Part shown: positions 1 through 64,000 of the stretch, one piece after another
How the letters are laid out: each line of letters begins with the position of its first letter
Position numbering within the stretch: position 1 is the first letter of the stretch
NCBI GenBank assembly: GCA_016719485.1
Contig: JADJZB010000006.1
Coordinates: 27,375-91,374, forward strand
DNA: 64,000 nucleotides
Source: Holophagales bacterium
GTDB taxonomy: Bacteria > Acidobacteriota > Thermoanaerobaculia > UBA5066
Direction of reading: 5' to 3'
Translations under genes and position numbers: made by a program
Notes under the pieces: model-generated
The model's input: the letters and a program-made list of their open reading frames with translations, nothing else
Told to the model about the DNA's origin: nothing
Database searches by the model: none

Positions 1-598
1 CCCTCATGACGAGCTGCATGAGAGGGTCGAAGAGACCTGTCAGGGCGTGGAAACGTAGAGCCGGGATATATGCGGCCCCGCTCGTAGGGTCGCGCTGAAG
101 AACCCGGACGGCGGCGTCGACGCTGACCGGTCGACCGCACGTGAGGCCCTGTTCGCTCTTTGGCATACCTACCTCTCGGATTCCTCCGCCGATACCCTTG
201 GCGGAGCAATGAACTCGAGTTCGGTGAGACCCTGCTCCGCCTTCGCCGTCCTCTGGTCGAGAAGATAGCCCCGGCAGATTAGAGGCGCCTTAGACGAAGG
301 AAGGGAAGCAGCGTCCGCCGTTCGGTTAGCCGATTCGCGTTTCGGGCCGCCCGCGTTCCGACCCAGGGCCGAGGGGCTTGCTGGCTCAGATCCGACCGAA
401 GGTACCCGACGACCGTATGCCTTTCCGTGGAAGGAGCGGCACGCGTTTTAAGGCGCCTCTAATCCACTCGACCCATTCTTGAGGTCAAGAGGCAAACGGG
501 AGCATTCCGAATGCCCCGGATCAAAGTCCTTTCACGCTCGTCCCGAAACGTAGGCCAGCCGGCGAAGCACAGCCCAAGACGATGGCAGGAGGTTCGCG

Positions 599-1021
599 AT
601 GTCCGCAGAGCGTCCCAAGGTAACTCGGCATCTGGCATCCGTCATTCTCGTCGCTTCCGCACTGATCTCGTCCGTCCGACCGGCTGCCGCTAGCCCACAA
701 GTGCCGGCCTCCGCTGCGGCCGAGAGCCGAACCGTGATGAAGGTCGCAGTCACCCCGAAGGACCACCTCGACAGGGCCGTCGAGTATCGAAAGAAGGCCG
801 CCGCCTACCGCGAAGAGGCGAACGTGCATCGCGAGATGATCCTGGCCCTCAAGAAGCGACTGCCGCCCGATACCCGGCCAGGAAACTACGAGCCTCCCGA
901 GCTGGAGAAGCTGCGGAGCCACTGCAACGGCTACATCAAGGACGCAGAGGCACTGGCGGCGAAGGCGGAGAAGCTGGCCGAGTACCACGAAATGCGTGCG
1001 GCCGAGCTGAGCGGCCAGTGA
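599..1021 (+). CDS. hypothetical secreted alpha-helical protein (tandem paralog 1)
   Basis: ORF with N-terminal hydrophobic signal-like segment (HLASVILVASALISSVRPAAAS); shares EYRKKAAAYREEA and HCNGYIKDAEALAAKAEKLAEYHEM-type motifs with the next ORF; no family recognised by eye. Confidence 0.45.
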   Translation: MSAERPKVTRHLASVILVASALISSVRPAAASPQVPASAAAESRTVMKVAVTPKDHLDRAVEYRKKAAAYREEANVHREMILALKKRLPPDTRPGNYEPPELEKLRSHCNGYIKDAEALAAKAEKLAEYHEMRAAELSGQ

Positions 1022-1110
1022 GCCTGTCCAAGTGCGGGTGCGCCGCGTCTGGGCCCGAGGTGCCGACTCCGCTTCGCCTCCCGACATCCCGCCCATGGAA
1101 AGGAGCTGCC

Positions 1111-1515
1111 ATGCTCAACCACGCTGTCCACAAGATCCAGAGCCTCGCCTTTGCCGCCCTGCTCGCAGCGCCACTCACTCTTCTGCCGCTCGTTGCGGAC
1201 GCGCAACAGGAGGGAGGGGCTTACCCGATGTTCGCCGACGAAATCGCGAGGCTCCCGGAGGTTCATCTCGCAAGAGCCGAGGAATACGAAAGGAAGGCGG
1301 CGTCGTACCGCAAGGAAGCCGCCAAACAGCGAAAGCTGCTCGGGGATTCCATCACCGGGAACAGAGAACCGGAGCGGGCGGACACCGATCCGATGATTCT
1401 GGAGATGAGGCGACACTACGAAGCGTATATAGAGAAGGTGGAGGCCGTCGCGCTCGAGGCGGAGCGGTTCTCCACCTTCCATCGGAAGCAGTGGGAAACA
1501 CTGCGGGGAAAGTAG
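1111..1515 (+). CDS. hypothetical secreted alpha-helical protein (tandem paralog 2)
   Basis: ATG at 1111 preceded by aaaggag RBS; signal-like AFAALLAAPLTLLPLVADA; paralogous to 599..1021 (EYERKAASYRKEA / HYEAYIEKVEAVALEAERFSTFH). Confidence 0.5.
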   Translation: MLNHAVHKIQSLAFAALLAAPLTLLPLVADAQQEGGAYPMFADEIARLPEVHLARAEEYERKAASYRKEAAKQRKLLGDSITGNREPERADTDPMILEMRRHYEAYIEKVEAVALEAERFSTFHRKQWETLRGK

Positions 1516-1518
1516 CTG

Positions 1519-2172
1519 TCACGGAAGATCGCAGAGGGGGAAGCCCGCCCGGGCAGACGGAGCGCGGACCCGGGCCGCAGGGGGCCCGGCGCAGCGTTGC
1601 CTTTGGGGCCGGAAGGCGGGTCGAAGAGACCCGTGAGGGCGTGGAATCGGGGCGCGGGCACGAGAGGGCTCCGCCGCGCTCACCGCCTTCCCCCGGCCGA
1701 TGCGGACTCGGGCGTCTTCTCGGACCCTGCGGTGAGCCCGGGCACGGGGACGGACTCCACGCTCCGGCCAGGACGCGACTCGTGAGGGGCGTTCCGCGAG
1801 GCATACCCTGAGCCGGGCCTCCAGGTCCCAGAGGCTCCCTTTCTCGACGACGAGGTCGGCGCCGAGACGGAACGCTTCCTGTCGTACCTCGGTCGTCGAC
1901 GAGCCCGTCCAGACGAAGATCACGGGGCGCGGCTCGAAGCGCGCCGCCGCGGCGACGACTTCCAGGCCGTCTCGCGTGTGCCGTCCCGTGAGGTCGAGGT
2001 CCGTGACGACGGCCGCCCAGCGCCGGGCAGCCAGGAGGACCAGGGCGGAGTCGAGGTCGAGAGCCTTCGCTGCCTCGAAACCTCGCCGCGCGAGGAACTC
2101 GGCAGTACAGAACGCGAACGAGACGTCGTCCTCGACCAGGAGCAGAGTGGCGCGGGGAGAGGTTCGTTCCAT
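1519..2172 (-). CDS. stand-alone response-regulator receiver (CheY-like) domain protein
   Basis: N-terminus LLLVEDDVSFA...AAVVTDLDLTG...VWTGSS...LGADLVVEKG matches receiver fold; C-terminal ~90 aa Arg/Pro-rich tail looks like low-complexity read-through, so true stop uncertain. Confidence 0.55.
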   Translation of the reverse strand: MERTSPRATLLLVEDDVSFAFCTAEFLARRGFEAAKALDLDSALVLLAARRWAAVVTDLDLTGRHTRDGLEVVAAAARFEPRPVIFVWTGSSTTEVRQEAFRLGADLVVEKGSLWDLEARLRVCLAERPSRVASWPERGVRPRARAHRRVREDARVRIGRGKAVSAAEPSRARAPIPRPHGSLRPAFRPQRQRCAGPPAARVRAPSARAGFPLCDLP

Positions 2173-2325
2173 GTCTCAATGTTGGGGACCGGACCTTAGA
2201 ATTCGATGAGAGAGAAGGCATCTCACCCTCTAATGCTGCTCTAAGGTATGGGTCCTATCTTTCCGCCCATACACGGCTGCGGTGCGAGACGCTCGCTCAG
2301 CGGCCGATCGACAGGAGACATCGAC

Positions 2326-2739
2326 ATGCGTAAGGCTCTCTCCGTTCTCGCGGCTCTTGCTCTCGCGCTCTCGGCCGGCGTGGCCTCCGCCCACGACGGG
2401 CACGCCCATGGGAAGGAAGCGATCCTCGGTACTGTCGCGCAGGTCCACGGTGACCACCTCGAGGTGGCGGACCCCGACGGCAAGACGGTCTCCGTCACGC
2501 TCACGAGCGCGACGACCTACCTCAGGGGAGACTCCGAGGCGAAGAAGGCCGACCTGAAGCCCGGTGTGCGCGTCGCCGTGGAGACGGCCGATGGCAAGTC
2601 GGGGCTCGAGGCCAGGATCATCCGGATCGGCGCCGAGGAGAAGGCTGTCTGGACCTGCCCGATGCATCCCGAGGTGAAGAGCGCCGGCCCCGGGAAGTGC
2701 CCGAAGTGCGGCATGTTCCTGGAGAAGAAGAAGGCGTGA
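2326..2739 (+). CDS. periplasmic copper/heavy-metal-binding protein with C-terminal Cys-rich metal-binding domain
   Basis: RBS acaggaga then ATG 2326; signal peptide MRKALSVLAALALALSAGVASA; His-rich HDGHAHGKE; C-terminal TCPMHPEV...PGKCPKCGM resembles the heavy-metal-binding domain seen on CusB/P1B-ATPase termini. Confidence 0.65.
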   Translation: MRKALSVLAALALALSAGVASAHDGHAHGKEAILGTVAQVHGDHLEVADPDGKTVSVTLTSATTYLRGDSEAKKADLKPGVRVAVETADGKSGLEARIIRIGAEEKAVWTCPMHPEVKSAGPGKCPKCGMFLEKKKA

Positions 2740-2767
2740 GGGCCGGTTCGGCCGGAGGGGGTTCGAC

Positions 2768-3385
2768 GTGACGCGCACAGGCCGGGTCCTCCTCGTAGCG
2801 GGAGCCGTCGTCGCCGTCGGCTGCGGGTACGCCCTCGCCGCGGCCGTCCGCCGGGGGTTCAGCGCTCGCGAGGAGCCGACGAAGGCCGAGGAGGTCGTGG
2901 CACGGACCTTCCGGGGGTGGGCGACACCGGAGGCGGCGCGCCGTGTGCCGAACCCCGTCCCCACAGGCCCCGAGGTCCTCGCCCGGGCGCGGGCACACTT
3001 CGCCGACCATTGCGCGAGCTGCCACGGGAACGACGGGAGCGGGCAGACGCCAATGGGCCGCCGCCTCTACCCGCGGGCGCCCGACATGCGTTCCGGCGAG
3101 ACCCAGCTCCTCACCGACGGCGAGCTCTTCTCCATCATCAGGAATGGAATCCGCCTTACCGGCATGCCCGCGTGGGGCAATGGCACGCCGCCGGAAGATG
3201 TCGGCACGTGGGAGCTCGTCCACTTCATCCGCCACCTTCCGAAGCTCACGCCGGCCGAGCTCGCGGAGATGGAGTCCCTCAACCCGAAGAGCCCGGCCGA
3301 GTACGAGAAGGCGAGGCAGATCGAGGCGTTCCTTTCCGGCTCCGGTTCGTCCGACGCGTCCCCGCGAGAACGGAGCGCGCATTGA
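2768..3385 (+). CDS. mono-haem c-type cytochrome
   Basis: CASCHG (CxxCH) haem-binding motif, N-terminal membrane anchor/signal, GTG start 28 nt after previous stop. Confidence 0.7.
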   Translation: MTRTGRVLLVAGAVVAVGCGYALAAAVRRGFSAREEPTKAEEVVARTFRGWATPEAARRVPNPVPTGPEVLARARAHFADHCASCHGNDGSGQTPMGRRLYPRAPDMRSGETQLLTDGELFSIIRNGIRLTGMPAWGNGTPPEDVGTWELVHFIRHLPKLTPAELAEMESLNPKSPAEYEKARQIEAFLSGSGSSDASPRERSAH

Positions 3386-3440
3386 AGCGCGAAGTGCAGC
3401 CTCGTGATGTCGTCCGGCTCGGGCAAGGGATGTAGGGCCG

Positions 3441-3779
3441 ATGCCCATCGTCGAGCTCGTCGCCTTCGACGGCTGCCCGAACCGCGACAGGGCTCGCGCG
3501 AACCTCCGGGCGGCCCTTGCCGAAGCCGGCCTCCCGTCCGTTTGGCACGAGCTCGACGCGAGCGGACCGAACGTTCCCGACCGCGCCCGGAGCTGGGGGT
3601 CTCCGACGATTCTGGTGGACGGCGTCGACGTCTCCGGGGCATCCGCGCCACCGGGCGGCCGCGCGTCCTGTCGCCTGTACGGTTCCGCGGGTGATCACGG
3701 AGCGCCTTCCGTGGCCGTGATCGTCGCAGCGCTTCGGTCCGGATCGGCTCGTCCGGGTGACAGCGGAGCGTCATCGTGA
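3441..3779 (+). CDS. thioredoxin/glutaredoxin-like fold protein (single-Cys GCP motif)
   Basis: MPIVELVAFDGCPNRD...SPTILVDG pattern fits a thioredoxin-fold beta-alpha-beta core; stop overlaps next start (GTGA). Confidence 0.4.
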   Translation: MPIVELVAFDGCPNRDRARANLRAALAEAGLPSVWHELDASGPNVPDRARSWGSPTILVDGVDVSGASAPPGGRASCRLYGSAGDHGAPSVAVIVAALRSGSARPGDSGASS

Positions 3780-4138
3780 CCCCTCCAGCGGCCCGTGCTC
3801 TGAGCAGAACGAGCCTCGTCGCGGCGCTCGTCTCGGCAATCGGCGCCTCCCTCTGCTGTATCGGTCCGCCCGCTGCAGGCATGCTCGGCCTCGCCGGGGC
3901 CGGCTCCTTCGCCCTCTTCCACGAGTACCGGCCGTACCTCGCCATCGGCACGATCGTCCTGCTCTGGGCGTCAGTCGGGCTTACCTACAGGACGAGTTCC
4001 GCGGCCTGCTGCGCGACCGGGACCGATTCGAGGCCATGGAATCCAGACCCGCGCGACCGGCGATGGCGGCGTCTGCTCTGGATCGTCGTCGCCCTCACGC
4101 TTGCCTTCCTGACGATCCCCTGGTGGTTCAGCCCCTAG
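3776..4138 (+). CDS. MerT-like heavy-metal (mercuric-ion type) transport membrane protein
   Basis: Cys-Cys pair in first predicted TM (GASLCCIGP) and HEYRPYLAIGTIVLLWASVGLTYR segment resemble MerT (ASACCLGP / LEPYRPIFIG...); translationally coupled to upstream ORF. Confidence 0.55.
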   Translation: MTPPAARALSRTSLVAALVSAIGASLCCIGPPAAGMLGLAGAGSFALFHEYRPYLAIGTIVLLWASVGLTYRTSSAACCATGTDSRPWNPDPRDRRWRRLLWIVVALTLAFLTIPWWFSP

Positions 4139-4244
4139 CGTTTCAGCTGGCGCGACGCCAGGGCGAAACACGATATGACCATAAGGTGATAGAATGACCC
4201 GTGACGAGCCAAGGCCGTCAACGGTCCGAAACAAGGAGGTTCCT

Positions 4245-5149
4245 ATGCGGTGTCTCAAGTCCATTCTCGGTGCAGCGGCTCTCGTCAGCGCCCTCGTCAC
4301 GTTTCCCGCCACGGCCCAGATGGGCGGCGGTGGGGCGAACGGCGGGCCCGGTGACGGCATGACGAACGGGACAGAGGATCTGGTCATTCCTGCGGGTGTT
4401 CGTGGAGAGGGCCGGTTCAGCTCCTTCTTCGTCACGGATCTCTGGATCAAGGCGACCGGGACCGGAACGGCAACGCTCTACTTCCACGCGGCGGACTCGA
4501 CGTCGACCGCCCCAGCCGCCACGGCGACGGTGAACCTCACCCAGCCGATTACGTACCTGCCCGACGTCCTTCAGGCCAACTTCGGTCTTGCTGCGGGCTT
4601 CGGGGCGATCCGCGTAGCGGCGAGCATCCCGATCTCGGCGACCGTGCGCGTCTACAACCAGACCGGGGCGGGTGCCTATGGCCTGGCGTTCATGGGAATG
4701 CCGAGCCGGATGGGAATGACCTCAATGCCCATGGGCGGCTCTTACGGCATGGACGAATACGCGATGTACATGCTCGGGCTCCTTCCGCAGCCCGGTAACC
4801 GCGTGAACGTAAACGTCGTTGCACGGCCTCGACGGGCGCTACCGGCGTCGTCGAGATCGTCGACGCCGACGGATCGACTCCGACGGGCACGGGCGCCAAG
4901 AGCCTTCCATTCACCCTCGCGGGGTACTCTTCGCACCAGTTCAACGACGTCCTTCTGAACGTCCATTCGAAGTTCCCGACCGGTGACGCCGGCCTCCAGA
5001 TCCGCGTGCGGATGAACCAGGGCGGAACCGGAATGGTGATGGCCTACGCCGTCGTGAACGACAACACGACGAATGACGGCTATGTCGTCATGGGCAGCAT
5101 GATGAACGGCGGCCGTGGCATGGGCGGCGGGATGATGGGCGGGCAGTAG
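4245..5149 (+). pseudogene. secreted Met-rich (MGM/MxM repeat) protein, reading frame interrupted near 4815-4830
   Basis: aaggagg RBS, ATG 4245, signal peptide MRCLKSILGAAALVSALVTFPATA; after ...GNRVNVNVV the annotated frame becomes Arg/Ser junk while the -1 frame continues as TASTGATGVVEIVDADGS...MMNGGRGMGGGMMGGQ to stop at 5147-5149. Confidence 0.5.
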
Positions 5150-5204
5150 CCCGGCGATCGGGCGTCCGAAGCCCCTGCCGTTTCGACGAGACATAGGCAG
5201 CGAT

Positions 5205-5236
5205 GAGGGCCTCCCTTCAAGGGAGGCATTTCTCGA
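5205..5236. terminator. bidirectional rho-independent terminator hairpin between convergent genes
   Basis: gcctccc-ttcaa-gggaggc stem-loop followed by T-rich tttctc, located between stop 5149 (+) and stop 5324 (-). Confidence 0.5.
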
Positions 5237-5323
5237 TCTCGTTCGTTACTGCGGCTCCGCAACGCACGGCGGCAATAGCAGCCCTGCATCGAGGCTGAGG
5301 TCCGGCAGGGCGGCTCCTCCCGT

Positions 5324-6259
5324 TCACGGCTCGACGACGACCATCATCGAAAGCCCGGTCGCGCCCGCCGCGCTGTCTCCCACGTGCTGCAGGTTGTGGC
5401 AGTGGAGCATCCACGTTCCTGGGTTGTCCGCTTCGAGGAGGCCGTCGTAGCGCTCCCCGGCGTTGAGCGGCAGCGTGTCCTTCCGGTAGGGCGACGGCAA
5501 CGGGAAGCCGTCCGTCGCCGTGACCGTCCAGCTCATCCCGTGCAAATGCATCGGGTGGACCATGTTTCCGGTGTTCACCATCCGGAAGAGGACCCTCTCG
5601 CCCTTGCGCACGCGGATGTCGGGGACGTTCGGGCCCGTCTTTCCATTGATGAGGAGCGTCCCCGTCATCATGCCCGACGAGGACATCCCGCCCCCCATTC
5701 CCATTCCTCCGCCCATCCCCATGCCGCCGCCCATCGCGCCGGGCATGGAGCCGAGCTCACCGACGACGAGGGAGACCTCGCGGTCCCATTCCTTAGGCGC
5801 GGAAGCCGGCGGCTCGACGACGAGGAGGCCGTAAAGGCCGCGGGCGATCTGAGCAGCGGAGCTGAAGTGAGGGTGGTACCAGTACGTCCCGGGCTCGGGG
5901 GCCGGGAACTCGTACGTGAACCGCGCACCGCGCGCCACGGCCGGTGCGGTGACTCCCGGGACACCGTCCATTCCGTGGGGAACGGGGACCCCGTGCCAGT
6001 GGATCGTCGTCGCCTCGGGGAGCTGGTTCACGAGCGTGACTCTGACGACGTCTCCGGCGGAGACGCGCAGCTCGGGGCCGGGGAGCGTCTGGTTGTACGT
6101 CCAGGCGACGACCTTCTGCCCGGGCGAGATCTCCCAGGTCGAAGCGGCGGCGGTGAGGGTGAACTCGCGCACCGCGCCGAGGGCGGGGGAGGCGGCGGTC
6201 GCGGCGAGAGCCCCGAGCAGGGGGAGCGCCGCGGTCAGGCGGAGTCGGGCGGTCGTCAT
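5324..6259 (-). CDS. small multicopper oxidase (cupredoxin) with Met/Gly-rich insert
   Basis: ATG 6259 with ggag RBS; signal peptide MTTARLRLTAALPLLGALAATAAS; copper ligand motifs HWHG, HPH, HCHNLQH, MHLHG; insert MGGGMGMGGGMGMGGGM typical of Cu(I)-binding CopA/CueO-like oxidases. Confidence 0.8.
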   Translation of the reverse strand: MTTARLRLTAALPLLGALAATAASPALGAVREFTLTAAASTWEISPGQKVVAWTYNQTLPGPELRVSAGDVVRVTLVNQLPEATTIHWHGVPVPHGMDGVPGVTAPAVARGARFTYEFPAPEPGTYWYHPHFSSAAQIARGLYGLLVVEPPASAPKEWDREVSLVVGELGSMPGAMGGGMGMGGGMGMGGGMSSSGMMTGTLLINGKTGPNVPDIRVRKGERVLFRMVNTGNMVHPMHLHGMSWTVTATDGFPLPSPYRKDTLPLNAGERYDGLLEADNPGTWMLHCHNLQHVGDSAAGATGLSMMVVVEP

Positions 6260-6345
6260 CGGGAGCTCCTTCTTGAGAAGAAGGGCGGCGCGACCTCGGG
6301 GTCGCGCCGCCCGGTGATCGTGGGCAGGGGCGGCTTCGCCGCGGG

Positions 6346-7041
6346 CTACTGATCGAGGGCGACCGTCCAGAGGAGGCGGCCGGTGAGGTCGACGGCGACG
6401 AGGCTCCGCCGCATTCCCTGGAAGCCGGCATCGCCCGGACCCATGTGCCCGGTCGTCGTGCCGCCGGTCGTCGTCGACGTCGGCGTCCCGACGAGGAGGA
6501 CGAGCCGGTCCGAAGCAGCCTCGACGCGCATCGCGACGCCGTCGATGGCGAGCCGCCACGCCTCGGCGCCGGTCGTGGAGCGAAGCGCGACGAGCGCGCC
6601 CGTTCGGGGTGCAGTCCCGGTCGTGCCGTACCCGTGTGGTTCACCGGTGGAGACGACGAGGAGGTCGGCGGCGAGCGTCAGGTCCCTGATGGCGTCCGTC
6701 GACCTCCAGGACCAGGCGTTGGTGCCGTTCGGGCCGATGGCGAGGAGCTCGTCGGCGATCGCGGACGTGCCGGTGCCCGTCAGCTCCCGGGAGACGACGA
6801 ACGTCGTCCCCGCAGGCGAGACGAGGACGCGGCCCATCCCTCCCATGTCGTCGCCCATGCCCCAGCCCATGCCCGAGCCGGAGCCCATCCCGCCGGTCCC
6901 TCGGGGACCCGTCGTCGACCCGCCGTGCCCGCTGCCGTGCCCACCGCTCCCCATGCCTCCGCCCATCATCTGCGCCGCGGCGGCGCCGGACAGGGAGCAG
7001 GCCAGGAACGCGATTGTCGCGATGGTTGCCGTTCGTCTCAT
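6346..7041 (-). CDS. secreted Gly/Met/His-rich protein (putative periplasmic copper-binding)
   Basis: ATG 7041 with gaggtga RBS; signal peptide MRRTATIATIAFLACSLSGAAAA; MMGGGMGSGGHGSGHGG and GMGSGSGMGWGMGDDMGGMG tracts; directly upstream of the multicopper oxidase, same strand. Confidence 0.5.
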   Translation of the reverse strand: MRRTATIATIAFLACSLSGAAAAQMMGGGMGSGGHGSGHGGSTTGPRGTGGMGSGSGMGWGMGDDMGGMGRVLVSPAGTTFVVSRELTGTGTSAIADELLAIGPNGTNAWSWRSTDAIRDLTLAADLLVVSTGEPHGYGTTGTAPRTGALVALRSTTGAEAWRLAIDGVAMRVEAASDRLVLLVGTPTSTTTGGTTTGHMGPGDAGFQGMRRSLVAVDLTGRLLWTVALDQ

Positions 7042-7100
7042 CGATCTCACCTCTTCACGAATTGCCCCGAGCCGAGGCTCGCGGGCTGCTTTCATCAAGC

Positions 7101-7116
7101 GCAACGCCCGTGCCAC
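7101..7116 (-). promoter_or_regulatory. sigma54 (-24/-12) promoter reading toward 6346..7041 and the oxidase gene
   Basis: minus strand reads TGGCACGGGCGTTGCGC = consensus TGGCACG-N4-TTGCW; ~60 nt upstream of ATG 7041. Confidence 0.5.
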
Positions 7117-7251
7117 TTCATGGGCGCTCCTTCCGGCCTCGTTCGGGTCGAAATGCCGCTTTCGGGCTTCGGCGAGGTGCCGGAGAAAGGGGCAAACCGA
7201 CCCTGACCCGATCGGCGGCGCCGACGGCATCTCGCGCGGACCGGCGGGTCC

Positions 7252-7980
7252 TCAATGGCCCTTCGGTCCCATCGGGGTGCTGCCGTGCGAGCCGCCCCCG
7301 TGGCTCTGGGGCATCTTCCCGTCCGGCGCCGCGCCCGGCATCCCGTGCTCGGACCCGGAGGACATGCCCGTACCGCCGTGCATTCCCCAGGAGTGCTCGC
7401 TCATCCCCATCGACCTCATCGGCGTCGATCGCGGCGCCGCCATCGGGCCGAACGTGCAGGCCTCGTCGGCCCGCACGAGGACCGGAGCCGCACCGGCCTT
7501 CGTCGGCCTCACTTCCACCGTCCCCTCGAAAACTGCGAGGAACGAGCGCCCGTCTTTCGCCACCTCCAGCCCGTACCGCGTCCCGCGGACGGCGAGGAGG
7601 GCACCGGGCGCGGCGACCGTCCGCGCTTCGGCCGATCCGTCGGTCAGCGCCTCGAAGAAGGCCTTGAGGCGCCCCCTCTCCACCGTGAGAAGGACGCCCG
7701 GGGCCCCGGCCGCGAGCCGGGCGCGCGTGCTCGAACCGATCTCGAAGCGCGCCTTCCGCTCCGGCACGGAGAGCACCGCCTTTCCCCAGAACCCGGTCCG
7801 GACGAGGTCTCCGGCCGCGGCCACGTCCCCGGCGGCGACCCGCACCTCGGCCGCCTCGTCGCCTCCCGGGGCGCGCAGCACCTTGCTCTTCACCTCGTCG
7901 AAACGGTAGGCCGGCGTCCCGGGCTCGATCGCGGCCAGGATGCCGGCGGCGAGCGCGGCCAGCGGCAGGATGAGCTTCAT
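7252..7980 (-). CDS. periplasmic FecR-domain protein with Met/His-rich C-terminal tail
   Basis: signal peptide MKLILPLAALAAGILAA; FecR-like core DLVRTGFWGKAVLSVPERKARFEIGSSTRARL; tail MRSMGMSEHSWGMHGGTGMSSGSEHGMPG...SHGGGSHG; start overlaps stop of upstream regulator (ATGA). Confidence 0.6.
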   Translation of the reverse strand: MKLILPLAALAAGILAAIEPGTPAYRFDEVKSKVLRAPGGDEAAEVRVAAGDVAAAGDLVRTGFWGKAVLSVPERKARFEIGSSTRARLAAGAPGVLLTVERGRLKAFFEALTDGSAEARTVAAPGALLAVRGTRYGLEVAKDGRSFLAVFEGTVEVRPTKAGAAPVLVRADEACTFGPMAAPRSTPMRSMGMSEHSWGMHGGTGMSSGSEHGMPGAAPDGKMPQSHGGGSHGSTPMGPKGH

Positions 7981-9362
7981 CGTTCCTCTCCTTCGCCTCC
8001 CTCGGCGACCGGGCCTCCCGCGGCCCGCAGCTTCCGGGCGAGCGTCTTCCTCTCGATGCCGAGCAAACGCGCGGCCAGCGTCTGGTTCCCTCCCGCCGAC
8101 GCGAGGACGGAGAGGATGTGGTGCCGCTCGACCTCCTCCAGCGTCGGCGGCGTCGCGGGCAGCGGCTCCCCCCCGATCGGCCTCGACCACGAGGAGGCCG
8201 CCGCGGGGCCGGCGCCCTCCTGGAGCGCGTGCTCGAGGGCTGCGGTGTCGTCGAGCCGCCCGGCGTCGATGAGCGCCCGGCGGACGACGTGGGAGAGCTC
8301 CCGGACGTTTCCCGGCCAGGTATGACCGGCGAGCCTCTCGAGGACGGCGGCCGAGACGGTCGCCACCTCGGGGAGACCGAGCTCTCGCCGCCCGAGGCGC
8401 TCGAAGTGGGTGACGAGCGCCGGCAGGTCGCTCAGCCGCTCTCGGAGCGGCGGGATTCGGATGACGTAGCCGGTAAGCCGGTAGTAGAGGTCCTCCCGGA
8501 AGCGTCCCTCGCCGACCATCCCTTTCACGTCGCGATGCGTCCCCGCCACGACGCGCACGTCGACCGCTTCGCCCGCCTCGGCCCCGACGGGGGTCACGAC
8601 GCGGTCCTCGAGGAACCTCAGGAGCTTGACCTGGAACGCGGCGGACACCTCGCCGATCTCGTCGAGGAAGAGCGTCCCTCCCGCAGCCTGCGACAGCGCG
8701 CCGCGGCGATCCCGCGAGGCGTCGGTGAACGCGCCGCGCCGGTGGCCGAAGAGCTCGCTCTCGAGGAGCGTGTCGGGGATCGCCCCGCAATGGACGGGGA
8801 CGAGGGGGCCGGAGCCGCGGCCGCTGAAGCGGTGGAGAGCGCGGGCGACGAGCTCCTTCCCCGTCCCCGTCTCGCCGAGGACCAGCACGGGCACTCGGAG
8901 GCGCGCGACCCGCGCGACCGCCTTGTAGACCTCGACCACCGCCGGGTGCGACCCGACGATCATGCTCTCCGGGCCGTCCTCGGCGGGCGCGTGACCGGCG
9001 GGCCGCGCGGCGAGGGCGGCCGACACGCGGTCGAGGAGGACCGAGACGTCGAACGGCTTGGCGAGGTAGTCGAAGGCGCCCGTCTCCTCCGCGGCGGCGG
9101 CCGTCTCCACCGAGCCGCGCGCCGTCATCAGGATCACCGGAGGCGGCGCCGGCCGCGCCTGGACCTCGCGAAGCACCGACAGGCCGTCGCCCCCGGGCAT
9201 GTAGATGTCGCAGAGAATCACGTCCGGGCGGGCCGTCTCGAGCTCCCTCCGCGCGTCGCGCGCTCCGCGGGCGCGCGCCACCTCGAACCCGCTCGCCTCG
9301 AGGGTCAGGGCCACCATCTCCCGGATGGCGTCGTCGTCGTCGATGACGAGGGCACGCGGCAT
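7977..9362 (-). CDS. sigma54-dependent response regulator (NtrC family: receiver + AAA+ + HTH)
   Basis: receiver VIDDDDAIREM...ILCDIYMPGGDG; Walker A GETGTGKE, GAFTDA motif, ESELFGH, C-terminal HTH; 461 aa. Confidence 0.85.
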   Translation of the reverse strand: MPRALVIDDDDAIREMVALTLEASGFEVARARGARDARRELETARPDVILCDIYMPGGDGLSVLREVQARPAPPPVILMTARGSVETAAAAEETGAFDYLAKPFDVSVLLDRVSAALAARPAGHAPAEDGPESMIVGSHPAVVEVYKAVARVARLRVPVLVLGETGTGKELVARALHRFSGRGSGPLVPVHCGAIPDTLLESELFGHRRGAFTDASRDRRGALSQAAGGTLFLDEIGEVSAAFQVKLLRFLEDRVVTPVGAEAGEAVDVRVVAGTHRDVKGMVGEGRFREDLYYRLTGYVIRIPPLRERLSDLPALVTHFERLGRRELGLPEVATVSAAVLERLAGHTWPGNVRELSHVVRRALIDAGRLDDTAALEHALQEGAGPAAASSWSRPIGGEPLPATPPTLEEVERHHILSVLASAGGNQTLAARLLGIERKTLARKLRAAGGPVAEGGEGEER

Positions 9363-9382
9363 CTACGTCCTCCTTCGGGGCT

Positions 9383-11196
9383 CTACGCCCCCGCCCGCCG
9401 CGGGAAGCGTGACGCGGAAGAGGCTCCCCCCGAGCCGGGAGCCTCGACGTCGATGCGGCCCCCGTGCCACCTCACGATCTCGGCCACGAGGGCGAGGCCG
9501 AGACCGAGCCCCGGGACGGTCGCCGCGGAGCCCCCGCGGGCGAATCGCCGGAAGATCTCCTCTCGCTCGCCGGGCGGGATTCCCGGCCCCCGGTCGCGGA
9601 CCGTGAGGCAGACCGATTCGCCGCCGGCCGGGCCCACCGCCACGTCGACCGGCTCGCCGGGCGCGAACTTCAGGGCGTTGCCGACGAGGTTGTCGACGAC
9701 GCGGACGAGGAGCGCCGCATCGCCCTGTACGGCGAGCCCGGGCTCGCCCGAGAACCGGATCTCCCGCTCCGCCCCCCGAGGCAAGGAGCGCCGTTCGCTC
9801 CTGGACGAGCTCCGGGAGGTCGACGAGCGAGGAAGACCCTTCGGAAGTCCCTCAGCTTGATCCTCTCGAGGTCCAGGAGCGTCTCCACCATCTCCGCGAG
9901 CCGCGCGCTCTCCCGCGCGACCATCCCGGCGACCGACCGGCGGCGCTCCTCGCTCAGGTCGAACCCGGAGAGGAGCTGCGCGAGCCCCCGCACCGACGTC
10001 AGCGGCGTCTTGAGCTCGTGCGCCAGGACGCGGCGCGCTTCCGCGTCGTCCTTTCGCTCGCTCTCGAGAGTGGCGGCGAGCGCTTCGAGCTCGACGATGC
10101 GCCGGACCGCGACCGCGGCCCGGCGGCGGTCCGCGAGGAGGCGCCACAGCTCGGGGCCCGCCGTCGCGGCGAGGCCGCCGAACGCCGTCGCGAGGAGCGG
10201 CAGCTCCCGCCCGGCCCAGAGGAGCAACACCATCCCGGCCGGAACCGCGAGCAGGGGGACGGCGGCCGCCGCGGGAGCCAGACGAGGCGCGACCCGCCGT
10301 CGCAGAGCCGTCGCACCACCCGTCAGGAGACCGGCGAGTCCCCCGGCAACGAACGGAGGGAGCCGTTCGTACAGGTCTCCCGTCAGGAGCGACTCGGTCG
10401 CCGCCGCCTGCACGAGGACGCCCGGATCGGGCGTTCCGCGCTCCGATAGAGGCGACACGACGCGGTCTCCGACCCCTGCCGCGACCGAGCCGACGAAGCA
10501 GACCCGGCCCCGGAGCGCGCCCTCCGGCAGGCTCCCGCTCAGGACGTCCGCGGCGCTCCAGGTCGGCACCTCGTCCGCGGAACGGAAGCCGGGCCGGATC
10601 GGTGCCCCGACCGGCAAGGGGATCTCCGGCCGCAGGAGCCGGGCCGCCGCGAAAGGCATCGCGCCGAGGGAGAGCCCGTCGAGCTGCCGGGTCGCGAGGA
10701 AGCCGCGAACGACGCCGTCGCGATCGACGGCGAAGCTGACGTGCGCCACCTCTGAGGCCGCGCGCAGGCCGGAAGCGGGGAGAATCCATCGCTTTGTCCC
10801 GTCCGGCGCGGCGGCGAGGACCGACGGTCTCGCCGCGAGCGCGGTAGCGAGGGCCTCGTCGCCCGGGCGTGTCTCCGCGAGGAGGAGGTCGATCGCCACG
10901 GCGGCGGCCCCTGCCGCCCCGATCCGGTCCACGAGGGCGGCCAGGCGCTCCCGCTCCCAAGGCCACGGCCCGACAGCGCCGATCGCCTCCTCGTCGACGA
11001 CGACCGCCGCGACGGATATCGCGGCCGCCCTCGGCCGGGTCCGCAGGAGCGCGTCCCGAACCAGCAGCTCGGCGGAATCGACCCAGCCCGCAGCGGCAAC
11101 GAGCGTCACGAGGAACGCAGCCGCCAGCGGCGGGCCGAGACCTTCAGCCGCCCGAATCCGGGTCGCCTTCACCTCGGGGAGAGTACGTCTGCGCAC
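9383..11196 (-). pseudogene. CHASE2-domain sensor histidine kinase, frame disrupted between HisKA and HATPase regions (~9760-9850)
   Basis: ORF 9670..11196 has TM + CHASE2-like region and H-box VLAHELKTPLTSVRGLAQLL; the HATPase region (VVDNLVGNALKFAPGEP...GLGLGLALV) lies in a different frame (ORF 9383..10966); a third frame gives HK-like LVDLPELVQERTALL between them, implying two indels near homopolymers. Confidence 0.65.
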
Positions 11197-11324
11197 ATTA
11201 GAACCGCCTTAGAGGTACGGGCTCCTCGCGCGGTTCGTGCAGGCGACTGAGCACCTCCGGCGAGGCGCGGTCGAGGCCCGATCCCCCCGCTCGGGTTCGT
11301 CCCTCCCTGCTTCTCCCATCGATC

Positions 11325-13628
11325 TCACGCCTCCACCATCCTCTTCCGGTCGCGGAAGGCGACCCCGCAGACGACGAGGAAGACGACCTCGACGAGGGCG
11401 ACGACGATCATCCACTTCACGATGGGCGAGTCGCCCATGCCGTAGGAATGCATACCCGCGTTCAGGACGTAGTTCACGCCGAGGTACGTCATCAGAATCG
11501 TCTGGAAGGCGAGGATGCTGATTGCCGCCGCGCCGAACGTCCCGATCACCTTGTCGACCTTCAGGTGGAGGATCGCCATGTAGGCGAGGAAGGCGACGAG
11601 CGACCAGACCTCCTTCGGGTCCCAGCCCCAGTAGCGGCCCCACGACGAGGCGGCCCAGACGGAGCCGGTCAGGATCCCCGCGAGGAGAAAGATCGACCCG
11701 ACGTGCATGTACCAGTAGAGGAGCTCGTAGAGCTTCTCGACGAGCGCGCCGCGCCCCCTGCCGAACGCGGCGAAGCCGATCTGCATGTGTGCGACGACGA
11801 CGCCGAGGGCGAGGACGGCGTAGCCGACCATGATGATTGGGACGTGGATCGCGAGCCACGGCGTCCCCGCGAGAACCGGAGCGATCGGATGGATGAAGCG
11901 GTCCATCGGGAGGAGGTCGGTGAGCGCCATCGTGAGCGCGGACATCGCGGCGGCGTTCAGGACCACGGTCCGGTTCCGCATCAGGAGGTAGGCGATCACG
12001 GCGAAGAGGCCGACGCCCCAGCCGAGGAAGAGGAGCGATTCGTACATGTTCGCCGCGGGGATCCGCTCTCCCGCGGCCCAGCGCATCCCGATCCCCCACG
12101 TCATCGCGCCGAAGCCGAGGACGAGGAGGCCGAACGAGGCCCAGTCGAGGGCCTTGCTCGCCTTCCCCGACGCCGCGATCGAGACGACGAGCGAGGCGAG
12201 GAGGACGAGCCAGGCGAGGCGCGAGGGGTTGACCCGGTTGTAGAGGATCTCCCCCTCCACCTTTTCCTTCGTCGGCCAGCCCGGAAGGCGCGGCCCGTTC
12301 GCGAGGGCAAGGAGCGCCGGCGTCGAGACCTCGAGCGGGACGTTCCAGCGGGCCTTCGGGTCGCCCGGGGAAGGGATCGGCCGGACGACGTCCCGCTGGA
12401 GGACGGCATAGAGAGCGTTGAGGCGTTCCTCGAGCTTCTCGGCGTCCTTGAGGACACCGAGACGCGGCTGGTCGTGCTGCGCGGCTTCACCGGCCGACTC
12501 GATGAGCCGCATCACCGTCGGGTTCGAGACGAGCTGGTGGAAGGATGCCTGCCTCGCCGCCGGGTCGAGGCCCGCCGCGGCGGCGAGTTCCTTGCTGACC
12601 TTCACGGCCGGTGCCGCTGACGCGCTTTTCGGGTCGAGGAGCCACCCGATGAACGTCGCCGCCGGGTCCTGGCCGTTCCAGGAGCGGGAGCCCGTCACGT
12701 TCCAGACCGTCTCTCGCGCGAGCGTGTCGAGCGGCATCACGCGTCCGTCGTGCTGCACCGGCAAGCGCTTCAGCGCCTCGACCTCTGCCGGCGTCTGCGC
12801 GCTCGCCGTGCCGGCCAGCCCCGCGAGGGCGAGGACGGCGCCGAGCGCCTTCCCCATCGTCGGAAGGGACATCCCGGCCTGCGCGACCTTCGCCTCGAGC
12901 TCGCTCCGGCTCTTCTCGCGCTCGCGAGCCTGCGAGACGCGCGTCAGGAGGACGAGGATCATCCCGAGGACCAGCGTCGCGTAGCCGGCGAAGACGACGA
13001 GCTGGCCCGGGTCCTTCGAGACTGAGAGCACAGTCGCCTCGCGCCCGCCCTGTTGCTGGTAGCTCGACTGGAAGAGTGACCAGCCGCGGTGATGGAGCGG
13101 GGTGTTCATGAAGATCCGCGTCGGAAAGCTCTTTCCAGTGTCGAGGTCGGTGACGACGACCTGGCTCGCGAAGCCCGAGGGACGCTTGGTGCCCTGGTAG
13201 GTCTCGAGGACGAAGTCGTCGAGCTTCACCGAAAAGGGGAGGTCGTGCTTCGCGAGGACCGTCCCCTTCTCGTCGACGTGCTCGACCGTCGAAGACGCCT
13301 GCCCTTCCCAGAGCCCGAGCTGCCCCTCCGTCTTCCCGAAGTAGGTCAGCGCCGCGCCGACGAAGATGAGGAGAAGAGAAGCGTGCGTCGTGACGAAGCC
13401 GATCCGCTGCTTCCCCCACGGGAAGTGGGTCGCGATCGAGCAGGCGACGTTGACCGCGAAGAGCCCCTGGAGCCCCAGGAACCACCACGAGTAGTAGACG
13501 AGCCGTCCCGCGGTCGCCGCATCCGTGCGGGACTCGAGGATCGTCCCGGCCGAGAGGCCGAGGAGGAGTACCACGAGGAGGACGACGGCGAGCTTGAGGG
13601 ATGCAAGGGTGCCGACGAGCTTGTTCAA
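11325..13628 (-). CDS. cytochrome c biogenesis system II fusion protein CcsBA (ResB-like + CcsA/ResC-like)
   Basis: N-terminal ResB-like membrane/periplasmic region; C-terminal CcsA WWD motif WGRYWGWDPKEVWSLVAFLAYMAILH; 767 aa. Confidence 0.8.
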   Translation of the reverse strand: MNKLVGTLASLKLAVVLLVVLLLGLSAGTILESRTDAATAGRLVYYSWWFLGLQGLFAVNVACSIATHFPWGKQRIGFVTTHASLLLIFVGAALTYFGKTEGQLGLWEGQASSTVEHVDEKGTVLAKHDLPFSVKLDDFVLETYQGTKRPSGFASQVVVTDLDTGKSFPTRIFMNTPLHHRGWSLFQSSYQQQGGREATVLSVSKDPGQLVVFAGYATLVLGMILVLLTRVSQAREREKSRSELEAKVAQAGMSLPTMGKALGAVLALAGLAGTASAQTPAEVEALKRLPVQHDGRVMPLDTLARETVWNVTGSRSWNGQDPAATFIGWLLDPKSASAAPAVKVSKELAAAAGLDPAARQASFHQLVSNPTVMRLIESAGEAAQHDQPRLGVLKDAEKLEERLNALYAVLQRDVVRPIPSPGDPKARWNVPLEVSTPALLALANGPRLPGWPTKEKVEGEILYNRVNPSRLAWLVLLASLVVSIAASGKASKALDWASFGLLVLGFGAMTWGIGMRWAAGERIPAANMYESLLFLGWGVGLFAVIAYLLMRNRTVVLNAAAMSALTMALTDLLPMDRFIHPIAPVLAGTPWLAIHVPIIMVGYAVLALGVVVAHMQIGFAAFGRGRGALVEKLYELLYWYMHVGSIFLLAGILTGSVWAASSWGRYWGWDPKEVWSLVAFLAYMAILHLKVDKVIGTFGAAAISILAFQTILMTYLGVNYVLNAGMHSYGMGDSPIVKWMIVVALVEVVFLVVCGVAFRDRKRMVEA

Positions 13629-13836
13629 GGGTTCAGTCCATTTCTGCGCCGATCGGGCGGCAGAGCCGAAAGGCAGCTGTCGTTCACTTCAGAGGTGGAG
13701 GTGTCGAGGAGGCAGGTGCCGGCGGTGCCCCGGAGCGATCGTTTCAACTTGGCAGACCCGCGCCCTGGCCTCGGAAAACAGGGCCGTGAGCAGACCTGAG
13801 CGCTCGCGGCGCCCGGACTCCCTCCTGTCGCGTCAT

Positions 13837-19234
<5,398 letters not shown>

Positions 19235-19235
19235 C

Positions 19236-20471
19236 TCAGTCCTCCTCCACGAGCGAGGCCTTGGCGAACTCCGACTTCAGGACGAAGCTCCCTTCGGTGG
19301 CGACGACGTCGCCAGCCTTGATGCCGGCGAGAATCTCGGTGAAGCCCTCGAAGCTGTGTCCGACCTCGACGTAGTGCCGTTGGAAGACGCCGGGCTCGAC
19401 CTGAACGAAGACAGTCGAGCGACCCTCCAGCCTCTGGATGGCCGACTGGGGAACGGCCACGATCGGGTGCGCCTCGCTCTGCGGCTTCGGGACATCGACC
19501 TGGGCAGTGACGAAGAGACCCGGGCGGAGCTTCTCCGAACGGTTCTCCACCGTCGCGCGGACCCGGACGCTCCTCGTCTGCGGATCGACGACGCTGCCGA
19601 GGAAATCCACGCGGCCACGGAAGGTCTCCTGGGGATACGCGTCGGTTCTCAGCGTTACAGACAGCCCTTCGTGAAGGAGGGCGAGGTCTTTCTCGTAGGC
19701 ATTGAGGAACACCCAGACGGACCCCAGGTCGGCAATCGTCATGAGCGGCTGCAGCGCCTCGAAGAGGGCGCCGGAGGTCACCTTTCGGTCGATGACGCGG
19801 CCGGCGAAGGGAGCCCGGAGCGTGAGCGTGGCGCCGTCAGCCGCGGAGAGCCTGTGGTCGACAGCGTTGGCTCGCAAACGCGCGATCGTCTCTTCGCTGT
19901 CACCGTAGAGGTGGAGCGTCCTCTCGGCGGAGGCGACGGCGGTCTTCTTCGCCAGGTAGTCGCCTTCCCGAGCCTGGAACTCCCCGGCGCTGATGGCATT
20001 CGCCTCAACGAGCTTCCTGGCTCTCTCGTAGGCGCTGGCCGATACGTTGAAGCTCGACAGCTCCGTCACGAACTCCTCGCGCGTCCGACCGAGGTCGACG
20101 CTCTCGATCACGAGGAGCGGATCGCCGGGCTTTACGCGAGCGCCCAGGTCGACCGGAATCGACGTCACCCGGCCCTTGACGTTCGCGGCGACCAGGAGGA
20201 GGCGGTTCTCGTCGAATCCCACGCTGCCGGTGAGAGAGAGAATGTGTGAGAGGTCGACGATCTGGACCTTCCACGTCGTGATGCCGGCCTCGGCGATCGC
20301 GGCGGCGGTGAGATGGACGCGCTGCGGGGTCGCAGGCTCTTCGACCTTCTCGGCGGTTTTCGCGGGGGCTTCAGGCGCGGGAGCGGCACCGCGGCCCTTG
20401 CCGCAGCCGGCGAGAGCGACGGCGGCGGAAAGGGCGAGGCCGGAAAGGAGGATGGTGGGCTTCCTGTTCAC
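19236..20471 (-). CDS. efflux RND periplasmic adaptor (membrane-fusion) subunit
   Basis: lipoprotein-like signal LALSAAVALAGC; barrel-sandwich/beta-barrel hybrid pattern; stop abuts RND start. Confidence 0.85.
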   Translation of the reverse strand: MNRKPTILLSGLALSAAVALAGCGKGRGAAPAPEAPAKTAEKVEEPATPQRVHLTAAAIAEAGITTWKVQIVDLSHILSLTGSVGFDENRLLLVAANVKGRVTSIPVDLGARVKPGDPLLVIESVDLGRTREEFVTELSSFNVSASAYERARKLVEANAISAGEFQAREGDYLAKKTAVASAERTLHLYGDSEETIARLRANAVDHRLSAADGATLTLRAPFAGRVIDRKVTSGALFEALQPLMTIADLGSVWVFLNAYEKDLALLHEGLSVTLRTDAYPQETFRGRVDFLGSVVDPQTRSVRVRATVENRSEKLRPGLFVTAQVDVPKPQSEAHPIVAVPQSAIQRLEGRSTVFVQVEPGVFQRHYVEVGHSFEGFTEILAGIKAGDVVATEGSFVLKSEFAKASLVEED

Positions 20472-21727
20472 TTGCTATCTCCCGTGGTGTCGTCGTTCGG
20501 GCCGAGGAGCCGCCGAAGCTCCGCGATCGCGGTCGCGAGCTCGAAGCGGGCGCGGATCTCCTCGCGGCGGGCCTCGCGGGCCGTGCGCTGGGCGTCGAGG
20601 AGGTCGAGGAGGGACGTCTCGCCCTCTTCGAAGAGGAGGCGGGCGAGGCGGACGCTCTCGGCGGCGGATGGGAGGAAGTCTCCCTCGAGGGAGGCGACCT
20701 GGACGGCGAGCGTCTCGACGTCCCGGCGGCGTGTCGCGAGGTCGGAGAGGAGCGCGAGCCGCACGCGCTCGGCGTCCGCGGCCCGGAGGCGACTCTCGGC
20801 CTCGGCCCGCGCGACGTCTCCTCGTCGGGCGTTCCAGAGGGGCAGGGTGAGGCCGAGGGCGCCGCCCCATGCCTCGCGATCGAGCTCGTTCTGCCGGAAG
20901 AAGGAGAAGCCGAGGTCCGGGACGCGTCCTCTGCGGGCGCTCGAGAGGAGCGACGAGGCGCGGGCGGCCTCGGCGCGGGCGCGGATCAGCGCCGGGCTTC
21001 GCTCGAGGGCGTCGGGGTGCGCGTCGAGGAGGGCGCGCATGCCGTCGGGGTGCCGTGGAAGCTCGCCCGCGAGGCGAAGCGGGGTGGGGAGAGGCTCTCC
21101 CGCGAGTGTCCTCAGGATGCCCTCCGCGGCGAGCTCCTCCCTGTAGGCGGCGCTCAGCTGACGATCCTGCCGGAGCCACTCGACGCGCGCCTTGATCCGA
21201 TCAACCTCACGCGCCTCGCCGAGCGAGGCACGGCGGGTCATCAGGTCGAGGAGGGAGCGGGCGTCCTCCGCGGAGGCCCGGCCCACCTCGACCTGCGCCC
21301 GCGCGAACAGGAGACGCTCGTACGTGACCTGCGCGTCGAGCTCGAGGCCCCAACGCGTCGCGAGGCCCTCGGCCCGCAGCGCGCGGGCCTCGTGGTCGGC
21401 GGCCTCGATCGACGCCGATCGGGCCGGAAGCCAGGGGATCGACTGCGAGACGGAGAAGCCCTTCTCGGTCTTCGGCGACCCCGAGCCGTCCGCCGCCCGA
21501 CCCTCTCCGAGGCTCAGCTCGAGCGTCGGGTCGGGGAGAAGGCGTGCCGCCTTCGACGCCGCCGCGGCGCTTGCGTCGAGCGCCTGCGCCGACCGCGCGG
21601 ACGGGTGCGACTCCAGGACGAGCCGGACGTAGTCGTCCATCCGGAGCGCGTCCTGCGCGTGTGTTTCGAGGGTGCCGGCCATGGCTGCAAGCGCGAGCAC
21701 CCGGCCGCAATACGATCGAATTCCCAT
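20468..21727 (-). CDS. TolC-family outer-membrane efflux protein (CzcC/CusC-like)
   Basis: signal peptide, two repeated coiled-coil/beta halves typical of OEP family; start overlaps adaptor gene (4 nt). Confidence 0.8.
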   Translation of the reverse strand: MGIRSYCGRVLALAAMAGTLETHAQDALRMDDYVRLVLESHPSARSAQALDASAAAASKAARLLPDPTLELSLGEGRAADGSGSPKTEKGFSVSQSIPWLPARSASIEAADHEARALRAEGLATRWGLELDAQVTYERLLFARAQVEVGRASAEDARSLLDLMTRRASLGEAREVDRIKARVEWLRQDRQLSAAYREELAAEGILRTLAGEPLPTPLRLAGELPRHPDGMRALLDAHPDALERSPALIRARAEAARASSLLSSARRGRVPDLGFSFFRQNELDREAWGGALGLTLPLWNARRGDVARAEAESRLRAADAERVRLALLSDLATRRRDVETLAVQVASLEGDFLPSAAESVRLARLLFEEGETSLLDLLDAQRTAREARREEIRARFELATAIAELRRLLGPNDDTTGDSK

Positions 21728-21955
21728 TCCGTCCTCCTGGAGGCGGCGGGAGAGAGGCGCGCTCCCTGGTCGTGACCGAGGGCCTGGTCCGGAACCGACT
21801 GAATCAGATCCAGACCGCGTGCGTCGTCCCGTCGCGGTGGCGGCGTGCCGGCCGGTATGGCCGACCCGTCAGCGAAGAGGTCCGAGGGGAGTGCCGTCTC
21901 CGGGGCGCGTCGCTTTCTGCGCGACGCTTCCGGAAGGAGCCTCTCTCAGCCGCTG

Positions 21956-22276
21956 CTACGCGAGGGCCGGTTTCGGGACGTGCAGGATATCGCCGACGTG
22001 CCGGGAGGCCGAAGGAACGGACGCCTCGAACGAGGAGCGGCACGGGCGCGAGGCGGGGCTAGCGAGGGCGGGAATCCCCGGCGAGACAGGGTTGACGTGG
22101 GTGCCGCAGGCGCACGTGGCGCACGTCGGCGGGCAGTGGCCGGGACTGGTGTCGTCGGGGCAGGTCTCCACACACTCGGCCCCGAGGAAGAGGGAGCCGA
22201 GGTTCGTCTCCTGGATCAGGAAGACGGCGAAAACCAGAAAGAGGAGTCTTCTCAACACCGGCGCGGAAGATAGCAC
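21956..22276 (-). CDS. small Cys-rich secreted protein (speculative)
   Basis: signal-like VLRRLLFLVFAVFLIQE followed by CVETCPDDTSPGHCPPTCATCACGTH; no RBS verified; lies between czc operon and tRNA-like repeats. Confidence 0.25.
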   Translation of the reverse strand: MLSSAPVLRRLLFLVFAVFLIQETNLGSLFLGAECVETCPDDTSPGHCPPTCATCACGTHVNPVSPGIPALASPASRPCRSSFEASVPSASRHVGDILHVPKPALA

Positions 22277-22347
22277 ACGGTCCGCTCAGTCTTCGAAAGC
22301 GGGAGCCGACGGATCCCGCAGAGCCCTGTTCCGGGCACGCGAGGAAG

Positions 22348-22505
22348 GGTATCTATTTTCGTTGTCCCATGCTATCCGTAGATACCCGCGGAAGTGAAGT
22401 GTGCCAGCGTAAATCTATGGTATATGGCTAGTTGCGGCTGTCCGCAGACGGAGGTGCCGAATGGGGTTCAAGGGGTCGCGAGTTCGAATCTCGCCGTCCC
22501 GACCA
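22348..22505 (+). repeat. tRNA-3'-end-like element, copy a (~158 nt; homologous to 26649..26805)
   Basis: ends with atggggttcaaggggtcgcgagttcgaatctcgccgtcccgacca = T-arm (gcgag/ttcgaat/ctcgc) + 7-nt acceptor 3' strand + ACCA; ~70% identical to copy b over ~110 nt upstream of the core. Confidence 0.6.
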
Positions 22506-22589
22506 TCTTTAAATCACTCACAGGAAATGGTTTACAGGTGTCCACCGATGCTCCGTTCGGTGCTGCTGGTATCCGGTGGCCGGATCAGG

Positions 22590-22680
22590 ATGTCCGTAGC
22601 TGTCTGCGGTTTCGCCGTTTAGATACCCATCTCGGGTGAGGCGATTCAAGGAGTCGCGGGTTCACCTGGTCCGACCGGGT
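22590..22680 (+). repeat. degenerate additional copy of the tRNA-like element
   Basis: gatacccatctcggg...gcgattcaaggagtcgcgggttcacctggtccgaccgggtc resembles the core of copies a/b/c with many substitutions. Confidence 0.35.
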
Positions 22681-22893
22681 CGCACTCCGGGTATATCCAG
22701 GACGTAGAAGCGATCAGCCAGAGTCGCTTTCGACATCGGAGCTGTTCTGCCTGGCTGCCGCTGGCTCCGCGTCCTACGCCCAAGCGCAGGTACGCTGTTG
22801 TCAGAGCCAAGGCGTCTGATCCAACAGCTTCAAGAGGTTCCTGTTGGCCTCGTGAGTCGTCCGGAGGAAGAACAGGTGGCGAGCGAATTCGGC

Positions 22894-23304
22894 CTACCTC
22901 CAGTTGCGGTCCATGAGCCCGTGGTCCTCTACGTCGTCACGCGCGCCCTCGACGCCAGTACCGATAGGCTTCGATCCACTCGGTGCCGCTGGGCGGGCGG
23001 GCAGGCAGGGGCAGGTCGAGGATGGGGATTCTCTGCCGGGGGGGCCCGCGACACAGAGGGCAACGATGCCGTCGTCCGTCAACTCCACTCGCTTGACCGA
23101 AACCGCCACGCCAAGAATTTCCGTCGAGAAGGGGAGGGCGAGGTGATCCTCTATCAGCGTGTAGAGCCCCGACTGCTGCTCGTCGTCGTTGTACGTATCG
23201 ACGGTCGCCTCGGCGACCAGCGCATCGAGCTGTGGGCCTGAGAGACGCACCCGTCGCCCGGCGGGGCGAGCGGGGGCCGGCCGGACCGTCTGGCGACTCT
23301 TCAT
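22894..23304 (-). CDS. hypothetical small protein translationally coupled to the primase-helicase gene
   Basis: ATG 23304 overlaps the upstream stop (ATGA); LSGPQLDALVAEATVDTYNDDEQQSGLYTLIEDHLALPFSTEILGVAVSVKRVELTDDGIVALCV reads as genuine protein; C-terminus crosses a C7 homopolymer so the end is uncertain; antisense ORF 22798..23241 rejected. Confidence 0.4.
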   Translation of the reverse strand: MKSRQTVRPAPARPAGRRVRLSGPQLDALVAEATVDTYNDDEQQSGLYTLIEDHLALPFSTEILGVAVSVKRVELTDDGIVALCVAGPPGRESPSSTCPCLPARPAAPSGSKPIGTGVEGARDDVEDHGLMDRNWR

Positions 23305-25802
23305 GGCGAGGACCCGGCGGGAATCGCCCTGGCACCGATCTCTTCTTCTCCGCGTGTTGAGTCAGGGCCAGAGGTTTCGGCCACTCTGTACCCGATCTCT
23401 CGGTAGCCGCGCATCCTGCGTTCGAACATACGGGCGAGGACCGGAACCTGGCGGTCGACGTAGTCGACGATGCGGGCTTCAGTCTTCCCCGGGAGCGGGC
23501 GGTGGAGCCGACCAGCGTACTGGACGAGCGTGCCCCTCCAGGAAATCGGCATGGCGAGGAACAGCGTGTCGAGCCGCGCGTCGTCGAAGCCTTCGCCGAC
23601 GTAACGGCCGGTCGCCATGAGGAGACGCGGTTCATCCGGCGGAATGGCGCGAAGCCTTGCCATCGACTCTCGCCGTTGCTTTGCCCCGGTTCCACCGCGG
23701 AGTACGACGACGTGCGGGCAGGCCGCGGCAAGGCGGGCGGCGAGAAGGTCCAGATGATCTCGGCGTTCCGTGAGGACGAGTGGTGTGCGTCCCTCGCCGA
23801 GCGCGAGCGTCACGTCGCGAACGATGGCGTCGTTTCTCGCTTCGTCCCGGGCCAGCGCACCGTAGAGGCTCTGGATGGAAGGATCGGTGTCCTGTGCGGA
23901 AGAAGTGAACGACGTTTCGCGAACGACCAGGGTCTTCGTCAGTGAGTCCGCCGACTCAGCCGGCTTGCGGCCCACGTCGAACCGGACGGGCCCGATCTGC
24001 ATGTGGAGGATCGGCTGGTGGCCGTCCCGACGCTTGGCCGTGGCCGTCAGCCCCACGACGAACTTCGCCCGGATTCCCGAGAGCACTCGTTCGAACGAGA
24101 CGGCCGGGATGTGGTGACACTCGTCCACGATGACGTGGCCGTAGCCGCCGACGATCTCGTCGATCTCGTCGCCCCGGACGAGGCTCTGGATCATGGCGAC
24201 GTCCAGGTGCCCGTTCGGCTTTCGGACGCCCCCTCCGACTCGACCGATCTCTCTCGGATCGACGCCGAGGTGCAGGGACAGCTGCTCCACCCACTGGTCC
24301 AGGAGCGGCTGGCGGTGGACGAGTACGACCGCCGAGCGGGCCCGGGCGGCGATCAGGTACGAGCCGACGACCGTCTTCCCCGATCCCGGCGGGGCCACGA
24401 AGACTCCGGTGTCGTGGGCCAGCAGCATCTGGGCTGCCTCCTCCTGCCGGGGAGTGAGGCTGCTGGCGAACGACACGTCGAGCATCGGCCCTTGGTGGCG
24501 CTCGTCCTCGAGGTCCAGCCTCACGGCGTGCCCGCCGAGAAGGGGGCGGAGGTCATCGAGGCAGCCTCTCGGCAGCGAGACGTGGCGAGGGTGATCCTCC
24601 GCACAGCTGATCACACGAGGCGTGAGTGCCGTCGAGAGGCGCAGTCCCTGCTTCTTGAAGAACTCCGGATTCTGGAAAGCGGCAAGACGCTTGATCTGGT
24701 TGAGCAGCGGGGAGGGGAGCCCCTCCTTCGCGACGAAGAGCCGGTTTGCGAGGACGGCGCGAACTTCAGTCGGGAGCGGTCCGAGGAGAAGGCGAGCGGT
24801 CGATCGCCGGGACGGCGTCTGGCGCCACGGCCGAGCGGCATCCTCATCCTCCCCGTCCTCGGTGGTCCGGACTCCGACGACCAGCCCTTTCCTCGCGGCC
24901 TCCGAGGCAATCGTCTCCACGTAGTCCCGGCTCATCCGATTGACCCCGAGGAGGTATGCCCACTGGTCCGGGTGGGGCTCGAGGTTCGCGTCGAGAAAGA
25001 CTGTGTTTCCCTGAGTGCGGGGATGGCGCTGGAGCGGAAGGGCGATCAGGTTGCCGAATCCGCCCCGGGGCATCGTGTCCTGGCTCGGGAAGAGGCGGTC
25101 GTACGACGCCATGCTCAGCTCGTGCCTGCGGGACATCGTCTCGGTGATCAGGAACGAGGCCATCCGCCGGGCTGCGGAGGCGGGGACGGGCGCAGAGAAG
25201 AAGAGCCAGGCATGGGCCCCGTTGCCGGACCGCGACCGTTCGACGGCAATCGGAACTCCCAGCTCTCCGCACGTGGCGGCGAAGGCCGAAACATCGGCAG
25301 CCCATTCGGCCTCGTCGAAATCGGCGGCGACAAACCAGCAGGTCTCGTCGGCGAGCAGGGGATAGCAGCCGATCACGTGACGACCCTGGAGGTGATCGAG
25401 GAGCACCTGGTCGGACATCGGGAGAAAGGCCTGGCTCGGGCAGTCGCCACAACGGACGCGCGGCTTCTCGCAGACTCCTCGCACCCAGTCGTTCCGGCAA
25501 GTTGGGGAGTACCCCTTCTTGCCCGTCTTCGGGCTGACCCAGAGCTTGGGGAACACGTCCTCCCGGCCACGGAAGAGACTCCGGAAGAGGCCAACCTTCT
25601 CTTGCGCGTTCAGCCGACCGGCGGGAGCCGGCGTCGCGACGATGGTGCGGCCTTCGCTGTCATCCTCTGCGCGAAGGGCGTTCCGGAGGTCCTCGACTTG
25701 CTTCTCGAGTGCGTCCCGGCGTCTGCCGAGGTCGGCGATCTCCGCTTCTGCGGCCTCGATGGCAATGGTGAGAGCTGCCCGTCGGTGACCGCGGGCGTTC
25801 AT
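23301..25802 (-). CDS. archaeo-eukaryotic primase-polymerase (Prim-Pol) domain fused to SF2 DExH helicase
   Basis: real start MNARGHRRAAL at 25802 overlapping upstream stop; N-terminal Cys cluster CRNDWVRGVCEKPRVRCGDC, AEP motifs VAADFDEAE and RSRSGNGAHAWLFF; helicase Walker A APPGSGKT, DECH box VIVDECHH, TAT GLTATAKRRDG, motif VI VQYAGRLHR. Confidence 0.75.
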   Translation of the reverse strand: MNARGHRRAALTIAIEAAEAEIADLGRRRDALEKQVEDLRNALRAEDDSEGRTIVATPAPAGRLNAQEKVGLFRSLFRGREDVFPKLWVSPKTGKKGYSPTCRNDWVRGVCEKPRVRCGDCPSQAFLPMSDQVLLDHLQGRHVIGCYPLLADETCWFVAADFDEAEWAADVSAFAATCGELGVPIAVERSRSGNGAHAWLFFSAPVPASAARRMASFLITETMSRRHELSMASYDRLFPSQDTMPRGGFGNLIALPLQRHPRTQGNTVFLDANLEPHPDQWAYLLGVNRMSRDYVETIASEAARKGLVVGVRTTEDGEDEDAARPWRQTPSRRSTARLLLGPLPTEVRAVLANRLFVAKEGLPSPLLNQIKRLAAFQNPEFFKKQGLRLSTALTPRVISCAEDHPRHVSLPRGCLDDLRPLLGGHAVRLDLEDERHQGPMLDVSFASSLTPRQEEAAQMLLAHDTGVFVAPPGSGKTVVGSYLIAARARSAVVLVHRQPLLDQWVEQLSLHLGVDPREIGRVGGGVRKPNGHLDVAMIQSLVRGDEIDEIVGGYGHVIVDECHHIPAVSFERVLSGIRAKFVVGLTATAKRRDGHQPILHMQIGPVRFDVGRKPAESADSLTKTLVVRETSFTSSAQDTDPSIQSLYGALARDEARNDAIVRDVTLALGEGRTPLVLTERRDHLDLLAARLAAACPHVVVLRGGTGAKQRRESMARLRAIPPDEPRLLMATGRYVGEGFDDARLDTLFLAMPISWRGTLVQYAGRLHRPLPGKTEARIVDYVDRQVPVLARMFERRMRGYREIGYRVAETSGPDSTRGEEEIGARAIPAGSSP

Positions 25803-26293
25803 CCGGCGACGTCTTCTCCCGCCAGTGAGAGGACGCGTTTTCGAATGTCGGGCGACATCCACATCCCGGAGGCAGCGAGAAGGTCCACGAGCGGAGCTAC
25901 GGAAGGGACGAGGCGAGCCTTCTTGGCCTCGAGCAGGACACGGAGGGTGCCCCAGGTGGTCAGGCCGGCGGCGCGGGCCGTCCGCCGCGCGAGCGCATCG
26001 TCGAGAAGGAGGATTCGCTGAGGGTTTTCGAGGGCGAGCGCCATCGCGGCGAGCTCTCCGGCTCCGAGATCGAGAGTCAGCCACTCGGAGGGGGTCGATT
26101 TCGGGTCGACGGTCTCCAGCCAGGCCAGGTTGTCCGTGTCTGGCACCTCGAACCCGAGTGCCCGCCCTTCGCCGAGCTCCCTCAGGACCGCCGACGGAAC
26201 CCAGACCGACCCGAAGAGCTGGTCAAGCCAGCCGAGAGCTCCGATCCGACCCAGGTAGAGAAGGGGAGAGGTGTTAGTGATCGAGCCTGGCAT
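25799..26293 (-). CDS. DUF3368-type PIN-like nuclease domain protein (putative toxin)
   Basis: MPGSITNTSPLLYLGRIGALGWLDQLFGSVWVPSAVLRELG pattern typical of DUF3368; overlaps upstream ORF by 20 nt and the downstream primase-helicase by ATGA. Confidence 0.55.
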   Translation of the reverse strand: MPGSITNTSPLLYLGRIGALGWLDQLFGSVWVPSAVLRELGEGRALGFEVPDTDNLAWLETVDPKSTPSEWLTLDLGAGELAAMALALENPQRILLLDDALARRTARAAGLTTWGTLRVLLEAKKARLVPSVAPLVDLLAASGMWMSPDIRKRVLSLAGEDVAG

Positions 26294-26534
26294 CGCCTTC
26301 GAGCTCGGTAAGCTCGGCTTCCAGCGGGAACGTCTTGTAGCGCTTCAGCTCGTAGAGGAACTCGACCCGGCCCATTCCAGCGAGCTCTGCCGCTCGGCCC
26401 GAGGAGAGCCTGCCCAGTTCATAGAGCTTGACCGCCGCGAGGACCTGCAGCTCCCTCGCGAAAGACACCTCGTCGGTCTTCTCGGATAGAAGGACCTTTT
26501 CCGGAACCGCGACAACTACCGACCGTGACGCCAT
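26274..26534 (-). CDS. UPF0175-family antitoxin-like protein
   Basis: 86 aa, SFARELQVLAAVKLYELGRLSSGRAAELAGMGRVEFLYELKRY typical of UPF0175 partners of DUF3368. Confidence 0.5.
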   Translation of the reverse strand: MASRSVVVAVPEKVLLSEKTDEVSFARELQVLAAVKLYELGRLSSGRAAELAGMGRVEFLYELKRYKTFPLEAELTELEGDARLDH

Positions 26535-26648
26535 CTCTTTGGACTCCCATGGCGATTGTCTCTCAAGAGCGCTGCCCGATCCTGTCGGATCCTTCCCGCG
26601 GGGGGCCGAACGCAGGTTTCAGAAGCGTCGTTCATTGAGAGCCTCAAG

Positions 26649-26805
26649 GTATCTACTTTCGTTGTCCGATGCCGTCTGCGGATAGTCCGGGCGGCATCTC
26701 ACCCAAGCGTAAATTCATGATATATGGCCAGTTACAGCTGTCAGTGGACGGAGGTGTCGCATGGGGTTCAAGGGGTCGCGAGTTCGAATCTCGCCGTCCC
26801 GACCA
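26649..26805 (+). ncRNA. tRNA-3'-end-like structured RNA element, copy b (followed by intrinsic terminator)
   Basis: same 45-nt T-arm/acceptor/ACCA core as copy a plus ~110 nt of homologous upstream sequence; followed by gccgccggg-aa-cggcggc + TTTTT; canonical 5' acceptor strand not found by eye. Confidence 0.45.
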
Positions 26806-26825
26806 TTGATTCCAAAGGATTTAGA

Positions 26826-26851
26826 CGCCGCCGGGAACGGCGGCGTTTTTG
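26826..26851 (+). terminator. rho-independent terminator after tRNA-like element b
   Basis: gccgccggGAAcggcggc hairpin followed by gttttt. Confidence 0.6.
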
Positions 26852-26858
26852 CGCCTGT

Positions 26859-27560
26859 CTACTTCTCTCTGACCGACCTCGTCACCTGACCCGTCCCTGC
26901 GAGGGCGCGAAGTCGCTGAAGCAGGATCGGCACCCGCGCCTGGCTTCCGCTATCCGACGGGAGATGACCCGGAAGCGCCGAGAGGAAACGCTCCTCGGTC
27001 AAGAACCTCCCGAGTTCGATGCCGAGAAACGAGCGAAGGTCATCGGACGAGGCCGAGACCTCCTCCACGATCCCGTCGCGGCCGTCGACGACGCTGACGA
27101 AGTCCTCGAGGTCGTGGCTGGAGGCGTAGTCGCCTCGCCCCCTTCCCAGGAACGCCTCCAGCTTGGTGGCCAGGAAGGCCGGCGGCGAGACCACCGCGAT
27201 CTCGACGCCGCTCGGAAGCCGGACGGTCCGCTGCGTTCGCAGCGCTTCCGGGTACCAGCGGTTTGCGAAGCCGAGCACCGAAGGATCGATCGGCATGACG
27301 TCGAGGAGAGTCTCGCCGAAGGTCCATCGGCAGATCGGAGCCCCAGCGCTCTGATCGTGGCGGAATCCGCGCTCCGTCATCTCCCTCTCGAGCGCGAAGT
27401 ACGCGGACCGGTCTGGTGTCTCGACGATCACGTCGACGTCCCGCGTAGCTCGGATCGGCGCGGCGGCAGGATCCGTGATCAGGAGTCCCGTGGCACACCC
27501 CCCGAGGAAGACCATGCTGTGGCGCAGGGGCCCGAGGGCCTCGGCGATACGCTCGAGCAT
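26859..27560 (-). CDS. nucleotidyltransferase-fold protein (AbiEii/DUF1814-like putative toxin)
   Basis: real start MLERIAEALGP at 27560 (upstream ORF part is GC junk); FLGGCATGLL, DVDVIVETPD motifs of minimal nucleotidyltransferase; preceded by wHTH gene. Confidence 0.5.
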   Translation of the reverse strand: MLERIAEALGPLRHSMVFLGGCATGLLITDPAAAPIRATRDVDVIVETPDRSAYFALEREMTERGFRHDQSAGAPICRWTFGETLLDVMPIDPSVLGFANRWYPEALRTQRTVRLPSGVEIAVVSPPAFLATKLEAFLGRGRGDYASSHDLEDFVSVVDGRDGIVEEVSASSDDLRSFLGIELGRFLTEERFLSALPGHLPSDSGSQARVPILLQRLRALAGTGQVTRSVREK

Positions 27561-27580
27561 GGCGAGGTTGGGGTCCGGGG

Positions 27581-28093
27581 TCACCTCAGCCGCTCCTCGA
27601 GGAGTCGCGTGGCCATCTCGCGCTCGCGAGCACGTCCTGCCCGCAGGGCATCGAACAGAGCGAGAAGCTCGTACAAGGCGGGGTCTTCCAGCGCGGCGCC
27701 CGGTGCGGAAGGAATGAGCGGCGCGAGGCTCGGTCCACGCGCGGTGCCGTTCGGGTGAGGCCAGACGGGAGGCGGTTCGGAGGCGTCCGCGAGGAGTTCC
27801 TTCAGCGGCGAGGCGGCGTGCGCGGTCGGGATTCCCCTCGCCAACTCGCCCCGAAACGCCGGGAAGGAGTACTTCGCTCCGTGGACGAGAAACTCCCGGA
27901 GCGCCTCGGCCCGGGGTCTGACGCGCAGTCCTCCTGGCGGCAGCAGGCCGGCCGCGACCGCCCGCTTCACCGCGCCGTGAGCCTCCGACACGCTCATCCC
28001 CAGGGACCGGGCGAGGAGCGGGTAGGTCCAAGCCTGGTCGCGTCCGACCCAGAGCTTGAGAGCGACGAGGAGATCCTGCGGTTTCAGGGCCAT
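27581..28093 (-). CDS. winged-HTH transcriptional regulator (AbiEi-like putative antitoxin)
   Basis: MALKPQDLLVALKLWVGRDQAWTYPLLARSLGMSVSEAHGAVKRAVAAGLL wHTH; immediately upstream of nucleotidyltransferase gene. Confidence 0.4.
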   Translation of the reverse strand: MALKPQDLLVALKLWVGRDQAWTYPLLARSLGMSVSEAHGAVKRAVAAGLLPPGGLRVRPRAEALREFLVHGAKYSFPAFRGELARGIPTAHAASPLKELLADASEPPPVWPHPNGTARGPSLAPLIPSAPGAALEDPALYELLALFDALRAGRAREREMATRLLEERLR

Positions 28094-28452
28094 GGAGGGA
28101 GTGTATTCGTGATTCGCGAAACGCGAAAGGGCGAGAACTCGAACCGGTTCTATTGGCCCGTCGCGAGGCCGCGTCTCGCAGGAACCCGATGCGATCCTCA
28201 CGACCCTCGCCGCCAGTGTCGATACGCCTCAATCCACACCGCCCCGCCGGGAGGAAGATCGGGGAGACTCGGTGAGCCTTGTGTACGAAACGTCGGGGAT
28301 CGCAGGCGGAAGTCAACAGTTTGTTCTTCGCCGGGAACCACCCGAGAACGAACGGCGAATCGGAGGTGCTGCGAGGCGAGGAGGTGTCCACACTACTGTC
28401 CAAAACGGCCGGACCCATCGGGCTCCCGGCGTCGAAAGCGCTCCTTTTCCCC

Positions 28453-28497
28453 ATGGGGTTCAAGGGGTCGCGGGTTCGAATCTCGCCGTCCCGACCA
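28453..28497 (+). repeat. tRNA-3'-end-like core, copy c (one substitution: gcggg instead of gcgag in T-stem)
   Basis: atggggttcaaggggtcgcgggttcgaatctcgccgtcccgacca; no upstream homology to copies a/b. Confidence 0.55.
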
Positions 28498-28608
28498 CTC
28501 TGATCGCCGAGACGGAAGCCGCGGACGACCTCCACGGCGTCGAGCTTTTCGCGCGTCGACCAAGCCTCGTCTTGACGAAGCCGTTGGCCGCGCCGACCGG
28601 TTGAGGCG

Positions 28609-28953
28609 TCAGTCGAGGGAGTCGCGAAGCCGACGAAGTCGCGACGCGAGAACGGGCAGGTCGCTGACGACGATCATCCAGACGAGCTCGAGGTCCACCG
28701 CGAAGTACCCGTGGACGACCCGGTTCCTGAGGCCGACGACCCGCGGCCATTCCAGGTCCGGTGTGCTTGCCCTGAACTCATCCGGCACGTGAGCGGCTGC
28801 TTCTCCGAGAATCTCGAGGTTCCTCACGACGGCGTCGGAGGTCTTCTCGTCGGCGAGGAATGCGGGCTGGTCCATTCTCGCGACATACCGCTCGATCCGC
28901 TCCGTCGCCTCGAGCATGTCGTCGAGCAGGAGGCGGACGGAGCGTCTAGACAT
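28609..28953 (-). CDS. hepT: HepT-like (DUF86/HEPN) RNase toxin
   Basis: HEPN Rx4-6H-type motif region RNRVVHGYF, DUF86 pattern VRNLEILGEAA; overlaps mntA by 8 nt. Confidence 0.65.
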   Translation of the reverse strand: MSRRSVRLLLDDMLEATERIERYVARMDQPAFLADEKTSDAVVRNLEILGEAAAHVPDEFRASTPDLEWPRVVGLRNRVVHGYFAVDLELVWMIVVSDLPVLASRLRRLRDSLD

Positions 28954-29239
28954 GAAGAGCTTCGAGCCGGATAGCGTCCATGTGACGTGGACGCAGCGCC
29001 CGCGTTGAGATGAGGTCGACCGGTCGGCCGAGGGCCTCTTCGAGCTTGTCGGCGAGCGTGACGAAATCGAGTCCGATCGCGGGATCTACTTCGACGAGGA
29101 TGTCGATGTCGCTTCGGTCGGTCTCGTCGCCCCGCGCGAACGAGCCGAAGAGGGCCAGGTCGCGCACGCCGAAGCGACGTCCGAGGTCGGGCTTCATTGC
29201 CCGGAGGGTCGAGATGATCTCCTCGCGGGATCGAACCAT
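28946..29239 (-). CDS. mntA: MntA-type minimal nucleotidyltransferase antitoxin
   Basis: LALFGSFARGDETDRSDIDILVEV (GSxxRGxxxxxSDxD) nucleotidyltransferase motif; 97 aa. Confidence 0.65.
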   Translation of the reverse strand: MVRSREEIISTLRAMKPDLGRRFGVRDLALFGSFARGDETDRSDIDILVEVDPAIGLDFVTLADKLEEALGRPVDLISTRALRPRHMDAIRLEALHV

Positions 29240-29255
29240 GGCGAGGCGAGTCTAG

Positions 29256-29393
29256 CCGGAAGCCGGGAAACGGGGTCGAAGCCAGTGTTGCGAGAGGCAC
29301 TCTCGTCTGACCGTGGCGTTGAAGGACTCGGCGAAGGCGTTGTCCACCGGCTTGCCAGGCCGTCGCGGAAGGCGGCGGACGAGAGGCCCGCCC
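29256..29393 (-). mobile_element. IS3-family transposase (rve/OrfB) C-terminal remnant
   Basis: minus-strand translation ...PGKPVDNAFAESFNATVRRECLSQHWLRPRF... matches the conserved GKPxDNAxxESFNgtLKrEcl motif of IS3 OrfB; no start, truncated after ~45 aa. Confidence 0.55.
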
Positions 29394-29425
29394 GCCCGTT
29401 CGGGACGGCCGTCGCGTGAGCGAGC

Positions 29426-30343
29426 TCAGCCGAGGAGCAGCCGGACGAGGTGGTAGTAGACGGGCGCCGACAGGAGGAGCGAGTCGACCCGGTCGAGCAT
29501 CCCGCCGTGCCCGGGCAGGAGCGCGCTCCAGTCCTTGAGGCCCAGGTCTCTCTTCACGGACGAGAGGAGGAGGCCGCCCGCAACCCCGAGGAGGTAGACC
29601 ACCAGTGCGAGCGCCGCACCCTGGCGCCAGGTGAAGGGAGTCGAGCCGTGGAGCAGCACGCCGAGGCCGACGGCGAAGAGAAGCCCTCCTGCGAAACCTT
29701 CCCACGTCTTGGACGGAGAGCGGGCGGAGAGCGGGTGCCGGCCCAGGAGGCGGCCGGAGACGTACTGGGCCACGTCGCTCGACTGGACCACAAGAAGCAG
29801 GAAGCCGGCGAGGAGCGGGCCCGAGGCGGGAGCGGCCTGCGGCCGGAGGTACCAGAGCGCGGCGACGTGGGGAAGGCCCCAGAGAGTGCCCAGCAGCGCG
29901 AGGTGAAAGTGCAAAGCGCGCCGTCTCGCGTCGCCCGGCGGCGAGGATGCCCACGCCGCCAGGACGAGGCCGAGGCCGGCGAGTCCGATGACCGGCGAGA
30001 CGAGCCAGTAGCCGGAATACGGCACGAGCGCGAACAAGAGAGGCAGTGCCCCGTAGAAAAGGACGGACATCGAGGTGTAATCCCGGACACTCGAGATTCC
30101 CCGCCTCGAGAGGAGTTCCCGGAGACCTTGCGCGGCAACCACGGCGAAAAGGAAGAGGGCGCCGGGCGGTCCCGCGAAGTAGGCCGCAGCGAGGACGCCG
30201 AGGATCCAGGCCCAGCCGACGGCCCGGTCCACGAGGTTGCGGCCCGTGGCGTTCCCGGGCCCGAGCCGTCGGCGGATCAGGAGCACGACGGCGGTGCCGA
30301 GCGCCAGCGCGCCGGCGACCCACGTCCAGAGGCGCCAGACCTC
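29426..30343 (-). CDS. cdsA: phosphatidate cytidylyltransferase (CDP-diacylglycerol synthase)
   Basis: C-terminal signature KTWEGFAGG...GHGGMLDRVDS; 8-9 TM; start uncertain (no ATG/GTG near first TM; may use CTG or overlap plsC-like stop at 30346). Confidence 0.65.
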   Translation of the reverse strand, partial: EVWRLWTWVAGALALGTAVVLLIRRRLGPGNATGRNLVDRAVGWAWILGVLAAAYFAGPPGALFLFAVVAAQGLRELLSRRGISSVRDYTSMSVLFYGALPLLFALVPYSGYWLVSPVIGLAGLGLVLAAWASSPPGDARRRALHFHLALLGTLWGLPHVAALWYLRPQAAPASGPLLAGFLLLVVQSSDVAQYVSGRLLGRHPLSARSPSKTWEGFAGGLLFAVGLGVLLHGSTPFTWRQGAALALVVYLLGVAGGLLLSSVKRDLGLKDWSALLPGHGGMLDRVDSLLLSAPVYYHLVRLLLG

Positions 30344-30345
30344 GG

Positions 30346-30933
30346 TCAGGCCCGGCCTCCGGACGGGGACGAGGGTCGGAGGGCCAGGAGAGCTGCCCGG
30401 GCGCGTTCGAGGAAGTCCTCCTGGCTCTCTCCCGCAGCCGTCGCGAGGAGGGGACCGAAGAAGGCGCGGCAAAGAAGGGGTATCGGTAGGTACGCCCCTT
30501 TCGGCAGGCCCCGTCCCGGGTTCTCCAGCCAGACCGGCTGTATCTCGGCCCACGGGCACCGCCTGACGATGTGGTAGAGGCCGGGCCGGAACGGGAGAAG
30601 GCCGTTCCCGAGGTTCCGGGTCCCCTCCGGGAAGAGGAGCAGCGAGTCGCCGTTTCGAAGGGCGGCCTCCATGCGCTCCACCGCGTCCCCCGGCCCCCCG
30701 TTCGTCTGGCGTTCGACCAGGACCGCGTGGAAGACCCGTTTGGCGAGGTATCGCCGGACGGGGCCTGCCGTCCAGTAGTCGGCGGCGGCGACGGGTCGGA
30801 GCCTGGGTCTCTCCCGCGCTGGAATCGAGGACCAGACGAGCGCCGAGTCGGCGTGGCTGGCGTGGTTCACGTAGAAGACGCGCGGGCGGGCCGGGTCCCA
30901 GGGCACGCTCCAGGCGGTCTCCAGCGAGGTCAT
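30346..30933 (-). CDS. lysophospholipid (1-acyl-sn-glycerol-3-phosphate) acyltransferase family protein
   Basis: HX4D motif NHASHAD, FPEGTR block; ATG 30933 gives short N-terminus, gene may start further upstream on non-ATG codon. Confidence 0.6.
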   Translation of the reverse strand: MTSLETAWSVPWDPARPRVFYVNHASHADSALVWSSIPARERPRLRPVAAADYWTAGPVRRYLAKRVFHAVLVERQTNGGPGDAVERMEAALRNGDSLLLFPEGTRNLGNGLLPFRPGLYHIVRRCPWAEIQPVWLENPGRGLPKGAYLPIPLLCRAFFGPLLATAAGESQEDFLERARAALLALRPSSPSGGRA

Positions 30934-31025
30934 CGCCTTGCAGAACCCGGCCAGCGCGTGACCGCAGAGGCGGTCGAGGAGTGGGGGGCGGATCCCGGGA
31001 ATCGATCCTTCAGGAAAGGGAGGAC

Positions 31026-32306
31026 TCAAGAAGTCTCCCCGATCCCGAGGAGAGCGAGCTGGGAGGGCTTCGCGCGGGCCTGCGGCCGAGCCTCGCGGGC
31101 TCTCTCCCAGGCCGCAGCCGGCTCGATCCCGCTCCGCGCCAGGACCGCGCTGGCCACGAGGACGCTCCGCTGGAGGCCCATGGCGCAGTGGATCAGAACG
31201 GGTCCTGCCGACCAGGCTGCCGAGGCTGCCGCGACGGCCCGATCCCACTCGTCGGGCGACGGAGTGGCGAGGTCGAGGAGCGGGGCTCGGACCCGGACGA
31301 CTCCTTCGCCCGGACCGGGAGCCAGGATCTCCGGGGCGAGGTTCACCACGGTCTTCACGCCCAGTTCCGCCGCCTCGCGTGCGCGGGGTGCGCGTCCGAC
31401 CGAGAGCCCCGGAGCGAGCTCGGCGAAGGCGGGAAGGCCCCGCGTCTGCAGCCGTGCGGAAAGGGTTGCCGCGAGCCGCACGGGGAGCATGAGGGCGCGC
31501 CAGTGCCACGGCGCTTCCGTCGGGCCGAAGACCCCCGGCCCGAAGCCGAGGTATCCGGCCGCCACCAGCGTCAGGGCGAGCCCGGGCCAGGCCAGGAGCC
31601 ACCCGAAGCCTCCCTGCCACGCCGCGATGACGAAGGCGGCGAGGCCCCCGAGCAGGTAGGAGAGGCCGATGACGGACTCTCGCCGGTCGGGCCTCAGGAT
31701 CCGGAGCCGCAGCGGTATCGCGCAGAGGCAGACGACGCCGGCCGCGACGCCGGTCACCACGTCCACCGCGTGGTGCTGCCAGGTGGTGAGGACCGAGAGG
31801 CCGACGAGGAGACTCCAGCCGTGAACCGCCCACCGCCACGGTCCGTGGACCTTCCCCGCGTAGAAGGTCCAGAGAACGAGGAGCAGCGAGACGTGCAGCG
31901 ACGGGGCCTGGTTGAACGGCAGGTCGAAGGACGAGAGCAGGGCGAAGAGGGCCCCGGGCAGGCCGTCCGCGGCCGGCCTCTCGAAGCTGAAACGGAGCGG
32001 AAAGGCGAGAAAGCCGGCCAGGGAGACGACTGAGGCAAGGACGAGGCGCGCGACGTGGACGCGGAGCTCGCGCCGGGTCGCGCACAGGAGGACGGACGCG
32101 GCGTAGGCGAGGTCGATGCTCCAGTACGGGACGATGGTCCAGGGCAGGAACGGGATGTGGCGCTCCCAGGCCCAGACCACGATTCCCACGTCCGTCCGGG
32201 TCGCCGTGAAGGCGTTGGCCCAGCCGTAGGTCCCGAAGAAGAAGACCCCGAGGAACGCGAGCCACAGTGCGGCCTCTACCCGGGGGCGGCGTTCGGCTCC
32301 CGTCAT
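31026..32306 (-). CDS. PAP2 (type-2 phosphatidic acid phosphatase) membrane domain fused to dual-specificity/tyrosine-phosphatase-like domain
   Basis: PAP2 motifs KxxxxxxRP-like, PSLHVS, HHAVDV in multi-TM N-half; C-half VLIHCAMGLQRS = CX5R P-loop; ATG 32306 overlaps upstream stop (ATGA). Confidence 0.7.
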   Translation of the reverse strand: MTGAERRPRVEAALWLAFLGVFFFGTYGWANAFTATRTDVGIVVWAWERHIPFLPWTIVPYWSIDLAYAASVLLCATRRELRVHVARLVLASVVSLAGFLAFPLRFSFERPAADGLPGALFALLSSFDLPFNQAPSLHVSLLLVLWTFYAGKVHGPWRWAVHGWSLLVGLSVLTTWQHHAVDVVTGVAAGVVCLCAIPLRLRILRPDRRESVIGLSYLLGGLAAFVIAAWQGGFGWLLAWPGLALTLVAAGYLGFGPGVFGPTEAPWHWRALMLPVRLAATLSARLQTRGLPAFAELAPGLSVGRAPRAREAAELGVKTVVNLAPEILAPGPGEGVVRVRAPLLDLATPSPDEWDRAVAAASAAWSAGPVLIHCAMGLQRSVLVASAVLARSGIEPAAAWERAREARPQARAKPSQLALLGIGETS

Positions 32307-34075
32307 GCGGCGCGCCGGGCGAGGGAGACGGTGAAGAGGCCCGCCTCGTCGACCCGCTGGTCCGCCTTCTCGAAGCCGGCTTCCTCCACCAGCTGGTCCA
32401 TCTCCCGCTGCGAGCGGCAGCGCATCACCCACGGTGCGCCGCCCCGGTGGCTCGTCAGGAGGCGCGCGATCATCTCGAGCTGGGGATGCCACGGCTGGTT
32501 CGTGTAGACGAGCCACCCGCCTGGCGCCATCGCGGCGGCGAGGCCGGAGAGGCTCCGGCGCACCCCGTCGTTTTCGGGGAACAGCTCGAAGAGGCCCGAG
32601 ACGACGGCCACGTCGGGGCGCGGCCTCACGTCGGCGAGAGAGTCGGGGTCAAAAGCGTCGCCCTGCTCGAACCTCACGCGGCCGTCGAGCCCTCGTTCGC
32701 GGATCCGCGCGCTTCCTTCCCGGACGTTCTCGGGAAGCAGGTCCCGGAGGAGCGCCGTCGCCTCGGGCACGCTCTCGAGGACGTCCAGCAGGTATCGCCC
32801 GTGTCCCGCGGCCGGGTCGAGGAGGTGCGGCGCCCGGCCCGTGGCCGCCACCCGCTCGCACGCGAGGCGGATCAGCTCGCCGAGCTGGCGCCTCCTCACC
32901 CGGACGCCGCGCCACCCGGGAGCGTCGAGGTAGACGCGGTCCACGAGCCGCCCCACGCCGATCCGCCCGGCGGCCTCGTCACCGTAGACGTGGTCGAGGC
33001 TCGCGCCCGAGTCGAAGCCGGTCCGGCAGCCGAGGTCGATCCCGTGCGACAGGCGGCCCAGCGTCCGGAGCCCGACGCGCTGCGCGTTCCAGAGGAAGCC
33101 CATCGGGGAAAGCGACGGCAGGGGGCGCGACAGCCGGCGCCAGGTCTCGAAGGAGGGCCCCGACCGGTCCTCCGCGGTCCGGTCAGGGTCCTCGAGCGGC
33201 GCCTGGAAGATCCGGTCGAGGAAGCCCCGCAAAGGGGTCAGGGCACGGGAGCGTTCCTTCTCGCCCAGCGTGTCGTGAAAGAAGTCCCGCAGGACGATGC
33301 ATTCCTTCGTCGCCGCGCCGAGCCGCTCGAAGAAGCGGAGCTGCGGCGCGCGGCGCACGACCCAGTCCTTGCCGGAGACGAGGAGCAGCGTCGGGGTGCG
33401 GATCGCCTGGGCGTCTGCCACGAGCCGGTCGCCCGCCTCGAGGAGGCCGAGGAGGATGTCCCCCGAGATGACGCGGGAGACGAGCGGGTCCGTTTCGTAC
33501 GAGGCGACCCGCTCCGGGTCGTGCGTGAGGACGTTCCCTTTGACGTAGGACGTCACGGCGAAGTTGCCCCTGAGGCGCCGCAGGAGCGAGAGCCCCGGTC
33601 GTGCGAACGGGACGTAGAGCTTCACCGAGAAGGCCGGCGTCGCCAGGACGAGGCCGCGGATGCGGGGGGCGTAGTCGTGCACCCACGCGGCCGCGAGGAC
33701 GGCGCCGACGCTCTGGGCCACGAGGGCGACGTCCTCTCGCCCGTGCGCGTGCCGGGCGCAGAGGTGGTCGACGAAGGTCCCCACGTCGCGGATCGAGGTG
33801 CCGAAGCTCGGGCTGTGTCCCCGCTCGCCGGGCGACAGGCCGTGCCCGCGCGCGTCCCAGGCGTAGACGTCCACGCCGGGGAGCTCGAGCTCGTCCACGA
33901 GGTGCTGCAGGCGGCCCGAGTGCTCGTGACCGCGGTGAAGGAGCACGAGGGCGGGCCGGGCGGGCCAGCCCTCGGGGGCCGATCCGCGCGCGGGCCAGTG
34001 CCGGTAGACAAGCTCGACGCCGTCGTGGGTGGGAAAGGTCAGGAGCGCGGCGTCCCGCGTCACGGACCACCCCAC
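32303..34075 (-). CDS. bifunctional alpha/beta hydrolase (lysophospholipase-like) / class I SAM-dependent methyltransferase
   Basis: N-half HRGHEHSGR...AQSVGAVLAAAW (GxSxG nucleophile elbow) alpha/beta hydrolase; C-half LLDPAAGHGRYLLDV (motif I) ...VVSGLFELF methyltransferase fold. Confidence 0.75.
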   Translation of the reverse strand: MGWSVTRDAALLTFPTHDGVELVYRHWPARGSAPEGWPARPALVLLHRGHEHSGRLQHLVDELELPGVDVYAWDARGHGLSPGERGHSPSFGTSIRDVGTFVDHLCARHAHGREDVALVAQSVGAVLAAAWVHDYAPRIRGLVLATPAFSVKLYVPFARPGLSLLRRLRGNFAVTSYVKGNVLTHDPERVASYETDPLVSRVISGDILLGLLEAGDRLVADAQAIRTPTLLLVSGKDWVVRRAPQLRFFERLGAATKECIVLRDFFHDTLGEKERSRALTPLRGFLDRIFQAPLEDPDRTAEDRSGPSFETWRRLSRPLPSLSPMGFLWNAQRVGLRTLGRLSHGIDLGCRTGFDSGASLDHVYGDEAAGRIGVGRLVDRVYLDAPGWRGVRVRRRQLGELIRLACERVAATGRAPHLLDPAAGHGRYLLDVLESVPEATALLRDLLPENVREGSARIRERGLDGRVRFEQGDAFDPDSLADVRPRPDVAVVSGLFELFPENDGVRRSLSGLAAAMAPGGWLVYTNQPWHPQLEMIARLLTSHRGGAPWVMRCRSQREMDQLVEEAGFEKADQRVDEAGLFTVSLARRAA

Positions 34076-34202
34076 GGAGCAATGTCATGCATGAAAGCGA
34101 GGCATTGTAGCGTCCGATCGCCGGACGCCGCCGGCTTCCTTGACGGTCCCCCCTCGCCGCTCGAAAATCCGGCTGCTGCCCACGACACGAAAGGATGTCC
34201 TC

Positions 34203-34616
34203 ATGAGCTACACGGACCTCGTCCAGATGTACTTCGAGCGGTCCAACGGCCTGCAGTGGCTCTGGACGCTCTACGTCGTCATCGCCGGCGGCCTCCTGGC
34301 CTTCTCGTCGATGCGCAAGCAGCGGGACGTCGCCACCACGTCGCTCATCACCGTCCTGTTCTGCATCTTCGCGTACAAGAACCTCGGCGGCCTGAAGGAC
34401 ATCACGATGCAGCGGTTCGCGGTCCTCGACGCGTTGAAGGCCGTTGCCGCCGACTCCGGAGCGAGCGGCGCCGCGCGGCTCATCGAGCCCACCCTGGTTC
34501 CACCCCCCTGGGAAGAGGGGCGGAACACCCACGTCGTCAGCGACGTCCTCCTCGTCGCGGCCCTCTGGGCCATGGAGCTGCGGAGGAAGAGGCAGTCCAT
34601 GGAGACCTCGTCGTAG
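34203..34616 (+). CDS. hypothetical small membrane protein
   Basis: MSYTDLVQMYFERSNGLQWLWTLYVVIAGGLLAFSSM... two predicted TM helices; divergent from lipid operon. Confidence 0.35.
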   Translation: MSYTDLVQMYFERSNGLQWLWTLYVVIAGGLLAFSSMRKQRDVATTSLITVLFCIFAYKNLGGLKDITMQRFAVLDALKAVAADSGASGAARLIEPTLVPPPWEEGRNTHVVSDVLLVAALWAMELRRKRQSMETSS

Positions 34617-34774
34617 GACCGGCGCCCAGCCCTTGGCGGCGTCGTAGGGAGACCTCGAGCGCACCGAGCCTGCGGCGCCCGCCGGTCAGGGAGGGCAGGG
34701 GACCCTGGGTGGAGGTGCTGCCGGCAGAGGGCTGCGCTCCTGTGGCGGCCCTGTCTCGAGTCCCGCTGCGCCGA

Positions 34775-35545
<771 letters not shown>

Positions 35546-35574
35546 TCACTTCATCCCTGCTCGCAGCCGTGATG

Positions 35575-36693
35575 TCACTTCAGGTTCGTGCCGAAGAACA
35601 CTGTGATCTTGTCGAACGGAATCACGTCCATCCGGTCGTAGAGATCAGTGTGGCTGGCGTCCGGGATGATCATGAGCTCCTTCGGCTCCGCCGCAGCCGC
35701 GTAGGCGGTTTCGCTGAAATAGCGCGAGTGGGCCTTTTCGCCGTGGATGAACAGAACCGGGCGCGGCGAAATCTCCGCGATGTAGGTCAAGAGCGGCATG
35801 TTCATGAACGACAGCGGGGTCGTGAGCGTCCACGAGCCGTGCGAGTTCACCGCCCGCGGATGGAAGCCCCGCGGCGTCCTGTAGTAGTCGTGATAGTCCA
35901 CCAGGAACTGCGCTTCGCCGCCTTTCAGCTCGTTGGAGACCGGGCCATACGCCGGAGCTCCCTTTTCCGCATCCTGCCAACGCTGCCGGCCCAGCTGCTC
36001 CAGTGCTTGCGTGCGCTGTTCGAGGGTCACACTGTCGTTGTAGCCCCTGGACATGACGCGCGTCATGTCGTACATGGTGCTGACCACGACCGCCTTCACG
36101 CGCTTGTCCACGGCGGCTGCATTCAATGCCATGCCACCCCAGCCGCAAATGCCGATGATGCCAATGCGCCCGCGGTCCACATTGGGTTGCAGGCCGAGAA
36201 AGTCCACGGCGGCACTGAAATCCTCCGTGTTGATGTCTGGTGAGGCCACATTCCGCGGTTCACCACCACTTTCCCCCGTGTAGGACGGATCGAAAGCCAG
36301 CGTGACGAATCCGCGTTCCGCCATGGTCTGCGCATAAAGGCCCGACGACTGTTCCTTGACCGCGCCGAAGGGGCCACCAACGGCAATCGCTGCAAGCTTG
36401 CCGCTGGTACTTTTCGGCTGGTACAGGTCAGCCGATAGGGTGATGCCGTAGCGGGTCTTGAAAGTGACTCTCTGATGGTCCACCTTCTCGTTTCTTGAAA
36501 AGGTCTTGTCCCACGTTGCGACTCGTGGCATGGCGGCCTCCTTGTTCGCGGCGTGGAGTGCCTGCCCCGAACCCGACTGGCAGGCCGCCAGCACTGTTGT
36601 GAAAGCGAGAGCCACGCTCAAAGCAAATCTGCCGCTCGGCAAGCTTCCTGGCGAAGCGTCCATCTGCGCGGCTTCTGGAATGGGTCGGTTCAT
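35575..36693 (-). CDS. alpha/beta hydrolase-fold lipoprotein (dienelactone hydrolase/CocE-like)
   Basis: lipobox LAAC after signal peptide; GICGWGG nucleophile elbow; region is visibly lower GC than flanks. Confidence 0.6.
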   Translation of the reverse strand: MNRPIPEAAQMDASPGSLPSGRFALSVALAFTTVLAACQSGSGQALHAANKEAAMPRVATWDKTFSRNEKVDHQRVTFKTRYGITLSADLYQPKSTSGKLAAIAVGGPFGAVKEQSSGLYAQTMAERGFVTLAFDPSYTGESGGEPRNVASPDINTEDFSAAVDFLGLQPNVDRGRIGIIGICGWGGMALNAAAVDKRVKAVVVSTMYDMTRVMSRGYNDSVTLEQRTQALEQLGRQRWQDAEKGAPAYGPVSNELKGGEAQFLVDYHDYYRTPRGFHPRAVNSHGSWTLTTPLSFMNMPLLTYIAEISPRPVLFIHGEKAHSRYFSETAYAAAAEPKELMIIPDASHTDLYDRMDVIPFDKITVFFGTNLK

Positions 36694-36727
36694 GGTCGGC
36701 TCCTTCTGTTCGATGCTCGGGTTCGAC

Positions 36728-37117
36728 TCATCTCAGCCTTCGGCGGACCGGCGACCTGCCGGTCTCCTCCTCGACGGGTTCGATCGTCACTCTCAGCGGC
36801 CCGGGGCGGTTCAGAACCTCGAGGCCGGAGTCGATTCGTCCCAGCTTGATCAGCCCGGCCGAATGGCGGAAGTCCTCGTAGAAGATGGCCAGATTCCCCC
36901 AGGGCGAGTAGTAGGTGAGATCCCCCACGACGGGATCGATGCCCGGGGGAGCACCTTCCGTGCTCAGCCTCCTGGGCAGATCGCTGATCTTCTCCGTGGC
37001 GGCATAGTCCGTGAGCGTCAGCTCGAGCGGGAGCTGGGAGGCGAAGTCCCGGGCCGTGTCGTTGTCGGCGAGGGTGGCCGCGATCGACCCGCCTTCGATG
37101 CTCATGCGGATCCTCAC
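36728..37117 (-). CDS. cyclophilin-like fold (DUF3830-type) protein
   Basis: ~125 aa, ATLADNDTARDFASQLPLELTLTDYAATEKI... pattern of cyclophilin-like small proteins. Confidence 0.45.
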   Translation of the reverse strand: MRIRMSIEGGSIAATLADNDTARDFASQLPLELTLTDYAATEKISDLPRRLSTEGAPPGIDPVVGDLTYYSPWGNLAIFYEDFRHSAGLIKLGRIDSGLEVLNRPGPLRVTIEPVEEETGRSPVRRRLR

Positions 37118-37132
37118 GGTCGTCGCGGGGCG

Positions 37133-38356
37133 TCAGGCCTTTGCCGACGCCAGGTCGATGACGAAGCGGTACCGCACGTCCTTCCGGACGACGCGATCGA
37201 AGGCCTGGCTGACCTGGTCGGGGCGGACGAGCTCGACGTCGGCCTTGATACCGCGGGCGGCGCAGTAGTCGATGACCTCCTGCGTCTCGGCGATCCCGCC
37301 GATCATCGATCCGGCGATGCTCTTGCGCGCGTACACGAGCTGGATCCCGCTGACACCCTGGATCTGCTCCATGGCCCCGACGTTGACGAGCGTGGCGTCG
37401 GCCTTGAGGAGGTCGACGAACGGCTGCATCGGGTAGGCCTTCGGCACGGTGGAGATGAGGAGGTCGAAGGTGTTCGCGAGCCGCTTCATCGCCGCCGCGT
37501 CGCTCCAGAGGACGGCCTGCCGGGCGCCCAGCCGCTCGGCGTCCCCCAGCTTGCCGGGGGTGGTGGTGAAAACGGTGACCTCGGCGTTGCGCGCGGCCGC
37601 GAGCTTCACCGCCATGTGACCCAGCCCGCCGAGCCCGATCACCCCCACGCGCTGCCCGCCGCCGAGCCTCCAGTGCTGCATCGGGGAGAAGGTGGTGATC
37701 CCGGCGCAGAGGAGCGGGGCCGTCGCCGCAAGGTCCGCGCCGGGCGGGATCCGGATGACGAAGTGCTCGGTGACGACGATCCTGTCGGAGTAGCCGCCGT
37801 AGGTGACCGGCGCAGCGCCGTGCGCGTCGGGCGAGTTGTAGGTGAAGGTGGCCGACCGGGCGCAGTTCTGCTCGCGGTCGGCGCGGCAGCCGTCGCACGT
37901 GCGGCAGGAATCGACGAGGCATCCGACGCCGCCGATGTCGCCCACCTTGAACTTCGTGACCTTCTTCCCGACGGCGCCGACCCGGCCGATGACCTCGTGG
38001 CCGGGGACGCACGGGTAGACCGTCGGCCCCCATTCGTGCCACTCGTCGCGCGCCTGGTGGATGTCGGAGTGACAGATGCCGCAATAGAGGACGTCGAGAA
38101 GCACGTCGTGCGGCCCGAGGGCGCGCCGGGCGATCTGCAGAGGCGCGATGGGGCTCGTGGCGCTCGTCGCACCCCAGGCCCGCGCGGAGGCGGGCCGATC
38201 GCCGGTGGGCGCTCCCGGCTGCGCAGCATCCAGCTTGCCGGCCACGCTTCCGACGAGGGGCGCCGCGACCAGGGCCGCACCCGCCTTCAGGACCTCGCGC
38301 CGGTCGTAGGCGCCGGCGCCCGCCTCATGGCTCGAATCTCCGCATCGATCGCACAT
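37133..38356 (-). CDS. zinc-dependent NAD(P) alcohol dehydrogenase (CAD/YahK-like) with twin-arginine signal peptide
   Basis: aaggag RBS + ATG 38356; TAT motif RREVLKAGAALVAAPLV; Zn ligands CGICHSD, GHEVIGRV, CxxCxxC (CRTCDGCRADREQNC), Rossmann GLGGLGHMAV. Confidence 0.8.
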   Translation of the reverse strand: MCDRCGDSSHEAGAGAYDRREVLKAGAALVAAPLVGSVAGKLDAAQPGAPTGDRPASARAWGATSATSPIAPLQIARRALGPHDVLLDVLYCGICHSDIHQARDEWHEWGPTVYPCVPGHEVIGRVGAVGKKVTKFKVGDIGGVGCLVDSCRTCDGCRADREQNCARSATFTYNSPDAHGAAPVTYGGYSDRIVVTEHFVIRIPPGADLAATAPLLCAGITTFSPMQHWRLGGGQRVGVIGLGGLGHMAVKLAAARNAEVTVFTTTPGKLGDAERLGARQAVLWSDAAAMKRLANTFDLLISTVPKAYPMQPFVDLLKADATLVNVGAMEQIQGVSGIQLVYARKSIAGSMIGGIAETQEVIDYCAARGIKADVELVRPDQVSQAFDRVVRKDVRYRFVIDLASAKA

Positions 38357-38443
38357 CTGAAGCTCCTTTCTGCTTTCCACGGGAAAAGGATAGGAACGTC
38401 GCGAGCGGTCGACAAGACGGCAAAGGCGGCATAGGCTGGTGAA

Positions 38444-39346
38444 GTGAGTGCACCAATAGCCCGTGACGAGCTCGCGGTCCTCGCCGCCTTCGCGGTGGTG
38501 GCCGAGGAGCTCAGCTTCACGAAGGCGGCCCACCGGCTCGGTCTCAGCCGGTCGGCCGTGAGCCACGCGATTCGGTCCCTCGAGGAGCGACTGGGCCTGA
38601 GACTCCTCGCCCGGACGACGCGCACGGTCGCGCCCACGGAGGCGGGCGAGCGTTTGCTGGCGCACGTGCGCCCCGCGCTCGAAGAGATCGAGGCCGCGCT
38701 CGCCGAGGCCGGCCGGCTGCGTGCGAGGCGGGCCGGCGTCGTCCGGCTGGTCGCGCCGCCGATGGCGATCGCGATGGCCCTCTGGCCGAAGGTCGCGAAG
38801 TTCGTTCGAGACAACCCCGAGGTGGTCCTCGACATCACGACCGAAGGAGAGAACCGCCCCGACCTCGTCGCAGGGCGTTTCGACGCCGGCATCCACCTCG
38901 GGGAGTTCGTCCAGAGGGACATGGTCGCCGTCCGGATCAGCGGGGAGCAGCGCGCGGCCGTCGTCGGCGCGCCGGCGTACTTCGACTCGCATCCCCGGCC
39001 GAAGACGCCGCGCGACCTGACGGCGCACAGCTGCATCTCCCACCGCCTGGGGGTCAGCGGCCCCGTCTACCGGTGGGAGTTCGAGAAGCGCGGCCGGCCC
39101 GTCGTCGTCTCCGTTTCAGGACCTCTCGTCGTCACCGACCCCGTGTTCACCCTGCGCGCCGCGCTCGACGGCCTGGGACTGGCCTACCTGCTCGAGGAGG
39201 ACGCCGCCGACCTCCTCGGGCGGGGCGACCTCGTGCGCGTGCTCGAGGACTGGTGTCCGCCGTTCGACGGTTACTTCCTCTACTACCCGAGCCGGCGCCA
39301 TCAGCCTCCGGCCCTTCAGGCGCTCGTCGAGGCGCTCCGCGTCTGA
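38444..39346 (+). CDS. LysR-family transcriptional regulator
   Basis: N-terminal HTH FAVVAEELSFTKAAHRLGLSRSAVSHAIRSLEERLG; LysR substrate-binding C-domain; divergent from ADH gene. Confidence 0.85.
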   Translation: MSAPIARDELAVLAAFAVVAEELSFTKAAHRLGLSRSAVSHAIRSLEERLGLRLLARTTRTVAPTEAGERLLAHVRPALEEIEAALAEAGRLRARRAGVVRLVAPPMAIAMALWPKVAKFVRDNPEVVLDITTEGENRPDLVAGRFDAGIHLGEFVQRDMVAVRISGEQRAAVVGAPAYFDSHPRPKTPRDLTAHSCISHRLGVSGPVYRWEFEKRGRPVVVSVSGPLVVTDPVFTLRAALDGLGLAYLLEEDAADLLGRGDLVRVLEDWCPPFDGYFLYYPSRRHQPPALQALVEALRV

Positions 39347-39379
39347 CCGGGACGGCCGACGTCTCGACCTGCCGCTTCG

Positions 39380-40339
39380 TCAGCGCGCCCGTCGTTCGTC
39401 GGAGAATGGAACGGGATCGCGGACCACCCGCTCCTTCGCCCGGAGGACGAGCACGGTGCCGCCGAGGACGAGGAGCATGCCGGCGACGGGCGCCGCCGAC
39501 CAGCGGTATCCCTCGAACGCGGTGGACGCCAGCATCGCGATCAGCGGAATCACGGCGGCGGTGTAGCCGGACCGCCCCGCGCCGATCCGCTTGAGGAGCG
39601 TGAGGAAGGCCATGAAGGCGACGACCGACCCGAAGAGCGCGAGGTAGGCGAGGGAGAGGACGTATCCAGGCCTCGCGTCAAACGCGAAGGGGATACCGGT
39701 CACCGCGCACCAGGCCAATACCGAGAGGGAGGCGTAGCCCATCGCGAACGCGATCGACGGGGCGACGGCCAGGCCGGTTGCGAAGAGCCGCTGCGAGTAG
39801 AGGTTCCCGGCCGAGGCGAAGAAGGTCGCGACGAGGGCGAGCCAGAGTCCGCCCGCCTGACCGGCGCCCCCACGGAGGCTCGTCACCTCCGGCCAGAAGA
39901 GGAGCGCGACGCCTGCCACGCCGATCACTGCGCCGAGGGCGACGGCCGGCGGCGTCGGCGTTCCGAAGAAGAGCCGGGCGCCGATCAGGTTCCAGAAGAC
40001 GAGGAAGGAGAAGACGACCGCCACGAGTCCGGAGGCGAGGTGCTGCTCGGCGCGGTAGACGAGGACGTAGTTCAGCCCGAAGAGGAGGAACCCGAGGAGC
40101 GCGAGGCGGGCGTGGTCGCGCGCCGTGAACCGGAGCGAGACGCCGCGCAGGAGGCACCACCCGACGAGGAGGAGAGAGGCGAGGGCGAACCGCCACGCCA
40201 CGGAGACCTCGGGAGCCACGACGCCAAGCTGGAACTTGATGGCGAGCCAGGTCGTTCCCCAGATGAACGAGGCGAGGAAGAAGAGGAAGACGTTGGACGA
40301 GGCGTCTGGCTTCGCCGGCGTCGCGGAGGGGTGGTCCAT
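39380..40339 (-). CDS. EamA/DMT-superfamily transporter
   Basis: 10 predicted TM helices in two EamA repeats. Confidence 0.7.
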   Translation of the reverse strand: MDHPSATPAKPDASSNVFLFFLASFIWGTTWLAIKFQLGVVAPEVSVAWRFALASLLLVGWCLLRGVSLRFTARDHARLALLGFLLFGLNYVLVYRAEQHLASGLVAVVFSFLVFWNLIGARLFFGTPTPPAVALGAVIGVAGVALLFWPEVTSLRGGAGQAGGLWLALVATFFASAGNLYSQRLFATGLAVAPSIAFAMGYASLSVLAWCAVTGIPFAFDARPGYVLSLAYLALFGSVVAFMAFLTLLKRIGAGRSGYTAAVIPLIAMLASTAFEGYRWSAAPVAGMLLVLGGTVLVLRAKERVVRDPVPFSDERRAR

Positions 40340-40383
40340 CCGTCGATTCTGCACCGCGCGGCGGTGGGGAACCGCGAGCAACG

Positions 40384-41448
40384 TTACGCCCGAGGACGCG
40401 ATCTATCCGCCGCTGGATCGTCGCGGACGTTTCGTTCGAATGCGTCTCGCCAGGCGACCGAGACGGTCATCGTGGGTGGCGCGGCGCGACGAAGGGCTTT
40501 CGCGCCGAGGAGCTCGGCGACGGCGGGGGAGGGCTCGCGCGAGAGGCGGAGCCGGACGAGAGACGCCGGGTCGAGGCGCGAGAGCGCGGCACGGAGGCGA
40601 GCCTCGAACGACGCGGCGTCGTCGTCCGGGTCGAGCTCGAGGTCGACCATCGGCCGGACCGGGAGCTCGCGAAACTCCCAGGTCGCGGTACCGCCACGGC
40701 CATCTCGTTCGAGCTCGAGGAGAAGCGTTCCCTTCGGCTCGTTCCGCTCGGCGAAGGAGGTCCGGTCCGTCGACCCGGCGAAGAGGACGGGCGAGGCGAG
40801 AGGGCGCGCTGCGAGGTCGTGGGTGAGGACCTGCGCGCGGTGGATGTGCCCGGAGAGGACGGCCGCAAAGCCCGCCGGGACGTCCCGGCCGCGAACGACG
40901 TCGGCCCCGTTGCGAAAGGTGAATCCGACCGGCCCGACCTTTGCCCCTTCGACGGCCTGGTGGAAGCAGAGGAGGCGGACGTCGGCCACGGCGTCCGCGT
41001 GCCCCGTAGCCGCGAGGAGTGCGGGAAAGCTCGTCCGCACGTCGGGAGCGAAAGGGAAACCGGAGAGCGCGAGGTCGAGGCCGTCCCGCCGGACGACGAA
41101 CGTCCTGGGGCGGTCGAAGGCGCGGATCCGCGGATGCGTCAGGAGCAGGCCGCGCGGCACTCCGGACCGCTCGTGGTTCCCGGGGACCCAGAAGACGTCC
41201 AACCCGAGATCGGCGAGCTGGGCGAGCCGCGAGAAGACTCTCTCCGCGAGCCAGGCCGGAATCCGGCTCCGGTAGAAGAGGTCGCCGCCGTGGACGACGA
41301 TGCCGGCCTCGCCGCTCAATGCCGGTGCGAGCGCCCGCTCGAAGCTCTCGAAGAGGTCGTCGCCGCGGCGGCGCCTTTCGACACGGGGCCGCGACGGAAG
41401 GTCGAGGCCGAGGTGCGTGTCGGAGAGGAAAAGGACCCGGACCGGCAT
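40384..41448 (-). CDS. calcineurin-like metallophosphoesterase (SbcD/Mre11-type DNA repair exonuclease-like)
   Basis: motifs LFLSDTHLG, VVHGGDLF, GNHE, GHIH typical of MPE superfamily. Confidence 0.7.
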   Translation of the reverse strand: MPVRVLFLSDTHLGLDLPSRPRVERRRRGDDLFESFERALAPALSGEAGIVVHGGDLFYRSRIPAWLAERVFSRLAQLADLGLDVFWVPGNHERSGVPRGLLLTHPRIRAFDRPRTFVVRRDGLDLALSGFPFAPDVRTSFPALLAATGHADAVADVRLLCFHQAVEGAKVGPVGFTFRNGADVVRGRDVPAGFAAVLSGHIHRAQVLTHDLAARPLASPVLFAGSTDRTSFAERNEPKGTLLLELERDGRGGTATWEFRELPVRPMVDLELDPDDDAASFEARLRAALSRLDPASLVRLRLSREPSPAVAELLGAKALRRAAPPTMTVSVAWRDAFERNVRDDPAADRSRPRA

Positions 41449-41500
41449 CGCGCCCGAGGCTACAGGACCCGCCTCGCCCGCGGGGCAGCGCGGGTCCGGA

Positions 41501-42154
41501 TCAGCCCTGGATTCTCTCGCGGGGAGGGTGCTTCTGCCCCGGCAGGAGCCCCTGTGCGAAGGCGACCGGCTCCACGCGGCGAAGGCCTCTCGCCTGGGAG
41601 GGCGTGACGAGAGGCCGGACGGCGTGGAGGCCGATCCACTCGCTGACGCCCCAGATGTCCTCCTCGCTGCGCTCCCAGTTCCGCCCGTCCACGCGCGAGA
41701 GGTCGATCGGGCGCGAGATCGCGCGGAGGGTCTTCTCCGCGTCGTCGTTGTAATAGCTCTCGAAGTAGCTCATCGCGAGCTCGCGAGGCGTGCGGTAGAC
41801 CGGGTCGCGGAAGCGCAGGCCGACGAACTTCGATTTGCCGACGGCCCCCCACGCGCCGCCGTCCTTCTTCTCCCGGAAGAGCGCGAGGAGGTGGTGCTCG
41901 TCGCGGACCGCGGCGAGGAGGAGTACGAGCGGCCGCCGCCCCTGGAACCGGAAAACGGCGGCCGCGAAGACGGCCGCCTCGAAGCACTGGGCCGTCTGGT
42001 CCCGCAGGACGCGGCGCGGCGATCGGCACGTCTCGCCGCCGTCCTCCCTGTTGTAGGGAAGCTCATCGACGAAGCGCTGGACGTCCTCGGGGCGGCGGAG
42101 CGTCCGGAGGACGTCCCGCTCCTCCACGCTCCACGTGCGATGTCGGCTGCTCAT
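41501..42154 (-). CDS. transglutaminase-like cysteine peptidase-fold protein (tentative)
   Basis: Cys TAQCFEAAVFAAAVFRFQG, His DEHHLLALF, Asp YYNDD in order expected for transglutaminase-like catalytic triad. Confidence 0.45.
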   Translation of the reverse strand: MSSRHRTWSVEERDVLRTLRRPEDVQRFVDELPYNREDGGETCRSPRRVLRDQTAQCFEAAVFAAAVFRFQGRRPLVLLLAAVRDEHHLLALFREKKDGGAWGAVGKSKFVGLRFRDPVYRTPRELAMSYFESYYNDDAEKTLRAISRPIDLSRVDGRNWERSEEDIWGVSEWIGLHAVRPLVTPSQARGLRRVEPVAFAQGLLPGQKHPPRERIQG

Positions 42155-42260
42155 GCCCGCGCAGGTTACCGTGGACGCAGGCAACCGCCGGCCTCGACCT
42201 GCCGGCGTGGAAGCGGAGCCAGGCGCCCGATGAGCCCGGGGAGTCACCGCTACGCCGGGC

Positions 42261-42926
42261 TCACCCCTGCCGCCGCACCATCTCGTTGATCCAGATCGGG
42301 GCGAAGGGTGAGGTACAGCCCTTGGAGACCGGATAGTCGCGGTAGATTCCCAGGGTTTCGCCGATCGCGATGGCGCGTTTGCGGAGCGCGGGAAAGTGAA
42401 TCCCTATCGCCGCCAGGGTGGCGTTCATCGTCCACTGGACTTCCGAAGCGGCGCCTCCCATCTCGGACTCGATGCGCGCCAGGAGGGCCGGCACGTCGAG
42501 CCCTTCCGGACTCCTGGCGATGCGTCCGGCGGTCAGTCCCCATCCGGCGCGGGCGGCCCAGGGATCGTCGTCGGCCATCCACGCCTGGCGCAAGGCCTCC
42601 TTCTCGGGATGCTCCTTGAGGACATAGGAGCTGAGCCAGTCTGCCAGCTGCGCGAACCCGACGGACCGCACCATCCGATCCATCTCGCCGCCAGACAGCT
42701 TCCGTGGCTCGATCACGAGGGTGGCCAGGAGCCGGGCGTCGATGTTTCCCGTCTCCCAGAGCGCGAGGGCCAGCGCGTGATCGGTCTTGATCGCGGCGGC
42801 GAGCTTTCGGATATCACCGAGCAGAACGCCGAACTGACTCTCGCCGGCGCCCCTCTTCCTGTTCTGCGCTCGCATCTTTTCGCTGCCGAGCGCCTCGAGC
42901 TTGCCGAGCGCTTCGTCGAGGGTCAT
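42261..42926 (-). CDS. DNA alkylation repair protein (AlkD/AlkC HEAT-like repeat family)
   Basis: 221 aa with HEAT-like repeats and WxxxD/ETG-type motifs; ATG 42926 overlaps upstream stop (ATGA). Confidence 0.7.
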   Translation of the reverse strand: MTLDEALGKLEALGSEKMRAQNRKRGAGESQFGVLLGDIRKLAAAIKTDHALALALWETGNIDARLLATLVIEPRKLSGGEMDRMVRSVGFAQLADWLSSYVLKEHPEKEALRQAWMADDDPWAARAGWGLTAGRIARSPEGLDVPALLARIESEMGGAASEVQWTMNATLAAIGIHFPALRKRAIAIGETLGIYRDYPVSKGCTSPFAPIWINEMVRRQG

Positions 42927-43281
42927 GGTCGCTGGCCCATGCACGCCGCGGGTGGATCGACGAGCGCGATGGAAGCCGTCCCTCCGGCGGGGATCGACGC
43001 CAGCGGATCGAGCGCGCCGACGGCGCTGGCTGCGAAGACGTCGTTCCCTGCGGAGTGAGGGGGGGCCGGGGTCAGGAGAGGACCTGGGGGGGCGAGGGGC
43101 GGGTCGTTTGGGTCCGTCGGCACGGACCACCACACTGCCATCGAGATGGCACCGGGTGACGGTGATCTTCAGGGTGGTGCGAGCCCGTGACGTCGCGTCC
43201 GGCTCGGTGGGCGAGGAGCCACACGAGGCAAGCGACGACGCAACCGGCAGGGCCACGGCGAGGAGAAGGGCACGCTTCATG
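42923..43281 (-). pseudogene. small lipoprotein, apparent frameshift near 43130-43141
   Basis: gcaaggag RBS + ATG 43281, lipobox LASC; frame after ...TVTRCHLDG runs into the downstream gene without stop, whereas adjacent frame (ORF 42923..43141) ends at a stop overlapping the alkD-like ATG; C7/G7 homopolymers nearby. Confidence 0.35.
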
Positions 43282-43377
43282 ACGGGCTCCTTGCGGCTGC
43301 GAGAAAGTATAGGCGAAGGACCCCGACGGGCCCGAGCTGCCGAGCTCCGATTGACGGGATCGACCTCTCCGGATATG

Positions 43378-43400
43378 TTCCTACTTGCGGCTAATCCGCA
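43378..43400. promoter_or_regulatory. palindromic operator candidate upstream of fur-like gene
   Basis: cctacTTGCGGcTAATcCGCAActagg imperfect 11-bp inverted repeat 10 nt before the fur-like ATG. Confidence 0.4.
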
Positions 43401-43410
43401 ACTAGGAAGT

Positions 43411-46104
<2,694 letters not shown>

Positions 46105-46135
46105 TCGTCGCGGTGGCGGCAGGGGATCGAGCCGT

Positions 46136-47668
46136 TCAGAGCTCCAGCTCGATCCCCTGCGCCAGCTCGATCCGGCCGCTGAAGTTCAGGGCGTTCGTCT
46201 GGCGGCGCATGTAGGCCTTCCAGGCGTCGGAGCCGCTCTCGCGCCCGCCCCCGGTCTCCTTCTCGCCCCCGAACGCCCCGCCGATCTCGGCGCCGCTCGT
46301 TCCGGTGTTGACGTTCGCGATCCCGCAGTCGCTCCCCTCGACGGAAAGGAAGATCTCGCTCTCGACGAAGTCGTTCGTGATGATGGCGCTGGAGAGGCCC
46401 TGGGGCACCCCGTTCTGCAGCGCGATCGCCTCCTCCAGGGTCCGGTACGGCATGACGTAGACCACAGGGGCGAAGGTCTCCTCCTGGACGATGGGCAGGT
46501 TGCCCGCCACCTCCACCAGGCACGGCGTCACGTAGCAGCCACCGGGGAGGTCCAGCCTCTCGCCGCCGCAGGCCACGCGCGCGCCCTGGCCCTTCGCCGT
46601 CTCGATGGCCTGCAGCATGGTCACCACGGCCGAGCCGTCCACCAGGGGCCCCATGAGGTGCTCGTCGTCGAGCGGGTCGCCGATCGTCGTCGCCTCGTAG
46701 AGCGCCTTCAGGCGCTCCACGAAGGTCTCGTAGATCGACGCGTGCACGATGACCCGCCGCGTCGACGTGCAGCGCTGGCCGGATGTTCCGATGGCGCCGA
46801 AGTAGATGGCCTTGAGGGCGATCTCGAGGTCGCCCTTCTCGCTCACGATCACCGCGTTGTTGCCGCCCAGCTCGAGGATCAGGCGGCCGAAGCGTTCCTG
46901 CACGAGCTTGCCCACGTGACGGCCGCCGGGCACGGAGCCGGTGTAGGAGACGAGCGCCACCCGGGGGTCGGTGTTGATCAGGTCGCCGATGTCGCTCCCC
47001 CTCCCGATCGCCAGGCTGCAGATGGCCGGGTCGAAGCCGTGCCGCTCGAGCACGCGCTGCGCGAGGTGCGTGACGGCGAGGGCGGTGAGGGGTGTCTTGC
47101 TGGAGGGCTTCCAGAGCACGGTGTCGCCGCAGACGAGCGCGAGCGCGGCGTTCCAGCTCCAGACGGCGACGGGGAAGTTGAACGCGGTGATGACGCCGAC
47201 GACGCCCAGCGGGTGCCACTGCTCCTGGAGCCGGTGCCGGCGCCGCTCGCTGGGCATGGTCAGCCCGTAGAGCTGCCGGCTGAGGCCGACGGCGAAGTCG
47301 CAGATGTCGATCATCTCCTGGACCTCGCCGAGGCCCTCGCGGAGCGTCTTGCCCATCTCGAGGGAGACGAGCCGGGCGAGGGCGTCCTTGTGGAGCCGCA
47401 GCTCGTCGCCGATCGCCTTGACCACCTCGCCCCGCTTGGGAGCCGGGACCGTCCGCCAGCCGGCGAAGGCACCGTGGCAGCGGGCGAGAATCGTGTCGAA
47501 CTCGTCCTTCGTGACGTTCACCACCGTGGCCAGGAGCTCGCCGTCCACCGGGGAGACCACCGCCTGGGCCTTGCCGCTGCCGATCCACTCGCCCGCGAAG
47601 CCGCCGAGGTTCCGCTCTTCGATTCCCAGTCCGGAAAGGATGCTCGCCGTCTTCTGCGTCGTGGCCAT
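46136..47668 (-). CDS. aldehyde dehydrogenase, ALDH7/antiquitin-like (aminoadipate/piperideine-6-carboxylate semialdehyde dehydrogenase type)
   Basis: ggaggt RBS + ATG 47668; LVSLEMGKTLREGLGEVQEMIDICDFAVGLSR, ITAFNFPVAVWSWN, catalytic ELGGNNAVIV...GTSGQRCTS. Confidence 0.85.
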   Translation of the reverse strand: MATTQKTASILSGLGIEERNLGGFAGEWIGSGKAQAVVSPVDGELLATVVNVTKDEFDTILARCHGAFAGWRTVPAPKRGEVVKAIGDELRLHKDALARLVSLEMGKTLREGLGEVQEMIDICDFAVGLSRQLYGLTMPSERRRHRLQEQWHPLGVVGVITAFNFPVAVWSWNAALALVCGDTVLWKPSSKTPLTALAVTHLAQRVLERHGFDPAICSLAIGRGSDIGDLINTDPRVALVSYTGSVPGGRHVGKLVQERFGRLILELGGNNAVIVSEKGDLEIALKAIYFGAIGTSGQRCTSTRRVIVHASIYETFVERLKALYEATTIGDPLDDEHLMGPLVDGSAVVTMLQAIETAKGQGARVACGGERLDLPGGCYVTPCLVEVAGNLPIVQEETFAPVVYVMPYRTLEEAIALQNGVPQGLSSAIITNDFVESEIFLSVEGSDCGIANVNTGTSGAEIGGAFGGEKETGGGRESGSDAWKAYMRRQTNALNFSGRIELAQGIELEL

Positions 47669-47770
47669 GTCCCGTACCTCCAGGGCGCCCGTTATAGAGG
47701 GTCGTGAGCTATTCACATAGCTCATTGTTTTCATCCATTGAATGACTACGAGTCATGAGGCGCCGCGGGC

Positions 47771-48529
47771 TCAGACGAGGCCGAGATCCTCGGCGAGGAG
47801 CGCGTAGTCGACCGCGCCCCGCGCGGAGGGGTCGAGCTCGTAGATCGTCTTTCCCGTCCGGGGTGCTTCGGCGAGCGCCGCGTTGATCCGGATGGGGGAC
47901 AGGATCTTCGTGAATCTCTCGCGGATCGCGTCGAGCGTCTCGTCCGACACGCGGGTCCTCAGGTCGTAGAAGGTCGGCAGGACGCCGTCGATCCGCAGCG
48001 GCTTCGGCCGGTCCGCGTCGATTGCCGCCACGAACCGCTTCGTGCGCTCGAGGGCGGGCAGCGAGAGCGGCTCGAGCTTGGCAGGCAGGATGAGCTCGTG
48101 GGCGGCGAACCAGGCGTTCTCGAGGAGGAGCGAGGCGGAGGGAGGGCAGTCGAGGAGGACGACGTCGTAGTCCTCCCCGTCGAGGTCCCCGAGGCGCCGC
48201 TCGAGCCTGTGACGCCGCTTTTCCTTCCCCTTCTCGCGCAGCTGGTCCTCCGCGGCCAGGAGCCGGGCTCCCGCCACGACCACGTCGAGGTTCGGCCGGT
48301 TCTCTCGCGCGACGACGTCCTCGAACGCCGCCTCACCGACGAGCCAGGCGTCGAGGCCCACGTCGCCGCCGAGCCCGATCGAAGAGCCCACGCACCCCTG
48401 CGGGTCGACGTCCACGAGCAGTACCCTGCGCCCGGCCCGCGCGCAGGCGGCCGCCAGGTTGACGGCCGTGGTCGTCTTTCCCACGCCGCCCTTGAGGGCG
48501 GAGATCGCGAGGAGCCGTCTTTTTCGCAT
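47771..48529 (-). CDS. ParA/MinD-family ATPase (no parB partner in window)
   Basis: deviant Walker A KGGVGKTTTAVNLAAA; 252 aa. Confidence 0.7.
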   Translation of the reverse strand: MRKRRLLAISALKGGVGKTTTAVNLAAACARAGRRVLLVDVDPQGCVGSSIGLGGDVGLDAWLVGEAAFEDVVARENRPNLDVVVAGARLLAAEDQLREKGKEKRRHRLERRLGDLDGEDYDVVLLDCPPSASLLLENAWFAAHELILPAKLEPLSLPALERTKRFVAAIDADRPKPLRIDGVLPTFYDLRTRVSDETLDAIRERFTKILSPIRINAALAEAPRTGKTIYELDPSARGAVDYALLAEDLGLV

Positions 48530-48593
48530 CGGAGACCGCCGGAATTCTGACACGGTGACGTCCGCCGGCTCGAACCGGCGCGCCGGCGGGCTG

Positions 48594-49607
<1,014 letters not shown>

Positions 49608-49621
49608 CTATGGAGTGGGGC

Positions 49622-50278
49622 TCACCAGGGGGACCCGTAGAGCCCCTTGACGAGGATCCAGGCGGAAAGCCCGATGAGAAGGCCCCCGCTCACCAGTCTC
49701 ACGAGCAGGGGTCGGGTGCGCAGGAAAGAGGTCTTCTCCCGAAAGGCCTGGGAGGCGTACGCCGCGACGAGCATCGGCAGCGCGAACCCGAGGCTGTAGA
49801 AGCCGAGGAGTGCCATGCCTTCGCCCAGCTGGGCCCTGGCCGCGACCATGCCGAGGATCGCGCTGAGGAACGGGCCGACGCAGGGGATCCAGACGAGCCC
49901 GAGAGACGCGCCCAGGACTGCGCCCGACCAGAGACCTTTCGTGCGATTCGCGGAGATGCCGACCTGCAAGCGTTTGAACGGGTTGACGTCCGCCAGGACG
50001 AGGATGCCGATGACGCCGATGAGGACGGCGACCGGCTTCTCCAGTCGCACGAGGAGCGGCCCGACCACGGCGCCGAAGAGCGACGAGAGGGCCCCCATGA
50101 GAACGAATGCGGACATCAGCCCGGTCACGATCGCGAGCGGGCGGAACCGGTGCTCTCCCGGCTGGCCCGCCATCACGATCGGCAGAACCGGAAGGACGCA
50201 CGGGGAGACGATGCTGGCGAGGCCCGCTCCGATGGCGAAGACGGCGTTGGCCAGGCTGAACCCGGCGGGCGAATCCAC
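49622..50278 (-). CDS. ccdA: cytochrome c biogenesis/thiol-disulfide electron transporter CcdA (DsbD beta-domain homolog)
   Basis: SPCVLPVLP and IPCVGPFL Cys motifs in TM1/TM4, 6 TM. Confidence 0.75.
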   Translation of the reverse strand: MDSPAGFSLANAVFAIGAGLASIVSPCVLPVLPIVMAGQPGEHRFRPLAIVTGLMSAFVLMGALSSLFGAVVGPLLVRLEKPVAVLIGVIGILVLADVNPFKRLQVGISANRTKGLWSGAVLGASLGLVWIPCVGPFLSAILGMVAARAQLGEGMALLGFYSLGFALPMLVAAYASQAFREKTSFLRTRPLLVRLVSGGLLIGLSAWILVKGLYGSPW

Positions 50279-50293
50279 TCCGGCGCCCCCGAC

Positions 50294-50707
50294 TCAGCGG
50301 CCCGACTTCTCGCGGATGCCCGACAGGATGGTCTCGGCCGACTGGATACCGGGGGAGTAGCGGTGAACCTCCCTGCCGTCGGCACCGACGAGGATCAGGT
50401 TCGGGAGGGAGCGGACGCCGAACCTGTAGAAGGCCTCGCGGTCGGCGGGGACGTCCGTGCGGACGTAGCGAAGGGCCGCGAGCGGCTCCCACCGGGCCCG
50501 GCTCGCCACGAGGATCTCGTCCTGGGTGCGGCACGGGCTGCCGCCCGGATTCATGAAGAAGTAGAGGGTCGGCTTGGGTGCGCTCGGCGTCGACGGCTTC
50601 GTCCCGGAAGGCGGGGCCGGCGCAGCGCCAAGGGGGACCGACACGACGGCCGCGAGGAGAACGAGCAGGAAACGGCCGGGGGTGAAGGGTCTCCGTGTAG
50701 AGGTCAT
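50294..50707 (-). CDS. thioredoxin-fold periplasmic protein (TlpA/ResA-like, single Cys SPC)
   Basis: signal peptide; NPGGSPC in place of CxxC; adjacent to ccdA. Confidence 0.5.
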   Translation of the reverse strand: MTSTRRPFTPGRFLLVLLAAVVSVPLGAAPAPPSGTKPSTPSAPKPTLYFFMNPGGSPCRTQDEILVASRARWEPLAALRYVRTDVPADREAFYRFGVRSLPNLILVGADGREVHRYSPGIQSAETILSGIREKSGR

Positions 50708-50760
50708 GTCGCCCCCCCCGGGGGGGGCCGGGGGAGAGGGGGGGGCCCCCGCCGCCCCCG
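50706..50760. repeat. G/C homopolymer-block low-complexity tract
   Basis: gccccccccggggggggccgggggagaggggggggcccccgccgcccccg: runs C8 G8 .. G5 .. G8 C5 .. C5 in a 55-nt intergenic gap. Confidence 0.6.
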
Positions 50761-50768
50761 TCAGGGCG

Positions 50769-51164
50769 TCAGACCGCGACGGTGTGGATCGCCGGCGCTT
50801 CCACCAGGTGCCTCTTCACGGCGCACTGGTCGGCGGCGCGGACGACGGCGGTCCGGTACTTCTCGGGAAAGCCGGGGGGAAGGGAGATCTGGATCCTGAT
50901 GTCGGAAATGAGCTTCGTGTCGGGGTTGCGCTCCCAGGCCATCGAGACGGACATCCCCTCGGTGGGGATCTCCCTTTCCTGGCAGAACCGCAGCGCGTAG
51001 AACCCGGCGCAGGTGCCGATCGAGGCCAGGAAGAGCTCGAAGGGGGCGGGTGCCGTTCCGCCGCCTCCGTGGCGCACGGGCTGGTCGGTCCTGATCGTGG
51101 TCCCCTCGAAGTGAGCCTCGACGGCGACGCCTCCCGGGAAAGTGATCTCCATGTTGCTGGCCAT
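50769..51164 (-). CDS. OsmC/Ohr-family peroxiredoxin
   Basis: two-Cys pattern ASIGTCAGF ... AADQCAVK, ~130 aa. Confidence 0.75.
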   Translation of the reverse strand: MASNMEITFPGGVAVEAHFEGTTIRTDQPVRHGGGGTAPAPFELFLASIGTCAGFYALRFCQEREIPTEGMSVSMAWERNPDTKLISDIRIQISLPPGFPEKYRTAVVRAADQCAVKRHLVEAPAIHTVAV

Positions 51165-51233
51165 CGGTTCCGTTCCCCTTCTCGATGTGGGTGCTGGCGG
51201 CAGGTCCGCCCCGGGAAGCATAGCACTAAATGG

Positions 51234-53021
51234 TTATATAGTTATGTCGACGGGGCCGTACATGGCGTCGATGGTGTCGCCGTAGTGCTGCTCGACCACG
51301 CGCCGCCGGACCTTGAGGGTGGGCGTGAGCTCCCCGGCGTCCTGCGTCAGCTCCCGCGGCAGCACCTTGAAGCGCTTGATCTGCTCGTAGCCGGCGAGCT
51401 CGCTCGAGCGCTCGAGAAGGACTTGCCTGTAGATGGCCTCGACCTCGGGACGGTTCGCCAGCTCCTCGCGCGAGGAGAAGGGGATCCCGTCCTTCCTCGC
51501 GCGCTCCTCGAGCGCCGGGAAGTTCGGCACGATGAGGGCGCTGAGGAAGCTCCGCCGGTCGCCGATGACGACGACCTGCTCGAGCAGGGGGTGCCCGGCG
51601 AGCATCCCTTCGACGCGCTGGGGCGCGACGTTCTTGCCCTGCGAGGTGATGATGAGGTCCTTGATGCGATCCGTGATGCGCAGGTAGCCGTCCGGCTCGA
51701 GCACGCCGACGTCGCCGGTCTTGAACCACCCGTCCTGGAACGCCGCGGCGGTCTCGGCGGGCTTGCCCCAGTAGCCCTTCATCACGTTGTCGCCACGCAC
51801 CTGCACCTCGCCCGCGTCGCCGATCCGCACCTCGCAGCCCGGGATGGGGCGGCCGACGGTGCCGAAGCGGAAGGCGCCGGGTGCGTTGCAGGTGACCATG
51901 GGCGAGGTCTCGGTGAGGCCGTAGCCCTGGCAGACGAGGAGGCCCACCGAAAGGAAGAACTCTTCGATCTCCTTGCTCAGCGGCGCGCCGCCGGCCGAGA
52001 AGAACCTCTTGTCGCCGCCCACGGCCTCCCTGATCTTCGAGAGGACCAGCTTGTCGGCGAGCGCGTGCCGCACCCTGAGCGCAGGGCTCACCCGCTGGCC
52101 GGTGCGGCTCGCGTGCTCGAAAGCCGAGCCCACGCCGAGCGCCCAGCGGAACAGGCGCCTGCGCAGGGGCGAGCTCTTCGAGACGCGGTCCTGTATGGCG
52201 GCGAAGACCTTCTCGTAGAGCCGCGGGACGCTCACCATCGCGGTGGGCCGGACCTCGGGCATGGCCGTGACGGCGTCCTTGGGGTCACGCACGTACACGT
52301 TGGCCGCGCCGCTGCGAAATACGAAGTACGACCAGGCGCGCTCGTAGACGTGGCTCAGCGGCAGGAAGCAGAGGCTGCGGTCCTCGGGGCCGAACTCGAA
52401 ACGCTCGTCGAGAGCGCGGAACTGCGAAGCGAAGTTGGCATGGGTGAGCATGGCGCCCTTGCGGTCGCCCGTGGTCCCCGAGGTGTAGATGATGGTGGCG
52501 AGGTCCTCGAGCCTCGCCGCGGCCAGGCGGGTCTCGACCTGGGCGGCGCTCTCGGGCGTGGCGCGGGCGAGGAAGTCGGCGAGCGACGAGGAGCGTGGAC
52601 CGGAAAGGCGCGTCGCCGGGTCGAACGCGACGAGCGCGGGCGCGCCCGACTCGAACGCCATCACCTTGTCGTGCTGCTCTTGTCCGCCGACGAAGACGAG
52701 CTTCGCGCCGGAGTCGAGGAAGACCTGCTCCGCCTGCTTGCTCGTGTCCGTCGCGTAGATGGGCACGCCGACGGCGCCGGCCATCAGCACACCGAAGTCG
52801 GCGATGGCCCAGTCGGGTCCGTTCGGCGCGAAGATCGCCACCCGGTCTCCGGCTGCGATGCCGGCGCTGACCAGGGCGCGCGCCATGGCCTCGACGCGCG
52901 TTGCGAGCTCGGCGTAGGTGATGGAGCGCCAGCCCTGGGGGTCGCGGGTGCGCATCGCCTCACGCGGGCCGAAACGAGCCGCCGATTCCCGGATCAGGCG
53001 TGACAGATGGACCAGAGCCAT
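51234..53021 (-). CDS. long-chain-fatty-acid--CoA ligase (AMP-binding, FadD-like)
   Basis: gggagga RBS + ATG 53021; AMP-binding IIYTSGTTGDRKGAML, GYGLTET, ...GDVG..DGYL..DRIKD. Confidence 0.85.
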   Translation of the reverse strand: MALVHLSRLIRESAARFGPREAMRTRDPQGWRSITYAELATRVEAMARALVSAGIAAGDRVAIFAPNGPDWAIADFGVLMAGAVGVPIYATDTSKQAEQVFLDSGAKLVFVGGQEQHDKVMAFESGAPALVAFDPATRLSGPRSSSLADFLARATPESAAQVETRLAAARLEDLATIIYTSGTTGDRKGAMLTHANFASQFRALDERFEFGPEDRSLCFLPLSHVYERAWSYFVFRSGAANVYVRDPKDAVTAMPEVRPTAMVSVPRLYEKVFAAIQDRVSKSSPLRRRLFRWALGVGSAFEHASRTGQRVSPALRVRHALADKLVLSKIREAVGGDKRFFSAGGAPLSKEIEEFFLSVGLLVCQGYGLTETSPMVTCNAPGAFRFGTVGRPIPGCEVRIGDAGEVQVRGDNVMKGYWGKPAETAAAFQDGWFKTGDVGVLEPDGYLRITDRIKDLIITSQGKNVAPQRVEGMLAGHPLLEQVVVIGDRRSFLSALIVPNFPALEERARKDGIPFSSREELANRPEVEAIYRQVLLERSSELAGYEQIKRFKVLPRELTQDAGELTPTLKVRRRVVEQHYGDTIDAMYGPVDITI

Positions 53022-53071
53022 GGTGCTCCTCCCTTCGGTTGTGACGGGGTGCTCCCCGAGGTCGGCAGCCG

Positions 53072-55174
53072 TCATGGCCGCTTTCTCCGGGCCGGGGCCC
53101 GTCCCGCCCGGGTGGCCGCCTTCGGCGGCATCCGCGACGCCGCGGCCCGCGCCCGCGCGGCGAGCGCGAGCTCGCGCACGCGATCGATGTCCGCGTCGGA
53201 GTAGGGGCCGTTGACCCCGGAAATGGCGGCGAGCTGCATCCCGTGCTTGAGGCCGAGTCGGTAGATCTCGCGGACCTTCTCCCACTCGATGTCGCGGCCG
53301 ACCGTGTAGCTCTCGAACTTTCCCTCGAGCGCGAGGACGATCGTCTCGGCGAGGCAGGCGTAGGCGACGTTCTCCGGCAGGCCGATGTTCTTCATCTTCA
53401 CGTCGCCGGGAAGGTGGATCTCGCCCGACTCGATCACGAGGACGTCCGGGCGCTTTGCGACCTCGCTCGGCGGCAGGTCGAGCGGGCGCGCCACGTCGGT
53501 GATCACGCAACCGGGCTTGACCTTCATGATGTCGAGGATCTTCTTGCCGGCCCCCGAGGTCGCGGTGACGATCACGTCCATGTCGGCGATGTCCTTGTCG
53601 GCGCGCGACGAGAGGAAGAGCTTCGCGTCGGGTGTCTCCCTGAGGATCGACTCCTTGACCGAGAGGAGCTTGGCCGTCTCGGGCGACACCATGTAGACCT
53701 CGTCCGCGGCCATCGCCAGCAGGCGGGCGCAGACCGAGCCGATGGCCCCGGTGGCTCCCACGACCATCGCCTTCATCGCGATCTTCCCGTCGGGTTTCGG
53801 CGCGGGGAGGAGCCGGAGGCGCAGGAGCGCGTCGCGCGCCGCCCAGAGCGCGCCGGAGGCGCTGTAGCTGTTGCCGGTCGTGATCGGCAGGGGCGCCTGC
53901 CTCGCGACCGTGGCGCCCGCGTCGCCCACGACCTTCGTGAAGGCGCCCAGGCCCATGATCTGCGCGCCGAGCTGCTTGGCGATCTTCGCGGCGTCCAGCA
54001 GGCGGCGGTACGTGAACTCCGGGTCGTGGCTCATGATCTCCCTCGGCGTTCCCCCGACGGAGATGAGCCAGCCTTCGGCCTCCACGCCGGTGGGGGACCG
54101 GATGCCGGTCACCTTCGAGTAGACGAAGGGCGGCATGTAGGCCATCGCCTTCTCGAGGGTGTCCATGAAGACCGGCGGCGACACCTGGGAGAGCAGCTCG
54201 ATCGGCTTGACCTTCTTGAAGTACTCCTGCGAGAGCGGGTGGATGACGAAGGCGAAGCGGTTGACGCGCTTGAAGCCGTTGGGGTAGAGGACCCGCGGCT
54301 CGACCTCCAGCCGGGTGAGGATCTCCAGGTAGTCGTCCTCGAGGAGCTCCCCGGGCCGCTTGCCCGTCGCCGCGATGATCATGGCGTCCAGGAGACTCGG
54401 CGCGATCACGTGGTCGAACAGGAACGGCGACCCGTCGACCACCATCGCGACGCCCTTGTCCCTCAGCTTCGCGAGGCGCTCGTCGCCGACGGTGGAGGTG
54501 ACGACGGTCTTGCCGGCGAGGTCATCCCGGTCGAAGTCGTCGAGGTCGTGTACGGGGGCCACGACGACCGTGGCCCCGTGGATCGCCTTTCGCAGCAGGA
54601 AGCGGCTCCACTCCTTCATCAGGTCCGACGACATCACCCCGGGCAATGCCCAGTCGAGCACGTGGTGGGCGCCGGCGGAGTAGAGCCGGAGCGCGTCCAG
54701 CGAGGTCAGGAGCTTGGGGATGCCGAGCTGGAGCAGCGGATCGGCGAAACTGACGTTCTGCGTGTACTCGTGCACGGTCTGCGCGAGCTTGAGGTTCGAC
54801 ATTCCCGAGAAGAAGAGGACGTTGGCGTTCGTGAAGTAGGAGCCGAGCGTGTTCTGGACGTGGCGCACGGCCCATTCCTGGAGGATGTCGGCGAGGCGCG
54901 ATCCCGAGGTGACGGGGACGCGCGTCACGGCGCTCGTCAGCTGCGCGATGTCCTTCTCCTGGTAGCGCCGCGAGGGAAGCGTGTACCTGTCGTTCACGAC
55001 GCCGATGCCGATCGCGTCGGCGGTCCGCTCCCAGCTCTTCAACAAAGCCACGGTCTTGGTCATGCTGGCGTCCGTCCCGAGCCGCCACACCTTGAGACGC
55101 CGGCCCAGAAAGTCCGTCTCGAGCTCGAAGTTGTGCTCGCCCGAGCCCAGGCTGACGCCAACGGCTGTCTTCAT
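53072..55174 (-). CDS. large two-part protein with C-terminal NAD(P)-binding Rossmann domain; N-part of unknown fold
   Basis: gggagga RBS + ATG 55174; MVVGATGAIGSV Rossmann glycine motif near residue 470; N-terminal ~450 aa not recognised (vaguely AroM-like); 700 aa. Confidence 0.45.
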   Translation of the reverse strand: MKTAVGVSLGSGEHNFELETDFLGRRLKVWRLGTDASMTKTVALLKSWERTADAIGIGVVNDRYTLPSRRYQEKDIAQLTSAVTRVPVTSGSRLADILQEWAVRHVQNTLGSYFTNANVLFFSGMSNLKLAQTVHEYTQNVSFADPLLQLGIPKLLTSLDALRLYSAGAHHVLDWALPGVMSSDLMKEWSRFLLRKAIHGATVVVAPVHDLDDFDRDDLAGKTVVTSTVGDERLAKLRDKGVAMVVDGSPFLFDHVIAPSLLDAMIIAATGKRPGELLEDDYLEILTRLEVEPRVLYPNGFKRVNRFAFVIHPLSQEYFKKVKPIELLSQVSPPVFMDTLEKAMAYMPPFVYSKVTGIRSPTGVEAEGWLISVGGTPREIMSHDPEFTYRRLLDAAKIAKQLGAQIMGLGAFTKVVGDAGATVARQAPLPITTGNSYSASGALWAARDALLRLRLLPAPKPDGKIAMKAMVVGATGAIGSVCARLLAMAADEVYMVSPETAKLLSVKESILRETPDAKLFLSSRADKDIADMDVIVTATSGAGKKILDIMKVKPGCVITDVARPLDLPPSEVAKRPDVLVIESGEIHLPGDVKMKNIGLPENVAYACLAETIVLALEGKFESYTVGRDIEWEKVREIYRLGLKHGMQLAAISGVNGPYSDADIDRVRELALAARARAAASRMPPKAATRAGRAPARRKRP

Positions 55175-55347
55175 CTCGTCCTCCCGCCGGGGCCCGTCTT
55201 CGGGGGTGGGCACGTCGAACCGGCGCTTCGCCCGAGCGGACCGGGTGCCCTCGGAATCGTAGCGCGTGTCGTTGCCGTTGCGTGCGTTCGCGGAGATAAC
55301 ATCGACCCGGGGGCTCGGGCACGAGACGGCCTCGAGGAGCGCGCGGG

Positions 55348-56400
55348 ATGAAGACTCTGGCTCTCCTGGGTACCACGCTGGGGCTCAGCTTCACGGCGGG
55401 ACTGAACCTCTACGCCACCGTCCTGATGACGGGCCTGGCGGTCCGGATGGGCTGGGTTCGCCTGCCGCCCGGGCTCGAGGGGCTCTCGGCGCTCGCGCAC
55501 CCGGTCGTCCTGGGAGTCGCCGGGCTGCTCTACGTCATCGAGTTCCTGGCCGACAAGATCCCCGCGGTGGACCATGTCTGGGATGCCGTCCACACGTTCG
55601 TCAGGCCGCTCGGAGCCGTCCTGATCACGTGGACCGCTGTCTCCGGGGCGAACATGCCGCAGGCTCTGGAGGTCCCGCTCCTCCTCCTCGCGGGCGGCGT
55701 GTCCCTCTCGACGCACGCCGGGAAAGCCGGGACACGCCTCGCGAGCGCCGGCACCGGAGCGCACGCGGTGGGCGGTGGCATCGGCCTCAGCCTGCTGGAG
55801 GACGTCGCGGCGTTCACGATTGCACCCCTCGCGCTCGCATACCCCGAGGCCACGCTGGTCGTGGTCGTCGTCGGACTGGCGCTCCTGGCTGTCGTCGCGC
55901 CCCTCGGCTGGAGGCTGCTCCGGTCCCGCATGGCGGCGATCGTCTACCTCCTGCAGCACAAGGTCGTCGACCGGCAGCTGCCCGGCCTCGACACCTCCCA
56001 CCTGCCCGAGTCCGTGACCCTCGCCTTTGCCGAGAACGGCGTCCTCACCGGAGAGGAGGGCCTCATCCTCCCCGCGTACGTGAGCTCGCTGCCCGGCATC
56101 CCGCGCTGGACTCCCGGCTTCTTGGCGGTGGTCCCGGGCGGCGCCGTTTTCGCCTGCCGCGCCTGGTTCCGCACCCGGCTGGCGCGGGTCTCCTGGGCCG
56201 ACGGGAGGCCGGTGCTCGCCCCGCGCCTCACCGGCTATGTGCTTCACGCCAGAACCCCGAAGGGACGTGCGACCTTCACCTTCTTCCCGCTGACTGCGCC
56301 CATGGGAAGGGCCCTGGAACGGACGGTGGCACGAGAGGGCGAGGGGTTCTCCAGGGACGTCCGGAGCCCCGAGGATCTCTCCCGGGCGTTTAGAGCGCGA
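55348..56400 (+). CDS. DUF4126-family membrane protein (3' end uncertain)
   Basis: MKTLALLGTTLGLSFTAGLNLYATVLMTGLAVRMGWVRLPPGLEGLSALAHPVVL... typical DUF4126; no stop in frame before the DUF3300 gene start at 56581, end set approximately. Confidence 0.5.
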
Positions 56401-56580
56401 GGACGGCGGGCACCCTCCGCTTCGCCCGACCTCCCGCCTGCGAGGGTCTCCACGAAGGGACATTCACTCTGGCGCGGGTCTTGCGCTATCCCCGCCGGGT
56501 CCATGGGGAGCGGCGAGCCCGGCCGAGTCCTCATGGCGGCGTCTGGTCACGAGAAAGTCACGGACAGGGCTGGAGGTCAC

Positions 56581-58275
56581 ATGGAAAACAGGATGTTGCG
56601 GCGAATCTGCTTCGTGGTGGCGATCTCGGGGATCCCTGCGCTTTCGATGGCGCAGGGGCAGGTGTCTCCTGCCGAGGTCGGCAACCGGGCCCTGAGCCAG
56701 GTCCCGAGCCTGACGATGGCCCAGCTCTCCGACCTCGTGGCCCCCATCGCCCTCTATCCCGACGCCCTGCTCAGCCAGGTCCTCGTCGCGAGCACTTATC
56801 CGCTGGAGGTCGTGCAGGCGCAGCAGTGGCTGCGGAGAAACGAGCTCCTGCAGGGTCAGAAGCTGATGGACGCGGCCAGGCAGCAACCCTGGGACGCCAG
56901 TGTCCAGGGTCTGGTGGCCTTTCCGGACGCCCTCTCGACGCTGAGCCAGGACGTCCAGTGGACCACGGAACTGGGTAACGCCTTCCTTGCGCAGGAGTCG
57001 GACGTCATGGTCGCGGTGCAGCGGTTGCGCACGCAGGCCCAGGCGGCGGGCAGGCTCGCATCCGACGAGCAGCAGACGGTCTCGGCCGTGGCCGAGGAAG
57101 GACGGACCGTCATCGAGATCGTGCCGGCCAATCCGGAAGTGATCTACGTGCCGCAGTACGACCCGTACTACGTCTGGGGATCGCCGGCGTGGGGCGGCTA
57201 TCCGTCGCTCGCGTACGGCTATGGCTACGGCTACGGCCCGGGAATCAACGTCGGATTCTGGTTCGGCGGCTGGTCCTGGGGCCTGGGCTGGGGTTGGGGT
57301 CCGAACTGGTACGGGGGATCCGTCTACGTCAACAACGCGTTCTTCCGGCACTGCGGCTACAACTACGGTCGCCACGGCAGCTACTACGGCGGCCACGACG
57401 GCGGATACAACGGAGGCCACAACGGAGGCCACAACGGCGGGAAGCAGGCCGGAGGACATGGCGGCCGGGAGAACTGGCAGCACGACGGGGGCCACCGCAA
57501 GGGAGTCCCTTACGCGGGCGGTGGGCGCGGCGGTCAGAATCGCGGCGGCTCGCAGACTTCACGGTCGACGATGACGAACTCCGGGACCTCGGGACGGTCG
57601 GGAAACCTGGCGGCGTCGCCGTCCGGGAGCCGAACGATGACTTCGGGTTCTCGAAGCGGCGGAACGGACGAGGGTTGGCGATCCGGGAACCGGACGGAAG
57701 CGTCGGGACTTCGGCGCGGCGGAACGGATCAGGGTTGGCGCGCCGGGAACCGGACGGAGAATCCGGGCTCTCGCAGTGCCGCTCCCGATCAAGGGTTGCG
57801 TGCCGGAAACCGGACGACAGCGTCGGTCCCGCGCACCAGTGGGGCGGATCGAGGGTGGAGCTCGACGGGAGAACAGCGGCGCAGCCCGCAGGGCCTGTCC
57901 CAGGGCCAGCGCTCGGCGGCAAGATATTCGGCACCCGCGCCCCGCAGCTCGGCCTCATCTCCGCGCTACACGGCGTCGTCGCCCCGCAGCTCGGCCTCGT
58001 CGCCGCGTTACCCGGAGTCCTCGCCCCGGTACTCGGCTTCGTCACCGAGCCATTCGGCTCCCTCCCGGAGCTACTCGGCTGCGCCGCGTTCGTCTTCGTC
58101 CTCGGCTCCGTCGCGCGGTTTCCAGACGGCGCCGCGTATGTCCACGTCCAGCGGCTCGGGGCGAAGCTCCGGAGGCGGGATGTCGCAGAGGTCCGGCGGT
58201 AGCGGTAGCTCGCGCGGATCGTCCGGTGGCCGCAGCTCGGGTGGAAGCTCGTCCGGTGGAGGCCGCCGCCACTGA
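56581..58275 (+). CDS. DUF3300-family secreted protein with Gly/Tyr/Trp-rich and Ser/Arg-rich low-complexity C-terminus
   Basis: ggaggtcac RBS + ATG 56581; signal peptide MLRRICFVVAISGIPALSMAQG; DUF3300 core LVAPIALYPDALLSQVLVASTYPLEVVQAQQW; GWxxGNRTE repeats x4 and SSPRY-type repeats. Confidence 0.65.
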   Translation: MENRMLRRICFVVAISGIPALSMAQGQVSPAEVGNRALSQVPSLTMAQLSDLVAPIALYPDALLSQVLVASTYPLEVVQAQQWLRRNELLQGQKLMDAARQQPWDASVQGLVAFPDALSTLSQDVQWTTELGNAFLAQESDVMVAVQRLRTQAQAAGRLASDEQQTVSAVAEEGRTVIEIVPANPEVIYVPQYDPYYVWGSPAWGGYPSLAYGYGYGYGPGINVGFWFGGWSWGLGWGWGPNWYGGSVYVNNAFFRHCGYNYGRHGSYYGGHDGGYNGGHNGGHNGGKQAGGHGGRENWQHDGGHRKGVPYAGGGRGGQNRGGSQTSRSTMTNSGTSGRSGNLAASPSGSRTMTSGSRSGGTDEGWRSGNRTEASGLRRGGTDQGWRAGNRTENPGSRSAAPDQGLRAGNRTTASVPRTSGADRGWSSTGEQRRSPQGLSQGQRSAARYSAPAPRSSASSPRYTASSPRSSASSPRYPESSPRYSASSPSHSAPSRSYSAAPRSSSSSAPSRGFQTAPRMSTSSGSGRSSGGGMSQRSGGSGSSRGSSGGRSSGGSSSGGGRRH

Positions 58276-58407
58276 CCTGTTCCCGCGGCCTGGCCGCCGC
58301 GGGGCGAATCGATCGGGGAGCCTCGGGAGCGCTCGGGGGCGGGGCGATTCGTCGCCCCGCCCTTCTGCGGGTTCTCTCAGGCGCCCCGCGAAGGGTCGCC
58401 CTGGTCG

Positions 58408-60549
58408 CTACCAGTCCTTGACCTTCAGACTCCGGTAGCAGCGGTACCCGGGACCACGCACGTCCCGGCAGAAGCCACGGTAGGGGTAGGCCAGGTCCGG
58501 ATCCCCACGGCCGAGAGCGGTGTTGACGAGGGTCCGGCGGCGGCCCCAATCCCCCTGGATGAACATGAGGCACGACCGGGCCACGTCTTCCTGCCCCCTG
58601 GGCGGGGACTCGTGGTCGGTCGTGCCGACGACGTGCCCTACTTCGTGCAGGAAGACCGCCGTCTGTAGCTTGCCGGCAACCCGCTTCCGCAGGTCGGGGT
58701 TCGCGAGGAGGGACCAGGCTCGATCTGCGTCCTCCAAGGGAATGCTCGCCGCCGGGCCTTCGTTCCTCAGCTCCCGCCCTTCGGCCGAGTCGGGCTGGAG
58801 GATGGCCCTGTCGAGCCACCGGTAGTCCTCCTCGATGCGGAGCTGGAACCGTGACGGATCCACGTAGACCGCCTCCGCGTTCCGGATGCACCAGGGCAGT
58901 CCGTCGAGCGAGAGGACGGCACAGGCCGGATTGGGGCCGCATTCCCCGGGAACAGGTCCGACCTTGATCATCAGGGCGTAGAAGGGGTGCGTTCCCCGGT
59001 CATCGGCGTTGAAGTTCACGAGGGGGCTTTCCCCCGGTCCGGGATTCCCGGCGGGATCGACGAGAGAGTCGTTCAGGCGGTAGGCGCGGATCGCCGTGAT
59101 CGCTTCCCACTTCGCCATCGGAAAGGCGTTGCCCGAATCGAGGAGGAACATCTCTTTCGTGCCGGGCTCGAGACGCCGGAACGTGTGTCCGCTCTTGCCC
59201 TCGGGGAACGCGAGCCCCCGGTACTCGTTGAAGAGGGTGATTCCGTCACCCTTGAAGTCCTGGCCCGAGACCTCGTCGCCGTCCCATTCCCCGGGCCGGT
59301 TCTCCTTCAGGATCCCCTTCTCCTCCTCCCAGGCGTCCGCCACGTGGTTGTCGTTGTCGTCCTTCGGCACGAGGAGCTCCTGGCGCGCTGTCTCGGGCTC
59401 CTCGGCCGTCAGCCGCAGCTCCTTGCAGACGGCCTGGACGCCTCCCCAGGCGCCGCCGTCCTCCGAGGCGACCATCACGACGGCCTCGCTGACCTTCTCC
59501 GTCGTGAAGGCGTGCTGCCCGTCCGGGTCGACCTGGATGCCCTCGGGCTGCTCCGCGGCGAAGCGCAGGTCCGGTTTCTCCGAGGGGCTCCGGGGGAAGT
59601 TCCCGCACTCGCCCCGCTGCCGGCTCACGTTGCGAAGGGTGAAGTCGATGCGGCCGGAGGGCTTCGAATCGTCGGGCTTCGCGGCGTGCAGCTCCGCCTT
59701 CACGCCGACCGTCTCGCTCCCGGACGTGCGATCGAAGAGGGGAGAGGGGACCCACTTCTCGTACGCGGCCCGATCGAGAGGAACGATGGTCATCCTCTTC
59801 CTGCGCCTCGGCTCGTCGGGAGGAGGCGGACCGAGGGTGACGGTGTAGTCGACGGTGAACGTCCCGCTCGTGAAACCGTCGCCCAGTCCCCGGAGGTCGG
59901 CGCTGCCGTGACCCGAGACCTGCCGGGGGTTTCCCTGCGCCGGGAGGGTGAAGTCGAGCTGGCGGCGCATGGGTGTGACGACGGTGGGACTGCCGGAGTG
60001 GAGCGCCTCGTCGCGTCCATTCTTCGCGAGCCCGAAGGCGCGCATCGCCACCTGGTCCCAGGGTTCCTCCGCCTTGACCGTGGCTCTTGCACCGAAGGCG
60101 AAATCCTCGACGTTCACGCTGCCGTGGAGGCCGTCCCTGCTCAGGGTCAAGCTGCCGCGCGCGCTCGTCGGCTGGGTGCCGGGCCCGTAGGTCCACGTGA
60201 CCGTGGGGAGGTCGCCCCCCCAGACTTGTGTGCCGCCGCCTTCCACCGTGACGTGGTTCCGCCAGGAGACGAGGTCCAGGTCGACGCGGTCGGACGAGCC
60301 TGTAATGCGGAACACGGCGGTTTCGGTGAAGGTGACCAGGATCGAGTCCTGCTCGGAGCTCCCCCCATCGGAGTGCTTCGACCGGGCCGCGGACGTCGCC
60401 CTTACCGAGAGCGTGACGAGGTCCTTACCGGCTGGCGCCCGAGAGGAACCCCCGGCCTGGTTCGGCGTGGAATCCGCCGGCGCCACGAGGGGCCAGGCCA
60501 CGAAGAGAACCGCAAGGCCGCCGAGCCGCGAAGCACGCCTGTGGGCCAT
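58408..60549 (-). CDS. large secreted protein with C-terminal HExxH zinc-metallopeptidase-like motif
   Basis: signal peptide MAHRRASRLGGLAVLFVAWPLVAPADS; FLHEVGHVVGTTDHE near C-terminus; ~710 aa, no other family recognised. Confidence 0.5.
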   Translation of the reverse strand: MAHRRASRLGGLAVLFVAWPLVAPADSTPNQAGGSSRAPAGKDLVTLSVRATSAARSKHSDGGSSEQDSILVTFTETAVFRITGSSDRVDLDLVSWRNHVTVEGGGTQVWGGDLPTVTWTYGPGTQPTSARGSLTLSRDGLHGSVNVEDFAFGARATVKAEEPWDQVAMRAFGLAKNGRDEALHSGSPTVVTPMRRQLDFTLPAQGNPRQVSGHGSADLRGLGDGFTSGTFTVDYTVTLGPPPPDEPRRRKRMTIVPLDRAAYEKWVPSPLFDRTSGSETVGVKAELHAAKPDDSKPSGRIDFTLRNVSRQRGECGNFPRSPSEKPDLRFAAEQPEGIQVDPDGQHAFTTEKVSEAVVMVASEDGGAWGGVQAVCKELRLTAEEPETARQELLVPKDDNDNHVADAWEEEKGILKENRPGEWDGDEVSGQDFKGDGITLFNEYRGLAFPEGKSGHTFRRLEPGTKEMFLLDSGNAFPMAKWEAITAIRAYRLNDSLVDPAGNPGPGESPLVNFNADDRGTHPFYALMIKVGPVPGECGPNPACAVLSLDGLPWCIRNAEAVYVDPSRFQLRIEEDYRWLDRAILQPDSAEGRELRNEGPAASIPLEDADRAWSLLANPDLRKRVAGKLQTAVFLHEVGHVVGTTDHESPPRGQEDVARSCLMFIQGDWGRRRTLVNTALGRGDPDLAYPYRGFCRDVRGPGYRCYRSLKVKDW

Positions 60550-60601
60550 CAGCTTCCTCCTGGCATCTCGAGGCCAACGAAGCACTTTGGACCGAGAGTA
60601 T

Positions 60602-61369
60602 CTACCCGCGCACGAAGTAGACGATCGAGATGGCGACGCCGACCGTGACGACGACCCAGCGGAGGGTGGAGGGCCTTACGCGCCCCGCGAGCTTTCCGCC
60701 GAGCGTTCCACCGAGGAGGGCGCCGGCGGCCATCACGACCGCCATGGGCCAGACGACCTGGCCCGAAAAGAGGAAGAAGACGGCCGCCGCCACGTTGACC
60801 GCGAACGCGACCGCCTGCTTCAGCGCGTTCAGGCGCGTGAGGGAGTCGTGCACGGTGAGGCCCAGCGACGACAGGACGATGACGCTCAGGCCCGCGCCGA
60901 AGTAGCCGCCGTAGACGGAGGCCAGCCCCACGGGGAGCCACGTCCACTTCTCGAGGCCCGCGTGGGAGTGGTCGTCGCCCATCCGGCGCAGCAGCCAGGC
61001 GCGGACCGGGTCCTGGATCGCGAGGAGGCCCGAGGCAAGGAGGATGAGCCACGGGACGAGGCTCCGGAAGAGCTTCTCGCCGGTGTGCAGGAGGAGGATC
61101 CCGCCCAGGACGCCGCCGACGATGCTGGCCGGGAGGATGAGCCAGAGCCGACGCTTCTGCCCTCGCAGGTCGTTCCTCTGGGCGATCGTCCCGCCGAGGT
61201 AGCCCGGGCAGAGCGCGACCGTGTTCGTCACGTTCGCGCCGACGGCCGGCACGCCCAGCGCGATCAGCATCGGGAAGGTGATCAACGTGCCGCCGCCCGC
61301 CAGGGCGTTGACGGCCCCGGCGCCGACGGCGGCCACCGCGGCGAGGGCGAGCTGCAGCGTCGTGAACAT
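60602..61369 (-). CDS. TauE/SafE-family sulfite/anion exporter
   Basis: 8 TM, duplicated 4-TM halves with Gly-rich motifs. Confidence 0.7.
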
Positions 61370-61499
61370 CGTGGATCCGCGAGGATAGGGAGCCTGGTGA
61401 GGACTGGCAAACGTCGTCGTCGTCGGCCTCGCCCTGAAATCCGGAGGGCCCCGGACGCCTGAGGGCGGCCGGGGCCGGGAAACGGGAGGGCGGGGAGGT

Positions 61500-62180
61500 T
61501 CAGGCGATCGGGGTCTGGGCGGGGGCGTTGACGAACTCGCGGGAGAAGGTGTCCCAGGAGGCGTCGTCGAGGCTGGCGGCCGAGCCCTTGCCGGGGAGTC
61601 CGCCGTCGGCCATGACGGGGACGTGGGCCATGGTGCGGGAGGGGACCATGAAGTCGGCGAGGCGGTGGAGCTCTTCGCGCAGGAAGTGGGTGGCGGCGGC
61701 GCCGATGCGCAGGGGGGCGATGGCGGCGTGGTGGTCGCGGGTCCAGATGGAGGCGACCCAGCCGGAGCCGTAGGGGTCGCGGACGACGGCGGAGGGGTCG
61801 CGCATGGCCTTGTCGTTGGCCGACATGACGGTGCCGGAGGCGGGGGAGGGGATGACGAGCTTGCGGCCCTTGACGGTGAGGGTGAAGAGGGGGCTGCCGC
61901 GCTCGATGGTGGTTCCCTGGGCGGGGACGTCGACCTTGTCGATCTGGCCGACGGCCTCGGCGAGGAAGTCGTCGATGCCGACGCGCAGGCGGCCGTCGGA
62001 GGTGATGCGCAGCCAGGTGTGGGCGGCGTCGAGGAAGACACCCTGGGGAGGCTGGGGCACCTTCATCGCCACGATCGGCTGGAGCGCTTCGACGCTGGCG
62101 GTCCGGCGCTGGCGCGCGAGGACGAAGCTGTCGACGGCGAGCGCGAGGACGATGGTGAGGATGACGAGCAGTGCGACCAT
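61500..62180 (-). CDS. membrane-anchored glycine-cleavage-H-like (lipoyl/biotinyl-domain fold) protein
   Basis: aggagg RBS + ATG 62180; N-terminal [18 protein letters not shown]; GcvH-like [20 protein letters not shown]...TLTVKGRKL...[11 protein letters not shown]. Confidence 0.5.
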
Positions 62181-62525
62181 GTTGTGCCTCCTGCGGGGTG
62201 CGTCCGATGTCTCTCGGCCCCGTTTCACCACGAGATATCGCAAGGTCGCTGCCAGTTGCTGTGCGATGCCGATAAAGCTACGAGGGTCAGTCGTTTACGT
62301 CTGTACGCCCTCCGTCCTGCAGCTTGGCCGGTGGTGAACTCCTCAACGCCCGGCATACGTGGGGAAACGCACCCAAGCTTCTCCTTCCCAGCAACTTGCG
62401 CGTAGAACGGGACCGGCTGCAGGGGGTGTCGGCGCTGCTGAGATTCGCAACGTCTCGCGGTTCCCGGCACGCTAAGCTCCGCCGGGCGAGCTCGCGGCAG
62501 GGCAAGACCGCGAGAGGAGAGCAGG

Positions 62526-63827
62526 ATGGAAGACACGCTGGCGTTCGTCATGGCAGGTGGACAGGGGGAGCGTCTGAAGCCGCTCACCGACGTGCGGGCG
62601 AAACCGGCGGTTCCCTTCGGGGGCATCTTCCGGATCATCGACTTCACCCTGTCCAACTGCGTCAACTCGGGCCTCCGGCGGATCTTCGTCCTCACGCAGT
62701 ACAAGTCGTATTCCCTCTCCAACCACCTCAAGACGGGCTGGAACATGTTCAGCTCGCGCCTCGACCAGTTCATCGACGAGGTGCCGGCCCAGCAGCAGCG
62801 CGGAAGCAGCTGGTACCAGGGAACGGCCGACGCCATCCGGCAGAACGCGAACTTCCTCGAGAACAAGCGCCCGCGGCTGGCGCTCATCCTCTCGGGCGAT
62901 CACGTCTACAAGATGGACTACCGGCTCCTCAGGGCCCTCCACGACGAGAAGCACGCCGGTCTCACGGTCGCCTGCGTCCGGCTCCCGGCGGAAGAGGCTG
63001 CGGGGAACTTCGGCGTGATGGAGGTGGACGGGGAGGGGCGGATCGTCGGGTTCGAGGAGAAGCCGGCGGAGCCGAAGACGATACCCGGCACGTCCGACTG
63101 CCTCGCCTCTATGGGGATCTACCTCTTCGAGGCGGACTGCCTCCGGGAGGCCCTCGACAACGACACCCTCGATTTCGGCAAGGACGTCATTCCCATGCTC
63201 ATCCGGCAGGGGACCCCGGTCTTCGCGTACGACTTCACGCGGCGCAACGCGATCCCCGAGTGGGAGTTCGTCAAGGCCGACGGCCTGCGCCGCAAGGAGC
63301 TCGTACCGAGGTCCAGCGACTCCGACTACTGGCGCGACGTCGGGACGCTCGAGCAGTACTGGCTCGCCAACCTCGACCTCGTTCAGCCGCACCCGAGGTT
63401 CAACGTCTACGGCGAGCACTTCCCTCTCTTCTCGGCTCCCGGGCATTTCCCGCCCGCGAAGTTCGTCCACGAGATGCCCGACCGGACGGGGGTGGCGGTC
63501 AACTCGATCGTCGCCGACGGCGTCATCGTGAGCGGTGCCACGGTGCGCGAATCGGTGCTCGGCAGCGGGGTGTACGTCCACAGCTGGGCGATGATCGAGA
63601 AATCGGTCCTCCTCGGCGGGTCCATCCGCGGCGGCATCCTCACCGAGACGAGCATTGGCCGGCACTGCCGGGTCCGCAACGCCATCATCGACAAGAACGT
63701 CCACCTCTCGGAGAACACGTCGATCGGCTACGACCGCGCCGCGGACGAAGGGCGCGGGCTGAAGACGGTTTCGATGACGGGGAGCAGCGACTACATCGTC
63801 GTCGTGCCGAAGGACTACTCCCTGTAG
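62526..63827 (+). CDS. glgC: glucose-1-phosphate adenylyltransferase
   Basis: AFVMAGGQGERLKPLT, FRIIDFTLSNCVNSGLRRIFVLTQYKS, 433 aa. Confidence 0.9.
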   Translation: MEDTLAFVMAGGQGERLKPLTDVRAKPAVPFGGIFRIIDFTLSNCVNSGLRRIFVLTQYKSYSLSNHLKTGWNMFSSRLDQFIDEVPAQQQRGSSWYQGTADAIRQNANFLENKRPRLALILSGDHVYKMDYRLLRALHDEKHAGLTVACVRLPAEEAAGNFGVMEVDGEGRIVGFEEKPAEPKTIPGTSDCLASMGIYLFEADCLREALDNDTLDFGKDVIPMLIRQGTPVFAYDFTRRNAIPEWEFVKADGLRRKELVPRSSDSDYWRDVGTLEQYWLANLDLVQPHPRFNVYGEHFPLFSAPGHFPPAKFVHEMPDRTGVAVNSIVADGVIVSGATVRESVLGSGVYVHSWAMIEKSVLLGGSIRGGILTETSIGRHCRVRNAIIDKNVHLSENTSIGYDRAADEGRGLKTVSMTGSSDYIVVVPKDYSL

Positions 63828-63871
63828 CGCTCTTTCGAAGCCATGTCTCGATCTGAACGACGGGCGCGCCT

Positions 63872-64000
63872 GTGAGCCTCAGGCCGGGAACCCGCCTCGG
63901 GCCGTACCTTGTTCTCGCCCCGCTCGGCGTCGGGGGAATGGGCGAGGTCTGGAGGGCGCGCGACACGCGGCTCGACCGCGAAGTCGCAGTGAAGGTCCTC
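63872..64000 (+). CDS. serine/threonine protein kinase, N-terminal fragment (runs off window end)
   Basis: GTG 63872; [14 protein letters not shown]...VAVKVL = glycine loop + VAIK lysine. Confidence 0.45.

Follow-up and report, generated by a model that had tools for sequence, protein, structure and literature searches.

A primase-helicase fusion gene preceded by interchangeable toxin-antitoxin pairs: a candidate conflict operon on a labile integrative cassette

Results

Organization of the cassette

The window examined here, that is, the whole 64,000-nt stretch of the Holophagales contig, contains a 4.3-kb mobile cassette in which four overlapping minus-strand genes (22894–26534) are flanked by two copies of a 160-nt repeat (Table 1). 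The antitoxin and toxin genes overlap by 20 nt (ATG at 26293, TAA at 26276–26274), and the primase-helicase gene is joined to its neighbors at both ends through 4-nt ATGA stop/start overlaps (25802–25799 and 23304–23301); these overlaps, listed by the first-pass annotation, can be read directly in the sequence. The 4-nt and 20-nt overlaps are retained in the relatives L087, L088, L089 and L090, and the exact four-gene unit is retained only among close relatives (77–94% identity). The cassette is accessory and labile: the GC content falls to 0.62 within the island, the cassette and one repeat copy are missing from the same site in L109, and the genes that have been lost differ from relative to relative.

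Table 1. Features of the cassette and its surroundings (window coordinates)
Feature	Position	Strand	Remarks
Left copy of 160-nt repeat	22348..22505	+	last 46 nt tRNA-Pro(GGG)-like
CcbP-fold small partner gene	22894..23304	-	136-aa frameshifted allele; operon gene 4
Out-of-frame remnant of the partner's conserved C-terminus	22937..23041	-	PRQRIPILDLPLPARPPSGTEWIEAYRYWRRGRA-stop; translation in -1 frame
AEP primase-polymerase + XPB/Rad25-type SF2 helicase fusion gene	23301..25802	-	833 aa from ATG; operon gene 3
SF2 helicase core, residues about 447-783	23454..24464	-	PDB matches to XPB/Rad25 and 7clg
AEP domain, residues 68-297	24912..25601	-	Pfam AEP-TOTE 7.8e-96, profile positions 1-229 of 230
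DUF3368 PIN-like toxin gene	25799..26293	-	164 aa; operon gene 2
UPF0175 antitoxin-like gene	26274..26534	-	86 aa; operon gene 1
Right copy of 160-nt repeat	26648..26805	+	exactly 4300 nt from left copy; bounds cassette
Neighboring AbiE-like cassette	26859..28201	-	206-aa protein + AbiEii-like nucleotidyltransferase
C-terminal remnant of second CcbP-like gene	28198..28266	-	ends in LPDLPPGGAVWIEAYRHWRRGS-stop; custom profile 2.3e-6 and 7.6e-8
Third repeat copy, 46-nt tRNA-like core only	28452..28497	+	one mismatch in 34 nt
HepT/MNT toxin-antitoxin pair, right island edge	28609..29239	-	Pfam HepT-like 4.5e-28, NTP_transf_2 3.1e-12

Products of the four genes

The first two gene products matched Pfam UPF0175 (8.1e-22) and DUF3368 (1.9e-11). 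These scores, like those of the AEP and helicase domains, are far beyond chance, and the first-pass annotation had called all domains correctly. The toxin retains every column that is invariant among 26 homologues, and its N7 is the family norm. Together, the two proteins match the PADLOC candidate system PDC-S70, the toxin at 1.8e-43 and the antitoxin only weakly, at 3.2e-5 against the partner models. L001, L087 and L098 have antitoxin orthologues of 88% identity in the corresponding place.

The third gene encodes a fusion protein composed, in order, of a long N-terminal helix, an AEP primase-polymerase domain with a Cys4 cluster, a linker and an XPB/Rad25-type SF2 helicase. An alternative upstream GTG at 26084 would give a 927-aa ORF; since the homologues measure 832–837 aa, the ATG at 25802 was taken as the start. 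The previously quoted motifs VAADFDEAE, SGNGAHAWLFF, GSGKT, DECH, TAT and QYAGRLHR are present in the translation and fall on columns invariant in 21 homologues; the invariant columns include D161, D163, H197 and C102/C111/C118/C121 in the AEP domain and G473–T477, D560–H563, T586–T588 and Q761/G764/R765/R768 in the helicase. The latter matches Pfam ResIII (1.1e-19), and a PDB search with the fusion protein returned XPB (6p4f, 3.9e-14) and a CRISPR-associated PrimPol (7nqd, 6.8e-9). The XPB/Rad25 matches span residues 447–610 and that to chain 7clg (“Putative helicase”) residues 462–783, which refines the original SF2 assignment to XPB/Rad25-like; the helicase is not of the hexameric SF3 or DnaB type. 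Database labels for AEP-helicase conflict proteins, which the first-pass annotation had mentioned, do exist: the Pfam entry for the AEP domain bears the name of a predicted conflict system (“TOTE conflict system”), the NCBI names of the homologues follow suit, and PDC-S70 covers the toxin-antitoxin pair. The only strong PADLOC match of the primase-helicase was to the model “PrimPol, CRISPR-associated”; no cas genes lie near it, and no curated PADLOC defence model treats it as a defence system. The family is very large (roughly 8000 homologues) and very widespread, the AEP domain alone giving 1442 cluster representatives at E ≤ 1e-30. Members from different phyla are about 60% identical, more than is usual for defence genes, and this is a point against a defence role.

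The fourth ORF is present as first described; rather than an intact gene, it is an allele of a conserved 122-aa protein, intact in L087, L088 and L090, that has been frameshifted by a 1-nt deletion within a run of seven C (23038–23044). A custom profile recognized both parts of the protein, the N-terminal one in frame (9e-32) and the C-terminal one in the -1 frame (9.8e-14), where the remnant residues match the invariant alignment columns L100, P101, P105, W110, A113, Y114 and W117. The identical 136-aa product was found on five contigs from at least four samples, and the deletion is fixed in the lineage. Since the conserved C-terminus has been lost, the primase-helicase/partner core may be partly disabled in the window strain. 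Structure prediction, which the first-pass annotation had proposed for this protein, gave a CcbP fold (TM 0.66 to Anabaena CcbP, 3urg). Of the ~80 species-level loci, ~20 (about a quarter) have a CcbP-like gene immediately 3' of the helicase and in the same orientation, and these loci are spread over phyla and over the helicase similarity clustering. No other single partner of the primase-helicase is as widely conserved as the CcbP-fold gene. The remnant of a second CcbP-like gene in the window adjoins the third repeat copy.

Integration site and neighboring modules

The repeats bounding the cassette had been called tRNA-like. They are real (89% identity over a 101-nt aligned block, with no such matches expected by chance), but they are 160 nt long and only the final 46 nt resemble a tRNA; these run from the anticodon loop to CCA and make up the 3' half of a tRNA-Pro(GGG)-like sequence. 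No intact tRNA is present. In all related contigs that were found, the left repeat adjoins the efflux operon, and the contig of the relative L087 starts and stops within the repeat. The repeats mark an integration hot spot that varies between strains: in related strains the site is occupied by an integrase or a mercury cassette, or has no cassette, and a strain of 97.7% identity has a tyrosine integrase there. No recombinase was detected anywhere in the 64-kb window with two home-made profiles of limited reach. The adjoining toxin-antitoxin and Abi modules noted earlier were borne out as a HepT/MNT pair and an AbiE-like pair. The latter comprises a nucleotidyltransferase (26859–27560; AbiEii 3.7e-4, just under the cut-off) and a 206-aa protein (27581–28201) that matched no Pfam family and is positioned like an AbiEi antitoxin; in L109, the AbiE-like cassette directly follows the repeat.

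Family-wide neighborhood of the primase-helicase

In about 25 of 77 loci (about a third), the ORF upstream of the primase-helicase on the same strand belongs to a toxin-antitoxin pair. The families in this slot were AbiEii (at least 12), DUF3368 (3), HepT (2) and CopG (2), with HipA, PIN_3, Phd, Fic and Zeta seen once each and MNT, BrnTA and Doc named as further occupants. The cognate partners were found one gene further upstream, many of the junctions with the helicase gene overlap by 4–19 nt, and AbiEii genes of other lineages, too, reach up to the helicase start or overlap it. Toxin-antitoxin genes are far rarer downstream (3/74 versus 25/77 upstream, p = 5e-6) and in divergent orientation upstream (about 8/77, or about 10%, p = 0.0014); since divergent genes are nevertheless common, part of the association reflects a toxin-antitoxin-rich neighborhood. 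Complete antitoxin-toxin-helicase-partner units were observed with MNT/HepT (L007), AbiE (L069 and L050), BrnT/CopG (L076 and L080) and an RHH antitoxin (L045), and the slot before the same two-gene core is filled by no fewer than five unrelated toxin-antitoxin families.

The UPF0175/PIN pair itself is confined to the close clade and is absent from the conserved family-wide neighborhood, which, taken literally, is a finding that the first-pass annotation had named as one that would tell against its defence interpretation. Its specific pairing with the primase-helicase, described there as hard-wired, does not hold across the family, but the enrichment of other pairs in the same slot strengthens the idea of a general toxin-antitoxin/primase-helicase coupling. 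About two thirds of the homologues have no directly upstream toxin-antitoxin gene and three quarters have no partner gene, so that the fusion protein can act alone. Other neighbors of the homologues also speak for a conflict context: they comprise BREX fragments, MmeI-like and D12 methylases, SNF2 and Schlafen-like proteins, and CBASS.

Discussion

Overall, the observation made in the first-pass annotation was confirmed and its interpretation is partly supported. Conservation demonstrates, at the level of sequence, a core of two genes with start/stop overlap, the primase-helicase and its predicted CcbP-fold partner, and an upstream same-strand slot that evidently takes type II or type IV toxin-antitoxin pairs, here UPF0175 and DUF3368 and in other lineages MNT/HepT, AbiEi/AbiEii, BrnT/BrnA and others. 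The same arrangement, with one pair exchanged for another, is met repeatedly across bacteria and has the look of a conflict module. With about even confidence, we read the four genes as a modular conflict operon, for defence or counter-defence, that a non-autonomous integrative cassette carries as cargo; we infer the conflict role as the best reading, its main rival being the establishment of mobile elements after transfer. In favor of the conflict reading are the intact domains and catalytic residues, the overlapping operon structure, the conserved partner, the exchangeable upstream slot, the conflict-related names and neighbors, the accessory and labile nature of the cassette, and a helicase of SF2 type whose full-length homologues are missing from phage genomes.

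Such a conflict operon might function as follows: (i) transcription would start from a self-repressed toxin-antitoxin promoter, so that loss of the antitoxin upon stress or infection would raise expression of the core; (ii) the XPB-like motor would act on an element that is invading or replicating, opening its duplex DNA or tracking along it; (iii) the exposed strand would be passed to the AEP domain for priming or extension at unscheduled sites, which would disturb replication of the element or make a nucleic-acid product; (iv) the CcbP-like protein could be a regulatory subunit, kept at a fixed ratio by translational coupling; and (v) the toxin could maintain the cassette through addiction, serve as a back-up by abortive infection, or do both. 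The cassette would have entered by site-specific recombination at the tRNA-Pro-like attachment site, its integrase having since gone from the strain.

The main rival holds that the primase-helicase serves a mobile element, priming and opening transferred or excised element DNA for establishment or replication in a new host, with the pair as an ordinary addiction module and the window holding a decayed remnant of such an element. A full-length homologue occurs in 98 plasmid records, mostly of large alphaproteobacterial conjugative plasmids. In pSinB it adjoins traA and traCDG; pSinB and the Agrobacterium plasmid pA have DUF736 proteins, an ArdC-like zincin protein and a ParB-like protein next to it; and in a Sulfitobacter plasmid its surroundings include DUF736, DUF6878 and three tyrosine recombinases. 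This setting among transfer and establishment genes fits a role for the mobile element over one for the host. The attachment-site repeat array, the integrase at this site in the 97.7% identical strain, and the tRNA genes that converge on the module in L024, L050, L013 and L089 point the same way. However, the replication initiators of mobile elements combine AEP domains with ring helicases of the SF3 or DnaB type and are not known to use SF2 motors of the XPB type, and the plasmids bearing homologues have replicons of their own. Integrases or relaxases, regarded in the first-pass annotation as the neighbors to be expected of a replication initiator, are not consistently present: recombinases lie within 6 kb of the gene in only 11 of ~82 chromosomal loci, a count to be read with the caveat that alphaproteobacterial conjugative plasmids place the gene beside transfer and establishment genes. 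The two limited-reach profiles found none in the window, no full-length homologue occurs among 50,697 phage records, and at many loci the gene stands by itself in an unremarkable part of the chromosome. We regard this role as possible but clearly the less probable one. Each of the two alternatives posed by the first-pass annotation, defence system or replication module of a decayed integrative element, is partly true; the array that holds the cassette is indeed a decayed integrative one.

It is rather improbable that a self-sufficient toxin-antitoxin pair simply landed before an unrelated primase-helicase and partner in a hot spot rich in such pairs, with no functional coupling. The UPF0175/DUF3368 pair is indeed common as a stand-alone module (1321 homologues) and is a PADLOC candidate by itself; L098 keeps the pair without the helicase, L001 keeps the helicase with the PIN gene destroyed, the window island holds two more toxin-antitoxin pairs, and about 10% of loci have toxin-antitoxin genes upstream in divergent orientation. 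Against such chance juxtaposition stand the 4-nt overlap at the junction in the window and in L087–L090, the AbiEii genes that meet the helicase start elsewhere, the strong side and orientation biases, and the variety of unrelated families in one slot before the same core.

XPB helicases and primase-polymerases have repair roles elsewhere, and the fusion protein might act in restart or lesion bypass, as part of DNA repair or damage tolerance, the gene being merely horizontally mobile. The high conservation across phyla and the many single-gene loci would suit this explanation, and the helicase part is hit by the NCBIfam XPB, rad25 and RadD models, but all NCBIfam repair models score far below their cut-offs (XPB: 68 versus 610). 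The patchy, island- and plasmid-borne distribution, with presence or absence differing between near-identical strains, the repeated gene loss in close relatives and the tight linkage to toxin-antitoxin genes make a repair function very unlikely.

Least probable is the reading as a TOTE (TPR, OB, TBP, Effector) conflict system in its canonical form, the definition of which was taken at second hand from PMC12458937 (source paper: Aravind, Iyer and Burroughs, 2022): the AEP-TOTE match is full-length and the NCBI names agree, but the cassette is not a canonical TOTE system since it has no TPR, cold-shock/OB or TBP protein genes, nor do these families recur around the 77 homologues. The small partner, too, is predicted to adopt a CcbP/SH3-like fold and not that of a cold-shock protein.

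Gene organization and domain content of the four-gene unit

The first-pass annotation, made from the sequence alone, had described four overlapping genes on the minus strand, and all four ORFs were found exactly where it had placed them (see the table), with both the 20-nt overlap of the first gene pair and the two ATGA stop/start overlaps (25802-25799 and 23304-23301) visible in the sequence. Each of its domain calls was borne out by profile searches. Gene 1 matched UPF0175 (8.1e-22), gene 2 matched DUF3368 (1.9e-11), and the large protein matched PF22548 'AEP-TOTE' (7.8e-96, profile positions 1-229 of 230) and ResIII (1.1e-19), with weaker matches to DEAD and Helicase_C. Since homologues of the large protein are 832-837 aa in length, the start of its gene was assigned to the ATG at 25802 in preference to the upstream GTG at 26084. 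Together with the alignments described below, these data demonstrate the gene content, the intact catalytic motifs and the operon-like overlaps of the unit.

Features of the four-gene unit, its flanks and the complete units of other loci
Feature	Sequence	Position	Strand	Description
UPF0175 antitoxin-like gene	window	26534-26274	-	ORF, 86 aa
DUF3368 PIN-like gene	window	26293-25799	-	ORF, 164 aa
AEP primase-polymerase/helicase fusion gene	window	25802-23301	-	ORF, 833 aa counted from ATG
Small partner gene	window	23304-22894	-	ORF, 136 aa
Left repeat copy	window	22348-22505		160-nt element
Right repeat copy	window	26648-26805		160-nt element
Third repeat copy	window	28452-28497		last 46 nt of element alone
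Neighbouring cassette	window	26859-28201		AbiEii-like gene and 206-aa protein without Pfam match
Second partner relic	window	28198-28266	-	last ~22 codons (...WIEAYRHWRRGS*), beside third repeat copy
T-stem sites compared	window	22472-22505, 28464-28497
T-stem site compared	L090	6745-6925
T-stem site compared	L001	3555-3735
Complete unit	L007			MNT/HepT in first two positions; nearest outgroup of window clade
Complete unit	L069, L050			AbiE in first two positions
Complete unit	L076, L080			BrnT/CopG in first two positions
Complete unit	L045			RHH antitoxin upstream

The primase-helicase fusion protein

When the large protein was aligned with 21 homologues, the motifs quoted in the first-pass annotation fell on invariant columns. 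The residues D161/D163 (DxD) and S190-H197 (an sGxGxH-type motif) were invariant in 21/21 homologues, as were the Cys4 cluster (C102, C111, C118 and C121) and helicase motifs I, II, III and VI. The alignment also revealed an RRDG element after motif III, in the place where XPB carries its RED motif. The assignment of the N-terminal catalytic module to the AEP primase-polymerase superfamily is backed by an additional, weak match of the AEP half to DNA_primase_S. The closest solved structures to the helicase half are those of XPB/Rad25 (6p4f, 3.9e-14), and the AEP half has a solved relative in a CRISPR-associated primase-polymerase (7nqd, 6.8e-9). Because the scores fell far under the cut-offs of the XPB model NF045503 (68.3 bits versus 610), of TIGR00603 (45.1 versus 328.7) and of the PrimPol_Msp model NF040561 (98.8 versus 200), the large protein is, as judged from its sequence, an orthologue of neither XPB nor CRISPR-associated PrimPol, with a helicase half that appears XPB-like. 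The PADLOC 'PrimPol' model PDLC01465 matched at 1.5e-88. A structure model of the whole 833-aa protein was of low confidence (pLDDT 64.5, pTM 0.38) and predicted a long helix at the N-terminus.

The family has at least about 8000 members, with E <= 1e-10 for 7999 of the 8000 candidates scored. The best 120 of these 8000 showed 59-94% identity over almost the full length, and an identity of approximately 60% was maintained from Acidobacteriota to Pseudomonadota; Planctomycetota, Rokubacteria, Binatia, Myxococcota, Gammaproteobacteria and others are also represented. A search with the AEP domain alone returned 1442 cluster representatives at E <= 1e-30. Some members bear the NCBI name 'TOTE conflict system archaeo-eukaryotic primase domain-containing protein'. 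Members of the family occur on chromosomal islets and on conjugative plasmids.

A small CcbP-fold partner, frameshifted in the window

A profile built from the genes downstream of homologues matched the window twice: the N-terminal 87 residues of the partner were matched in the annotated frame (9e-32), and its conserved C-terminus in the -1 frame (9.8e-14), where positions 23041-22937 (minus strand) translate to PRQRIPILDLPLPARPPSGTEWIEAYRYWRRGRA*. The intact partner of close relatives is 122 aa long and reads '...CVAGRHRQRIPILDLPLP...', and the window gene is one base shorter than theirs, leaving a run of seven C at 23038-23044. As five contigs, drawn from at least four samples, encode the identical 136-aa product, the frameshift is real and fixed in the lineage of the window, and sequencing error is excluded as its cause. 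It deletes the last strand and the C-terminal helix, where the majority of the invariant residues lie. Within its family, the window copy is thus slightly damaged. The seven-C run reads C_CCC_CCC in the zero frame and fits the slippery pattern X_XXY_YYZ, and a -1 slip there would give a protein of 122 aa, the length of the orthologues. The RNA downstream of this run was no more stable than shuffled sequence (z = -0.22).

The partner family comprises 905 matches, frequently labelled 'calcium-binding protein' in databases. Against Pfam Calci_bind_CcbP (PF11535; cut-off 21.5 bits), the frame-corrected protein scored 24.8 bits and the orthologue of L087, a close relative of the cassette, 25.4 bits, with the 136-aa window ORF as it stands slightly under the cut-off at 20.8 bits. 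Structure prediction of the partner, which the first-pass annotation had recommended, gave a confident AF2 model (pLDDT 87.8) with the fold of Anabaena CcbP (3urg; TM 0.66, probability 1.0); beyond CcbP, the predicted structure resembled SH3-like barrels only, and weakly. With a CcbP or SH3-like fold, the partner is ruled out as the OB component of TOTE. The idea that the primase-helicase and the partner are themselves a toxin-antitoxin pair was also rejected, as three quarters of the homologues lack the partner. CcbP-like domains were encountered away from the helicase as well. In L085 (11285-12514), one is fused to a 409-aa protein with a TPR repeat, and a DUF6880 gene and a TacA/GNAT pair adjoin its gene; in the Micromonospora locus L091 (6001-7473) a 103-aa CcbP-like gene precedes a 382-aa gene without annotation.

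Conservation of the core and variation of the upstream toxin-antitoxin pair

A neighbourhood survey covered 80 species-level genome loci and several metagenome contigs. The first-pass annotation had looked to conservation of the four-gene unit, and this was found among close relatives, to which the exact order UPF0175-DUF3368-helicase-partner is limited; across the family as a whole the PIN/UPF0175 pair is not kept. The exact unit is present in L087 and L088 (94% identity) and in L090 (80%). The partner gene is missing from L089 (77%), an internal deletion has left a PIN gene of 48 codons in L001 and L002 (77%), and in L098, whose PIN is 92% identical, both the toxin-antitoxin pair and the partner gene are present but the 2.5-kb helicase gene is missing. 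Only 64 nt separate the pair from the partner gene at that locus (10505-10569). In the same orientation as the helicase gene and directly downstream of it, the partner gene was found in about 20 of about 80 loci, which are scattered over phyla and over the clustering of helicase similarity, and it represents the sole recurrent downstream family among the flanking genes examined.

On the upstream side, the same-strand ORF is a toxin-antitoxin component in approximately 25 of 77 loci. The families in this slot are AbiEii (12 loci), DUF3368 (3), HepT (2), CopG (2) and, at one locus each, HipA, PIN_3, Phd, Fic/Doc and Zeta, with the cognate partners (AbiEi, BrnT, UPF0175 and HTH proteins) one gene further upstream; many of the upstream junctions overlap, by 4-19 nt. 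This frequency exceeds both that of the downstream side (3/74, p = 5e-6) and that of divergent upstream genes (about 8/77, p = 0.0014). As evidenced by complete units that carry other pairs (see the table) and by the recurrence of toxin-antitoxin genes upstream, the design is that of a core of two conserved genes behind a slot in which toxin-antitoxin pairs are exchanged, the PIN pair being one filling.

The pair that fills the slot in the window matched the PADLOC candidate PDC-S70 (PIN, PDLC05071, 1.8e-43; UPF0175 partner, PDLC05076, 3.2e-5) and belongs to a large stand-alone family of 1321 matches. The PIN protein keeps every family-invariant residue, and inactivity of the putative toxin owing to N7 was ruled out, asparagine being normal at that position in the family. 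Other genes were seen repeatedly near the primase-helicase: a protein of some 270 aa without annotation, encoded downstream of the helicase gene in seven loci (L057, 8702-9517, and six others), a SWIM-SNF2 helicase in seven loci (L027, 2762-5683, and six others) and DUF6880 proteins in about four.

Repeats, island and integration hot spot

Two copies of a 160-nt element, exactly 4300 nt apart, enclose the operon, and a third, partial copy lies beyond the neighbouring cassette. The 46-nt core present in all three copies aligns to the part of a tRNA-Pro(GGG) gene that runs from its anticodon loop through the CCA end. Neither an intact tRNA nor a tmRNA was found in the 64-kb window by ARAGORN or by Rfam at gathering thresholds, and a permissive Rfam scan gave a match to the 3' end of the tmRNA model alone. 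A tmRNA was ruled out as the identity of the repeat: the acceptor 3' strand (CGUCCCG-A-CCA) is unable to make G3:U70, the body was matched by no model, and a tag frame was not found. RNAalifold on five repeat copies gave scant covariation except in the T-arm. At the T-stem sites, GCGAG...CUCGC in the window corresponds to GCGGG...CCCGC in the relatives L090 and L001, a compensatory change for which the third window copy shows a G-U intermediate.

The 112 nt located 5' of the tRNA-like core are also conserved and repeated; they could represent a promoter, encode an RNA or form an arm of the attachment site. The sole sigma-70-like match in the island (26717-26744, minus strand; CTGACA-16-TATCAT, 10/12) lies in the right repeat and is aimed into the operon; the same stretch of the left copy is aimed toward the efflux operon. 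Because the element has no same-strand genes after it in L090 and L001, a promoter role would be inconsistent. In four unrelated genomes, tRNA genes lie immediately downstream of the module on the opposite strand, the place that the tRNA-like fragment occupies in the window: a Lys/Arg/Pro cluster (L024, 5376-5627), Ser (L050, 5239-5329), Gln (L013, 8701-8774) and Ala (L089, 4231-4306).

A junction scan of metagenome contigs yielded nine related contigs, and wherever these reach the flank, the element adjoins the efflux operon that it also adjoins in the window. Their cargo differs. In L105, with a flank 97.7% identical, a tyrosine integrase is encoded directly beside the element (162-1403); in L103 a mercury-resistance cassette (5235-7402; MerA-like reductase and MerT-HMA protein) is bounded by one full copy of the element and one partial copy of 45 nt; and L109 has the AbiE-like cassette alone (5891-7492), the four-gene cassette and one repeat copy being absent. 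Custom profiles found no recombinase in the window, and L105 alone has an integrase at the site. The site is a strain-variable integration hot spot with cassettes in a tandem array, one of which, lacking an integrase, is the four-gene unit. In L104, the most distant relative, the element is 87-92% conserved compared with 78% for flanking coding DNA. Among the contigs compared for the element (L101, L103-L106 and L109), none has an intact tRNA.

The island is closed by a HepT/MNT pair, and its GC content falls to 0.62 against about 0.70 in the surroundings. A remnant of a CcbP-like partner gene beside the third repeat suggests that an earlier related cassette decayed there; the stop codon of this relic overlaps the start of the 206-aa gene in the next cassette. 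Taken with the deletions in close relatives, these data demonstrate that the cassette is accessory, mobile and prone to decay. The L087 contig (1-4134; cassette 94% identical) both starts and ends within the repeat. An assembly break is expected at a repeat, and a circular excised form would fit also.

Function and competing explanations

For a conflict role of the modular primase-helicase/toxin-antitoxin kind, the case is about evenly balanced. The module would act in conflict with invading DNA, where the XPB-like motor may open DNA for the AEP domain and the CcbP-like protein may regulate the fusion protein, and the toxin-antitoxin pair would confer stress-responsive transcription together with an addiction or abortive-infection function. 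A broader proposal, which we hold tentatively and on the doubtful side, is that the AEP-XPB protein and its CcbP-fold partner form the core of a widespread, undescribed modular immune class, in which wired-in, swappable toxin-antitoxin pairs (PIN, HepT, AbiEii, BrnT, HipA, Doc, Zeta) are the effectors or regulators; the core would sense invading DNA and, by its priming or translocase activity, free the toxin or block the invader directly.

The strongest rival, which we judge unlikely, holds that the protein serves a mobile element by establishing or priming transferred DNA, and it draws on the plasmid contexts of homologues. Full-length homologues (about 50% identity) were found on 98 plasmid records, mostly large alphaproteobacterial conjugative plasmids with replicons of their own. 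On pSinB (L095) the gene adjoins traA and traCDG, and on both pSinB and Agrobacterium pA (L099) it lies amid DUF736, ArdC-like zincin and ParB-like genes; on the Sulfitobacter plasmid unnamed05 (L097) it sits between a CBASS operon and three tyrosine recombinase genes. Some other plasmids have unrelated surroundings, and transfer genes were found linked to the homologue solely on alphaproteobacterial plasmids. DUF736 genes repeatedly flank the homologue on such plasmids, and on two unrelated ones three tyrosine recombinase genes follow it in a contiguous block. No full-length homologue was present in the phage records searched. Against a mobile-element function stand the SF2 type of the helicase, the many solitary chromosomal copies and the scarcity of recombinases, which occur within 6 kb of the primase-helicase in 11 of about 82 loci. 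Consistent linkage of homologues to integrases or relaxases, which the first-pass annotation had named as contrary to defence, was not found.

That the unit consists of independent modules lying merely side by side is quite improbable, given the gene overlaps and the biases in the side and orientation of the toxin-antitoxin genes. A role of the fusion protein in DNA repair is very unlikely.

The primase-helicase fusion is among the larger uncharacterised families tied to biological conflict, and a conserved two-gene core with a slot for many toxin-antitoxin families is a clear, testable genetic design. Nature has supplied variants for comparison, namely the intact four-gene cassette, one with PIN deleted, one with the helicase deleted and one with the partner frameshifted. 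If toxin-antitoxin pairs do act as regulated effectors of a DNA-sensing primase-helicase, this would be a new logic in bacterial immunity, and many 'orphan' toxin-antitoxin pairs would gain a role. Should the protein instead help mobile elements to establish, it would perform a leading-region function of a novel type; if neither reading is true, the locus is a well-annotated accessory cassette of modest interest.

Comparison with known systems

Catalogue entries already exist for the protein family, for the toxin-antitoxin pair and for the fold of the partner. In the accessible literature we found no published description of the architecture, i.e., a primase-XPB helicase with a CcbP-like partner and an exchangeable, translationally coupled toxin-antitoxin slot, without TPR-OB or TBP.

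The AEP domain of the window protein falls, over its full length, into the Pfam family named for the TOTE effector. TOTE stands for 'TPR, OB, TBP, Effector', and PMC12458937, which cites Aravind, Iyer and Burroughs (2022) for the prediction of these systems, gives a TPR-cold-shock fusion and TATA-binding-protein-like genes as their shared components. In contrast, the AEP domain here is fused to an XPB-type helicase, and the genes that recur beside it encode toxin-antitoxin pairs and a protein of the CcbP fold. TPR, cold-shock and TBP families were found neither in the island ORFs nor among the top 25 families listed for the flanks of 77 loci. Since no TPR-cold-shock or TBP gene is in the island or recurs beside these homologues, the locus, by its gene content and by the features set out in PMC12458937, possesses the TOTE effector domain and fails the other defining features, and a canonical TOTE system is extremely unlikely.

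The CRISPR-associated primase-polymerases (CAPP; PDB 7nqd; NCBIfam PrimPol_Msp; PADLOC 'PrimPol') have an AEP catalytic core homologous to that of the window protein; however, the XPB-like helicase fusion is absent from the CAPP proteins matched. No cas genes were seen in the island of the window, nor does a cas family figure among the flanking-gene families listed for 77 loci. The helicase shares motifs I, II, III and VI with XPB/Rad25 (archaeal XPB and the TFIIH subunit XPB), whereas the window protein is fused to a primase-polymerase and is borne on islands and plasmids.

The pRN1 ORF904-type proteins are replication initiators that unite an AEP domain with an SF3 helicase. Such initiators of plasmids and satellites, like the window protein, combine primase-polymerase and helicase in one polypeptide on mobile DNA. 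Their helicases are of the ring-forming SF3/SF4 or DnaB kind, whereas that of the window is of the SF2 ResIII/XPB type, and in the window family the integrase or origin context is inconsistent and the carrier plasmids have their own replicons.

As in tRNA-targeting genomic islands, the window repeats carry a tRNA-like 3' half that starts in the anticodon loop, and they bound cargo. Unlike at those islands, the site and the related contigs have no intact tRNA gene, and the repeat continues for 112 nt past the tRNA-like core, better conserved than nearby coding DNA. The cassettes also resemble integrase-less, cis-mobilisable elements in being arranged in tandem, in their strain-specific cargo and in the presence of an integrase at the site in a near-identical strain.

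The partner shares its fold and an N-terminal acidic motif with Anabaena CcbP (Alr1010; PDB 3urg, 2p0p). At about 18% identity, it differs from that protein in its basic, disordered N-terminal tail, its proline-rich C-terminal motif and the fixed linkage of its gene to the primase-helicase. Genes 1 and 2 may be likened to the broader class of VapBC-like type II toxin-antitoxin modules and, more closely, to PDC-S70; the small antitoxin gene precedes the toxin gene, as is usual, and their reading frames overlap by 20 nt. PDC-S70 is an unvalidated candidate that consists of the pair alone, whereas the pair of the window continues into a longer operon, in which the stop codon of the putative toxin overlaps the start of the 2.5-kb primase-helicase gene.

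What the first reader, a model, noticed from the sequence alone, without database searches (positions are those of the whole stretch)
26859..29393. Stacked defence/TA cassettes ending in an IS3 transposase remnant
Between repeat copies b and c lies a wHTH regulator plus a minimal nucleotidyltransferase (AbiE-like type IV TA architecture). Just after copy c lies a HepT(HEPN)/MntA nucleotidyltransferase pair with an 8-nt overlap. Next comes a ~140-nt fragment whose minus-strand translation (GKPVDNAFAESFNATVRRECLSQHW) is the conserved C-terminal motif of IS3-family OrfB transposases. The fragment is truncated and has no start. Together with finding 2 this defines a ~7 kb mosaic island (22.3-29.4 kb) inserted between the czc operon and the lipid operon.
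Basis: partly seen in the sequence, partly recalled or inferred. Interest (0 to 1): 0.5.

Follow-up and report, generated by a model that had tools for sequence, protein, structure and literature searches.

The report
Stacked toxin-antitoxin cassettes at tRNA-Pro fragments
This stretch holds two intact two-gene toxin-antitoxin or defence modules and a dead scrap of an IS3 transposase, packed between leftover 3' pieces of a proline tRNA gene that mark repeated insertions of mobile DNA; it is largely ordinary, though one module is an untested family.

Summary
All genes are on the minus strand.

- **Module 1** is a 170-aa winged-helix protein (27581-28093) overlapping a 241-aa nucleotidyltransferase (26859-27584) by 4 nt.
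- **Module 2** is MntA (28946-29239) and HepT (28609-28953), overlapping by 8 nt.
- **The IS3 relic** spans about 100 nt (29282-29380) and matches Pfam rve_3 and NCBIfam IS3 transposase.

The interpretation needs three corrections.

- **Module 1 is not canonical AbiE.** Both proteins match the untested PADLOC candidate PDC-M21. The enzyme falls below the Pfam AbiEii cut-off. Its closest solved fold is the tRNA-modifying toxin MenT1. It keeps MenT1's R-x-T-R-D-V-D active-site motif, including the phospho-acceptor threonine. The partner is unrelated to AbiEi.
- **The repeat copies are tRNA-Pro(GGG) 3' portions,** running from the anticodon loop to CCA. These are classic integration-site cores.
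- **Close relatives lack or swap single cassettes.** The array is therefore a variable hotspot with no integrase found in the parts of the window I scanned.

My proposed mechanism for module 1 is inferred, not shown. The enzyme extends tRNA 3' ends and blocks translation. The partner neutralises it and represses the operon through a conserved TTCGC/GCGAA palindrome.

The finding is a new member of known kinds, of modest interest.

The parts
26760..26805 (+). Repeat copy b: the 3' portion of tRNA-Pro(GGG), from anticodon loop to CCA. It is preceded by a 112-nt conserved 'arm' at 26648-26759.
   Evidence: Repeat family D2. The same 32-mer pattern found 120+ places in public genomes, and nearly all of those checked are intact tRNA-Pro(GGG) genes. 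The arm is shared with copy a and with loci L006 and L081.
26819..26852 (+). Intrinsic-terminator-like hairpin followed by a T-run. It lies between copy b and the end of the nucleotidyltransferase gene.
   Evidence: The terminator scan gives a stem at 26826-26845 followed by TTTTT. The sequence was read directly. An equivalent hairpin is present in L003, L005 and L006.
26859..27584 (-). Nucleotidyltransferase of 241 aa (233 aa if the ATG at 27560 is used). It is PADLOC PDC-M21B and the predicted MenT1/AbiEii-like toxin.
   Evidence: PADLOC gives E 3.3e-64. Pfam AbiEii gives only 20.7 bits, below the cut-off. The AlphaFold2 model has pLDDT 94. The best Foldseek match to solved structures is MenT1, entries 8an5/8an4, E 2e-7. 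The motif R45-A-T47-R-D49-V-D51 aligns with MenT1 R37-F-T39-R-D-V-D. G28, G29, K141 and D161 are invariant in 30 homologues.
27581..28093 (-). Partner protein of 170 aa, PADLOC PDC-M21A. It has an N-terminal winged helix-turn-helix and a C-terminal domain without a known fold match. It is the predicted antitoxin and autorepressor.
28106..28127 (-). Candidate operator TTCGCGTTTCGCGAATCACGAA, 13-34 nt upstream of the partner's ATG.
   Evidence: Inverted repeats of TTCGC/GCGAA half-sites occupy the same position upstream of homologous pairs in L003, L127, L129 and L131-L133. The proteins there are only about 55-75% identical to those of the window. Coordinates were checked.
28283..28447 (+). 'Arm 2': the conserved sequence immediately left of copy c.
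   Evidence: The stretch 28283-28499 (arm plus copy c) is 82% identical over 218 nt to the stretch next to a tRNA-Pro core that precedes a canonical AbiEi/AbiEii cassette in L002. It is also partly present in L102 and L003-L006.
28452..28497 (+). Repeat copy c: the 3' portion of tRNA-Pro(GGG).
28609..28953 (-). HepT (HEPN-domain RNase toxin), 114 aa, with the RX4HXY motif RNRVVHGY at residues 76-83.
   Evidence: Pfam HepT-like gives E 4.5e-28 and 97.8 bits. NCBIfam HepT_toxin gives E 1.4e-11, at 44.4 bits below the equivalog cut-off of 60. The motif was read.
28946..29239 (-). MntA (minimal nucleotidyltransferase antitoxin), 97 aa, with the motif G32-S-x10-D-I-D.
   Evidence: Pfam NTP_transf_2 gives E 3.1e-12. 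NCBIfam MntA_antitoxin gives E 2.3e-12, at 46.7 bits below the cut-off of 60. PADLOC PDC-S09 gives E 7e-24. The solved minimal nucleotidyltransferase 1wot matches at E 2e-8. The 8-nt overlap with HepT was read.
29282..29380 (-). Relic of an IS3-family transposase: 33 codons of the C-terminal catalytic core. It has no start codon and is truncated on both sides.
   Evidence: Pfam rve_3 gives E 5e-9, matching positions 9-35 of 67. NCBIfam transpos_IS3 gives E 7.3e-7, matching positions 306-334 of 369.

Best explanation
The region is the right-hand part of a variable array of small cassettes. No integrase was found among the ORFs profiled. The array was built by repeated site-specific insertion at a tRNA-Pro(GGG)-type attachment core, which runs from the anticodon loop to the 3' CCA. 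Each insertion left a 46-nt tRNA fragment behind.

Two cassettes in the finding carry intact two-gene modules.

**Module 1 (PDC-M21).** This is a toxin-antitoxin or abortive-infection pair of the DUF1814 nucleotidyltransferase kind.
- The 241-aa enzyme is the toxin. [quoted passage not shown] The tRNAs can then no longer be charged, and translation stops.
- The 170-aa partner is the antitoxin. Its winged helix binds the TTCGC/GCGAA palindrome in front of the operon and represses it.
- The partner's C-terminal domain binds the enzyme and switches it off. This could happen by blocking the active site or by inducing auto-phosphorylation of the conserved Thr47.

**Module 2 (MntA/HepT).** This is a type VII toxin-antitoxin pair. 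HepT is an RNase with the RX4HXY motif. MntA inactivates it by adenylylating it.

**The IS3 piece.** It is a dead relic at the island's right edge, next to the cdsA gene.

**Shown:** gene structures, family matches, folds, conserved motifs, conserved pairing, the conserved palindrome, the tRNA origin of the repeats, and cassette presence or absence in relatives.

**Inferred:** toxicity, the tRNA target, the mode of neutralisation, repression, and any role in phage defence.
For: **Family matches**
- Module 1 matches PADLOC PDC-M21A and PDC-M21B.
- Module 2 matches Pfam HepT-like and NTP_transf_2.
- The relic matches rve_3 and IS3 transposase.

**The enzyme of module 1**
- The AlphaFold2 model is confident, with pLDDT 94.
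- Its best solved neighbours are MenT1 (E 2e-7, TM-score 0.50-0.63), then 5uvd and JHP933.
- A profile alignment puts R45-x-T47-R-D49-V-D51 on MenT1 R37-F-T39-R-D-V-D.
- T39 is the MenT1 phospho-acceptor, and R37-equivalent residues are needed for activity (PMC11375011).
- R45, T47, D49, D51, K141 and D161 are invariant in 30 homologues.

**The pairing**
- The partner-then-enzyme order is conserved in unrelated neighbourhoods and on plasmids of other phyla. The 4-nt overlap holds wherever a full pair was seen in genomic or metagenomic loci.
- The family is found on 116 plasmids and no phage.

**Regulation**
- The palindrome is conserved upstream of diverged pairs.

**The array**
- The repeats are 3' portions of tRNA-Pro(GGG).
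- Relative L006 has the order small ORF, then copy a, then PDC-M21, and lacks the 4.3-kb cassette at 22507-26806.
- L002 carries an AbiEi/AbiEii cassette between two such cores, with the same arm sequence.

**MenT and AbiEii biochemistry** comes from PMC7450476, PMC10435456, PMC11375011 and bioRxiv 10.64898/2026.01.19.700257.
Against: - No experiment exists for PDC-M21. It is one of 145 untested candidates (bioRxiv 10.1101/2024.01.29.577857), and no paper in the searched library contains the term 'PDC-M21'.
- Similarity to MenT1 is distant: about 20% identity, with sequence-level E-values of only 0.007 by profile.
- The enzyme also resembles the aminoglycoside nucleotidyltransferase ANT(2'')-Ia at E about 7e-4.
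- The partner's C-terminal domain has no known fold relative, so how it neutralises the enzyme is a guess.
- No intact tRNA-Pro was found anywhere in the 64-kb window. No integrase was found among the ORFs scanned. The insertion mechanism is therefore inferred from its footprints.
- HepT and MntA score below the NCBIfam equivalog cut-offs.
Confidence: 0.7

Rival explanations
1. Module 1 is a canonical AbiE system. It would be an AbiEi antitoxin plus an AbiEii GTP-binding nucleotidyltransferase toxin.
For: - It has the same two-gene order, with overlapping genes.
- There is a weak Pfam AbiEii hit at E 4e-4.
- RefSeq names some plasmid homologues 'nucleotidyl transferase AbiEii/AbiGii toxin family protein'.
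- The RATRDVD motif resembles RATRDLD of a true AbiEii in L002.
Against: - The AbiEii score of 20.7 bits is below the gathering cut-off of 22.5.
- The enzyme has 241 aa, against 305 aa for the true AbiEii in L002.
- A profile comparison with that AbiEii gives only 16% probability over 38 columns.
- The partner has no AbiEi hit in Pfam or NCBIfam. Its probability against a true AbiEi_4 protein is 0.2%.
Confidence: 0.08
2. Module 1 is not a toxin-antitoxin pair. It would instead be a small-molecule-modifying enzyme, for example an aminoglycoside nucleotidyltransferase like ANT(2'')-Ia, under the control of a MarR-like repressor.
For: - Foldseek matches ANT(2'')-Ia at E 7e-4 to 2e-3.
- The partner's N-terminal domain is MarR-like.
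- An operator-like palindrome lies upstream.
Against: - MenT1 matches are about 1000-fold better in E-value.
- The MenT1-type R-x-T-R-D-V-D motif is conserved, and so is the lysine and aspartate pair typical of DUF1814 motifs III and IV.
- The 4-nt translational coupling and strict pairing hold across phyla.
- The pair sits in an array with other toxin-antitoxin and defence genes.
- PADLOC candidates were picked because they are embedded in BREX, DISARM or type I restriction systems.
Confidence: 0.07
3. The modules are real toxin-antitoxin pairs but act only as addiction modules that stabilise the island. They would have no role in phage defence.
For: - The modules sit on mobile cassettes and on 116 plasmids.
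- No phage-defence test exists for PDC-M21.
- MenAT systems in M. tuberculosis are studied as growth regulators rather than defences.
Against: - Their neighbours are defence-type genes: a TOTE primase-helicase and PDC-S70.
- AbiE, the best-known relative, is an abortive-infection system.
- This rival changes the biological role, not the molecular mechanism.
Confidence: 0.3
4. The repeats are fragments of a transfer-messenger RNA (tmRNA) gene, or together with the 112-nt arm form a small RNA gene of about 160 nt. They would then not be tRNA-derived attachment cores.
For: - Rfam in permissive mode aligned copies a and b to the ends of the tmRNA model at 24 and 22 bits.
- The 160-nt unit is conserved in L006 and L081.
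- The T-stem shows a compensatory A-U to G-C change between copies.
Against: - The tmRNA score is far below the gathering score of 47.
- No 5' acceptor strand exists next to any copy, and ARAGORN finds no gene.
- The same sequence is the 3' end of intact tRNA-Pro(GGG) in nearly all of about 70 loci checked.
- L081 has the intact tRNA with the identical anticodon-loop sequence.
- The T-stem change is what a tRNA origin predicts.
Confidence: 0.05

Closest known systems
MenAT1 (MenA1/MenT1, Rv0078B/Rv0078A) of Mycobacterium tuberculosis, and the wider MenT/AbiEii DUF1814 nucleotidyltransferase toxins
   Same: - MenT1 is the best solved structural neighbour.
- The active-site motif R-x-T-R-D-V-D is the same, including the threonine that is auto-phosphorylated in MenT1.
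- A lysine and aspartate pair downstream is conserved.
- The toxin gene follows the antitoxin gene.
   Different: - Identity is only about 20%.
- The enzyme has 241 aa against 196 aa for the solved MenT1 chain.
- The antitoxin is a 170-aa winged-helix protein. MenA1 is a 68-aa MazE-like peptide, MenA2 is a large COG4861 protein, and MenA3 and MenA4 are COG5340/AbiEi-type proteins.
- tRNA modification has not been tested.
AbiE (AbiEi/AbiEii) abortive-infection toxin-antitoxin system
   Same: - It has the same architecture: a winged-helix autorepressor-type partner upstream of a nucleotidyltransferase toxin of the same superfamily.
- An inverted-repeat operator lies upstream.
   Different: - The partner is not AbiEi.
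- The enzyme is below the Pfam AbiEii cut-off and about 60 residues shorter than a true AbiEii.
PADLOC phage defence candidate PDC-M21
   Same: Both genes match the two PDC-M21 profiles strongly, and they are adjacent.
   Different: - Nothing structural differs.
- PDC-M21 is a name for an untested candidate without a proposed mechanism.
- The partner matches only positions 56-202 of the 205-position profile.
HepT/MntA (HEPN/MNT) type VII toxin-antitoxin system
   Same: - The domains, catalytic motifs and gene order match, with overlapping genes.
- Small sizes of 114 and 97 aa fit, from my own knowledge, the usual size of these proteins.
   Different: Both proteins score below the NCBIfam equivalog cut-offs, at 44.4 and 46.7 bits against 60. 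They are therefore a diverged subfamily.
Tandem genomic islets at tRNA genes, and cis-mobilisable elements (att-flanked elements that lack their own integrase)
   Same: - Direct repeats are tRNA 3' portions starting in the anticodon loop.
- Cassettes differ between close relatives.
- No integrase was found among the cassette ORFs scanned with Pfam.
   Different: - No intact tRNA-Pro lies at either end within the 64-kb window.
- The cassettes are very small, at 1.7-4.3 kb.
- Two of the cores carry a conserved 112-nt arm.
- The comparison with cis-mobilisable elements rests on my own knowledge of that literature, not on a test.

Membership tests
AbiE (AbiEi/AbiEii) | The toxin is an AbiEii/DUF1814 nucleotidyltransferase (Pfam PF08843 at or above the gathering score). 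| tested here: not met
   The score is 20.7 bits against a cut-off of 22.5, at E 4e-4. The motif I/II region is clearly related, so it belongs to the superfamily but not to the Pfam family as defined.
AbiE (AbiEi/AbiEii) | The antitoxin is an AbiEi/COG5340-type protein. | tested here: not met
   It has no Pfam or NCBIfam hit even at E 10. hhalign probability against a true AbiEi_4 protein is 0.2%. The solved AbiEi 6y8q is not among the listed fold matches.
AbiE (AbiEi/AbiEii) | A bicistronic operon with the antitoxin first, and an inverted-repeat operator. | tested here: met
   The genes overlap by 4 nt. A conserved palindrome lies upstream. Binding itself was not tested.
MenAT / DUF1814 nucleotidyltransferase toxins | A MenT-like fold with the motif I/II active site, including the phospho-acceptor Ser/Thr loop. 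| tested here: met
   Foldseek matches MenT1 at E 2e-7. R45-x-T47-R-D49-V-D51 aligns to MenT1 R37-F-T39-R-D-V-D. These residues are invariant in 30 homologues.
MenAT / DUF1814 nucleotidyltransferase toxins | The enzyme adds nucleotides to tRNA 3' CCA ends, and its toxicity is relieved by the cognate antitoxin. | not testable with these tools
   This needs toxicity assays and tRNA 3'-end sequencing.
MenAT / DUF1814 nucleotidyltransferase toxins | The antitoxin belongs to one of the three described MenA families: MazE-like MenA1, COG4861 MenA2, or COG5340 MenA3/MenA4. | tested here: inconclusive
   The COG5340 type is excluded. MenA1 (68 aa) and MenA2 (larger than its toxin) differ in size according to the literature.
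PADLOC PDC-M21 | Adjacent genes match the PDC-M21A and PDC-M21B profiles. | tested here: met
   E-values are 1.1e-38 and 3.3e-64. The genes overlap.
HepT/MntA type VII toxin-antitoxin | A HEPN-domain toxin with the RX4HXY motif. | tested here: met
   Pfam HepT-like gives 97.8 bits against a cut-off of 23.5. RNRVVHGY is at residues 76-83.
HepT/MntA type VII toxin-antitoxin | A minimal nucleotidyltransferase antitoxin with GSX10DXD, encoded immediately upstream. | tested here: met
   NTP_transf_2 gives 47.2 bits against a cut-off of 21. The motif is at residues 32-46, and the genes overlap by 8 nt.
HepT/MntA type VII toxin-antitoxin | NCBIfam equivalog-level membership (HepT_toxin, MntA_antitoxin). 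| tested here: not met
   The scores are 44.4 and 46.7 bits against cut-offs of 60. The pair is a diverged subfamily.
HepT/MntA type VII toxin-antitoxin | MntA adenylylates HepT. | not testable with these tools
   This needs biochemistry.
IS3-family insertion sequence | A transposase with a DDE (rve) catalytic core. | tested here: inconclusive
   Only the C-terminal part of the core is present: rve_3 positions 9-35 of 67, and IS3 transposase positions 306-334 of 369. It is a fragment of such a gene, not a gene.
IS3-family insertion sequence | A complete element: OrfA/OrfB with a frameshift site, and terminal inverted repeats. | tested here: not met
   No start codon is present, and homology is lost on both sides within about 100 nt. 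The cdsA stop at 29426-29428 and the MntA start at 29239 leave only 186 nt.
tRNA-gene-integrated genomic island | Direct repeats derived from the 3' part of a tRNA gene. | tested here: met
tRNA-gene-integrated genomic island | An intact tRNA gene at one end, and an integrase gene. | tested here: not met
   ARAGORN and Rfam find no tRNA in the 64-kb window. No integrase was found among the island ORFs or ten flanking ORFs scanned. Not every ORF of the window was scanned.
tRNA-gene-integrated genomic island | Presence/absence polymorphism in relatives, and deviant composition. | tested here: met
   L006 lacks 22507-26806. L002 and L102 carry other cassette orders.

The most novel reading that the evidence does not exclude
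**First claim.** PDC-M21 is a widespread, uncharacterised branch of the tRNA-targeting DUF1814 nucleotidyltransferase toxins. It would be controlled by a fourth, structurally new antitoxin family: a winged helix plus a novel C-terminal domain. That antitoxin would both repress the operon and trigger toxin auto-phosphorylation on the conserved Thr47.

**Second claim.** The array is a cassette system without its own integrase. Each unit would carry a tRNA-Pro-derived core plus, in some cassettes, a conserved promoter-bearing arm. A chromosomal integrase would exchange the units in trans between related Acidobacteriota, somewhat as an integron exchanges cassettes.
Probability: 0.25. Interest if true: 0.6.

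Novelty: new member of a known kind. Interest (0 to 1): 0.35.

Why it matters
- **A concrete hypothesis for an untested family.** PDC-M21 is large: at least 5,778 enzyme clusters and 2,280 partner clusters at 90% identity, and 116 plasmids. The hypothesis is that it is a MenT1-like tRNA-end-modifying toxin with a conserved phospho-acceptor threonine and a new kind of DNA-binding antitoxin.
- **A wider rule, if confirmed.** Confirmation would extend the recently proposed auto-phosphorylation control of nucleotidyltransferase toxins to a further antitoxin class.
- **Cassette traffic in uncultured bacteria.** The array shows how small defence and toxin-antitoxin cassettes are shuffled at a tRNA-Pro-derived site in uncultured Acidobacteriota.
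- **The rest is routine.** The HepT/MntA pair and the IS3 relic are ordinary annotation.

Tried and rejected
- **tmRNA origin of the repeats.** Permissive Rfam hits suggested it. I rejected it after the genome-wide pattern scan and ARAGORN showed the sequence is the 3' end of tRNA-Pro(GGG).
- **The 160-nt unit (arm plus core) as a small RNA gene.** I found no acceptor strand, no family hit, and no convincing covariation outside the tRNA-derived T-arm. I left it as an attachment-site arm.
- **A 187-nt insertion at 28174-28360.** It appeared as an insertion relative to L003-L006. However, 28266-28360 is present next to tRNA cores in L002 and L102. A deletion in the L003-L006 lineage is therefore as likely as a mobile insertion. 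No other copy exists in the window.
- **A longer GTG start for the partner (28201, 206 aa).** I rejected it because homology with relatives begins only about 90 nt upstream of the ATG at 28093, and relatives aa.
- **An integrase in the window.** None was found among the island ORFs and ten flanking ORFs. This scan was incomplete.
- **Solved-structure sequence searches.** The partner and HepT gave nothing useful.
- **Phage genomes.** The enzyme has no homologue there.
- **Literature search for 'PDC-M21'.** It returned nothing.
- **A promoter in the arm of copy a.** It is not detected at the scan's threshold, unlike the arm of copy b.

Full report
**What is there**

The window is about 69% G+C. 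All genes in the finding lie on the minus strand.

- **Repeat copies.** Three 46-nt direct repeats on the plus strand sit at 22460-22505 (a), 26760-26805 (b) and 28452-28497 (c). Their 3' 24-mer occurs exactly three times, against none expected in shuffles.
- **Between b and c.** A 170-aa ORF lies at 27581-28093, and a 241-aa ORF at 26859-27584. Its GTG start overlaps the upstream stop in GTGA. A hairpin with a T-run follows at 26819-26852.
- **After c.** MntA is at 28946-29239 and HepT at 28609-28953, overlapping by 8 nt.
- **Between MntA and cdsA.** The minus strand at 29282-29380 reads VRRLPRRPGKPVDNAFAESFNATVRRECLSQHW. The phosphatidate cytidylyltransferase gene cdsA ends with its stop at 29426-29428.

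**Profile tests**

- HepT matches Pfam HepT-like at E 4.5e-28. MntA matches NTP_transf_2 at E 3e-12.
- The RX4HXY motif (RNRVVHGY) and the GSX10DXD motif are both intact.
- Both proteins score below the NCBIfam equivalog cut-offs, so they form a diverged HepT/MntA pair.
- The transposase peptide matches Pfam rve_3 at E 5e-9, above the cut-off. It also matches NCBIfam IS3 transposase, positions 306-334 of 369, at E 7e-7.
- That peptide is a relic of about 100 nt, with no start and no flanking homology.

**The first pair is not AbiE proper**

- The enzyme gives only a sub-threshold AbiEii hit of 20.7 bits against a cut-off of 22.5.
- The partner hits nothing in Pfam or NCBIfam, even at E 10.
- Both hit the PADLOC candidate system PDC-M21, at E 3e-64 for B and 1e-38 for A.
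- PDC systems are 145 untested candidates. They were picked because such genes lie embedded in BREX, DISARM or type I restriction loci (bioRxiv 10.1101/2024.01.29.577857).
- No paper in the searched library contains the term 'PDC-M21'.
- A genuine AbiEi_4/AbiEii pair occurs in the related contig L002, which allowed a direct comparison. The partner profile against that AbiEi gives probability 0.2%. The enzyme profile against that AbiEii aligns only the motif I/II region, RATRDVD against RATRDLD, at probability 16%.

**Structure and motifs**

- Both proteins fold confidently from 30-sequence alignments, with pLDDT 94 each.
- The enzyme's best solved neighbours are MenT1 of M. tuberculosis (8an5/8an4, E 2e-7 to 6e-6, TM-score 0.5-0.63). 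Next come a fungal nucleotidyltransferase-like protein (5uvd), JHP933, and ANT(2'')-Ia.
- A profile search of solved-structure sequences aligns R45-A-T47-R-D49-V-D51 with MenT1 R-F-T-R-D-V-D.
- In MenT1 these residues are R37, F38 and T39. T39 is the site of antitoxin-induced auto-phosphorylation that shuts the enzyme off (PMC11375011).
- R45, T47, D49, V50, D51, K141, D161 and the G28-G29 pair are invariant among 30 homologues down to 53% identity.
- MenT1 and MenT3 add pyrimidines to tRNA 3' CCA ends and block translation (PMC7450476, PMC10435456).
- AbiEii has recently been reported to be neutralised by the same antitoxin-induced auto-phosphorylation (bioRxiv 10.64898/2026.01.19.700257).
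- The partner's C-terminal half, with conserved HG-KY-FP, RG-PT and PVWP motifs, has no recognised relative.

**Conserved pairing and operator**

The partner-then-enzyme order, with a 4-nt overlap where full pairs were seen, recurs in unrelated neighbourhoods:
- next to a nitric-oxide reductase gene (L003-L006);
- next to an acyl-CoA-ligase-like gene (L002);
- beside Fic, IS110 and MazEF genes (L127);
- among housekeeping genes (L129, L131);
- on plasmids of Aquabacterium and Pseudomonas, where the upstream 'hypothetical protein' matches the partner profile at E 2e-49 and 2e-31.

The enzyme has at least 5,778 homologous clusters and the partner 2,280. It is found on 116 plasmids and on no phage.

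Inverted repeats built from TTCGC/GCGAA half-sites lie about 13-35 nt upstream of the partner's start codon. They occur in the window (28106-27, TTCGCGTTTCGCGAATCACGAA) and in L003, L127, L129 and L131. Their persistence across diverged pairs makes an autoregulatory operator likely, but binding is inferred.

**What the repeats are**

- Permissive Rfam hits first suggested a tmRNA 3' end.
- A scan of one genome per species with the 32-mer pattern then returned 120+ loci. ARAGORN shows that nearly all of about 70 loci examined are intact tRNA-Pro(GGG) genes.
- The identity in the window starts in the anticodon loop (ATGGGGTTCAAGG...) and runs to CCA.
- The window has no intact tRNA.
- From my own knowledge, this class of core, from anticodon loop to 3' end, is a classic target of tyrosine integrases.
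- Copies a and b also share a 112-nt arm to their left. The arm is conserved in L006 and in an Acidobacteriota genome, L081. There it lies 1.8 kb downstream of the intact tRNA-Pro.
- Copy c has a different arm (28283-28447). That arm also precedes the AbiEi/AbiEii cassette of L002.

**Comparative evidence for cassette turnover**

- **L001.** This contig from a wastewater metagenome reproduces the window from cdsA to the PIN gene at 99-100% identity.
- **L006** (about 90% identical). It has the order small ORF, then copy a, then PDC-M21, then the nitric-oxide reductase gene. It lacks 22507-26806, which holds the TOTE primase-helicase, the PIN/UPF0175 pair and copy b.
- **L002.** It has PDC-M21 elsewhere, and an AbiE cassette between two tRNA-Pro cores.
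- **L102** (a Holophagales genome). It has a TOTE homologue, then a core, then PDC-M21, beside genes that lie 10-20 kb away in the window.
- **Composition.** The island is compositionally deviant.
- **Integrase.** None was found among the island ORFs or ten flanking ORFs.

The cassettes therefore look like integrase-less units moved in trans, or decayed islets. This is an inference.

**Verdict**

- HepT/MntA and the IS3 relic are ordinary.
- The first pair is best filed as PADLOC PDC-M21. It is a MenT1-like member of the DUF1814 nucleotidyltransferase toxin superfamily with a partner unrelated to AbiEi.
- Its mechanism is a testable inference: tRNA 3'-end extension, with neutralisation and autorepression by the partner.
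- The organism is probably an Acidobacteriota bacterium, near Holophagales or Thermoanaerobaculia, judging by the closest named relatives.

Noticed in passing
window 23301-26084 (-), with 22894-23304 (-): A 927-aa protein combines the archaeo-eukaryotic primase domain of the 'TOTE conflict system' (Pfam PF22548, E 1e-95) with a ResIII/DEAD helicase. It is followed by a 136-aa ORF with a weak CcbP-like hit. A 67%-identical homologue lies next to PDC-M21 in the Holophagales locus L102.
   Followed up: partly
window 25799-26293 (-) and 26274-26534 (-): A PIN-like DUF3368 protein and a UPF0175 protein form a third overlapping toxin-antitoxin-type pair, matching PADLOC candidate PDC-S70. The PIN ORF overlaps the 5' end of the long TOTE ORF as listed, so the true TOTE start is probably downstream of 26084.
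   Followed up: no
window 22348-22459 and 26648-26759; L006 1963-2073; L081 4077-4185: A 112-nt 'arm' left of tRNA-fragment copies a and b is conserved at 72-88% across genomes, always joined to the tRNA-Pro core. In copy b it holds a minus-strand promoter-like site, CTGACA-16-TATCAT, that points into the UPF0175/PIN/TOTE genes. The equivalent site in copy a is below the scan threshold. Its role is open: promoter, integrase arm site, or both.
   Followed up: partly
window 22640-22685: A degenerate fourth copy of the tRNA-derived core (GATTCAAGGAGTCGCGGGTTCACCTGGTCCGACC) lies 178 nt right of copy a. It is preceded by TAGATACC, as in the arm. It may be the scar of a lost cassette.
   Followed up: no
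window 22946-22996 and 28204-28254: A 51-nt imperfect direct repeat (37 of 51 identical, local score 42 against 17 +/- 2 in shuffles) lies once near the 3' end of the 136-aa ORF and once upstream of the PDC-M21 promoter. It is unexplained.
   Followed up: partly
L002 4186-6038: In a close relative, a canonical AbiEi_4/AbiEii cassette sits between two tRNA-Pro(GGG) cores. It shares the 'arm 2' sequence found left of copy c in the window. The same site type therefore hosts interchangeable nucleotidyltransferase toxin modules.
   Followed up: partly
L081 3940-3985 and 5930-5975 (minus-strand read): In L081, each tRNA-Pro core is followed at a variable distance (about 50 to 85 nt) by a sequence containing GATTCGAACCCGCGACC, the reverse complement of the tRNA T-arm. 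It looks like an inverted tRNA fragment. I did not check for the same in the window.
   Followed up: no
window 29426-29440: The cdsA reading frame continues in the same frame into the IS3 relic after its stop codon. This is probably coincidence, but it places the relic flush against the gene's end.
   Followed up: no
window 13837-16164 (-): A heavy-metal P-type ATPase carries an N-terminal match to the nitrogen-regulatory P-II family (PF00543, E 3e-10). This is an unusual combination. It lies in a metal-resistance cluster that also holds a multicopper oxidase and ORFs at 16130-21727 that the finding calls the czc operon, which I did not profile.
   Followed up: no
L027 3293-6768: An Actinomycetota genome also has a tRNA-Pro(GGG) gene plus a second core copy 3.4 kb away. 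Small islets at this tRNA are therefore not confined to Acidobacteriota.
   Followed up: no

Follow-up and report, generated by a model that had tools for sequence, protein, structure and literature searches.

Four co-directional open reading frames occupy positions 29426-34075 on the minus strand of the window (the whole 64-kb stretch of DNA analysed, derived from a Holophagales MAG). ORF inspection thereby agrees with an initial annotation of this DNA on the number and direction of the genes, and Pfam matches for all four bear out the domain content that it gave. The features of the locus, in the direction of transcription, are as follows.

34064..34202, minus strand: candidate upstream control region, shared with a divergent 137-aa ORF (conserved blocks in the window and the related loci L002, L090 and L086)
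34059..34063, minus strand: deletion junction with a lone GTGAC (upstream-region alignment, junction sequences)
32303..34063, minus strand: ynbC orthologue, in which a monoacylglycerol-lipase-like alpha/beta hydrolase is joined to a class I SAM methyltransferase (YnbC identity, Pfam)
33254..33961, minus strand: YnbC hydrolase domain, residues 39-274 (profile matches, family alignment)
32312..33229, minus strand: YnbC methyltransferase domain, residues 283-588, with SAM motif I D420-x-AAGHGRY (PF12147, structure model)
31026..32306, minus strand: ynbD orthologue, a PAP2-superfamily membrane domain, two-helix hairpin and Cys-X5-Arg phosphatase domain (YnbD identity, model)
31707..32306, minus strand: YnbD six-helix PAP2/SMS-like domain, residues 1-200 (conserved residues, model)
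31047..31439, minus strand: YnbD DSP/PTP-type phosphatase domain, residues about 290-420 (Cys-X5-Arg motif)
30346..31029, minus strand: PlsC/LPLAT-type acyltransferase, 227 aa (Pfam Acyltransferase, motifs)
29426..30349, minus strand: ynbB-type CdsA paralogue, 307 aa if the start is CTG 30349 (CTP_transf_1, YnbB match)

The product of the first gene aligns over its full length with Escherichia coli YnbC (54% identity over 577 aa), and a homologue already carries that name in one source. Its longest ORF begins at GTG 34075, but the start is most likely GTG 34063, which is homologous to the VTRDA... start of L086, L090 and L002. Residues 39-274 match Pfam Hydrolase_4 (E 7e-68), and a profile search matched this domain to solved monoacylglycerol lipases (E 4e-25 to 1e-18), with S122 (in an AQSVG elbow), D237 and H267, all invariant in the family alignment, placed over the GHSLG, D and H of 6qe2. 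Residues 283-588 match Methyltransf_20 (PF12147, E 3e-123) and carry an equally invariant SAM motif, and the invariant Ser/Asp/His and SAM motif together predict a catalytically competent YnbC. The closest folds to the methyltransferase model (pLDDT 85.8) are the uncharacterised 3ocj and then small-molecule O- and C-methyltransferases, neighbours that indicate a small-molecule methyltransferase and nothing narrower.

The second gene product is 100% identical to a protein of a Holophagales MAG and 38% identical to E. coli YnbD over 422 aa, its full length (E 2e-78). Its structure model (pLDDT 90.2, pTM 0.80) resolves into a six-helix domain, a hairpin of two helices and, as the third part, a Cys-X5-Arg phosphatase domain of predicted cytoplasmic location, in which the P-loop H-C374-AMGLQ-R380 lies at 31167-31190 (minus strand) and D345 is the candidate general acid. 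The membrane half had been annotated as a PAP2 phosphatase; its membership of the PAP2 superfamily holds, whereas a PgpB-type phosphatase is the less likely reading. Searched alone, the protein is a divergent match to Pfam PAP2 (E 0.016), and PAP2 and PAP2_3 are matched by all 23 aligned homologues (best 1.7e-8). The protein keeps the C1 Arg-Pro, but the Lys of C1 and the Arg of C3 that PgpB-type phosphatases have are missing from it, and its membrane domain gives its longest and best structural alignments with SMSr and Aur1, so that on the model it looks more like a head-group transferase of the sphingomyelin/IPC-synthase type than a PgpB-type phosphatase. The conserved R110-P111, P135-S-L-H138, H178-H179 and D182 all lie in predicted periplasm-facing loops, the positive-inside rule applied to the structure model putting the catalytic motifs outside and, on the inner side, the N-terminus, the DSP domain and loops 2-3, 4-5 and 6-7 with their Arg/Lys-rich stretches. 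RP, PSLH, HHxxD, D345 and C374x5R380 are invariant in the homologue alignment. Published work ascribes no function to YnbD, and a simple PGP-phosphatase role is disfavoured because the E. coli protein fails to complement PGP-phosphatase mutants, as it does C55-PP-phosphatase mutants (PMC7413402).

The third gene encodes a Pfam Acyltransferase (E 1.6e-16) with the motifs NHASHAD (HX4D) and FPEGTR. A 92-nt gap had been reported before it, counted from ATG 30933, while the ATGA overlap between the ynbC stop and the ynbD start is present as described (32306-32303). Since start and stop codons overlap at each of the three junctions (ATGA, TTGA and CTGA), the gap is a start-codon miscall: TTG 31029 overlaps the ynbD stop, the 32 N-terminal codons gained by starting there are conserved in L002, L086 and L090, an ATG occupies this position in L087, and gene calls in relatives are 228 aa long. 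The start of the fourth gene is most likely CTG 30349, overlapping the acyltransferase stop. We rejected GTG 30559, as CTG 30349 is homologous to the GTG start of the relatives L086 and L087 and the N-terminus downstream of it, xEVWRLWTWVAGAL, is conserved. Such a non-canonical CTG start, found in precisely three assemblies, all ynbA-less, could reduce ynbB expression. These overlaps tie the four genes into a single, translationally coupled unit.

The fourth gene had been annotated as CdsA, and a housekeeping reading would make the third and fourth genes the plsC and cdsA of this genome, lying beside two accessory lipid-turnover enzymes. Both belong to the corresponding families, the fourth being a full match to CTP_transf_1 (E 2.5e-48). 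Yet it scores 82.6 bits against the CdsA equivalog model, far under the 385-bit cut-off, and matches E. coli YnbB better (97 bits over 228 aa) than E. coli CdsA (77 bits over the C-terminal 134 aa), which identifies it as a YnbB-type paralogue. It also sits in a ynb synteny conserved in more than 70 genomes, E. coli included, that have an ordinary cdsA as well, and E. coli YnbB, though active in CDP-DAG synthesis in vitro, is unable to take over bulk phospholipid synthesis from CdsA (PMC6362211, PMC7018664), making the housekeeping reading quite improbable.

Both fusions had been called rare. However, more than 7,500 full-length homologues of the YnbC-type fusion were scored, the YnbD-type fusion gave 2,302 matches, with at least 587 loci across the species genomes of GTDB, and E. 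coli K-12 has both as YnbC and YnbD. The YnbD family is compact (362 clusters at 50% identity, E <= 1e-30). Members of the ynb family occur in E. coli K-12, in Pseudomonas, in many Betaproteobacteria and in further Acidobacteriota, and with YnbC as anchor a survey of how the cluster is arranged in 80 species genomes found the layout ynbA-ynbC-ynbD-(small ORF)-acyltransferase-ynbB in 63 of them (ACDUTB in 44 and ACDTB in 19, with U the small ORF and T the acyltransferase), beside ABTCD in four and ABTTCD in one. The E. coli locus (L001, fetched separately) reads ABCD and the Holophagales relatives L086 and L087 read ACDTB; most non-enteric clusters carry the PlsC-like acyltransferase. Partial clusters (C-D-U, A-C-B and A-C-T-B) also occur, so the ynb parts may not be strictly interdependent. 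The family is thus already known, its function mostly unsolved, and the Holophagales copy is an added member of it rather than a rare new pathway.

One feature sets this copy apart and was missed in the initial annotation: ynbA, with which nearly all other clusters begin, is absent. No YnbA was found by tblastn with five YnbA queries within the 64-kb window, whereas L086 and L087 have a ynbA of 200-202 aa at this position, and L002 and L090 retain a 57-nt stub. In a three-way alignment, relatives have one GTGAC at the ynbA start and another at the ynbC start, with ynbA between them, and the window has a single GTGAC: ynbA, a CDP-alcohol phosphatidyltransferase gene, has been lost by a clean deletion between the two motifs. 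The loss is common to three independent assemblies, and relatives both closer and more distant keep the whole gene. The region 34064..34202, in which a conserved ACGCTACAAT block holds a -10-like hexamer (34104-34109) and GGGGTGG directly precedes the start codon, is a putative promoter region, which in relatives would drive ynbA; a consensus promoter scan returned only a plus-strand site, at 34140-34168.

Loss of the usual leading gene, the CTG start of ynbB confined to the ynbA-less assemblies and the truncated clusters seen elsewhere would be consistent with a decaying remnant, in which the pathway is dead and the other four genes are becoming pseudogenes. By contrast, all four ORFs are intact with every catalytic residue kept in the three independent ynbA-less assemblies, and the deletion sets ynbC exactly behind the former ynbA ribosome-binding site and start context. 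In addition, dN/dS of the four genes among ynbA-less genomes (0.12-0.29) is no higher than between ynbA-carrying genomes (0.20-0.30); the remaining genes are under purifying selection, and decay is very unlikely. The kept YnbC and YnbD residues, the HX4D and EGTR motifs of the acyltransferase and the CTP_transf_1 match of YnbB predict that all four are catalytically competent.

Taken together, the locus is a single, lipid-related operon, identified by homology and gene order as the Holophagales (Acidobacteriota) orthologue of the ynb operon that has lost ynbA. We give this identity, combined with the following lipid chemistry, a probability of about 0.5 as the best overall explanation. At the cytoplasmic face, the PlsC-like acyltransferase and YnbB would furnish phosphatidic acid and CDP-diacylglycerol specifically for this pathway, and in complete clusters YnbA would couple the latter with a phosphorylated alcohol. 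YnbA is nearest to archaetidylinositol-phosphate and phosphatidylinositol-phosphate synthases (best NCBIfam matches: AIP synthase, 6e-21 and 2e-16; PIP synthase, about 1e-12), which use a phosphorylated alcohol and need a phosphatase afterwards. The cytoplasmic Cys-X5-Arg domain of YnbD may then strip the terminal phosphate, like PGP or PIP phosphatases, and its six-helix domain, of SMS/IPC-synthase build with a predicted periplasmic His-His-Asp site, may transfer or cleave a phospholipid phospho-head group at the outer face to yield diacylglycerol. The monoacylglycerol-lipase-like domain of YnbC would deacylate a lipid by-product or intermediate, and the fused methyltransferase would methylate the product. 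This chain is broken in the Holophagales genome by the absence of ynbA; a CDP-alcohol phosphatidyltransferase encoded elsewhere might supply the YnbA step, or the step might be bypassed, with YnbC and YnbD acting on ordinary phospholipids.

The initial annotation had read the locus as a rare new operon for making or remodelling a glycerophospholipid, methylated or decorated in some other way, by no established named route. The last point agrees with the literature, in which we found no paper assigning a function, lipid product, substrate or phenotype to YnbA, YnbC or YnbD. The domain content and an intact methyltransferase strongly conserved across phyla (mean column identity 72-74%) are also in keeping with the proposal, but the operon is not rare and occurs well beyond this genome, the fold neighbours do not point to a phospholipid head group as methyl acceptor, and the gene expected to attach a head group, ynbA, is the one missing from the window, leaving the proposal unlikely as a whole.

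YnbB is the one ynb protein for which tested activity was found in the literature, and these data invite a doubtful alternative, an MPIase-type route in which YnbB would make a sugar-pyrophosphate-diacylglycerol, as has been suggested of GlcNAc-PP-DAG in E. coli, YnbD would act on the lipid pyrophosphate through its PAP2-type domain and YnbC would tailor the product. YnbB overproduction raises the level of the glycolipid MPIase, and on CdsA depletion YnbB restores MPIase and not phospholipids (PMC6362211, PMC7018664, PMC11413397); moreover, lipid pyrophosphates (C55-PP, DGPP) are common substrates of PAP2 enzymes, and YnbD keeps the C1 Arg-Pro. However, a ynbB knockout alone leaves MPIase unchanged, its authors terming YnbB a backup (PMC6362211), and the MPIase literature found implicates none of ynbA, ynbC and ynbD, describes MPIase in E. 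coli alone and shows none for Acidobacteriota, while the PIP-synthase-like YnbA and the lipase-methyltransferase have no obvious part in such a route.

Compared with known enzymes, the N-terminal domain of YnbC aligns full length with solved bacterial and human monoacylglycerol lipases of the Hydrolase_4 family, Ser/Asp/His in register, and weakly with lysophospholipase L2 PldB, but has an AQSVG nucleophile elbow in place of GxSxG and is fused to a PF12147 methyltransferase. SMSr (8ijr/8ijq) and the IPC synthase Aur1 (9ivc) are nearest to the YnbD membrane domain, yet at 12% sequence identity; YnbD differs from them in its C1 Arg-Pro and its fused hairpin and Cys-X5-Arg phosphatase, and its transferase activity is a prediction. 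Protein DUSPs and archaeal PTPs are at least as near to its DSP-type domain as the mitochondrial PGP phosphatase PTPMT1 is. The catalytic half of the fourth gene product is CdsA-like (37% identity to E. coli CdsA over the C-terminal 134 aa), whereas its N-terminal half is unrelated (our comparison; PMC7018664).

At the level of the operon, the co-directional, tightly packed ynbABCD of E. coli K-12 (b1408-b1411) provides full-length orthologues of YnbC, YnbD and the YnbB-type protein, with the same fusions, but it has A-B-C-D order where the window has C-D-T-B, no PlsC-like acyltransferase, and the ynbA that is absent here. The cluster of Pseudomonas and Betaproteobacteria (ynbA-ynbC-ynbD-[143-aa membrane ORF]-acyltransferase-ynbB) shares both the C-D-T-B order and the acyltransferase with the window, which differs from it in lacking ynbA and the small membrane ORF that separates ynbD from the acyltransferase gene, and in having overlapping junctions where that cluster has short spacers.

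The four consecutive, co-directional minus-strand ORFs at 29426-34075, as initially annotated, are almost certainly a ynb operon of the YnbA-D type, its Holophagales orthologue. When the proteins of the E. coli K-12 ynbA-ynbB-ynbC-ynbD region were retrieved and compared directly with the window genes, gene 1 was 54% identical to YnbC across 577 of 590 aa and gene 2 was 38% identical to YnbD across 422 aa (E 2e-78), both being full-length orthologues, and gene 4 matched YnbB with 97 bits over 228 residues, against 77 bits over only the C-terminal 134 residues for CdsA. With its CdsA-like C-terminal half, distinct N-terminal half and conserved synteny, gene 4 is predicted to be a YnbB-type CdsA paralogue. 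The gene 2 product has a 100% identical match in a protein that NCBI assigns to a Holophagales MAG (Acidobacteriota). Domain searches bore out the initial domain inventory for all four genes, the PAP2 domain of gene 2 being recognised through its homologues.

The initial annotation described two rare fusions in an unnamed pathway, of which the second half holds, with no paper on the function of the cluster in the literature search, and the first does not. Both fusions are common and already named, YnbC and YnbD. In a homology search with gene 1, the full-length relatives at E ≤ 1e-20 numbered more than 7,500, a minimum count; their NCBI name is 'bifunctional alpha/beta hydrolase/class I SAM-dependent methyltransferase', and one of them is called 'YnbC' in one source. 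A GTDB scan with a YnbC alignment, one genome per species, confirmed at least 587 loci, with no close relative of the window among the matches listed (best 61% identity). The YnbD family is compact: at 50% identity and E ≤ 1e-30, it accounts for 362 clusters in a set of 1.84 billion representatives.

To type the best 80 of the at least 587 loci, tblastn was run with queries for YnbA to YnbD, the acyltransferase and the small ORF; in the letter code, A to D denote ynbA to ynbD, T the acyltransferase gene and U a 143-147-aa membrane ORF. Among these 80, the order A-C-D-U-T-B occurred at 44 loci, A-C-D-T-B at 19 and A-B-T-C-D at four, with one A-B-T-T-C-D, the remainder being contig-truncated or partial clusters; the two fusion genes thus occur together almost everywhere, which marks a widespread conserved operon and not a rarity. 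The E. coli locus, fetched separately, reads A-B-C-D, the Pseudomonas and Azoarcus olearius gene tables give the six-gene order A-C-D-U-T-B, and a further Acidobacteriota contig reads C-D-A-B-T. The hydrophobic ORF U lies between ynbD and the acyltransferase gene (11071-11502 in the Pseudomonas locus, 11115-11558 in that of Azoarcus), and neither copy has a Pfam or NCBIfam match; besides these two separately fetched loci, 46 of the 80 typed ones gave a match to it, and the Holophagales and E. coli clusters lack it. Both E. coli K-12 (12256-12861 of the locus) and that Pseudomonas genome (6171-6761) have a gene for an AzoR/Flavodoxin_2-type FMN reductase next to the cluster, which could be coincidence or a conserved neighbourhood. 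Partial clusters were seen in L059, L007, L042, L067 and L081, including C-D-U only (Pseudomonas oryzagri), A-C-B (Inhella), A-C-T-B (Segnochrobactrum) and a lone ynbC, so that loss of a single member is not unique to the window. Conservation of the ynb genes reaches from Enterobacteria and Pseudomonas to Acidobacteriota, although they are among the E. coli K-12 'y-genes' still awaiting a function, and the window cluster is a Holophagales addition to this known operon family of unsolved function, not a rare invention.

Homology altered several gene boundaries. The most likely start of gene 1, listed at 590 aa, lies four codons further in, at GTG 34063 (VTRDAAL...), and the junction of this gene with gene 2 (426 aa) is the ATGA overlap that had been noted, at 32306-32303. 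The 92-nt gap reported before gene 3 exists only with a start at ATG 30933; a start at TTG 31029 overlaps the gene 2 stop (TTGA), and three relatives conserve the 32 additional codons (LSPPFPEGSIPGIRPPLLDRLCGHALAGFCKA), two of them with a gene-caller length of 228 aa for the homologue, and a fourth relative, the ynbA-carrying Holophagales genome L087, has ATG in place of TTG. For gene 4, GTG 30559 was ruled out because the overlap with gene 3 would be 200 nt. The N-terminal sequence conserved in gene 4 (xEVWRLWTWVAGALALGTA...) runs from the codon overlapping the gene 3 stop, and the homologous codon is GTG in L087 and in L086, the other ynbA-carrying relative, making CTG 30349 (CTGA overlap, 307 aa) the likely start. 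With these corrected starts, the contiguous genes are joined at all three junctions by 4-nt overlaps (ATGA, TTGA, CTGA), the usual mark of a translationally coupled operon.

The distinctive trait of the window cluster is the loss of ynbA with continuing selection on the rest. No ynbA-like sequence was found in the 64 kb by tblastn with five YnbA queries, including one from the Holophagales relative with 85% identity, and in the typing, which covered the best 80 of at least 587 loci, the C-D-T-B type was confined to the window and its close relative L002. L086 (85% YnbD identity) and L087 (67%) carry a 200-202-aa ynbA directly upstream of ynbC, so the absence of ynbA in the window is, by this comparison, a derived loss. 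Upstream of the cluster, all these genomes conserve a divergent ORF of 137 aa and, with its ACGCTACAAT block, the intergenic control region. The L086 start of ynbA is at ...ccGTGACCctctac and that of ynbC at ...tcGTGACGcgggac; the window reads ...ggtccGTGACGCGGGAC, with a single GTGAC left at the junction (34059-34063) and the sequence between the two GTGAC copies gone. L002 and a third assembly, L090, retain a 57-nt stub consisting of the first 11 ynbA codons (VTLYDLKPAFQ), a few bases and the ynbC start. As ynbA is missing from three independent assemblies, two of them with the same stub and identical deletion end-points, an assembly artefact was rejected. Removal by the neighbouring island was likewise rejected, the island lying beyond the opposite end of the operon.

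CTG serves as the ynbB start codon in precisely the three assemblies that lack ynbA (30347-30349 in the window), which suggests one ancestral deletion followed by stub loss in the window lineage. Two independent deletions are possible, the branching not being resolved by pairwise dS values. The CTG start itself may be a derived marker common to the three, or a means of lowering ynbB expression. The 137-aa ORF (34203-34616, plus strand), a predicted membrane protein divergent from ynbC with no family match, lies beside the cluster in four of four Holophagales relatives, with and without ynbA, at a dN/dS of 0.13-0.44, and may share its control region with ynbC. On the minus strand, a consensus scan for promoters and terminators yielded no usable sites.

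Nei-Gojobori dN/dS values for pairs among the three ynbA-less genomes were 0.12-0.20 for ynbC, 0.27-0.29 for ynbD, 0.23-0.27 for the acyltransferase gene and 0.17-0.20 for ynbB, against 0.20-0.30 for all four genes between L086 and L087, which both have ynbA. All ORFs are intact, all catalytic residues are retained, and the deletion has brought ynbC into the exact position behind the ribosome-binding site and start context that ynbA once used. Taking these observations together, the four remaining genes are, to judge from their sequences, still selected for without an adjacent ynbA, and all the operon's enzymes appear catalytically competent. Beside these values, it is highly improbable that the cluster, one member short as it is, represents a decaying remnant.

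The initial annotation placed the operon immediately outside an island. A 46-nt sequence resembling a tmRNA/tRNA 3′ end (...GGGGTCGCGAGTTCGAATCTCGCCGTCCCGACCA) recurs in three direct copies, the first two within longer repeats of ~160 nt (22348-22506 and 26648-26806), and these copies probably mark attachment sites bounding two tandem inserted elements. Only the last 48 nt of the repeat match the Rfam tmRNA model, with 24 bits, under the gathering score. ARAGORN and Rfam at gathering threshold detected no intact tRNA, tmRNA or other RNA family in the whole window, and hence no such element bears on the operon. The features of the neighbourhood are as follows.

Repeat copies and neighbouring genes of the ynb operon
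22460-22505, first 46-nt direct repeat copy
23301-26084, minus strand, large ORF in the first insert, candidate defence or conflict gene with a TOTE conflict-system archaeo-eukaryotic primase domain (PF22548, E 1e-95) and, after it, a ResIII/DEAD helicase
25799-26534, minus strand, toxin-antitoxin-type pair, DUF3368 and UPF0175
26760-26805, second 46-nt direct repeat copy
28452-28497, third 46-nt direct repeat copy
28609-29239, minus strand, toxin-antitoxin-type pair, nucleotidyltransferase (NTP_transf_2) and HepT-like RNase
34775-35518, minus strand, aldo/keto reductase-like ORF matching profile positions 143-290 only, with an unrelated N-terminus; probably a truncated gene

Since the nucleotidyltransferase/HepT-like pair lies between the last repeat copy and ynbB, the operon stands ~0.9 kb beyond the island and is not flush with it. 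The G+C content of the window falls from 0.73 to 0.67 at ~34 kb.

Gene 3 encodes a PlsC-type acyltransferase (PF01553, E 1.6e-16) with the motifs NHASHAD (HX4D) and FPEGTR (EGTR), scoring under the PlsC and OlsA equivalog cut-offs, and gene 4 a CTP_transf_1 cytidylyltransferase (E 2.5e-48). These assignments would also suit plain housekeeping plsC and cdsA genes, a highly improbable reading given that gene 4 falls far below the cut-off of the NCBI CdsA equivalog (82.6 against 385 bits). YnbA, missing from the window, is the protein that defines the complete system, and its best NCBIfam matches are archaetidylinositol-phosphate synthase (6e-21 and 2e-16) and PIP synthase (~1e-12), all below cut-offs. 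Enzymes of these two types condense CDP-DAG with a phosphorylated alcohol, and a phosphatase is needed afterwards.

The useful literature on the ynb genes, PF12147 and the domain combinations consisted only of papers on YnbB and MPIase, YnbD and PgpB, and BglJ-RcsB; the search returned no function for YnbA or YnbC and no paper on the whole cluster. In E. coli, the operon is reportedly repressed by H-NS. YnbB is a non-essential, cold-induced CdsA paralogue that synthesises CDP-DAG in vitro, cannot replace CdsA for bulk phospholipids, and sustains synthesis of the glycolipid MPIase on CdsA depletion (PMC6362211, PMC7018664, PMC11413397). The ynbA promoter is activated by BglJ-RcsB (PMC3950696). 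An MPIase-type sugar-pyrophosphate-DAG route is an unlikely account of the operon as a whole, in which YnbA most resembles synthases that use a phosphorylated alcohol.

YnbC comprises Hydrolase_4 (PF12146, residues 39-274, E 7e-68) and Methyltransf_20 (PF12147, residues 283-588, E 3e-123). By alignment, its hydrolase half is a monoacylglycerol-lipase-type alpha/beta hydrolase with a predicted Ser-Asp-His triad; the family profile matched solved bacterial and human monoacylglycerol lipases in the PDB (E 4e-25 to 1e-18), and S122 (AQSVG), D237 and H267, invariant in the family alignment, align with the Ser (in GHSLG), Asp and His of 6qe2. In the other half, SAM motif I (D420-x-AAGHGRY) is invariant and the model (pLDDT 85.8) adopts a class I methyltransferase fold, for which the nearest structure was the uncharacterised Bordetella protein 3ocj, followed by the small-molecule O-/C-methyltransferases RdmB, DnrK, MmcR and SgvM; the sequence profile reached no methyltransferase in the PDB better than E 0.01. 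This fold comparison indicates a small or hydrophobic methyl acceptor and nothing more specific. The suggestion in the initial annotation that the operon could make or remodel a methylated or otherwise decorated glycerophospholipid is unlikely.

In YnbD, the dual-specificity-type matches of gene 2 were weak (E 2e-5 to 2e-3) and PAP2 was sub-threshold (E 0.016), but PAP2 and PAP2_3 matched 23 of 23 aligned homologues (best 1.7e-8) and PAP2_C matched 14. An AlphaFold model built with 60 sequences (pLDDT 90.2, pTM 0.80) predicts that six helices in the membrane are followed by a hairpin of two helices and an alpha/beta phosphatase domain. Arg/Lys counts in the loops of this model place the phosphatase domain, the N-terminus and loops 2-3, 4-5 and 6-7 in the cytoplasm, and by the positive-inside rule the PAP2-type motifs would all be periplasmic; residues ~45, 120 and 177 are accordingly predicted outside, and 76, 153, 205 and 300 inside. 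The C-terminal domain has a Cys-X5-Arg P-loop, an upstream general-acid Asp and the dual-specificity phosphatase fold, as expected of the dual-specificity/PTP family; PTPMT1 was among its top matches, no closer than protein DUSPs.

We propose, with a probability of roughly 0.3 for the chain of steps as a whole, that ynb encodes an undescribed membrane-lipid or envelope-modification pathway. The acyltransferase and YnbB would supply PA and CDP-DAG to a private branch, in which YnbA, where present, would form a phosphatidyl-alcohol-phosphate that the cytoplasmic Cys-X5-Arg domain of YnbD would dephosphorylate to a special phospholipid. At the outer face of the inner membrane, the periplasm-facing SMS/IPC-synthase-like domain of YnbD would pass the phospho-head group to another envelope molecule, or cleave it, giving diacylglycerol, and YnbC would recycle or methylate leftover lipid, its hydrolase deacylating a by-product or intermediate and its fused methyltransferase acting on the released product. 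In the window genome, another CDP-alcohol phosphatidyltransferase might feed the branch, or YnbC and YnbD might use ordinary phospholipids. If this proposal is correct, the Holophagales module of YnbC, YnbD, acyltransferase and YnbB works, and is selected, without YnbA, and ordinary phospholipids would be usable as donors.

For the window itself, the result is mostly corrective, an ordinary orthologue of a known, unsolved operon. For the ynb problem generally, the way YnbD reads structurally and the occurrence of a natural variant without ynbA are testable leads. Three results supply hypotheses for experiments in tractable hosts: YnbD joins an SMS/IPC-synthase-like domain, predicted to face the periplasm, to a cytoplasmic PTP-type domain; YnbA resembles PIP synthases; and an operon naturally devoid of ynbA is under purifying selection.

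E. coli YnbD complements neither C55-PP-phosphatase nor PGP-phosphatase mutants, and E. coli lacking all four PAP2 genes is viable (PMC7413402). The PgpB-type tripartite motif (C1 KX6RP, C2 PSGH, C3 SRX5HX3D; in part after PMC7413402) differs from what the YnbD family conserves, namely R110-P111, P135-S-L-H138 and H178-H179-x-x-D182: the Lys of C1 is missing, C2 reads PSLH, and in C3 the S171, H178 and D182 are kept and the Arg is replaced by a near-invariant V172. The N-domain profile gave only weak matches in the PDB, to LPP1 and LPP2 across motif C3 (E 0.001-0.4). The SMS-type enzymes, which act on phosphodiesters, show the same simplified motifs as YnbD, and the YnbD model also predicts the core of six helices typical of SMS/IPC synthases, its His-His-Asp triad lying at the extracytoplasmic face.
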